A DNA stretch of 32,000 nt from Cupriavidus necator (GTDB lineage: Bacteria > Pseudomonadota > Gammaproteobacteria > Burkholderiales > Burkholderiaceae): the NCBI RefSeq assembly GCF_016127575.1, contig NZ_CP066019.1:1740001-1772000 (forward strand), in the 5' to 3' direction. Positions 1 to 32,000 of the stretch are shown here, one piece after another. Numbering within the stretch: position 1 is the first letter of the stretch; the number at the start of each line of letters is the position of its first letter. Under the pieces are notes generated by a model, which worked only from the letters and a program-made list of their open reading frames with translations, searched no databases and was not told the origin of the DNA. Position numbers and translations under genes: made by a program.

Positions 1-462
1 CCGTACGCCGTGGGAGACTCGCCGAAAAATGAAATCAACTTCGTTTTCGGTGAAGTCGCCGTAGGCAAGGTATGCCCTCAGCATCTGGTTAAGGTAGGCA
101 TCACACTCACTTCGCTGCAATACTAGTGCGCTTGCCAGCAGAGACCGCGAGTGCCACCGCAGCCACCGGCGTCTCCAGTGCTTGTAGTCGTCCTTCACCA
201 ATTGACCCCTCCATTGCCCGGCGGCACCTTTCTTTACGCTGCCCGCAATCACCAACGAGTAGGGAGCACGCGGCGCGCTGTTTGAAAATCATCATAGCGT
301 GACGGAAATAGCAGGGCAATCGGCTTTCCTCTGGAGAAGGTCCCACCAAAGAGGGGGTATGGCGAGAATCTTGCGATTGAGGGAAATCGTGTGGATCGCC
401 GAGCGAAGCGGCGGGCGGGCACTCCGACCGGCCGCTCCCAATTACCCGGGCCGGGCCTCAAG

Positions 463-1539
463 TCAAAGATTGAGGCGCTGGAAATACCCGGTCAGTTCGA
501 GGTAGCCCCGTCCGACCACCTTGCCTCCCCGCAACGCCGTCACCGCGCCCTCCCAATAGACCGCGCCGGTACTCGCGCGGCTATCGAGTTCCTGATCATC
601 CATCAGCGGTAGCAGTTCGAGCGTGAGACCGCCTGCGTTCAACCGCATGGCAACCGGATAGCTCGTGCCGGTACGAGGCGAGCGCCAACGGCGTGCCGGC
701 ATGAAGTTGACCTCGTCGGGAGCCAGTACCTGGACGCGACCGTCGCTGCCGCGCAGCGTGCCGCCTCCCCAGAACTTGCGCCCCGGCTTGTCCCGGATCT
801 GGAAGGCCATCAACGCGCTGCCGTCATCCAGGTTGAGGCCGAGCCAGTCCCAGCCGACGGCCTCGTCGGCCAGCAAGGTCGACGACCATTCGTGATCCAG
901 CCAGGCGGTACCGTGCACGGTTTCCTGCAGGCTGCGCCGTTCCAGGGTGCCGCTCACCTTGAGCCCCGGCTGGCTGTAGTAATAGCTCGCCTGGGCCGCC
1001 AGCGGTCCCTTGCGGCTGTATCCCCGTTCGCCCTGTAGCAGCAACCGTTGGGTTGGTTCCATTGTCAGATCGAGCGTGAAATCCCGCGCGGGAAATCTGG
1101 CTCGGTAGTGCCCCGTCGCCTCTCGGCGCAGCGACCAGCTGTCGATGTACACATCGGTATCGGCAGTATCGGCAAGCGCAAGGCCGAAGCCGCTGCGCGC
1201 CGCGCGTTGGTCGTGCTGGAGCTTGCCGGCCACGGGATCGCTCAGTGCGACATTGGCGAACAGCAGTTGCTGCGGCGCGAAGCGGCTTGGGTTGGCCTGG
1301 TCGAACGGCGGGCGCGAGCGGAAGAACGTAACCTGGAAGCCGAGCGGCGCTCCTGCCCGCGTCTGCAGCCAGCCGGTGGCATACCACCATTCGGTGCGAT
1401 AGTCGGGGTGCGCGCCGTGGTCGCGCGGGAAGGACAGGGTTCGTCCCGCGGCGACCGGCGGATAAGCGGGCGCTGCGCCCAGCGCCGCGGCCGCCACGCC
1501 GGAACCCGGCAACAACAGCAGGAATGAGCGCCTCTTCAC
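463..1539 (-). CDS. AttH-like secreted lipocalin / CrtC (carotenoid 1,2-hydratase)-fold protein
   Basis: ORF 463..1542. Signal-peptide-like N-terminus (KRRSFLLLLPGSGVAAAALGAAPA). The conserved block FPRDHGAHPDYRTEWWYATGWL is typical of AttH/CrtC-like proteins that follow FtsX-type ABC permeases. I prefer the GTG at 1539, which is preceded by AGGAGG and overlaps the permease stop (GTGA), over the TTG at 1542. Confidence 0.8.
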   Translation of the reverse strand: MKRRSFLLLLPGSGVAAAALGAAPAYPPVAAGRTLSFPRDHGAHPDYRTEWWYATGWLQTRAGAPLGFQVTFFRSRPPFDQANPSRFAPQQLLFANVALSDPVAGKLQHDQRAARSGFGLALADTADTDVYIDSWSLRREATGHYRARFPARDFTLDLTMEPTQRLLLQGERGYSRKGPLAAQASYYYSQPGLKVSGTLERRSLQETVHGTAWLDHEWSSTLLADEAVGWDWLGLNLDDGSALMAFQIRDKPGRKFWGGGTLRGSDGRVQVLAPDEVNFMPARRWRSPRTGTSYPVAMRLNAGGLTLELLPLMDDQELDSRASTGAVYWEGAVTALRGGKVVGRGYLELTGYFQRLNL

Positions 1540-4061
1540 CAATCCTCCTGAACCGCGCGCACTGCGCTACGCGACATCGCCTGCCGCCCGCTCGCCAGCG
1601 CAGCCAGCGAGGCCGCCGCCACCACCGCGCTCGCCAACTGGGCGAGGAATGCCCAGGGCAAATGCAAACTCATGGTCCAGTGGAACGACTGCGGGTTGAC
1701 AACGTGAACCAGGATCAGGGCGATGATCCATCCCAGCGCAAGACCGGCTACCACGCCAAGCAGAGCGAGTAACGCGCCCTCCAGTGCCAGCATCGCGCCG
1801 ATCTGCCAACGCATGAAGCCGAGATGCCGCAGCATGCCGAATTCGCGCGCACGCGCCAGGGCCTGCGCGCTGAAGCTGGCGCCGATGCCGAACAGGCCGA
1901 TCACGACCGCTATGCCCTCCAGCAGGTAGGTCACGGCGAAGCTCCGGTCGAAGATTCTCAAGGTGACGGCGCGTATCTCGCCAGGCTCGGCGAAGGTAAT
2001 GTGTTCACCGCCGGCGACGCGGTGGCGCAGCCTCTCCTTGACCTGCGCCGGGCCGGTGCCCTGCTCCAGCCACAGGGCAACGTCAGTGACACGCCGCTCG
2101 TCCGTGAGCCGTCGATAATCGTTCTGGCTGATCACGACCGTACCATGCTGGCGTGCGTAATCGCGCCACACGCCGCCCACCAGGAAGGCGACGGGCCGGC
2201 CCTGCAGCGGCAGCGTGATACGTTGCCCCGGGCGGAAGCCATAGAGGTCGACCATCGCCTCGCTGACCCATACCGCCGGCGGATCCCCCGGCTGCGCCGC
2301 GACGGGCGCTGCCGTCAGCGGCAACCGTGCGCCCGGATTGTGCGGATCGATCGGCCGGGCAATGACCGTGACGGGGGGGCGCTCGGGATCAAGCAGGATC
2401 TGGCTCGAACGTAGAAACTCGGCACGCGCAACGCCACGGACGCTGGCGATGGCCGCCTGGTCGTCAAGCGAGAAATACGCGCTGTCGCCGCTTGACGAAG
2501 CACGCAGATAAAGGTCGGCCGGCAGGACATTGTGCAACCAATCGTCCACCGAGATGCGAAAGCTTGACACCATGATCGCCATCGCCGCCATCAGGCTAAA
2601 GCTGGCGACTATGCCGGCCAGCGCGATGGCCGCGCGGCCCGGTGCGCCGGCGAGCTGGGTCAGGGCAAGCTGCGGCACAGCCCGTCGCCAAGAGGGCAGC
2701 AAGCCGAACACGAGATGCGCCAGCCGTGGCATCAGCAGGATGGCGCCCACCAACAACAGGGCGATCGCCGCATAACCGAAGACCGGCAGATCCGCCACCG
2801 GCCGCAGTGGCGTCAGCACAAGCCCGGCTGCCATCGCAGCAAGCCCGGTCCACGGCGAGCGTAGCCGCTTGAGCGGTGTCTCCTCATCGCCCGCCTTGAG
2901 CGCCTGCGCCGGCCGCGCGCGTGCGGCCTCCCATGCCGGTGCGAGACTGCCGAGCACCGCCGCCGACAGGCCGAGTGTGAAGAAGATCAGCGCTGCCAGC
3001 GCGTCGAACCGGACCTTGGGCTTTACACCTGCAAAGTAGCCGCCGCCCAAATCTCCGCCCGCGTACCCGAGCACCGTGGCGGCGAGGAAGAAGCCAAGCG
3101 CCAGGCCGAGCATCGCGCCGAGCGCGCCTTGCACCGCGCCTTCCGCCAGCAGCAGCCGCAGCAGACCAGCGCGCGTCACCCCAAGGGCGCGCAACAGTGC
3201 AAGCTGCGAGCGCCGCCGCAGCACCGAGACTGCCTGCATCGTGAACACCAGGAAGGCGCCTGTGAACAGCGCCACCAGAGCAAGCACGTTCAGGTTCACC
3301 CGATAGGCGCGCGACAGGTTGGAAGTCCGGCGCGCGTTGTCCTGCGGCGAACCCGCCACCACCCCTGGCGGCAGCAGCGCGGCCAGCGCTTGCGCAAAGT
3401 TGTCGGTGTCCACTCCCGGCCTGAGCTTGACGTCGATCCGCTGCAGCAGGCCAAGCCGGTCGAGGCGCCACTGCGCGGCACCGATATCCATCACGCCCAG
3501 GCGCATGCCCTCGCCCGCCGCCGGCAGCGTGCCGGCAATACGCAGCGTAAGCGCGGTCAGCCCGACTTGTACGGTGAGCGGGTCCCCGGGCTTGAGATCG
3601 AGCCAGCTCAGCGCCGCCGGCGACAGGAACACGGCGTCGGGATCGAGAACGTCGAGCTTGCCCGCGCGCTCCTCGGCGGGCCGCCCGATCAGATTGGGTG
3701 TTACAGGCGCCGCCCGGAACACATCGATGCCAAACAGCGTCAGCGCACCGGTGCGCCCCGGCACCAGCGCATTGACTTCCACCACGGGGCTGGCCGACGC
3801 CACCTCCGGCAGGCCCGCGATGCGCGGATAGAGCGATTCGTCGAAGCCCATGCGCGGCCCGCGGATCTCCAGATCGGCATTCCCCATCAAGGAGCGCACC
3901 GCCTGGGAAAACTCTGCCAACGCAGCGTGGTTGACCAGATGCACGCCATAGCCCATTGCCACACCGATGGCCACGGCAAGGATGCCGATGATGGCGCGTC
4001 CGGGATGGGCGCGCAATTCGCCCAGGAGTAGTGCAAGGCCGAGTGAGCGCGGCGTTCGCAT
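1536..4061 (-). CDS. ABC transporter permease with two FtsX-type modules (YbbP-like, 841 aa)
   Basis: Long hydrophobic ORF with high GC3. Two blocks of TM helices are each preceded by a large soluble loop, which is the duplicated FtsX/MacB-type architecture. The ATG at 4061 lies 3 nt after the ATPase stop. Confidence 0.9.
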   Translation of the reverse strand: MRTPRSLGLALLLGELRAHPGRAIIGILAVAIGVAMGYGVHLVNHAALAEFSQAVRSLMGNADLEIRGPRMGFDESLYPRIAGLPEVASASPVVEVNALVPGRTGALTLFGIDVFRAAPVTPNLIGRPAEERAGKLDVLDPDAVFLSPAALSWLDLKPGDPLTVQVGLTALTLRIAGTLPAAGEGMRLGVMDIGAAQWRLDRLGLLQRIDVKLRPGVDTDNFAQALAALLPPGVVAGSPQDNARRTSNLSRAYRVNLNVLALVALFTGAFLVFTMQAVSVLRRRSQLALLRALGVTRAGLLRLLLAEGAVQGALGAMLGLALGFFLAATVLGYAGGDLGGGYFAGVKPKVRFDALAALIFFTLGLSAAVLGSLAPAWEAARARPAQALKAGDEETPLKRLRSPWTGLAAMAAGLVLTPLRPVADLPVFGYAAIALLLVGAILLMPRLAHLVFGLLPSWRRAVPQLALTQLAGAPGRAAIALAGIVASFSLMAAMAIMVSSFRISVDDWLHNVLPADLYLRASSSGDSAYFSLDDQAAIASVRGVARAEFLRSSQILLDPERPPVTVIARPIDPHNPGARLPLTAAPVAAQPGDPPAVWVSEAMVDLYGFRPGQRITLPLQGRPVAFLVGGVWRDYARQHGTVVISQNDYRRLTDERRVTDVALWLEQGTGPAQVKERLRHRVAGGEHITFAEPGEIRAVTLRIFDRSFAVTYLLEGIAVVIGLFGIGASFSAQALARAREFGMLRHLGFMRWQIGAMLALEGALLALLGVVAGLALGWIIALILVHVVNPQSFHWTMSLHLPWAFLAQLASAVVAAASLAALASGRQAMSRSAVRAVQEDW

Positions 4062-4064
4062 GGC

Positions 4065-4760
4065 TTAGGCGGCCGCGCTCATCGGCGGCTGTGGCCCCAG
4101 CGGCGTCAATCCGCCTGGCGTCAATTGCAAGACGCGATCCGCCGTCGCCGCAGCCACTGCCGAATGCGTGACGATAATCGCGGCCGTGCCGTTTGCGTTG
4201 ACCAGTTTGCGCAGCAGGCTCAGCACCCGCGCGGCCGTCTCGTGATCAAGGTTGCCAGTCGGCTCATCCGCCAGCAGCAGCATTGGACGGTGTACCAGGG
4301 CACGCGCAATCGCCACCCGCTGCAACTCCCCGCCGGAAAGCTCGCGCGGCAGACTGTCCTCGCGCCCCTCAAGCCCAACCGCGGCGAGCATCTCGGCAAC
4401 GCGCGCCGACGCCCCTTTTTGCTCGAGGCCGTTCAACAGCAGCGGCAGCGCCACGTTCTGCGCCGCGCTCAAATTCGGCAGCACGTGGAAGGCCTGGAAC
4501 ACGAACCCCAGCTTGCGACGCCTGAGCAAGGTTGCGGCATCGTCGTCCAGCTTGCCCAGATCCTGTCCGTCGAACTGGATGCGGCCACTGTCGGGCCGAT
4601 CCAGACCGGCGATCAGGTGGAGCAGCGTTGACTTGCCCACGCCCGATTCGCCCATGACGGCGACAAATTCGCCGGCGTCCAGCGCAAGACTGACTCCGCG
4701 GAGAACCGTGCGCGGTCGGGCGCCGTTGTATGTCTTGGAGACATCTGTAAGGGTCAGCAC
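4065..4760 (-). CDS. ABC transporter ATP-binding protein (YbbA/LolD/MacB-type)
   Basis: Walker A GESGVGKST, ABC signature LSGGELQRVAIARAL, Walker B LLLADEPTGNLD, H-loop VTHS. GTG start at 4760. Confidence 0.95.
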   Translation of the reverse strand: MLTLTDVSKTYNGARPRTVLRGVSLALDAGEFVAVMGESGVGKSTLLHLIAGLDRPDSGRIQFDGQDLGKLDDDAATLLRRRKLGFVFQAFHVLPNLSAAQNVALPLLLNGLEQKGASARVAEMLAAVGLEGREDSLPRELSGGELQRVAIARALVHRPMLLLADEPTGNLDHETAARVLSLLRKLVNANGTAAIIVTHSAVAAATADRVLQLTPGGLTPLGPQPPMSAAA

Positions 4761-4883
4761 AATGTCGTCAACCTCGCGTGGCGTGCCTCTCCGTCAAAGC
4801 TGTGACGGGAGAGCGGGCACAAGCCATTCTGCCACCGTTGAAGTGCATGGACTTGTCGAAGAAGGCCGCTAGAAGTCGGACGA

Positions 4884-4896
4884 TTCCCACTGGGAA
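4884..4896. promoter_or_regulatory. 13-bp perfect palindrome TTCCCACTGGGAA (T-N11-A form), candidate operator upstream of the ABC operon
   Basis: Read directly from the sequence. It lies about 125 nt upstream of the GTG at 4760, inside a 495-bp non-coding gap. T-N11-A dyads are the classic LysR-type box, but no LysR gene is adjacent. Confidence 0.25.
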
Positions 4897-5255
4897 CGGT
4901 GCAGCCACTTTGCCATTTCCTGGCGCTGGTTCGCTTCGCAGCCGATCGGGGGGATTTCGACTGACGCAGTGGCAGGCCCGTTCCATTGATCCGTTCACTG
5001 GCTATCCTTCTGCTTGTGCGGCTCGTGTAGATGCGGCACATTTGTTTCCGTCACTGTCTGGGCGCCCATCCAGCTCCTTGTGGCGCCGCCGGGGGCGGAA
5101 AGCTGGCGCAGTCCATGCGCAAGACGGCATGGATCATGCGGCCATTAGCGTGTGGCGTCTCGGTTCCCGGGTGAGATCCAGGCCGGAAATACACCCGCTG
5201 CGCCCATGGATGGCTCAGGGAATGAACCCGGCAGCTTCATCAACCGTGCTTCAGG

Positions 5256-6320
5256 TCACCGCCGGAACCACAGCATCGAGAGCCCGCACGCCACCCCCAG
5301 CAGCAGGACCGCTGCTGCCGAGAACAATGCGCTGATCTCGGTTTCCTTGCGCTCGAGCGCGAAGCGCGCGCTGAGCTGGCGATACACCTGGCTCAGGTCC
5401 GCAGCCGAGCCAGCCTGGAAGTACTCGCCGTTCGTTATCGCCGCTACCGCCCGCAAGGCGGGTTCATCGAGCTGCATGTAGTAAGACAGGCCCGACTCTG
5501 CCGCGGCTCCGCCCTGCGGCGTACCGAAGCCCACCGTATAGACGCGCACGCCGCGCTGGGCGGCCATGCGCGCAGCGTCCAGCGGGTCCGGGCCGGTGGT
5601 GCGGCGGCCATCGCTGAGCAGGATTACCGCACCGTGCCGATACGAGCCGGGCTGCGCCGCCGGCCGTTCCTGTTCGCGCTTGCGGACGGCGTCCGCCGCG
5701 GCGGCCTCTGTCAGCGATCTGCCGCCGGGACCGGGTGCGAGCGACTCGCCGCTGAAAAGGATGGCTTCCAGGTCGATGCCATCGTCGGGGAACAACACTG
5801 CCAGCGCCTGGATCAGCCCGCTGCCGGTCGCCGTGCCGAGCTGGAGCTGGAAGCGATCGATTGCGTCGAGCATGTCCTGCCGGTTGTCGGTGGGGGGCAG
5901 CACCACGGTCGCGGTGGCGGCAAAAGAGACCATGCCCAGGCGCACGCTGGCCGGCAGCCCGACGATGAGATCCCGGGCAGCCTGCTTGGATGCGCCGATC
6001 CGGGTTGGTGCAACGTCGGTCGCCGCCATGCTGCGGGAGGTGTCCATGGCCAGCACCAGGGTGATGGTGTCGGACGGCAGCGTGATCGTCGCCGTAGGAC
6101 GGGCGCAAGCCAGCAGGGCCACGCCCAGCGCGAGCAGGAAGAGCAGTGGCGGAATGTGACGCCGCAGCCGTTGGCCGGGACCCAGGGCGGCGCGCGGCAG
6201 CGCAAGGCTGGCATACAACAGCGCGATTTTCTTGCGCCGCGCAATCAGGTACAGGTAAGCGGCTGCCAGCAGGGGCAGCGCAAGCAACAGCCAGAGCATT
6301 TGCGGCCAGAGAAACTGCAT
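5256..6320 (-). CDS. vWA-domain membrane protein, BatA-like
   Basis: N-terminal TM FLWPQMLWLLLALPLLAAAYLYL followed by ARRKK. MIDAS motif DTSRS within LVLAMDTSRSM. C-terminal TM ISALFSAAAVLLLGVACGL. ATG at 6320 with AAGGAG 7 nt upstream. Confidence 0.85.
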   Translation of the reverse strand: MQFLWPQMLWLLLALPLLAAAYLYLIARRKKIALLYASLALPRAALGPGQRLRRHIPPLLFLLALGVALLACARPTATITLPSDTITLVLAMDTSRSMAATDVAPTRIGASKQAARDLIVGLPASVRLGMVSFAATATVVLPPTDNRQDMLDAIDRFQLQLGTATGSGLIQALAVLFPDDGIDLEAILFSGESLAPGPGGRSLTEAAAADAVRKREQERPAAQPGSYRHGAVILLSDGRRTTGPDPLDAARMAAQRGVRVYTVGFGTPQGGAAAESGLSYYMQLDEPALRAVAAITNGEYFQAGSAADLSQVYRQLSARFALERKETEISALFSAAAVLLLGVACGLSMLWFRR

Positions 6321-6395
6321 GCACCTGCTCCTTGGCGCGTGGGTAAGACGATGGTACTGTATTTTTCACGGCGGGACGGGACCTCGGGAGCGGCA

Positions 6396-7343
6396 ATGAG
6401 ACGGGTAACGATCTACGGATGGGTCTCGGCAGCGGTGGCGCTGGTGCTCGCGGCGGTCGTTGGCTCTGCCTGGCTGTTGCAGCCGACGCCGCGCGTCCTC
6501 AAGCAAGCCGACATCGACTCCGCCGTGCTGCACACGCTGGAAACCAAGCGCCTGCCTTCGCGCACAGCCAGGGCGGCAGAGGCGGTTCGCGAGTCGGTGG
6601 TGGAAGTTCGCAGCTATGCGCCAGCCGAAAAGGCTGCGGACAAGCCGAAGAAAGCGGCATCCGCCCCACACGCCAAGCGTGATCCCCCTGCCACACGCCG
6701 CAAGGCACCCCCCGAATCGGCTCCGCTATCCCCGCCGCCTTCGGGCGATGAACTCGCAAAAGGCGACCCACCGGGCAGCAAGGGCGAGTCCGGCGGCAAG
6801 CGCACAGCCCGCCACATCGGTTCGGGGGTGGTCGTGACCGAAAGCGGCACCATTCTCACCAGCTACCACGTCGTCGCCGACGCCCTGCGCCTGGAGGTCA
6901 GGTTCCACGACGGCCACACGGCCGAGGCCTCGGTTGTGCAGGCGTTCCCGGAGAAAGACCTAGCCGTGATCCGGCCCAGTTCCATCCCCGACGACCTGCC
7001 GCCGGCGACGCTCGGTTCCAGCCGGAACCTCGCGCCCGGCACTGAAGTCGTCGCGGTCGGCTTTCCGTTCGGCATCGGCCCGTCGGTGTCTGCCGGCGTG
7101 GTGTCGGGGCTCGACCGCAGGTTCGTCTTGCCGGACGGCAAGCGGGACCTGGACAAGCTCATCCAGTTCGACGCCGCCGCCAATCCGGGCAACTCCGGCG
7201 GACCGCTGGTGAATCTGGATGGCGAGGTGGTAGGGATCGTCACCGCCATCCTCAACCCCAACCAGAGCGGCACTTTCCTCGGCATCGGCTTTGCTGTCAC
7301 GATCGAAAGCGCCGGCGCTTCCATCGGATCCTCTCCTTTCTAA
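6396..7343 (+). CDS. membrane-anchored trypsin-like (S1C/HtrA-type) serine protease without a PDZ domain
   Basis: In-frame ATG at 6396 (GGGAG 5 nt upstream) within ORF 5634..7343. N-terminal TM WVSAAVALVLAAVVGSAWLL. Catalytic His in ILTSYHVV, Asp in KDLAVIR, Ser in GNSGGPLVN. Pro/Lys/Ala-rich linker between the TM and the protease core. Confidence 0.85.
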   Translation: MRRVTIYGWVSAAVALVLAAVVGSAWLLQPTPRVLKQADIDSAVLHTLETKRLPSRTARAAEAVRESVVEVRSYAPAEKAADKPKKAASAPHAKRDPPATRRKAPPESAPLSPPPSGDELAKGDPPGSKGESGGKRTARHIGSGVVVTESGTILTSYHVVADALRLEVRFHDGHTAEASVVQAFPEKDLAVIRPSSIPDDLPPATLGSSRNLAPGTEVVAVGFPFGIGPSVSAGVVSGLDRRFVLPDGKRDLDKLIQFDAAANPGNSGGPLVNLDGEVVGIVTAILNPNQSGTFLGIGFAVTIESAGASIGSSPF

Positions 7344-7355
7344 TCGCGGGGGCCT

Positions 7356-8346
<991 letters not shown>

Positions 8347-8369
<23 letters not shown>

Positions 8370-9372
8370 GCGGCGCCGGAGCGGCCCGGAGGCCGCACCC
8401 GGCAGCATGCCCGCCGGCACGGCGCTGGCCAGCGTCGACGCAAGGCAGACCGAGGCCTTGCTGCGCCGCCTGGAATGGACCGTGGTGCGCCGCCTCGATG
8501 GCCTGCTGCAGGGCGACTACCGCACGCTGTTCCGCGGCTTTGGGCTGGATCTTGCCGACCTGCGCGAATACCGCCCCGGCGACGACGTGCGGCACATCGA
8601 CTGGAACGTGACAGCACGGCTGCAAACACCGCACGTGCGTGAGTACCAGGAAGACCGGGAGGTCTCCGTCTGGTTCCTGCTGGACCTGAGCGGATCGGTC
8701 GGTTTCGGTTCCGGCAGCGTAAGCAAGCGTGACCTGCTGAGCGACTTCACCACCGTCATGGCGCTGCTGCTGACGCGCTATGGCAACCGGGTCGGCGCCC
8801 TGCTCTACGGCGGGGCCACAGACGCGGGCGCGTCGGTGGTGCCGGCGCGCTCGGGGCGCCGGCACCTGCTGCACCTGCTCGACCGCATGCATGGCACACC
8901 GGCCGCGTCGCCGGGCGACACCCGCTTGCGCGACCTGCTGGAGCGCGCACGGGCAGTCGCGAAACATCGATCGGTGCTGTTCGTGGTCTCCGACTTCATC
9001 AGCGCCCCGGGCTGGCAGGCATCGCTCCAAATGCTGGCCCGGCGCCATGAGGTCGTCGCCGTGCGGCTGGTCGACCCGCTGGAGATGGCCTTGCCCGACC
9101 TGGGCCTGGTCGTGCTGCAGGATGCCGAAACCGCCGAGCAGATGTTCGTCGACACGCACGACCCGGCCTTCCGCAAACGCTTCGCCGCCGCCGCCCAGGC
9201 GCGCGAGGACGAATTGCGCCTGGCCTTCACCCAGGCCGGCGTGGCGTGCCTGACGCTGTCGACCTACGCCCGCCTGGACCTGGCCCTGCTGCACTTCACC
9301 CGCCGGCGCCGCCACCGTCAAGGTGCCGCCGCAACAGCAAAGCAGGAGAACGGACCCAAGGAGGCAGCATGA
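8347..9372 (+). CDS. DUF58-domain protein (MoxR partner)
   Basis: Hallmark block LREYRPGDDVRHIDWNVTARLQTPHVREYQEDRE. The ATG at 8347 overlaps the moxR end by 23 nt. An alternative ATG at 8407 cannot be excluded. Confidence 0.85.
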
Positions 9373-10427
9373 CCGATGCCATAAGCCGGCTACCCGTCTT
9401 CAGCTTCCTGTGGCCAGGCATGCTGTGGCTGCTCGCGCTCGCCCTCGTGCTGTCCGCTGGCTACGTATGGCTCGACAGGCGCCGGCGCCACGCCACGGTG
9501 CACTATCCCACCCTGAAATCCGTCGGCGTTGCCATCAGGGGCGGTGCGACCTTGCGCCGCCACGTGCCGCCCATGCTGCTCCTGCTGGCCCTGGCCGCGC
9601 TGACCTTCGCCATCGCCCGACCCCAGGCAGTGATGATGCTGCCCTCGCACATCGAGACCGTGGTCGTGGTCATCGATCTGTCCGGCAGCATGCGCGCGCA
9701 GGATATCCAGCCCAGCCGCATCCGCGCCGCCCAGCAAGCGGCCAAGGTTCTACTCGACACACTGCCCGCGGGCGTCAGCGCGGGAGTAGTCGCGATGGCC
9801 GGCACCGCCGCCGTGGCACAGGCGCCCAGCCGCAGCAAGGATGCCGCGGCCACGGCGATCGACCGCCTCAAGCCGCAAGGCGGCACCGCGCTGGGCAATG
9901 GCCTGCTCATCGCGCTGACGACGCTGCTGCCGCAGACGGCTGGTGACGCCGAGCGCCTCATGAACGGCGACACCACGCCGCTGCAAAAGCCGGACGCATC
10001 CCACAGCGGCGAAGCCGTGACGCCCGGCTCTTATCCCTCCGGGGCGATCGTCCTGTTTTCCGACGGTGAAAGCAACACCGGCCCGGCCGCGACGCAGGCG
10101 GCGCAGCTTGCCGCGGCGCACGGCGTGCGCGTTTATACCGTCGGGGTTGGCACGACCGACGGTGTGGTGCTCTCGGTCGATGGCTGGTCGGCACGCGTCA
10201 GGCTGGATGAGAAGGTGTTGAAGGAAGTCGCCAATGCGACAGGGGCAGAGTATTTCCCGCTTGCGGATGCCGCGCAACTGAAGAGGGTGTACCGGGCGCT
10301 CAATATGCGGCTGACGTTTGGCAAGCGCGAACAGGTTGAAATTACTGCGTTCTTCGCCGCGCTGGGGGCGTTGCTGGCCACGTGTGCGGGGCTGCTGTCG
10401 TTGTGGTGGTTCGGGCGCGTGATGTAG
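9369..10427 (+). CDS. vWA-domain membrane protein, BatA-like (second paralogue)
   Basis: ATG at 9369 overlaps the DUF58 stop (ATGA), with AAGGAGG at 9358..9364. N-terminal TM FLWPGMLWLLALALVLSAGYVWL, MIDAS motif DLSGS within VVVIDLSGSM, C-terminal TM. Confidence 0.85.
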   Translation: MTDAISRLPVFSFLWPGMLWLLALALVLSAGYVWLDRRRRHATVHYPTLKSVGVAIRGGATLRRHVPPMLLLLALAALTFAIARPQAVMMLPSHIETVVVVIDLSGSMRAQDIQPSRIRAAQQAAKVLLDTLPAGVSAGVVAMAGTAAVAQAPSRSKDAAATAIDRLKPQGGTALGNGLLIALTTLLPQTAGDAERLMNGDTTPLQKPDASHSGEAVTPGSYPSGAIVLFSDGESNTGPAATQAAQLAAAHGVRVYTVGVGTTDGVVLSVDGWSARVRLDEKVLKEVANATGAEYFPLADAAQLKRVYRALNMRLTFGKREQVEITAFFAALGALLATCAGLLSLWWFGRVM

Positions 10428-10429
10428 GC

Positions 10430-10469
10430 AGGGACTGGCTCTGGCGGAGGAAAGCCGGCCGTCCCTTTG
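10430..10469 (+). terminator. weak intrinsic-terminator candidate after the vWA gene
   Basis: Imperfect GC-rich hairpin (GGGAC..GTCCC outer stem, GGC/GCC inner stem) followed only by TTT, 3 nt after the stop at 10427. Confidence 0.3.
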
Positions 10470-10658
10470 CCGCAGCCGTGCCCCACACTCAGAACCACTC
10501 AGTCACCGCCCCCTGCCCACAACGAAGTTCAAACAGCTTCTTCGGAGATCGGATGCTCGGACCGAGGATCGGAATCCATGCGCGCATTCTAGGTGGCTCA
10601 TCAGCGTTTCCGCGGCAGACTTCGTCATTGCCCCCGATTTTGCGGTCTCTAACAACGG

Positions 10659-11681
10659 CTAATTGCCGCGCCTTCCCCGGTCTGCTGGTTTAGTGTCGCG
10701 CCACCGCGTCGGCGTCATCCCGAACTGCGCAGTGAACCAACGGAAAAACGAGCCATAAGCGGAGTACCCGAGCGACTCGGCAATGCGTCCCAGCGAGAGG
10801 CTTCCGTTGTCCATGTAGTGGATGACGAGATCGCGCCTTACGCCATTGACCATGTCGGAGAAGACCTCTCCGGCGCTTTCGAGCTGGCGTTGCAGCGTGC
10901 GCACGTTTATTCCCAGGCCTTGAGCAACTTGCTCGATGGTAGCGCGCCCTATCGGAAGCATCAGGTAGATCGCCTTGCGCACCTCGAGTACAACCGACGG
11001 CTCGTTAGCCCCCGGCAACCCTTCAAGCAAGCGTTGGGCATGGCGTGCCATGACGGGGTCGGCAATAGGGTTGGGAATCTCCAGGTCGGCAGCTCGGCAA
11101 ACCAGACCGTTGAACGAGCTTGCGAACTCCAGCTTCCCCCCGAAGATGCGGCGGTGCAGCCGCAGATCAGATGGGGCGTCATGGGTGAAATTGACGCTAA
11201 GAGGGTACCAGGAAGTGCCCAGAAGCGTGCTGCACATGCGTGACAGTGTGCCCAGTGCCAGTTCAACTGACTGTATGGACGGGCCGACATCATCCGCGAC
11301 GACGTCCTCCCGCACGATGACCTTCTTGCCGACCTCCTCGATCCGGATGACCAGGAGCTCATTCATCAGGTGCCGAAACTGAATCAACGTTCCGACAGCG
11401 TCGCGCAGGGTCCTTTGGTGCGTGAGCAAAACGCTGACGACACCGAGATCGGACAGTTGCCACAAATCGGCCATACGCAGCCCGAATGTCGGACATTGCG
11501 TGATCCGCGCTGACTCTTCCAGCAAGGTAACGGCACCACTCCCGGGAATCCAATGGTCCGGGTCCGCAAGCATCTCGCTGCTCAACCGCAATTTCCTTAA
11601 CAACGGCTGCGGTTCCAGACCCAAGTGCTGCGCAACCTTGAAATAGTTCTTTAGCACGCCAGTGCGAATCAATGTGCCCAT
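10659..11681 (-). CDS. AraC-family transcriptional regulator (N-terminal AraC-binding-like domain)
   Basis: C-terminal double HTH (IEQVAQGLGINVRTLQRQL ... LGRIAESLGYSAYGSFFRWFTAQFGMTPTRWR). Divergent from the BKACE operon. Confidence 0.85.
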   Translation of the reverse strand: MGTLIRTGVLKNYFKVAQHLGLEPQPLLRKLRLSSEMLADPDHWIPGSGAVTLLEESARITQCPTFGLRMADLWQLSDLGVVSVLLTHQRTLRDAVGTLIQFRHLMNELLVIRIEEVGKKVIVREDVVADDVGPSIQSVELALGTLSRMCSTLLGTSWYPLSVNFTHDAPSDLRLHRRIFGGKLEFASSFNGLVCRAADLEIPNPIADPVMARHAQRLLEGLPGANEPSVVLEVRKAIYLMLPIGRATIEQVAQGLGINVRTLQRQLESAGEVFSDMVNGVRRDLVIHYMDNGSLSLGRIAESLGYSAYGSFFRWFTAQFGMTPTRWRDTKPADRGRRGN

Positions 11682-11800
11682 CTTCTCTCATTCACCCGGG
11701 GAGTAACCCGGATCCGTTCGTTCAGGGGAAACCCGGGCACCCAGCATTCTGTCACGAAAGGAGACATCAATGTCATGAAATGAGAGAAAACGACCGCCCC

Positions 11801-11820
11801 GGGATTAATAGACTAATCCC
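11801..11820. promoter_or_regulatory. perfect 7-bp inverted repeat GGGATTA-N6-TAATCCC, candidate operator
   Basis: AT-rich dyad in the 237-bp divergent region between the AraC gene (start 11681) and the BKACE gene (start 11919). Confidence 0.3.
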
Positions 11821-11918
11821 GTAAATCAACGATGAACGGAACCCCCTGGCAGCGTCCGGTTCGACCTCAACAATTCGTTGCGGCGCCGATAGCTAAATCC
11901 CCTATCACGGAGAACGAA

Positions 11919-12977
11919 ATGCAATTTCTGGATGATTCGCTGCACCCGGAGAATATGGACAAGGTGGTGATCACGGTGGCCCCCTACGGTCCGGAGTGGA
12001 TGCCGGAAGATTTCCCCGAAGACATCCCGGTGACCATGGAAGCGCAAATCCAGAAGGCCGTGGATTGCTATGAGGCCGGCGCCAGCGTGCTACACCTGCA
12101 CGTGCGCGAGCCGGATGGCAAGGGTTCCAAGCGCTTGTCCATGTTCAACGAACTGATCGCCGGCGTTCGCAAGGCGGTGCCGGACATGATCATTCAGGTC
12201 GGCGGCTCGATCTCGTTTGCGCCGGAAGACGATGGCCAGGCTGCAAAGTGGCTGTCGGACGACACCCGACACGCACTGGCCGAACTCGACCCGAAACCGG
12301 ACCAGGTGACGGTAGCGCTCAACACCATCCAGATGAACATCATGGAGTTGATCTATCCGGAATTCTACGAAGGCACGTCCCTCGCCAATCCGGCTACGTA
12401 CGATGCCTATCGTGAAATGATCGTTCCGGCAGGCCCGACCTGGGCGGAAGAACACTTGCGCCGCCTGCAGAATGCCGGCATCCAGCCGCATTTTCAGTTG
12501 GTTGGCATGCATGCGCTCGAAACGCTGGACCGCATGGTGCGCAAGGGGGTCTACAAGGGCCCGCTGAACCTGACCTGCATCGGCATCGGTGGCGGCCACC
12601 ATGGTCCGCATCCGTACAACCTGTTCGACTTCATCCAGCGTGCACCGGATGGCTGCACCGTTACCGCCGAGTCGTTGTTCAAGAACGTACTCCCGTGGAA
12701 CACGATGGCGTTGGCGATGGGGATGCATGTGCGCTGCGGCATCGAGGACACTCTCATTGATCAGCATGGCAAGCGCTTCACCTCGGTGCAGCAGGTTCAG
12801 CAGCTTGTGCGAATCGCCAAGGAGTTGGGCCGCGAGATCGCCGATGGCAAGGAAGCGCGGGAGATCTACCGTATTGGCACCTGGTACGACGATGTCGACG
12901 AAACCCTGGCCGGCAATGGCATGACCCCTAACCGCAAGCCTGGTGTCAAGAACGTGCCGCTGCGCCGCGTAGCCTGA
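11919..12977 (+). CDS. BKACE-family (DUF849) beta-keto-acid cleavage enzyme, 3-keto-5-aminohexanoate-cleavage-like
   Basis: VVITVAPYG ... AVDCYEAGASVLHLHVREPDG ... QVGGS pattern of the Kce/BKACE TIM-barrel family. I prefer the ATG at 11919 with GGAGA 5 nt upstream over the ATG at 11832, which has no SD. Confidence 0.8.
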   Translation: MQFLDDSLHPENMDKVVITVAPYGPEWMPEDFPEDIPVTMEAQIQKAVDCYEAGASVLHLHVREPDGKGSKRLSMFNELIAGVRKAVPDMIIQVGGSISFAPEDDGQAAKWLSDDTRHALAELDPKPDQVTVALNTIQMNIMELIYPEFYEGTSLANPATYDAYREMIVPAGPTWAEEHLRRLQNAGIQPHFQLVGMHALETLDRMVRKGVYKGPLNLTCIGIGGGHHGPHPYNLFDFIQRAPDGCTVTAESLFKNVLPWNTMALAMGMHVRCGIEDTLIDQHGKRFTSVQQVQQLVRIAKELGREIADGKEAREIYRIGTWYDDVDETLAGNGMTPNRKPGVKNVPLRRVA

Positions 12978-13190
12978 GTCGACTACGGCGCAGACAACAA
13001 ATCGGTCCAGTTGATGTGTGCACCCCAGCGCCTGAATTGCAGCAACTGGATCGATCTGTCTTGTCTTGTTCGCTCCTGCCGGCGTCAGTCATGAGGAGCA
13101 AGTCTTAGCGCCCCTGCTCATGTCAGACGCACCGGTCATTCGCACAGCCACCGCGTACGACGCGGTAACAACACATAGGCAAAGAGCCAA

Positions 13191-14189
13191 ATGATCTCGA
13201 ACATCATCCGACTCACACGCGGTACCTGCCTTGCAACGCTGTTGTCCGCCCTGCCCCTGTCCGGCGCGCTGGCGGAAGGGGATTGGCCCAACCGCCCCAT
13301 TCGCATCCTCGTCCCAGCTCCGGCGGGAGGCGCATCCGACATGATCGCGCGCACGATTGCGGAAAGCATGCGCCAGAACCTCAAACAATCCGTGGTGGTT
13401 GAGAACAAGCCCGGCGCAGGCGGCATCATTGCCACGGAGGCAATGCTCGCCGCGCCACGCGATGGCTACACATTCGTGCTGTCTCCCAACTCGCTTGTGA
13501 CGGAGAACCCGTACAGCTACAAATTCCGCTTCGATCCGTTCAAGGATCTGGCACCGGTCGCTGAAGTGGCCAGCGTGCCGCTGGTGCTGGTCGCCGACCC
13601 GCGTCTGCCGGTCACCAATGTCAGCGAGATGGTGGCCTACGTGAAGGCACATCCGGGGAAGGTCTCCTATGCGTCCTACAGCCCGGGTACGCTTTCTCAC
13701 ATCAAAGGCATGCAGTTCAACAAGGCGGCCGGGCTGGACATGGAGCACGTCGGCTACAAAGGCTCGCCCCCCGCGCTCACCGACCTGATGGGCGGCCAGA
13801 TTCAGTTCATGTTTGACGGCATGGGCACCGCGCTTGCGCTCGTGAAACCCGGCAAGGTCCGGGCGCTGGCGGTGACATCGGCCGAGCGTTCGCCGTTCCT
13901 GCCCGCTGTGCCGACAATGGCGGAAGCGGGCTACCCAAATCTCAGCCAGATCATGGGCACCAGCGTCTGGTCCACGCCCGACGTGCCAGCTGCCATCCGC
14001 AGCAAGCTGCAGCAGGAGCTAATCAAGGCCGTCTCATCCCCTTCGGTGAAGAGCCAGCTTGCGGCACTTGGAATGAACGCAGGGAGTCCCACACAGACCT
14101 CCGCCGATCTGGAGAAAACGCTCAAGCGGGAGAACGAGCGGACAGGTCAGGCACTGCGTGCCATCAACTACAAGCCCTCCTTGAACTGA
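13191..14189 (+). CDS. Bug-family (TctC-like) tripartite tricarboxylate transporter substrate-binding protein
   Basis: Signal peptide, then WPNRPIRILVPAPAGGASDMIAR ... ENKPGAGG, the canonical Bug-family N-terminus. No tctA/tctB is adjacent, so this is an orphan Bug gene. Confidence 0.9.
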   Translation: MISNIIRLTRGTCLATLLSALPLSGALAEGDWPNRPIRILVPAPAGGASDMIARTIAESMRQNLKQSVVVENKPGAGGIIATEAMLAAPRDGYTFVLSPNSLVTENPYSYKFRFDPFKDLAPVAEVASVPLVLVADPRLPVTNVSEMVAYVKAHPGKVSYASYSPGTLSHIKGMQFNKAAGLDMEHVGYKGSPPALTDLMGGQIQFMFDGMGTALALVKPGKVRALAVTSAERSPFLPAVPTMAEAGYPNLSQIMGTSVWSTPDVPAAIRSKLQQELIKAVSSPSVKSQLAALGMNAGSPTQTSADLEKTLKRENERTGQALRAINYKPSLN

Positions 14190-14194
14190 CCGCC

Positions 14195-14605
14195 ATGCAC
14201 GACGACAAGTACACGGGTACAAGCACCCCGCCAGCCACACCCATCAGCGACAGCTTGCGCGCGAGCGGCTATTGGAATCCGGAGTGGAACAGCTTTACGG
14301 AGCTGGACCCCATCTGGACCGAGAAATTCCTCGACATGGCCATGCATCCGATGACCAAGGGGCTGATCGAGCCAAAGGTCTGGGAGTTCATCTCCATTGC
14401 CGTCGATGTATCCTGCACGCACATGTACGGTCCTGGAACGCGGCGCCATATCCGCCGCGCGCTCGAGCTGGGCGCCACCAAGGAAGAGATCGCCGCCGTC
14501 CTTCAAGGCGTTAGCGTTCTAGGCTTGCACGCGAACAGCATGGGTGCGCCGATGCTGCTCGAAGAAGTCGCGCGCTTTGACGCGCATTCTCAAAGCAAGA
14601 AGTGA
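14195..14605 (+). CDS. carboxymuconolactone decarboxylase (AhpD-like) family protein
   Basis: 136 aa. The block KVWEFISIAVDVSCTHMYGPGTRRHIRRALELGATKEEIAAVL matches the CMD-family helix pair. Starts 5 nt after the Bug gene. Confidence 0.75.
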   Translation: MHDDKYTGTSTPPATPISDSLRASGYWNPEWNSFTELDPIWTEKFLDMAMHPMTKGLIEPKVWEFISIAVDVSCTHMYGPGTRRHIRRALELGATKEEIAAVLQGVSVLGLHANSMGAPMLLEEVARFDAHSQSKK

Positions 14606-14629
14606 ATCTCTTCCATCCAAGGCACACCA

Positions 14630-14662
14630 TGCCAGTCAGCTTCATGCTCTGACTGGCATTTT
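14630..14662 (+). terminator. rho-independent terminator (10-bp perfect stem, 9-nt loop, TTTT)
   Basis: TGCCAGTCAG-cttcatgct-CTGACTGGCA followed by TTTT, 25 nt after the CMD stop. It sits between convergent genes, so the hairpin may also serve the minus-strand OMF gene. Confidence 0.65.
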
Positions 14663-14669
14663 GACCCAT

Positions 14670-16064
14670 TCAAGCGCTTTCCATGGCTTTCCTGCTCCAG
14701 TCACCCCCTAGCGCCAACAATAGCGCAATGCGCTGGTTGAGATGATCGCCCCTCAGGTGGATCAGATCCATCTCGGCAGCCAGCATTGTCTGCCGAGCCT
14801 TCAGGACGCCGCGCGGATCGGAAGCACCAATGCTAACGCGCGCCTCCTCGCGCTGTACCAATAGCTGGCTCTCGTTCACCCGATCCTGCAGTTGCCTGGT
14901 GCGATCTGCAAGATTCGATTCAGCGCGCAACCCCGCATCGACCTCGCCCAGTGCCTGCAGGGCACTGTTGCCATAGGCGATCATGGCGGCCCTCTGCTCG
15001 GCGCTGTAGTAGTCCGCCCTGGCCTTGAGCTTTCCTCCCGTGAACAACGGCGCGAAGATCGCGCCATTCAGTCCCTTGATCGGAGTGCCGGACTGGTTGA
15101 GCAACAGCACGTCGCTACGGATGCCGGTAATGGCCGCGCTGATTGAAATGCTTGGCAGCCGCGCTGCCTCGGCGGACTGCCTCAGGTCGAAGGCCGCGGC
15201 GACGCGGTGCGCCGCGGCCGTCAAGTCCGGGCGGCGATCAAGCAGGTCTGCAGGCAAGCCTGCCTGCGGGGCTATGGGAATGGCGGGCAACTCCAGCTTC
15301 CCCACACTATTCCCGATTTCCCCGGCAGGATAGCGGCCAAGCAGCAGTTCCAGGGCTTGCGCGGCCTGGCTCCTGGCGAGTTCGGCCTTCCGCAGCGAAT
15401 CCACCTGCGTGCGCAGCGCATTTTTCGCCTCCGCCGGTTCAGTATCCGGCGCCGCACCGATGGCAACCCGCCGCTCGGCGATCTGCACCAGTTGCTCCTG
15501 CACGGCAACGGCTTGCCGCTGCCGGTCTTCCAGCTTTGCGGACCGGATCAGCGTGAACCATGCTTTGGCAGTAGCGGCTGCGACGACGCGCTGCGCCCAG
15601 AGATATTCGTCCGCGGTAGCGGCATACTGGGATTTCGCGGCACACGATTGTGCGCGGATGCGGCCCCAGAGATCGATCTCCCAGCTCGCACCAATCGAAA
15701 GGAACTGGGTTTCCGAATGGCCAGCCCTGCCCTTCACGCCCGCGCTCGGCAACAGGCCGCTGCTTTGCATGGTAACGAGTGCCTGCGCCTGCTCGACGCG
15801 CACCGCTGCAAGCCTGAGATCGCCGTTGTGCGCGATCGCTTCCCGGGCCAGCCGCTGCAGCTCAGCATCGTCGAAGCTTGCAAGCCAGTCGTCCGCGGGC
15901 TCGCCTGCTGCGGCCTCGTTTGCCCAGGTGCGCTGCCCTTCAAGCGCGGGGACCGCCTGGCCTCGAAGGCTGGCGCTATCCGGCGGCGCCTGCAGAGCGC
16001 AGCCAAAGAGCATGGCGAGCGGCACCAGCAGTACCGGAAGAGTCTTGTTGAGAGATGACGACAC
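14670..16064 (-). CDS. efflux outer-membrane factor lipoprotein, NodT family
   Basis: Lipobox LAMLFGC. Two-repeat OEP/TolC-like helical sequence. GTG start at 16064, 10 nt after the HlyD stop. Confidence 0.9.
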   Translation of the reverse strand: MSSSLNKTLPVLLVPLAMLFGCALQAPPDSASLRGQAVPALEGQRTWANEAAAGEPADDWLASFDDAELQRLAREAIAHNGDLRLAAVRVEQAQALVTMQSSGLLPSAGVKGRAGHSETQFLSIGASWEIDLWGRIRAQSCAAKSQYAATADEYLWAQRVVAAATAKAWFTLIRSAKLEDRQRQAVAVQEQLVQIAERRVAIGAAPDTEPAEAKNALRTQVDSLRKAELARSQAAQALELLLGRYPAGEIGNSVGKLELPAIPIAPQAGLPADLLDRRPDLTAAAHRVAAAFDLRQSAEAARLPSISISAAITGIRSDVLLLNQSGTPIKGLNGAIFAPLFTGGKLKARADYYSAEQRAAMIAYGNSALQALGEVDAGLRAESNLADRTRQLQDRVNESQLLVQREEARVSIGASDPRGVLKARQTMLAAEMDLIHLRGDHLNQRIALLLALGGDWSRKAMESA

Positions 16065-16074
16065 AGGCTTGCCT

Positions 16075-17253
16075 TTAATGGAGCTTGAATACCAGATAGT
16101 TCAGCTTGGAACTGACGCGCAGGAAGACCATCCGAACGATATGGAACATCTTCATGTGCGCGGTGTAGATGGCACCCGCGCCGACCGCCCCGACCGGAAG
16201 CATCTGGCCCTTCGATTCGTCGCGCAGGTCCAGCTTGACGGCGAACCGGTTCGGTACGGCTTCCGTGGCAGCAGTGTTCGGAATCATTCCCCCCTGCGCG
16301 AACTGGCCTTGTGATTGCGCCCAGACGATCGAATCCACCCTTGCCTTGATGATTTCACCCGGATGCGTCGGCAGGTAGATCTCGGCGACATCCCCCGCCT
16401 TGACGTTGTATAGCTCGTTCTGCTTGTAGAAGGCGACCACCTCCTGCTCGTCCTCAACGAAGCTGAATGCCGGCGAGAACGGAAACGGGACCAGCATCGT
16501 GCCCACGCGCACCTGCAGGTTCACGACCTTGCCGTCGGCGGGCGCCCGGTACTCGGTTTGGCCAAGTTCCCATCGGGCGTTCTCGAGCATGACTTCGGTT
16601 TCCGCGCGCTTGGCGCGCGCCGTGGCGATGGCGGCGAATTCCCCCTGGCTTTTGGCAGACAGCTTCTGCCTGGCCTCGTCCTCGACGGCTTGAGCGCTGG
16701 CCAGTTCGCCTTCCAGTTCGTGCCGCCGCGCCAGGGCATCTTCCCGGTCAAACTTCGATCCGGCCCCTGCCGCAAGCAGTGCCTCATGTTCCCTGAGCCG
16801 CTGTCGGGCGAGCGACAGCTTGGCCTGTACCGTGGCAACCTTGCCGGCCGCTCCGCGCACGGACTCGCTGAGTTGGCGAGCAACGGCCTGCGCTTCGGCA
16901 AGCGCGGCGTCGTCCGCCATCAACCTGCCCTCAAGTTGCCTGACCGAGGCCTGATAGGGCGTCGGGTCGATGCGCAGCAGGACATCGCCTTTCTTGTAGT
17001 GCCGGTTACCCTCGGCCGGAAGTTCGACAATGCGCCCCCTTACCTGCGGCACCACCTGGAGCACCTTGCCGACCACCCTGACATCATGGGACGAAGGTGC
17101 CACCACGTTCAGCGTCAGGACCAGCAGCGTCAGGGCAACCACCGGAATCGTGACCACGATGACCATGGACGTCGTGTTCCATGGCAGCCATTTGAACTTG
17201 AAGAAGATCAGCCAGACGGCCAGCGCGTAGATAGCAAGCAGCAGCGCATCCAT
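16075..17253 (-). CDS. HlyD-family membrane fusion protein, YiaV-like
   Basis: Two N-terminal hydrophobic segments. Lipoyl-like motif VRGRIVELPAEGNRHYKKGDVLLRIDPTPYQ, long coiled coil, beta-barrel C-terminus. The N-terminus is collinear with E. coli YiaV as I recall it. The ATG abuts the upstream stop (TGAATG). Confidence 0.9.
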   Translation of the reverse strand: MDALLLAIYALAVWLIFFKFKWLPWNTTSMVIVVTIPVVALTLLVLTLNVVAPSSHDVRVVGKVLQVVPQVRGRIVELPAEGNRHYKKGDVLLRIDPTPYQASVRQLEGRLMADDAALAEAQAVARQLSESVRGAAGKVATVQAKLSLARQRLREHEALLAAGAGSKFDREDALARRHELEGELASAQAVEDEARQKLSAKSQGEFAAIATARAKRAETEVMLENARWELGQTEYRAPADGKVVNLQVRVGTMLVPFPFSPAFSFVEDEQEVVAFYKQNELYNVKAGDVAEIYLPTHPGEIIKARVDSIVWAQSQGQFAQGGMIPNTAATEAVPNRFAVKLDLRDESKGQMLPVGAVGAGAIYTAHMKMFHIVRMVFLRVSSKLNYLVFKLH

Positions 17254-17709
17254 TCAGCTCTGCTCCCCTGCGCCGGACGTAGCGCCGCGTGCCGGCGCCC
17301 GCAGGGACGCGACGTTCCCGGGCCGGCCGATGGGGGCATGTGCCGCGCCTCGCGCCGCTTCGTCTTCCGGTAGTTTGTCGGTGCCATAGGCCGCCCGGTA
17401 GAACACCGGCTTGGTGTGTGCCCAGAGCCAGGCCATCGGCCACAGCAGTCCGCCGAAGAAGAGCGAAAGCAGGCATAGCGCATGGATGGCTTCCCTTTGC
17501 GGATGCTGCTTCCGGTGGGCGACCTTATCCGGCCAGATATGCAGCATCCAGAACAGGTAGATGGCTGCGAGCGGCACGAATATCATCACCACCCAGGAGA
17601 TGGCATTGGCGGCGCTCTCGAGGGCCTTTCCGCTGAGGAAGGAGGCGAACGCTGGTTCATGCATTGCCAGCAGGCCAAGGCCCGCCAGCAGATATTGACG
17701 CAGTTTCAT
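17254..17709 (-). CDS. DUF3302 (YiaW-like) inner-membrane protein
   Basis: The block IYLFWMLHIWPDKVAHRKQHPQREAIHALCLLSLFFGGLLWPMAWLWA parallels E. coli YiaW (ILHDIPYLIAKKRNHPHADAIHVAGWVSLF..WPFLWIWA). I prefer the internal ATG at 17709 over the GTG at 17733. Confidence 0.8.
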   Translation of the reverse strand: MKLRQYLLAGLGLLAMHEPAFASFLSGKALESAANAISWVVMIFVPLAAIYLFWMLHIWPDKVAHRKQHPQREAIHALCLLSLFFGGLLWPMAWLWAHTKPVFYRAAYGTDKLPEDEAARGAAHAPIGRPGNVASLRAPARGATSGAGEQS

Positions 17710-17778
17710 CGGGGAAATAGAGAGATAGGGCACCAGGGCCCGGTGTTTGACTTGCCAGGTACTCGGTCGCGTTGAGAA

Positions 17779-18204
17779 CTACAGTGTGCTGGCCGGCGCA
17801 GTACCCGCTGATTCGCTGCGGCTGTTCCTGGCGGCGCTATCCGGCATGCGCCCCGCTTGCCGGCCGGATTGTGCATCCGTCGGGCAGTTCCGGCACGGGC
17901 TGGCTGAAACCGGCCCGGTTGACCTTTCGCTGTTGCCGGCCGGCACATCGTCCGCGTACAGGAGGTTGTACTTGCTCTGGCCGGCATTGCTGGCCGCACG
18001 GCAGGCCGCGGATTGCAGGCCGGCGCCGGTACCGGAGCAGGCTTCCGGCTGCGCCGCGGTGTCTCGCTGCTCGTGAGCGGGCAGGTTCTGCGCGTACGAT
18101 TGCGCGGCGCCGGCAATCAGCAGGGCCATGACAAGGTTTGGCACCCCACGACCGCGCGCGCCGGCGCCCGCTATCGAGACAGCCGAAAGGCAGTGCTTGA
18201 TCAT
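17779..18204 (-). CDS. hypothetical small secreted, low-complexity, Cys-containing protein
   Basis: GC3 is about 80% in this frame and codon position 2 is GC-poor. Signal-like segment RGRGVPNLVMALLIAGAAQSYA/QN. The mature part is Ala/Ser/Gly/Gln-rich with 4 Cys, including CRNC. No family recognised. Confidence 0.4.
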   Translation of the reverse strand: MIKHCLSAVSIAGAGARGRGVPNLVMALLIAGAAQSYAQNLPAHEQRDTAAQPEACSGTGAGLQSAACRAASNAGQSKYNLLYADDVPAGNSERSTGPVSASPCRNCPTDAQSGRQAGRMPDSAARNSRSESAGTAPASTL

Positions 18205-18307
18205 TCCTGTAGTTTCCTTCGAAGTGGATCAGATACCGTCGACGCAAACCGGCGCGGCCGGTCGCTTCTCCGTGGATGTGCACACCTTATGCCGGTGGCG
18301 CGGGCGG

Positions 18308-18392
18308 GGCTATCAAAGAAATTCGAAAGTGAGGTTGCGTCGAATCGATGCGCGCCAAGGGCCGCCCGGTATTTCGAATTCCTTTGATAGCC
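18308..18392. repeat. 85-bp element: 21-bp AT-rich inverted arms (20/21 complementary) around a 43-bp GC-rich core
   Basis: Left arm GGCTATCAAAGAAATTCGAAA (18308..18328), right arm TTTCGAATTCCTTTGATAGCC (18372..18392). The core contains a nested dyad GCGTCGAATCGATGC. Confidence 0.6.
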
Positions 18393-18473
18393 ACCATGGC
18401 GAGGCAGGCTTACTCTGTCCGCCGTCGTATGCCCTCCCAGGTGAAGATCAGGTTCACCTGAACTGACTATCCA

Positions 18474-18950
18474 ATGAATGCTGTTTCCGCGATTTCCACA
18501 CGTGTCATCGCCATTGCCACGGCAAGCGCCATCTCAGGATGCGCGATCCCTACCTCTGAGACCTGGCATCCGTTCCAGGAGCCCTGGCCGTGGACGAAAA
18601 TCGTCACTGTCAACCGGACCGATCATGACGTGCTGGCACTACGCGCCGGCCCTTGCGAGACCGGACCCGCGTCGTGGCGCTCGCTGTCGGCACCCTCCTT
18701 CTGCTTCCTTGGCACCAAGCCGGAGGGGCCCATCGCGATAACCTGGAGCGATGCCATAGCCGGCACGGAATCCCATGCCGCATCCGAACAGGGCGAACTG
18801 CTTGCCTCGACGGCACCCCTGCCACGCCTTTGGCGGGAAAAGCCTCATGCGGGCGAAGCCATCGGCAACTTCCTCTGCGTGGTCCTACGCAATGATGCGC
18901 GGGTGGACGTTGCCGTTACCGCCAGCGCAGAAGCTTGCGCCGTTCTTTAG
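18474..18950 (+). CDS. hypothetical lipoprotein
   Basis: Lipobox AISGC at residues 19-23. GC3 is moderately high. No SD and no family recognised. Confidence 0.5.
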   Translation: MNAVSAISTRVIAIATASAISGCAIPTSETWHPFQEPWPWTKIVTVNRTDHDVLALRAGPCETGPASWRSLSAPSFCFLGTKPEGPIAITWSDAIAGTESHAASEQGELLASTAPLPRLWREKPHAGEAIGNFLCVVLRNDARVDVAVTASAEACAVL

Positions 18951-19060
18951 GACGCCTCTGACAAGTTGCTCGGCGAGGTAGACCGGCTGCCGCCAGCCCG
19001 GTCCACATTCCGCGGTGCCGCCGTGCACACGGCAAGAGCAAGACTTCTACGACTGCTCAT
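18947..19060 (-). CDS. candidate 37-aa small lipoprotein ORF
   Basis: AGGAG lies 5 nt upstream of the ATG at 19060. Sequence MSSRRSLALAVC-TAAP... (basic n-region, hydrophobic core, Cys). Too short for coding statistics. Its 3' end overlaps the convergent lipoprotein gene by 4 nt. Confidence 0.25.
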   Translation of the reverse strand: MSSRRSLALAVCTAAPRNVDRAGGSRSTSPSNLSEAS

Positions 19061-19175
19061 GAACTCTCCTGAGAAGGTGCCAGTCCGGGGCATGGCGCTA
19101 TCATTCCCCGGTGGCGGGGATTCGCGCCTCGGTGCGGCGGCAATCAGCGCCAGCCAATGCGCCCGGCCGGGGCAC

Positions 19176-19203
19176 AGAGAAAAATACCCGCCGTACAGGC
19201 GGG
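19176..19203 (-). terminator. rho-independent terminator of the two-component operon
   Basis: Minus strand reads CCCGCC-tgtac-GGCGGG followed by TATTTTTCTCT, about 113 nt downstream of the kinase stop at 19316. Confidence 0.6.
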
Positions 19204-19315
19204 CGAACCAAGGCCCTCGCAACGGGGCAGTACCCAAGACGAGTGGTGCCTTAAGCAGGCATCCAGCCTTCCCCCCAATGCTGACCGTGCGTAGGTGTGT
19301 TCACAATCATAGAAG

Positions 19316-22309
19316 TTAGAAGGCCAGCGGACGAGAACCGCAGGCGACCTCGTTCTCACCACGCCCGCGCTCGCATACGCTCATCAGGCCTTGAGCGATG
19401 AAGGCGGACTGCAGTTCGATCTCATCGTCCCAGCGTTTGGCTTCAGCCACGTGGCCGTGCAGGTCAGCGCAGAGTTCGGACAGTCCTGAGCGCCCCACGA
19501 CCCCGAGCGTCCCCGCGATTCGATGCAGCAGCCGTTCCAGGTGGCGGATGTCTCGCGCTGCCCGGACCGCCTCGAATTCGTTCAGGTCCACCATGGTCTG
19601 CGCCAGGAACGCTTCGGCGTATTCTTCGGCGACCGACGGCAGCTCAGGCAGATCGTCATCGGTTAGCAGCACTGGCGCCGCCCCATCATCCGTACGTGGC
19701 GGGTCGGCCTTGGCGGCAACAGCATCGAGCACCGAAGCCAGCGTCGCCAGCGACACCGGTTTCGTGAGATAGCCGGTAAATCCGCTTGCCAGCCCCTCGG
19801 TAACATCCTTCGGTCTCGCGCTTGCGCTTACGGCATAGACAGGTATCTCCGGCCAGCACCGCCTGATTTCACGAAGCAGGTCGAATCCATTCATTACGGG
19901 CATGTCCACATCCGTCAGCACTGCATGCACGCCCTGTTCCGACAACACTGCCAGGGCCTCGTTGCCGTTGCCTGCTTCGATAACGCTCGCACCTAACAGG
20001 TGAAGCTGGTCGCGCAGCAGTTTCCTGTTCAGCAGATTGTCTTCCGCGACCAACACGGAAAGGCCCGCGAACGGCGCTGCGGACTGATCGTGTATGGCAG
20101 CCACGACACGATCTTCGTCGACAAGCCTGGTCTCCGGAGCATTATTGAGGACCGCCTGTGCAGCGGCATGGATACCGGCCAGGCTGTAGGCAGACACCTC
20201 CCGGCTGCCATCCGGCCGTATGGTCGGGACGAGCGGGCCCAGTTGCTTGAGCCATACGATAGTGGCGGGGTTCCGCCACCACGCCATGACTTGGGCCGGA
20301 TCCAAGGACTCGGTCACGAGCAGGCAGTCGAACCTGTCCCCGTCAATGGGCTCGTCGATGCTGGAACGAAAAAATGGCTGTGATGATCCCCAGTCGAAAT
20401 GGTTCAGCATTCCTTCGAGGCACTCTGGCTCACGGGACAGGACCAGCGCGCGGCGCGGCGCCAGGCGCCATTGCGCCGGGGTCTGATGCCCGCCCGGCGG
20501 GCTGAGCGGCAGGCGAACCGTGACGCGCGTGCCAACGCCTAGTACGCTGTCCAGCGTGATACGTCCGTTCATCCGCTCCACCAGCCGCATGCAGATTGAC
20601 AGTCCAAGCCCGGTCCCGCCGGCCTGCGCGAGACGATTGTTGCCGATCTGGGAGAATGGCTGAAACAGCCGTTCCTTATACTCCTCCGGTATGCCAACGC
20701 CGGTATCGGTGATGACGATCTCAAGGTTTTCATCCACCCATTGCGCGCGCAGGACAATCTTCCCCGCCTCGGTGAATTTGAACGCGTTACCAAGCAGGTT
20801 GTTGATGATCTGTGTCAGGCGCACCGGGTCAAGATTGAGCCGCGCCGGAATCTCCTTGCCATACACCGCGAAGAAGCTCAGCCCACGCCGCGCCGCAAGC
20901 GGCGCGTGCGAGATTGCAATGCGACCCAGGAGTTCCGTGACGACGACAGGCTCCTCCGCAAGACGCATCGCTCCCACGTCGAGCTTCGAAAAATCGAGCA
21001 CGTCATTGACGATCTGCAGCAACCCTTCGGCCGACACCTGCATGGAGCTTACCCGCGCCCGCTGCTCCGGCTCCAGCCTACCGAGGGCCACGAGCTCCAT
21101 GTTTCCCAGCAGCGAGGAAAGCGGCGTCCGTATCTCGTGGCTCATCGAAGCAAAGAACGCCACCTTGGCCTTGGCCGCAGCCTCGCTGGCAAGTCTCGCT
21201 TCGTGCAACAGCTGCTGTGCGCGTGCCGCTTCGGCATATGTGCCGGTCAGGAAGCGATAGTTCCAGTATCGATACATCGCGAATAGCAAGGCGAGAAGCG
21301 CGGCCGTAATCAGGCCGGTAACGAGCAGTTCCTCCCGCATTTCCCGGAACTGCTGCCCTAGCGGCAGTGCGAAGACCAGGTGGCCGAAATCCGCAATGAG
21401 CGGCGGGCGCCGCAGGGCCCATCCATAGTCCTGGACCCAATGAAACAGCCCCTCCGGAAGTCCCTCCAGCCTGGCGTCCAGGCGCCGTGCGTTGGCCCGT
21501 GCACCTGAAGCAACCAGTGGCGTGCCCAGGCGATCGACGACAATTGGCTCCGGGATCGACAAGGTCGGCCAGGCTGGCCGAAGCAAGTCTTGCAGCGGGA
21601 TCCGCGTCAACACGATGGCGTAGAGTGCGTCGCCTTTCGCGACCAGCGATGCGCCAACCATCTCCGGACTCCCTCCGGCTGCATTCGCCGGGATGCCCAG
21701 CCATACGACACGCTTCTCCCGCGCTGCCTGCAAGAGATCCATGTCGCGGCTCTGGAACCGCTCAAGAATCATCGTGGTGATGCTTGACGACGACAGCGGC
21801 GGAAGGGTCGCAGCCACGCCGAATCCCGATGCGTCGGGCGCTTCATACCGATACGTCGCCCCGTTCGCAATCGAGATCATTTCGATCGAAGGCTTCTGGC
21901 TTGCGGCAGTCAGCGTCCGGACAGCCTGGTCGCAACTCTGCTCCAACACCGGATCGGGAGGCGCAGACGGAGACACCTGTGTGCATAGACTGCCGGCATG
22001 CCCGCGCTGCGCCACGGGGACTTTGCCATTGCTGCGCAACTCAAGGATCAGGTTCGTCGCCGTCAGGGTGCTGCGGCGTTCGAGCACCGCATCGACGACG
22101 CCCTGCTCGTACAGGCGCGCGACCTGCTCCTGGGCGCGCAGGGATTCATTCAGGCGGGCAAGCATGGCTGCCGAAGCGATCGCGATGGCGACCAGCCCCA
22201 GCAGCAGGACCACCATCGAGAACACACGGCGCTCCCGCTGCAGATTCCGCTCAACCGAGTGATCGGCGTGTAGTGGCGATTGCTGCGAGCGCTCGCGCTC
22301 TTCCTGCAT
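19316..22309 (-). CDS. hybrid sensor histidine kinase (periplasmic sensor, HisKA, HATPase, degenerate receiver-like insert, REC, Hpt)
   Basis: TM1 MVVLLLGLVAIAIASAAML, then about 280 aa of periplasmic sequence, then TM2 LLVTGLITAALLALLFAMY. H-box SHEIRTPL, N-box NLLGNAFKFT, G-boxes DTGVGI and GTGLGLSI. REC VLVAEDN...AVLTDVDMPVMNG...LTKP. Hpt HRIAGTLGVVG. The ATG overlaps the regulator stop by 1 nt. Confidence 0.9.
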   Translation of the reverse strand: MQEERERSQQSPLHADHSVERNLQRERRVFSMVVLLLGLVAIAIASAAMLARLNESLRAQEQVARLYEQGVVDAVLERRSTLTATNLILELRSNGKVPVAQRGHAGSLCTQVSPSAPPDPVLEQSCDQAVRTLTAASQKPSIEMISIANGATYRYEAPDASGFGVAATLPPLSSSSITTMILERFQSRDMDLLQAAREKRVVWLGIPANAAGGSPEMVGASLVAKGDALYAIVLTRIPLQDLLRPAWPTLSIPEPIVVDRLGTPLVASGARANARRLDARLEGLPEGLFHWVQDYGWALRRPPLIADFGHLVFALPLGQQFREMREELLVTGLITAALLALLFAMYRYWNYRFLTGTYAEAARAQQLLHEARLASEAAAKAKVAFFASMSHEIRTPLSSLLGNMELVALGRLEPEQRARVSSMQVSAEGLLQIVNDVLDFSKLDVGAMRLAEEPVVVTELLGRIAISHAPLAARRGLSFFAVYGKEIPARLNLDPVRLTQIINNLLGNAFKFTEAGKIVLRAQWVDENLEIVITDTGVGIPEEYKERLFQPFSQIGNNRLAQAGGTGLGLSICMRLVERMNGRITLDSVLGVGTRVTVRLPLSPPGGHQTPAQWRLAPRRALVLSREPECLEGMLNHFDWGSSQPFFRSSIDEPIDGDRFDCLLVTESLDPAQVMAWWRNPATIVWLKQLGPLVPTIRPDGSREVSAYSLAGIHAAAQAVLNNAPETRLVDEDRVVAAIHDQSAAPFAGLSVLVAEDNLLNRKLLRDQLHLLGASVIEAGNGNEALAVLSEQGVHAVLTDVDMPVMNGFDLLREIRRCWPEIPVYAVSASARPKDVTEGLASGFTGYLTKPVSLATLASVLDAVAAKADPPRTDDGAAPVLLTDDDLPELPSVAEEYAEAFLAQTMVDLNEFEAVRAARDIRHLERLLHRIAGTLGVVGRSGLSELCADLHGHVAEAKRWDDEIELQSAFIAQGLMSVCERGRGENEVACGSRPLAF

Positions 22310-22959
22310 CAGGTAAGACCGTTGTCGCGTGCGTACGTGACAAGGTCCGCATTAGTGGTGATATTCAGCTTGCGCATTGCCGAGCGCTTCTGCGTCGCAA
22401 TGGTAGCGAGCGATCGATGGAGATATCCCGCGATTTCCGTGAGAGTGCTGCCAGTCGCGAACATCCGCACAACTTCGATCTCCCGCGGGGACAGCGGGCT
22501 TGCCGTGCCGTTGACCAACGCCCCCGCACTTGACATCCTGGCCGCTATGCCCGGTGACAGGCGCTGGCCAGTACCTGTTATTGCATCGACACAGATTTGC
22601 CTCAGGATGCCCGGCTCCTCGTTCTTCCCGACGATGGCCGCAACGCCCATCTCCTTGATGCGCGTGAGCAGTCCGCCATTGGTCAACATCGTGAAAACCA
22701 CGATCGGTGTATGTGGACGCGACTGCCTGAGCCGGTGGACCAGCCGAAGACCGTCATCATTGACGTGGGAACGCTCCATCGTGAAATCGGTGACGATAAG
22801 GTCAGGTTGTTGCGTTTGTAGCGCCGCAAAGAGCTCTTTTCCTGACGAGCATATTGCGGAAATCCGGACATTCGGGATCTCGCTCAAGGTGGCCTTGACT
22901 GCGAGTTGAATTACCGGGTGATCGTCTGCGATGACGACGGAGATGACAGGTGGCGGCAT
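22309..22959 (-). CDS. LuxR/NarL-family response regulator
   Basis: REC VVIADDHPVIQ...DLIVTDFTM...; C-terminal LuxR HTH LSPREIEVVRMFATGSTLTEIAGYLHRSLATIATQKRSAMRKL. I prefer the internal ATG at 22959 over the TTG at 23076. Confidence 0.9.
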   Translation of the reverse strand: MPPPVISVVIADDHPVIQLAVKATLSEIPNVRISAICSSGKELFAALQTQQPDLIVTDFTMERSHVNDDGLRLVHRLRQSRPHTPIVVFTMLTNGGLLTRIKEMGVAAIVGKNEEPGILRQICVDAITGTGQRLSPGIAARMSSAGALVNGTASPLSPREIEVVRMFATGSTLTEIAGYLHRSLATIATQKRSAMRKLNITTNADLVTYARDNGLT

Positions 22960-23269
22960 GCGCGTTAACTCAGACCGGCAGCACGCTTGTATGGATCGGG
23001 GCGACGTGCCCAACCGGCGGAACTGGCTGCATAGGGCACCGGATTCTACCAAGGGGCACTCACCTTCATTTGACAAAATGGGACATATATTTGGCTGATC
23101 GTCCCACGCGGAGTAATCGTACTGCGTCCCAGTCCAAAGCTCTTCCAGGCGCGATTCCTGTCTAACCGAGCACGCGAGGAGCTAGCGCAAAGGGCACGCG
23201 TTCATATAGATCACGTCAAGCGGAAGACATCACAGCAAGAGGCTTGCACCTGGCACTACTCTCGCTGCC

Positions 23270-23806
23270 CTAAAGCGCAAGCGTCACCACGCGCAGCGTG
23301 GCATCGTCTGGACACGCTAAATCGGCAAATCCAAAACGTTTAGCCAGTCGCCGCATGGCGGTATTCGACGACAAAACATAGCCTTCCATGCATCGATAGC
23401 CGCGGCTCCGAGCGATGTCGATCAGTGTGCCCAGCAGTCGGCTGGCCAGGCCGAGTCGATGCCAGTCATCGGCGACAGTCACCGCAAACTCGCAGGTATC
23501 GCTACCCGGCGCGGCGGCGTAGCGTGCGCCACCCACAATAGACGACACCTTGTTTTCCGTGGCAAGCGCTACCAGCGCAAACTCGCGCTCAGCCGACGGA
23601 TGCGTCGCTTGCTCGAGCATCGCTTCCGGCAGCTGTTGCATGGCAGCCATGAATCTGGCGTAACGCGCATCGGCAGAAAGTCTGTTAAATGCCGCTAACA
23701 GGCCGACCTTGTCGTCTTCGGTAATCTCCCGCACCAGCACTTCCCGTCCGTCGCACAGGGGCACGTTGTACGGGACGAAGTTTGTCACGTCAGACTTGGC
23801 TTGCAT
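23270..23806 (-). CDS. GNAT-family N-acetyltransferase, Pat-type GNAT domain standing alone
   Basis: VREITEDDKVGLLAAFNRLSADARYARF ... CEFAVTVADDWHRLGLASRLLGTLIDIARSRGY ... VLSSNTAMRRLAKRFGF is collinear with the C-terminal GNAT domain of Pat/PatZ-type protein acetyltransferases. Confidence 0.8.
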   Translation of the reverse strand: MQAKSDVTNFVPYNVPLCDGREVLVREITEDDKVGLLAAFNRLSADARYARFMAAMQQLPEAMLEQATHPSAEREFALVALATENKVSSIVGGARYAAAPGSDTCEFAVTVADDWHRLGLASRLLGTLIDIARSRGYRCMEGYVLSSNTAMRRLAKRFGFADLACPDDATLRVVTLAL

Positions 23807-24093
23807 GGCAACGGAGTCGTAAGGAATGAAAGCGAGCTCGTTGAATCACTCCCCCGCAGCATTTGATAATAGCTGATCCGGCGCAGTTTTCCCGATATCG
23901 AACATAGACGATTACGCACGACATCGCCGCCATCGAGCCGTATTGTCGCGCCAGTCCGACCGGAATCAATTTGCCCCCCGGTCTCCGCTACGAGCGCCTA
24001 GAATGCTGGGTGAGCCAAGACTCACAGAAGCTCGAATGGAAGTCGTTTCCGTGCCAAAGGTCCAAACACACATAATGAACTGAGGAGAGCGAC

Positions 24094-24456
24094 ATGACCG
24101 TGCGCAAATTGCCAGCAGTTGGTTTCGCAGTCCTGATGGGACTGATTTCTATAGGCGCGGCCGCCCAGCCGGCACAAGGATCCCAACAGGGAGCGGCGCC
24201 AGCCGAGGTGCCGAAAGCTCCCCCGACTACGGCCCAGGCCAAGGCTCTGATTGCCGAGCGATTCAAGGCTGCCGATTCCAATCATGACGGCAAGCTGACT
24301 CGTGACGAAGCTCAGGCGGGAATGCCAAAGGTCTACGAAAGTTTCGACAAGATCGACGTAAAAAAACAGGGTCACGTCACCGAGCGCCAGATCGGTTCCT
24401 ATTGGATGAAGAAGACCAAGGATCAGATGCAGAAGGAAGATCCGATCTGGAACTGA
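24094..24456 (+). CDS. secreted EF-hand calcium-binding protein
   Basis: GAGGAGAG SD. Signal peptide ending IGAAAQP. Canonical EF loop DSNHDGKLTRDE (24274..24309) plus a degenerate second loop DVKKQGHVTERQ. Confidence 0.75.
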   Translation: MTVRKLPAVGFAVLMGLISIGAAAQPAQGSQQGAAPAEVPKAPPTTAQAKALIAERFKAADSNHDGKLTRDEAQAGMPKVYESFDKIDVKKQGHVTERQIGSYWMKKTKDQMQKEDPIWN

Positions 24457-24775
24457 AGGAGTTGCAGCAATTCCTTGTACTGCTCATGGAATGATGGGGC
24501 GGGAGAAATAGAGTCGTACCTCTTGCCCCTTGAGGGCCTTGAGAGCGAGGCTGCCAGTCGGGGCTCCCAAACCTCGATGCCATGGCAAGGCATCATGCAT
24601 CCCCTCTTGAACCGGCTGGATGAGCCTTGTGCCGTCAACCCACTTTAGTTTCCTCGTGGAACCTTGGCTGGCTGATACGTTCACGCATAGTGGTCGCCCG
24701 ATGCCCGACGACTGAGTGCCGGCTAGACTCCGAGCGCCGCCCTTTTCCTCCCGCGATGTCAACGAGCGCTGCGTT

Positions 24776-25558
24776 TCACGCCATGATATTGACGCCGCCA
24801 TCCACATACAGCGTTTCGCCCGACAGCCGCCGGGCGTAAGGCGTGGCCAGGAAGGCGCAGGTGTATCCCACATCCATAATATCGACCAGCTCGCCAAGTG
24901 GAGCGCGTTCCACAGCGTCAGCAAGCATCAAATCGAAGCTCTTAAGCCCGGACGCAGCGCGGGTCTGCAGCGGCCCGGGCGAGATCGCATGCACGCGAAT
25001 GCCGCGCGGGCCCAACTCGTACGCCAGGTAGCGTGATACGGCTTCCAGGGCGGCTTTCACCGGGCCCATGACGTTGTAGTTCGGCACCACCTTGTTGGCG
25101 CCGTGATAGCTCATGGTGAACATCGTGCCACCATCGCCCATCAGGGGCGCTGCCAGCCGGGCCATGCGCACGAAGGAGTGGCAGGACACATCCATGGCCT
25201 TGGCGAAGCCTTCGGCCGAACAATTGAGCAGGCCGCCCTGCAGATCGTCTTTCGGCGCCCAGGCCACCGAATGCACCAGGATATCGAGCTTTCCCCACTG
25301 CTCCCCGATCCGCGCAAACAACTCGTCCATTTCCTTCTGGCTCGTGACATCCAGGGGGAGGAAGATGGAAGCGTCAAGCTCCTGCGCCACCGGCTCGACA
25401 AACTGGCGCGCCTTTTCGCTGGCATAGGTAATCGCCACCTCGGCACCCAGTTCGCGGAAGGCCTTGGCGCACCCGTAAGCAATGGAGTGCTCGTTCGCAA
25501 TCCCGCAGACGAGTGCGCGGGCGTTGGCGAGGATAGGCAGTTGTTGCGCTGCAGTCAT
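24776..25558 (-). CDS. fabI: enoyl-[ACP] reductase, FabI type (SDR)
   Basis: ALVCGIANEHSIAYGCAKAF, the Y-x6-K motif in YNVMGPVKAALE, and AISPGPLQTRAASG. ATG at 25558 with AGGAGAG upstream. The upstream in-frame extension of the ORF was rejected. Confidence 0.9.
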   Translation of the reverse strand: MTAAQQLPILANARALVCGIANEHSIAYGCAKAFRELGAEVAITYASEKARQFVEPVAQELDASIFLPLDVTSQKEMDELFARIGEQWGKLDILVHSVAWAPKDDLQGGLLNCSAEGFAKAMDVSCHSFVRMARLAAPLMGDGGTMFTMSYHGANKVVPNYNVMGPVKAALEAVSRYLAYELGPRGIRVHAISPGPLQTRAASGLKSFDLMLADAVERAPLGELVDIMDVGYTCAFLATPYARRLSGETLYVDGGVNIMA

Positions 25559-25634
25559 GTCACTCTCTCCTGGATTCATTGTTGCCAGCGAGCGGTCGCT
25601 ACCATGCCGCTGGCTTGGTCGGCTGTAGCGGTGG

Positions 25635-26825
25635 TCATCGAGCGGGTGCCGCCAGGACCTCCCGGGTATGCCTGGCAATCATCAGTTCCTCGTTGGTCGG
25701 GATGACCCAGACCGGGACATTGCCCGAGGCTAAGCTGATGCGCGGTCCGTCGCTGGCGTTCGCCGCGGGATCGACACTCACCCCCAGCCATGCCGCCAGC
25801 CGGCATACGCGCTCGCGGATCGGCGCGGCATGCTCGCCGATGCCAGCGGTGAAGACCAGCGCGTCCAGCCCCTGTGCGGCGGCGGCCAGCGAACCAAGCT
25901 CCCGGGCGACGCGGTACGTGTACAGTTCGACGGCAAAACGGGCCTGCACATCGTCGCTGGCGAGCAGCGCGCGCATGTCGCTCGACAGGCCGGAGACGCC
26001 AAGCAGACCGGATTTTCGATAGATCAGGTCCTCGATGGCGCGGGCATCCATGCCGAGTTCGCTGATCAGGTAGAGGATGACGCCCGGATCGAGGCTGCCG
26101 CAGCGAGTTCCCATCGGCAGGCCATCCACCGCAGTGAAGCCCATCGTGCTGGCCACGCTGCGCCCCGCCACCAGCGCACACATGCTGCTGCCGTTGCCGA
26201 GGTGGGCCACGATCGTGCGGCCCGCCGCTGCACCCGCATCAACGCTCGGGAGGACACTGGCGATGTACTCATAGGACAGTCCGTGGAAGCCGTAGCGCCT
26301 GACGCCGCGCGCGCTGATCTCCGCGGGCAATGCGAATGCCTGTGCCACTTCCGGCTGCGCCCGGTGGAAGGCGGTGTCGAAGCAGACTACTTGGGGCAGT
26401 TCCGGGCGCCTCTCGGCAAGGATGCGGATCGGTTTGAGGTTGTGTGGCTGGTGCAGGGGTGCGAGCGGGCATAGCGAGTCCAACTCTGCCAGTAGCGCGT
26501 CGGTCACCCTTTCCGGCTGGGTGAAGCGTACCCCGCCGTGCACCACCCGGTGCCCGACCGCGCTCAGCGTATGCCCTTCCCCATGGCCGCGCAGGAAGTC
26601 CGCCAGGAAGGCAATGGCACCCTCGTGCCCGAGCGTGGTACCGGCATCCCACCGCCTGGTCTCGACCTCAGCGCCCAAGGCGTCGGTGGCGTGGAATGCC
26701 GGTGCCGCGTAGAGACCTTCGATGCTCCCGCGCAGCACCAGCCTCAGTGCATCGTCATGGGTATTGTAAGCACAGTACTTGATGCTCGACGAACCCGCAT
26801 TCAGGACCAGGATCAGTTCGGCCAT
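25635..26825 (-). CDS. ackA: acetate/propionate-family kinase
   Basis: ILVLNAGSSSIKY N-terminus, VGHRVVHGG, RRYGFHGLSY, IVAHLGNGSS, FTAGIGEH: canonical AckA blocks. Starts 4 nt after the upstream stop. Confidence 0.9.
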   Translation of the reverse strand: MAELILVLNAGSSSIKYCAYNTHDDALRLVLRGSIEGLYAAPAFHATDALGAEVETRRWDAGTTLGHEGAIAFLADFLRGHGEGHTLSAVGHRVVHGGVRFTQPERVTDALLAELDSLCPLAPLHQPHNLKPIRILAERRPELPQVVCFDTAFHRAQPEVAQAFALPAEISARGVRRYGFHGLSYEYIASVLPSVDAGAAAGRTIVAHLGNGSSMCALVAGRSVASTMGFTAVDGLPMGTRCGSLDPGVILYLISELGMDARAIEDLIYRKSGLLGVSGLSSDMRALLASDDVQARFAVELYTYRVARELGSLAAAAQGLDALVFTAGIGEHAAPIRERVCRLAAWLGVSVDPAANASDGPRISLASGNVPVWVIPTNEELMIARHTREVLAAPAR

Positions 26826-26829
26826 GGCA

Positions 26830-27768
26830 TCACCCCGCCACCTGGCCGGACTCGCGGCGTGCCTTGGCCACCAGCGCGGCCACCGCGCACGACGCCAGCC
26901 GGGTCATGACCGAGTCGGCACGGCTGGTCAGGATGATGGGCACGCGCGCGCCCAGCACGATGCCTGCGGCGTCGGCGCCGGCCAGGAAGGTCAGGCTCTT
27001 GGCGAGCATGTTGCCGGCGTCCAGGTCAGGCACCAGCAGGACATTGGCGCGCCCGGCCACCGGTGAGTCGATCTTCTTGATCCGCGCCGCGTCCAGGTTG
27101 ATCGCGTTGTCCAGCGCAAGCGGTCCGTCGACGATCGCGCCGGTGATCTGGTGGCGGTCGACCATCTTGCACAGCGCGGCGGCATCCAGTGTGGACGGAA
27201 CCATCGGGTTGACGGTCTCCATCGCCGACAGGATCGCCACGCGGACCTCCTTGACCTGCAAGGCATGGGCCAGGTCGATCGCGTTTTGCAGGATGCCGGC
27301 CTTCTCGGCAAGCGTCGGGGCAATATTGACGGCAGCGTCGGTGATGATCAGAGCGTCCTCGTGGCCGGGCACATCCATCACGAAGCAGTGGCTGATGCGC
27401 CGGCCGGTGCGCAAGCCGCTGTTACCCGCGACCACGGCTCCCATCAGCTCATCGGTGTGCAGACTGCCCTTCATCAGAGCCTCTGCCTTGCTTTCGCGCA
27501 CCAGTTGCACTGCGGCAGCCGCCGCCGCATGGCTGTGCTCGGCATCGACAATCGGGTACTCGCGGATGTCAATGCCGGCCGCGCGCGCGGCGTCCTCGAT
27601 GCGGGAACGCGGCCCAACCAGGATCGGCGCGATCAGGCCCAGCCGGGCGGCCTCTACGGCGCCTTCCAGCGAAGACTGGTCGCACGGATGCGCCACCGCG
27701 GTCGGTGTAGGCGGCATGGCCTTGCAGTAATCAATCAGGCGCTGGTACTTCTCATGCTTGGCGTTCAC
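26830..27768 (-). CDS. short PTA_PTB-family phosphotransacylase (phosphate acetyl/butyryl-transferase)
   Basis: 312 aa with no N-terminal P-loop/DRTGG extension. The block VLLVPDLDAGNMLAKSL..GADAAGIVLGARVPIILTSRADS is typical of the family. GTG start with AGGAG 6 nt upstream. Confidence 0.85.
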   Translation of the reverse strand: MNAKHEKYQRLIDYCKAMPPTPTAVAHPCDQSSLEGAVEAARLGLIAPILVGPRSRIEDAARAAGIDIREYPIVDAEHSHAAAAAAVQLVRESKAEALMKGSLHTDELMGAVVAGNSGLRTGRRISHCFVMDVPGHEDALIITDAAVNIAPTLAEKAGILQNAIDLAHALQVKEVRVAILSAMETVNPMVPSTLDAAALCKMVDRHQITGAIVDGPLALDNAINLDAARIKKIDSPVAGRANVLLVPDLDAGNMLAKSLTFLAGADAAGIVLGARVPIILTSRADSVMTRLASCAVAALVAKARRESGQVAG

Positions 27769-27833
27769 GGGCTACTCCTGCGTCAGGGTCGTCGGTGTCG
27801 GTCGGCTGCGAGGCCTGTGCCAGCCGCGGCGCG

Positions 27834-30155
27834 CTAGGACGCGCGGGTGAGCGGCGCGGCCGCGCCGCGGACGCGTTCCGGCTTGGCGCCGAGCGCCGTG
27901 CGGATCCGCTCCAGCATTGCCGTCTGCTCGACAGTGGGCCTGGCGCCAAGCAGGCGCTCATCGACACGCAGCTTCTCCGCCAGCGCCTGCAGCCGCTGGC
28001 GGTCGGCCTGATACCTGAGCAAGGCCGGCAGCGTCGCGAGCGCCTGTTCGGGCGCGTACCGCGTGATCAGCTCCTGCCTGCCGCGGATCTCGCGCCAGGC
28101 GTCCGGCTCAAGTTCCGGCAGCAGATCGGCGTAGTCCGTGACCAGCTCCTTGCGCAGCTCCAGCCTGGACAGCGGCAGGGGCTCACCCCTGCGGCTCAGC
28201 AGGCAGGCCAGCCGGGCAATGGCCTCGGCGTATCCGCCTTGCCCGACCGCGGCCAGCGCCGCTTTGACTTCCGGCAGGTCATGCGGGTCGGTCGCCGCCG
28301 GGGTACCCGCGCGGGCGGTAGGCTCGCTCCTTGGCTGGAACGGGAACAGGTTGGCGTACACGTTGAAAAAGGTGTATTCGGTCATCGCATCGCGCACGGC
28401 CCGGTATGCGTCCAAACCGGCGCTGAGCATTTCCGCGCCCACCTGCTCTTGCTGCCGCAGCGGATGATCCGGTTCCAACGTTTGCCGGCTGGCCCGGACC
28501 GCGTCGGCGGCGGGCTTCAACCATGCCATCCACGGATTCAGGTCCGAGAACAGCCAGTTCTGCATGCGTAGCGGATGGAATTCGCGCAGCACCCGTGCTG
28601 TCATCTCATTGGACACCGCCTGGACGTAAGGCTGCGCAAACAGCTCGTAGGCGCGCTGCGTGAAGTCCGACAGGTTGGCGACCGTCTCGAACGGCTTCTC
28701 GTCGGCGCGCTCAAAGCGGTTAAGCCTGCTGGCGATTTCCTCGAGCGAGTGCTCCTCGAACTGGACCTCATAGTCCACGCCATCGCTACCCTTGCGCTCA
28801 TGGATGACCATGCCGTAGAGCCCAGGCGGCAGCAGTTCGATGCTCTTGAGCACCGAGACGATCTGTGCGTGCTCCTTCTGCGCGACCTTGCCGGAGACGA
28901 AGATGCCGAGATGGCCGACGCTCCGGTGCATCATGCCGACAATGACCTGGCCGCGAGCCTTGATCTCCTCGGTACTGCCGTAGATGTCCACCACCCAGTT
29001 GAATGCCTGCTGCGGCGGCGTGATGTTGTCGCCCATCGAGGCAAACAAAACGATGGGCGAGCGGATCTCGCGCAGATCGAACGCCTTGCCGCCGGCGTTC
29101 TTGACTTCACCACCCCACAGCTTGTTGCCGACGAACAGGTTGCGCGTGATCCATTCGATCTCCTCGCGGTTCATCAGGTAGTAGCCACCCCACCAGCGTT
29201 CGAACTCAAGAAAGCGCGGCGGCTCGGTATCGGCCTTCTTGTACAGGTTGTAGTACTTGTCCCAGAGACTGTTGGACGGATTCAGGTTTTCGAAATTTTG
29301 TACCAACCAGGCGCCGTCAAACTTGCCGTTGCCGAGATCCGCCGTATACGACGCCAACCACGTGCCGCCCAGGAGCCCGCCGGAATAGCGCATCGGGTTG
29401 TCGCCTTCGCCCTCGCTCCAGGCACCGCTCCAGTACGACATCGGCGCGCCGTTGATCACGATCGGCCCGGTGTCGCCCGGGTCCGAGGCGCCGAGCATCA
29501 TCGCAGCCCAGCCGCCTTGGCAATTGCCGATGATGGCTGGCTTGGCGCTGTGTGGATGCAGTTCACGCACTCTCTTGATGAACTGTTGCTCGGCCTCGCA
29601 CACGTCCAGCAGGGTCTGTCCCGGCTCGGGATCGCGGAAGAAGATGACAAAATACACAGGATGGCCGGCACGCATTGCCACGCCGACCTGCGAGTCGTCC
29701 TTGAAACCGCCGATGCCCGGGCCATGGCCGGCACGCGGATCGATGATGACGTAAGGGCGGCGGCTATCATCGATCGTCACGCCATCGGGCGGGATAATTT
29801 TCAACAGCGCGTAGTTGACGGGCCGTTCGAACTGGCGGGCATCCAGAACGGTCTCGTAGCCAAAATGCAGGACCGGCTTGAGCCCCTGCATGGTGTTTTC
29901 GACAAAGTTGTTGCCCCGTTGCCTGAGCGTGTCCCAGAACAGGATGGCACGCTGCATGCTGTCGATGGCATAGGCATAGCTGCTCATCGGATCCATGCCG
30001 GCCATCGGGTTGATCGGGCCGGCGCCCGGCTCCCCAACGGCTTGCTGCACGCGGCCACTAAAGGCCTCCTGCGCATTCTTCAGGCGCTTTTGCAGCACCA
30101 TGCCGGTCTTGAGGCCAACTTCACGCGCGTGCACCAGTTGCTTTGCTGCATCCAT
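27834..30155 (-). CDS. DUF3141-type protein; alpha/beta hydrolase with a PHA-synthase-like Cys-Asp-His triad plus a ~340-aa helical C-terminal region
   Basis: GNCQGG nucleophile elbow (29511..29528), SMGDNITPP (Asp codon 29028..29030), SVGHLGIFVSG (His codon 28911..28913). I prefer the ATG at 30155 with GGAGA 5 nt upstream over the TTG at 30194. Confidence 0.85.
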   Translation of the reverse strand: MDAAKQLVHAREVGLKTGMVLQKRLKNAQEAFSGRVQQAVGEPGAGPINPMAGMDPMSSYAYAIDSMQRAILFWDTLRQRGNNFVENTMQGLKPVLHFGYETVLDARQFERPVNYALLKIIPPDGVTIDDSRRPYVIIDPRAGHGPGIGGFKDDSQVGVAMRAGHPVYFVIFFRDPEPGQTLLDVCEAEQQFIKRVRELHPHSAKPAIIGNCQGGWAAMMLGASDPGDTGPIVINGAPMSYWSGAWSEGEGDNPMRYSGGLLGGTWLASYTADLGNGKFDGAWLVQNFENLNPSNSLWDKYYNLYKKADTEPPRFLEFERWWGGYYLMNREEIEWITRNLFVGNKLWGGEVKNAGGKAFDLREIRSPIVLFASMGDNITPPQQAFNWVVDIYGSTEEIKARGQVIVGMMHRSVGHLGIFVSGKVAQKEHAQIVSVLKSIELLPPGLYGMVIHERKGSDGVDYEVQFEEHSLEEIASRLNRFERADEKPFETVANLSDFTQRAYELFAQPYVQAVSNEMTARVLREFHPLRMQNWLFSDLNPWMAWLKPAADAVRASRQTLEPDHPLRQQEQVGAEMLSAGLDAYRAVRDAMTEYTFFNVYANLFPFQPRSEPTARAGTPAATDPHDLPEVKAALAAVGQGGYAEAIARLACLLSRRGEPLPLSRLELRKELVTDYADLLPELEPDAWREIRGRQELITRYAPEQALATLPALLRYQADRQRLQALAEKLRVDERLLGARPTVEQTAMLERIRTALGAKPERVRGAAAPLTRAS

Positions 30156-30399
30156 GCCGTTCTCCGCTGCGAATCTTGTGACACGGTTGGCCAAGCGTGG
30201 TAGCCCAGCCCCCGATGTGCATCTTGCTTCGAACTATAGCGTCGACCTTGGTCGCAATAGAACTGAATCTTTTCGGACGATGAGATAAGAAGGATTTCTT
30301 TCCAGGACGGCAGGATGAATGACCATATCCTATTGGACTCTGCGTGCGCTATGCTGAACTGGCGCGGCGCACACACCGCGGACCCGCTGGAGAACGATC

Positions 30400-30921
30400 A
30401 TGCGTTATCGCCTGCCCGCCTGCGTGACTGTCACAGTGGCGGCCCTTGTGCTGGGCGCCTGTGCCACTCTCCGGCCCCTGGAAACCGCAGAGGGCATGCT
30501 CGGCGGCCCGCAGCATGCCGTGCGCGATACGTTCGGCGCTCCCACGGAAACCTACCAGCTCGCTGATGGCACCACTCGGTGGATTTATTCGAAACAGCCG
30601 CTCGGCTTCGAAGTCTACGCGGCAGACTTTGACGCCAACGGCAAGCTTACGAGCTTTCGGCAGATGCTGACCGAGAAAGAAATCTACGAGGCACGCCCGG
30701 GGGTCTGGACCAAGCAGGATATTGCCGAGCGCTTTGGCCGTCCGCGCGAGCCCATCGAGTACTACCCGCTGATGAAGCGCGAGGCCTGGTCTTACCGGCT
30801 CTATGCGGGCGCCTACATGCCAGCGCATTTCAGTGCCTACTTTGACGAACGCGGCGTGCTCGACCGGACCATGATCATCGTCGATGCGATCGGCGGCGAC
30901 ACGCGAGACGGCAGCAAGTAA
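30400..30921 (+). CDS. lipoprotein, possibly BamE/SmpA-OmlA-like (two repeats)
   Basis: Lipobox VLGAC. GGAGA SD. High GC3. Two 'xxVxxxFGxPxE'-type segments (HAVRDTFGAPTE and KQDIAERFGRPRE). Confidence 0.65.
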   Translation: MRYRLPACVTVTVAALVLGACATLRPLETAEGMLGGPQHAVRDTFGAPTETYQLADGTTRWIYSKQPLGFEVYAADFDANGKLTSFRQMLTEKEIYEARPGVWTKQDIAERFGRPREPIEYYPLMKREAWSYRLYAGAYMPAHFSAYFDERGVLDRTMIIVDAIGGDTRDGSK

Positions 30922-31324
30922 GTCGGCCTCAGGCCGCATTGGACAAGAACACCACGATAAGGGCCGGAAGGAGCCGGAGTCCATCCGAAGCAACGCGAGT
31001 CGTCGTGCATCCATCAGATTTCGCGTGGAACTGTTCAGCGAACAGCAAAGCACAACGAAATCCGCCGACGGCAGAACCTCGTCGACGGATCAGGCGCTGG
31101 GTACCGTACGATCGATTCGTATTTTTCGATCGATCCCGGTGTTCCGTCCTTCTCGACCAGCCGCACGGTACTGCCGAGTCCGAGTCATAGACGATTGCCA
31201 GATGGCCCAGGCAAGGCTTTCGGGGCAGGGAATTTGCTTATGACAACAATGTCCTTCGCCCGCCCTAACCAAGGGTATACCCTCTCGTCTTTGCCTTTGC
31301 CGGCCGCTTTCCGGTTTCCCCCGC

Positions 31325-32000
31325 ATGCCTGCCTTCACCCTGCCCGCCCTGTCCGCCCGACTCCTCCGCGCCCGCCGCTCGCTGGCCGCCGTCGCCCTCG
31401 CCGCCATGTCCGCGGCCGCGCTGACGCCGGCACTGGCCAGCACCCAGAGCCCTGTGCTCGACAAGATCCGCGAATCCGGCACCATCGTGCTCGGTTACCG
31501 CGAGTCGGCGCTGCCATTCTCGTTTGCCGATGACAAGGGCCAGCCGGCCGGCTATGCGGTCGACCTTTGCCTGCGCGCCGCCGAAGCAGCACGCCAGCAA
31601 CTGGGCCTGAAAGACCTGAAGGTGCGCTGGATGCCGCTCACGCCGCAGAACCGCATTCCCGCCGTGGTCAACGGGCTGGTCGATCTGGACTGCGCGCCCA
31701 ACACCAATTCGCTTGAGCGCCAGAAGCAGGTTGCGTTCAGCGTCTCGCACTATGTGTCGACCGTGCGCATGCTGGTGCGCGCCGACTCCGGCATCCGCTC
31801 GTTCGGCGACCTGCGCGGCAAGACCGTGGTCACCAGCGCCGGATCGACCGGCGACCGCCACGTGCGCCGCATGAAGGCCCAGTACGGCTACCACGACGTC
31901 TACGCCAAGGACCATGGCGAATCGTTCCTGCTGCTCGAATCCGGCCGTGCCCAGGCCTTCGTCATGGACGATGTGCTGCTGGCTGGCCTGCGCGCCCGCG
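31325..32000 (+). CDS. amino-acid ABC transporter substrate-binding protein (family 3, GltI-like), 5' partial; runs off the window
   Basis: Not in the ORF track because there is no stop inside the window. ATG at 31325, signal peptide ...TPALA/STQ, then KIRESGTIVLGYRESALPFSFADDKGQPAGYAVDLC, typical of glutamate/aspartate binding proteins. Confidence 0.8.
   Translation, partial: MPAFTLPALSARLLRARRSLAAVALAAMSAAALTPALASTQSPVLDKIRESGTIVLGYRESALPFSFADDKGQPAGYAVDLCLRAAEAARQQLGLKDLKVRWMPLTPQNRIPAVVNGLVDLDCAPNTNSLERQKQVAFSVSHYVSTVRMLVRADSGIRSFGDLRGKTVVTSAGSTGDRHVRRMKAQYGYHDVYAKDHGESFLLLESGRAQAFVMDDVLLAGLRAR

Follow-up and report, generated by a model that had tools for sequence, protein, structure and literature searches.

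A conserved DUF3141-pta-ackA-fabI operon of Cupriavidus necator H16 and its possible role in PHA-linked energy and redox balance

The window analysed here, a stretch of 32 kb from chromosome 2 of C. necator H16 (AM260480.1), contains four co-directional genes on the minus strand, which are read in the order DUF3141 (27834-30155), pta (26830-27768), ackA (25635-26825) and fabI (24776-25558). ORF calls and translations confirmed this arrangement and the gaps of 65, 4 and 76 nt given in the preliminary description of the locus. The first gene encodes a 773-aa protein and begins with ATG behind a GGAGAA Shine-Dalgarno sequence. It is followed by the genes for a short phosphotransacylase of the Pta/Ptb type (312 aa; GTG start, AGGAG Shine-Dalgarno sequence), an acyl kinase of the acetate/propionate family (396 aa) and a FabI-type NADH enoyl reductase (260 aa), whose ATG start codon stands after AGGAGAG. 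The junction of pta and ackA (TGAtgccATG) comprises only 4 nt and thus suggests translational coupling. No terminator-like sites were found in the gaps between the four genes, which form one operon. The unit is bounded on the fabI side by a convergent EF-hand gene (24094..24456, plus strand) and on the DUF3141 side by a divergent lipoprotein gene (30400..30921, plus strand), with which it shares the promoter and leader region (30156..30399, minus strand with respect to the operon). The DUF3141 ORF exactly matches AM260480.1 1842398..1844719 and its product is identical to CAJ96417.1, probably H16_B1632; the locus tags of the whole operon are probably H16_B1632 to B1629.

Attempts were also made to identify regulatory signals. 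Within the upstream region 30156..30399 neither a sigma-70 consensus nor an FNR/Anr box or a PHO box was found. In an alignment of three Cupriavidus sequences, conservation of the leader was limited to approximately 35 nt before the DUF3141 start codon (..TTGGC.CC.TGTCACAGAATT..AGCGGAGAACGGCATG). The sequence therefore gives no support to the earlier proposal that the operon comes into play when respiration fails. A gene whose product matches PF00497 (SBP_bac_3), but phosphonate-binding proteins only faintly, is located approximately 1 kb away from the module.

The product of the largest gene gave, as anticipated, a match to PF11339 (DUF3141) in the Pfam search (876 bits, E 1.6e-263). The same search disclosed no PhaC_N domain and no match to PHB_depo_C (PF06850), and the PhaC models TIGR01836 and TIGR01838 of NCBIfam matched only weakly, far below the cutoffs (34 bits against 365). 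An AF2 model of the protein (pLDDT 88.5) exhibited N-terminal helices, an alpha/beta hydrolase with the fold of PhaC and, at the C-terminus, some 290 aa that form a further helical domain. When this model was compared to solved structures using Foldseek, the best 14 PDB matches were all PhaC (E 7e-9 to 5e-7), generic esterases following with E 2.8e-6 or weaker. The nucleophile box reads G-N-C212-Q-G, and D376 and H415 complete the triad. None of the three residues varies among 38 close homologues, and in a set of 36 diverse homologues each is conserved to at least 90%; the region of the Asp is also aligned in the profile match to the PHA synthase 9knj. Thus, the suspected likeness to PhaC was borne out by the triad and the nearest solved fold, and the modelled fold and the motifs show DUF3141 to be a divergent relative of the PHA synthases. 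In the databases the protein is named 'Poly-beta-hydroxybutyrate synthase'. H16_B1632 is reportedly located on PHB granules, and its deletion is said to cause a small defect in PHB mobilisation, both observations being attributed to Sznajder et al. in 2015.

The identities of the three other products likewise agreed with their Pfam and NCBIfam matches. Pta matched PTA_PTB (PF01515, E 4.6e-43) and PRK11890 (NF008852; 537 bits, cutoff 413), and Ptb models gave higher scores (approximately 300-315 bits) than the classical Pta model TIGR00651 (80 bits); a PhaJ/MaoC domain is missing from the H16 protein. AckA was recognized by PF00871 (Acetate_kinase, E 3.4e-105) and TIGR00016 (342 bits, cutoff 293). 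FabI matched adh_short_C2 (E 1.6e-85) and NF005717 of the PRK07533 clade (444 bits, cutoff 337), while the other FabI equivalog models remained below their cutoffs. It is about equally distant from every solved FabI and has kept the catalytic Tyr-x6-Lys motif. It has not retained the basic patch with which E. coli FabI docks ACP: all five operon-type FabIs have Asp at the position of R204, and K205 is unconserved. Moreover, no acp, fabD/G/F/Z or acc genes occur anywhere in the 32 kb window. By its sequence, this FabI belongs to a distinct clade. It stands, as had been assumed, outside a fatty-acid-synthesis context, and its substrate is probably an enoyl-CoA, e.g., crotonyl-CoA.

Since FabI passes an NCBIfam equivalog model and retains the catalytic Tyr and Lys, it could also be a housekeeping enoyl-ACP reductase which, like an unrelated DUF3141 hydrolase, came to lie beside pta-ackA by chance. 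We consider this highly improbable: the ACP-docking residues are not conserved, and the genes are tightly spaced with ribosome-binding sites of their own and the short pta-ackA junction. A neighbourhood survey largely refuted the notion. It covered 52 loci, each from another species and with at least 5 kb on either side of the DUF3141 gene; partners were counted up to a distance of 8 kb. At least one of the three partners was present at 45 loci (87%), Pta together with Ack at 37 (71%) and the complete set at 31 (60%); taken singly, orthologues of Pta, Ack and FabI were detected at 43, 38 and 36 loci, respectively. With such frequencies the adjacency of the four genes is not due to chance. As expected from a functional unit in the preliminary description, synteny reached far beyond close relatives and was found in Alpha-, Beta- and Gammaproteobacteria and in several MAG lineages. 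The genera concerned include Cupriavidus, Ralstonia, Caballeronia, Sinorhizobium, Methylorubrum, Microvirga, Azotobacter and Thiodictyon. The gene order is shuffled between loci, a mobilizable plasmid of 60 kb likewise carries the module, and other Cupriavidus possess a second, paralogous and complete copy on chromosome 1, all of which speaks against a fortuitous assembly. A GNAT acetyltransferase gene in the window (23270..23806, minus strand; PF00583 match) is a possible, loosely associated partner. It lies outside the transcription unit, separated from fabI by the convergent gene, and a GNAT of the same type was found up to 8 kb from the module at 7 of the 52 loci. The Thiodictyon module is adjoined by an N-acetyltransferase gene.

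Some neighbours point to phosphate metabolism. PPK2 was found near the module at 10/52 loci, and the Thiodictyon copy has phoU and a phytase-like gene nearby. In Sinorhizobium meliloti, the orfA-pta-ackA-fabI genes are reported to be co-transcribed and induced by phosphate starvation in a PhoB-dependent manner (Summers, Denton and McDermott 1999, J Bacteriol 181:2217). The module might thus serve phosphate stress independently of PHA, Pta and Ack tuning acetyl-phosphate, ATP and Pi under PhoB, DUF3141 acting as thiol-esterase or acyltransferase on another lipid or thioester, and FabI remodelling membrane fatty acids. The SBP_bac_3 gene close to the H16 copy would fit. We regard this explanation as unlikely, though. 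A PHO box is missing upstream of the operon in the window and, by the E. coli consensus, also at the S. meliloti locus; the nearest fold is that of PhaC, and other taxa have canonical PhaC instead of DUF3141. In addition, fusions of Pta to a PhaJ/MaoC hydratase (10 of 43 loci) and a CoA-transferase gene inserted between ack and fabI at five to six loci indicate C4 acyl-CoA chemistry, and the reported position of the protein on PHB granules also speaks against a PHA-independent task.

We therefore favour, with a probability of about 50%, the interpretation that the operon represents a conserved, PHA-linked module which keeps energy and redox state in balance. The trio of FabI, Pta and Ack adjoins canonical PhaC in Burkholderia and Halomonas/Cobetia, which argues for a PHA-linked route from acyl-CoA to ATP with FabI as NADH sink. 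Together with the CoA-transferase inserts and the PhaJ-Pta fusions, which provide precisely the step that was lacking between 3HB-CoA and crotonyl-CoA, this strengthens the polymer-to-ATP route suggested in the preliminary description, whose pathway logic could be retained along with the protein identities, the likeness to PhaC and the synteny. DUF3141 would form an acyl-S-Cys212 intermediate and, at the PHB granule, exchange 3-hydroxybutyryl units between polymer and CoA, probably running as a CoA-dependent thiolysis under energy limitation. (R)-3HB-CoA would then be dehydrated to crotonyl-CoA, by the Pta-fused PhaJ in many relatives and by a separate PhaJ in H16. The FabI-type reductase may convert crotonyl-CoA to butyryl-CoA, whereby NADH would be re-oxidised, the Ptb-like Pta would produce acyl-phosphates from butyryl-CoA and acetyl-CoA, and the kinase would release ATP and butyrate or acetate. 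In this case substrate-level phosphorylation would gain ATP from a stored polyester or the 3HB-CoA pool, and the electron sink would be built in, presumably during growth arrest caused by O2 or phosphate limitation.

The sequence from polymer or 3HB-CoA via crotonyl-CoA, butyryl-CoA and acyl-phosphate to acid and ATP is the sole linear pathway that uses every activity of the module. Because the NADH-dependent enoyl reductase reaction is, for thermodynamic reasons, effectively irreversible, only the polymer-to-acid direction employs all of them. Pta and Ack are reversible, and for these two steps acetate assimilation is equally possible. PMC4823750 cites Eggers and Steinbuchel (2013) for the in vitro formation of crotonyl-CoA and 3HB-CoA from native PHB granules of R. 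eutropha H16. The lack of a PhaJ domain in the H16 Pta, the absence of FNR and PHO boxes upstream and the minor phenotype reported for the mutant count against the polymer-to-ATP route. So does the scarcity of PHA genes nearby: phaB was found beside the module only at the Legionella short form, and among the clusters of neighbouring ORFs no phaZ or phasin family was recurrent. Induction by phosphate starvation via PhoB, as reported for S. meliloti, is not obviously predicted by it. To our knowledge, C. necator has not been reported to excrete butyrate, either.

The module might also work in the synthetic direction. Ack and Pta would then activate acetate to acetyl-CoA, PhaJ and FabI would shape the monomers, e.g., by reverse beta-oxidation from crotonyl-CoA via butyryl-CoA to C6, leading to 3HB-co-3HHx, and DUF3141 would be an alternative PHA synthase whose polymer serves as electron sink when oxygen is low or nutrients are limiting. 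The triad shared with PhaC, its nearest fold, agrees with this possibility, as do the database name of the protein and the functional PhaC1 beside the trio in Halomonas/Cobetia, where the authors of the study discuss an acetate-to-PHA route. A review on Burkholderia and the paper on the lxa locus also propose that PHA is fed by acetate and acts as an electron sink, and phosphate limitation, the inducer reported for S. meliloti, is generally known as a classic condition of PHB accumulation. Nevertheless, we judge the synthetic direction to be rather doubtful. DUF3141 stays well below the PhaC cutoffs and has no PhaC_N, and acid production is better fitted by the CoA-transferase insert and the Ptb-like Pta with Ack. 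Moreover, a survey of the loci L001-L088 disclosed no phaA/phaB-type partner adjoining the module other than the phaB next to the Legionella short form (L005). H16 lacking phaC1 is reported to be PHB-negative although the DUF3141 gene is present, and the deletion of B1632 reportedly affected mobilisation and not accumulation.

The polymer-to-ATP reading can be compared to several known systems. The S. meliloti operon consists of the same four families in the same order as in H16, and its orfA was confirmed to be a DUF3141 gene (L001). Hence the operon is not the undescribed system for which it had been considered a candidate; this type was already described in 1999, and the present copy lies in the well-studied genome of C. 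necator H16. The identities to the products encoded in the window amount to approximately 46% (DUF3141), 65% (Pta), 52% (Ack) and 56% (FabI). The S. meliloti copy differs in its location on a megaplasmid of an alphaproteobacterium, in its shorter OrfA (738 aa) and in its reported control by PhoB and phosphate starvation, whereas the H16 copy has no detectable upstream PHO box. The only activities reported as measured for such a module are acetyl-type Pta and Ack, from S. meliloti.

Class I PhaC enzymes (C. necator PhaC1, 5hz2/5t6o; Chromobacterium, 5xav/6k3c; A. caviae, 9knj-l) share with DUF3141 a G-x-C-x-G nucleophile elbow, the Cys-Asp-His triad and helical N-terminal regions, but the identity is only 13-18% and DUF3141 carries the extra C-terminal helical domain. 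In the lxa locus of B. cenocepacia (phaB-phaC-pta(ptb)-adh ... ackA), a PhaC-type enzyme clusters with Pta/Ptb and acetate kinase as in the window, and 'group D' of Burkholderia s.l. comprises phaC-pta-ack-fabI clusters, FabI being present in group D2. Low O2 raises the expression of genes of the lxa locus 75-242 fold, and the locus has been connected with persistence under anoxia; the window disclosed no regulatory motif for low oxygen. The lxa locus has a canonical class I PhaC instead of DUF3141, and its phaB, alcohol dehydrogenases and universal stress proteins are all absent at the window operon. In Halomonas/Cobetia (phaC1-fabI-(PhaJ-Pta)-ackA) the synthase is also a canonical functional PhaC1 and not DUF3141; the PhaJ-Pta fusion of these bacteria recurs in many DUF3141 modules, while the H16 Pta is unfused.

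CoA-dependent thiolysis of PHB on granules was reportedly found for PhaZa1 of R. eutropha by Uchino et al. in 2007. PhaZa1 is an alpha/beta hydrolase with a Cys nucleophile which is located on PHB granules and can release 3HB-CoA, and by analogy DUF3141 may catalyse the same type of reaction; PhaZa1 belongs to PHB_depo_C, a family to which DUF3141 does not belong. The clostridial butyrate branch (crotonyl-CoA reduction, Ptb, Buk) follows the same logic, an NADH sink preceding a transacylase and a kinase that yield ATP. There the reductase is Bcd-Etf and the kinase Buk, whereas the window encodes a FabI-type and an AckA-family enzyme; C. necator is aerobic, and its proposed carbon source would be a storage polyester.

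The DUF3141 gene (27834..30155, minus strand) encodes a protein of 773 aa, starts with ATG and is preceded by GGAGAA. It is followed on the same strand by pta (26830..27768; 312 aa, GTG start preceded by AGGAG), ackA (25635..26825; 396 aa, ATG located 4 nt past the pta stop codon) and fabI (24776..25558; 260 aa, ATG start preceded by AGGAGAG), the intergenic gaps amounting to 65, 4 and 76 nt. ORF calls and translations agreed with the preliminary description on coordinates, strand and gaps, and the gene families named there were assigned unambiguously by Pfam and NCBIfam for all four products. Pta passed the PTA_PTB family models (PF01515, 148 bits; NF008852, 537.5 bits vs a cutoff of 413), as did AckA those of its own family (PF00871, 352 bits; TIGR00016, 341.7 bits vs a cutoff of 293.4). 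The unit is bounded upstream by a divergent lipoprotein gene (30400..30921, plus strand; 173 aa) and downstream by a gene for a small secreted EF-hand protein, which is convergent with fabI (24094..24456, plus strand). An intrinsic terminator scan revealed no terminator-like sites in the gaps among the four genes, and an inverted-repeat search did not disclose a terminator downstream of fabI. Small gaps, the lack of internal terminator-like sites and the opposite orientation of both flanking genes are consistent with a co-transcription of the four genes. A 542-aa ORF lying antisense within the DUF3141 gene (28575-30203, plus strand) is not supported by any protein family and most likely arises as an artefact of the high GC content. 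The GC content is approximately 0.58 across 23000-25000 vs 0.65-0.68 inside the operon.

By exact-sequence match, the DUF3141 protein is CAJ96417.1, encoded on the minus strand of chromosome 2 of C. necator (Ralstonia eutropha) H16 (AM260480.1, 1842398..1844719). Here, too, pta, ack and fabI adjoin it and the 173-aa gene lies upstream, and the window corresponds to approximately 1814565-1846564 of AM260480.1. Depending on the source, CAJ96417.1 is named 'DUF3141 domain-containing protein' or 'Poly-beta-hydroxybutyrate synthase'. Judging from chromosomal position and accession arithmetic, we take it to be probably H16_B1632, and pta, ackA and fabI to be B1631 to B1629. In 2015, Sznajder, Pfeiffer and Jendrossek reportedly detected H16_B1632 and A0671, alpha/beta hydrolases with a PHB synthase/depolymerase signature, on PHB granules; deletion of B1632/A0671 is said to have caused a small defect in PHB mobilisation. 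Neither B1632 nor A0671 appears as a locus tag in the supplementary data of a C. necator proteome study published in eLife in 2021.

The DUF3141 product matched PF11339 with 876 bits (cutoff 29.7) over profile positions 1-575 of 582. This part of what had been expected from a profile search was borne out, whereas the expected alpha/beta-hydrolase match failed to appear: Pfam searches gave neither PhaC_N nor Abhydrolase domains even at E<=10. PF11339 was the sole family reported at this threshold, PF06850 (PHB_depo_C, PhaZa) gave no match, and scanning the isolated N- and C-terminal regions added no further Pfam domain at E<=10. With NCBIfam, weak sub-threshold matches to class I and class III PhaC models (TIGR01838, TIGR01836) were obtained, the curated PhaC models not being passed (25.6 bits vs a cutoff of 622; 34 bits vs 365). 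Since the protein fails these models and is devoid of PhaC_N and PHB_depo_C, it was not classed as PhaC or PhaZ. Three residues were invariant in an alignment with 38 close homologues and at least 90% conserved in 36 diverse representatives of 31-64% identity, namely C212 (G-N-C-Q-G-G; box G210-N-C212-Q-G214), D376 (S-x-G-D-N-I-T-P-P) and H415 (G-H-L-G). They match the Cys nucleophile of a G-x-C-x-G box and the catalytic Asp and His expected of a PhaC and are putative catalytic residues. A profile search of PDB sequences yielded PHA synthase 9knj as the sole match (E 0.014), over a segment ending at the putative catalytic Asp. A first AlphaFold model, built with the 38 close homologues, was poor (pLDDT 64.6); a second one using the diverse alignment reached a pLDDT of 88.5 and a pTM of 0.89. 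In a Foldseek search of the PDB, the best 14 matches of the DUF3141 model were all PHA synthases (E 7e-9 to 5e-7), including those of A. caviae (9knj/k/l), C. necator (PhaC1, 5hz2/5t6o) and Chromobacterium (5xav/6k3c), while generic esterases ranked after them (E 2.8e-6 or weaker). The best match had a target-normalised TM-score of 0.64 and an rmsd of 4.2 over 351 columns. At its N-terminus the protein has helices, and at its C-terminus an additional helical domain of approximately 290 aa that matched no other Pfam family. Because of the conserved triad, the weak PhaC profile matches and the Foldseek list topped by PhaC, DUF3141 is predicted to be a distant PhaC relative with a Cys-Asp-His triad. 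The family comprises 743 clusters at 50% identity (E<=1e-30), and the small number of papers in which DUF3141 is mentioned treat it solely as a PhaC-related domain.

FabI passed NF005717 (PRK07533) alone (444 bits vs a cutoff of 337), the scores for the other FabI equivalogs being far below their cutoffs. Its Tyr-x6-Lys motif is intact, Y161 and K168 aligning with Y156 and K163 of the E. coli enzyme. The basic patch docking ACP is presumably formed in E. coli FabI by K201/R204/K205, as Rafi et al. are said to have reported in 2006. At the position of R204, all five operon-type FabIs aligned have Asp; the position of K205 is occupied by Leu, Ala, Glu, Lys or Leu in the five proteins and is not conserved. 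FabI is about equally distant from each of the FabIs of solved structure (approximately 45% identity), and it resembles the E. coli enzyme more closely than it does 3ek2, the housekeeping FabI of Burkholderia. No fatty-acid-synthesis genes were found elsewhere in the 32-kb window, which upholds the view that this copy lies outside such a context; neither this context nor the ACP-docking patch could be assigned to it. Since the patch residues are altered, some of the loci reside on plasmids and fatty-acid-synthesis neighbours are lacking, the enzyme appears to be a non-housekeeping reductase, probably acting on enoyl-CoA. Another fabI is presumably located on chromosome 1 of H16.

To determine how widely the four genes occur together, DUF3141 loci were surveyed with one genome per species, giving 80 loci with 45-92% identity to the DUF3141 protein of the window, and the partners were sought by tblastn. 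Counts were restricted to the 52 loci in which the DUF3141 gene is flanked on each side by 5 kb or more, and partners were counted within 8 kb. At least one of Pta, Ack and FabI was present in 45 of them (87%), Pta together with Ack in 37 (71%) and the full trio in 31 (60%); in ten loci, Pta was fused to a MaoC/PhaJ hydratase domain. The adjacency to pta, ack and fabI, for which the preliminary description had called for such a survey, is therefore widespread. A merely coincidental neighbourhood with a housekeeping FabI is largely refuted by these numbers and is very improbable. Among annotated plasmid and chromid records, Sinorhizobium meliloti has the order DUF3141-pta-ack-fabI as in the window, and so have Caballeronia sp. 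RPE67 and R. solanacearum. The order varies elsewhere, being [PhaJ-Pta fusion]-ack-fabI-DUF3141 in Thiodictyon syntrophicum, fabI-DUF3141-[PhaJ-Pta]-ack on a 60-kb mobilizable plasmid of Methylorubrum populi and pta-ack-DUF3141-fabI in Microvirga. A paralogous module resides on chromosome-1-like contigs of other Cupriavidus (L083, L086, L092); its DUF3141 is 46-47% identical, and ack and pta are divergent from DUF3141-fabI. Redundancy of this kind could mask the phenotypes of single mutants.

Further genes recur beside the module. PPK2 was found in ten loci and a SulP transporter in eight (the loci with these genes including L012, L014, L015, L019, L027, L038, L068 and L073), and a CoA-transferase is inserted between ack and fabI in five to six loci. 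A phoU gene lies near the Thiodictyon copy. The PPK2, SulP and phoU neighbours suggest that the module is linked to reserves of phosphate and energy, a link not seen in the window. Next to DUF3141 modules, phaB was found in none of the other surveyed loci, the sole match being L005, the Legionella anisa locus from which the query itself was taken. On the L. anisa plasmid (L005) and on one of Acidovorax (L006), short DUF3141 forms of approximately 550-610 aa occur, which lack the C-terminal helical domain and are accompanied by neither Pta nor Ack. The Legionella form has phbB in its vicinity and, approximately 4 kb upstream, a homologue of FabI with 56% identity; the Acidovorax form is embedded in a heavy-metal resistance island.

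Downstream of the operon, the window contains a gene for a GNAT acetyltransferase (23270-23806, minus strand). A GNAT of that type was present within 8 kb in 7 of the 52 loci, and an N-acetyltransferase adjoins the Thiodictyon module; the GNAT may be a regulatory or accessory partner. Beyond it follow genes for a hybrid histidine kinase (HisKA-HATPase-REC-Hpt, 997 aa) and a LuxR/GerE-type response regulator, which overlap by 1 nt (19316-23076, minus strand). Neither this pair nor the EF-hand gene was a neighbour of the DUF3141 module in any of the 80 loci. The remainder of the window comprises a Bat/MoxR-type cluster (MoxR AAA ATPase, DUF58, two VWA/BatA) with a trypsin-like protease ORF (5256-10427), in which ORF calls overlap on opposite strands at approximately 5256-7343; an AraC-family regulator gene divergent from the gene of a beta-keto acid cleavage enzyme (BKACE), followed by a TctC-family solute receptor (10659-14189), which may form a small catabolic unit; and an efflux-type trio of a DUF3302 protein, an HlyD-like membrane-fusion protein and an outer-membrane efflux protein (OEP) (14670-17733, minus strand). 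A CrtC-type lipocalin and a MacB-type ABC system are also encoded.

Attempts were also made to identify regulatory sites upstream of the operon. In an alignment of three to four Cupriavidus sequences, only approximately 35 nt directly 5' of the DUF3141 start were conserved (30156-30200, minus strand). This leader reads ..TTGGC.CC.TGTCACAGAATT..AGCGGAGAACGG and contains TGTCACA; no operator was recognisable in it, and it did not match the regulator consensuses tested. A candidate sigma-54 -24/-12 motif in the leader was rejected, as its spacing did not fit upon inspection by eye. The promoter scan with the sigma-70 consensus gave nothing informative in the intergenic regions. No PHO box (CTGTCAT-N4-CTGTCAT, up to three mismatches) was found upstream of DUF3141 in the window; because the same scan finds none in the S. 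meliloti locus, it is an unreliable detector and says nothing either way. An FNR/Anr box (TTGAT-N4-ATCAA-like) was not present in 30156-30399, and the counts across the window corresponded to chance. Likewise, the window is devoid of universal stress protein, adh and phaB genes as partners of an lxa-like Anr/FNR regulon.

DUF3141 is a PhaC-like protein beside the sole substrate-level-phosphorylation enzymes of its neighbourhood. Because the same FabI/(PhaJ-)Pta/Ack trio pairs with either a canonical PhaC or DUF3141, the simplest reading by analogy is that DUF3141 plays a PhaC-like role at the junction between the polymer and 3-hydroxyacyl-CoA. A phosphate-stress or acetyl-phosphate module without any link to PHA, as might be imagined from the PPK2 and phoU neighbours, is improbable alongside this pairing. 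Native H16 granules are cited in PMC4823750 as yielding crotonyl-CoA and 3HB-CoA (Eggers and Steinbuchel 2013). In the route from PHB to ATP, the polymer would be converted to (R)-3HB-CoA through an acyl-S-Cys enzyme, DUF3141, with CoA as the acceptor. PhaJ would form crotonyl-CoA, which FabI would reduce to butyryl-CoA, thereby re-oxidising NADH. A Ptb-like Pta would then produce butyryl-phosphate, and the Ack-family kinase butyrate and ATP. In a parallel branch balancing the redox state, 3HB-CoA would be oxidised to two acetyl-CoA, giving acetate and ATP via Pta and Ack. A module concerned with energy reserves and the metabolism of short-chain acyl-CoA would be in keeping with the inserted CoA-transferase genes and the PPK2 neighbours. 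With its resemblance to PHA synthases, DUF3141 might also work as a synthase in the formation of PHA from acetate, PhaJ and FabI shaping the monomers. However, NADH-dependent enoyl reduction is effectively irreversible, and for this reason the direction from polymer to acid alone uses every component; we consider the synthetic direction rather unlikely. To the route from PHB to ATP as a whole, we assign a probability of roughly 0.5. It had already been proposed in the preliminary description and is retained with added support, whereas its operation "when respiration fails" found no counterpart in an FNR/Anr box upstream. More tentatively, the module could represent a previously unrecognised polyester fermentation of obligately respiring proteobacteria, with DUF3141 as the entry enzyme and a redox-balanced conversion of granule PHB to butyrate/acetate and ATP. 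The acceptor used by DUF3141 in cleaving the PHB of the granules would then be CoA or, conceivably, phosphate, in which case 3-hydroxybutyryl-phosphate would arise directly; the monomers would be passed on to PhaJ, a crotonyl-CoA reductase of the FabI type, a Ptb-like transacylase and, finally, an acyl kinase.

PHB is the textbook carbon store of bacteria, and C. necator H16 serves as the model organism for it as well as a strain for industrial production. Considering the 743 DUF3141 clusters, the module is widespread. If the proposed route were true, a function would be assigned to a large DUF, and it would be explained why Burkholderia, Ralstonia, rhizobia and Halomonas carry 'extra' copies of FabI and Pta/Ack. 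A connection would also emerge between PHB and the ability to persist during hypoxia or phosphate stress, a matter of relevance for infection by Burkholderia and for competitiveness in nodulation, and there would be an engineering handle on PHB loss or on the formation of butyrate and C6 monomers. The fermentation would, if it exists, explain PHB-supported survival without respiration or under phosphate limitation.

Several related clusters have been described. In S. meliloti, ORF-pta-ack-fabI is recounted to be co-transcribed and up-regulated under phosphate starvation via PhoB (Summers, Denton, McDermott 1999, in PMC8231600 and PMC5789663), and root exudates are reported to induce the four orthologues present in Burkholderia phymatum and Rhizobium mesoamericanum (PMC5789663). 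Burkholderia sensu lato possess phaC-pta-ack-fabI and phaC/(phaJ-pta)/ackA clusters (PMC8231600). The lxa locus of B. cenocepacia includes a class I phaC, phaB, a phosphate acetyl/butyryl transferase and an acetate kinase, which were up-regulated 75-242 fold at low oxygen (PMC3721108). Halomonas and Cobetia carry, downstream of a canonical phaC1, the genes fabI, a PhaJ-Pta fusion and ackA, in this order (PMC8686332). By analogy, this literature points to growth-arrest signals, namely phosphate limitation and low oxygen. The claim of an undescribed system had to be abandoned, as the operon type was published in 1999 and resides in a model genome; the finding is a rediscovery of a published operon in the fully annotated genome of H16. 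The module in the window shares with the S. meliloti operon (L001) all four families and the gene order, the genes being co-directional and tightly spaced. It differs from the Burkholderia and Halomonas/Cobetia clusters in that the FabI/(PhaJ-)Pta/Ack trio, which pairs there with a canonical PhaC, is combined here with DUF3141.
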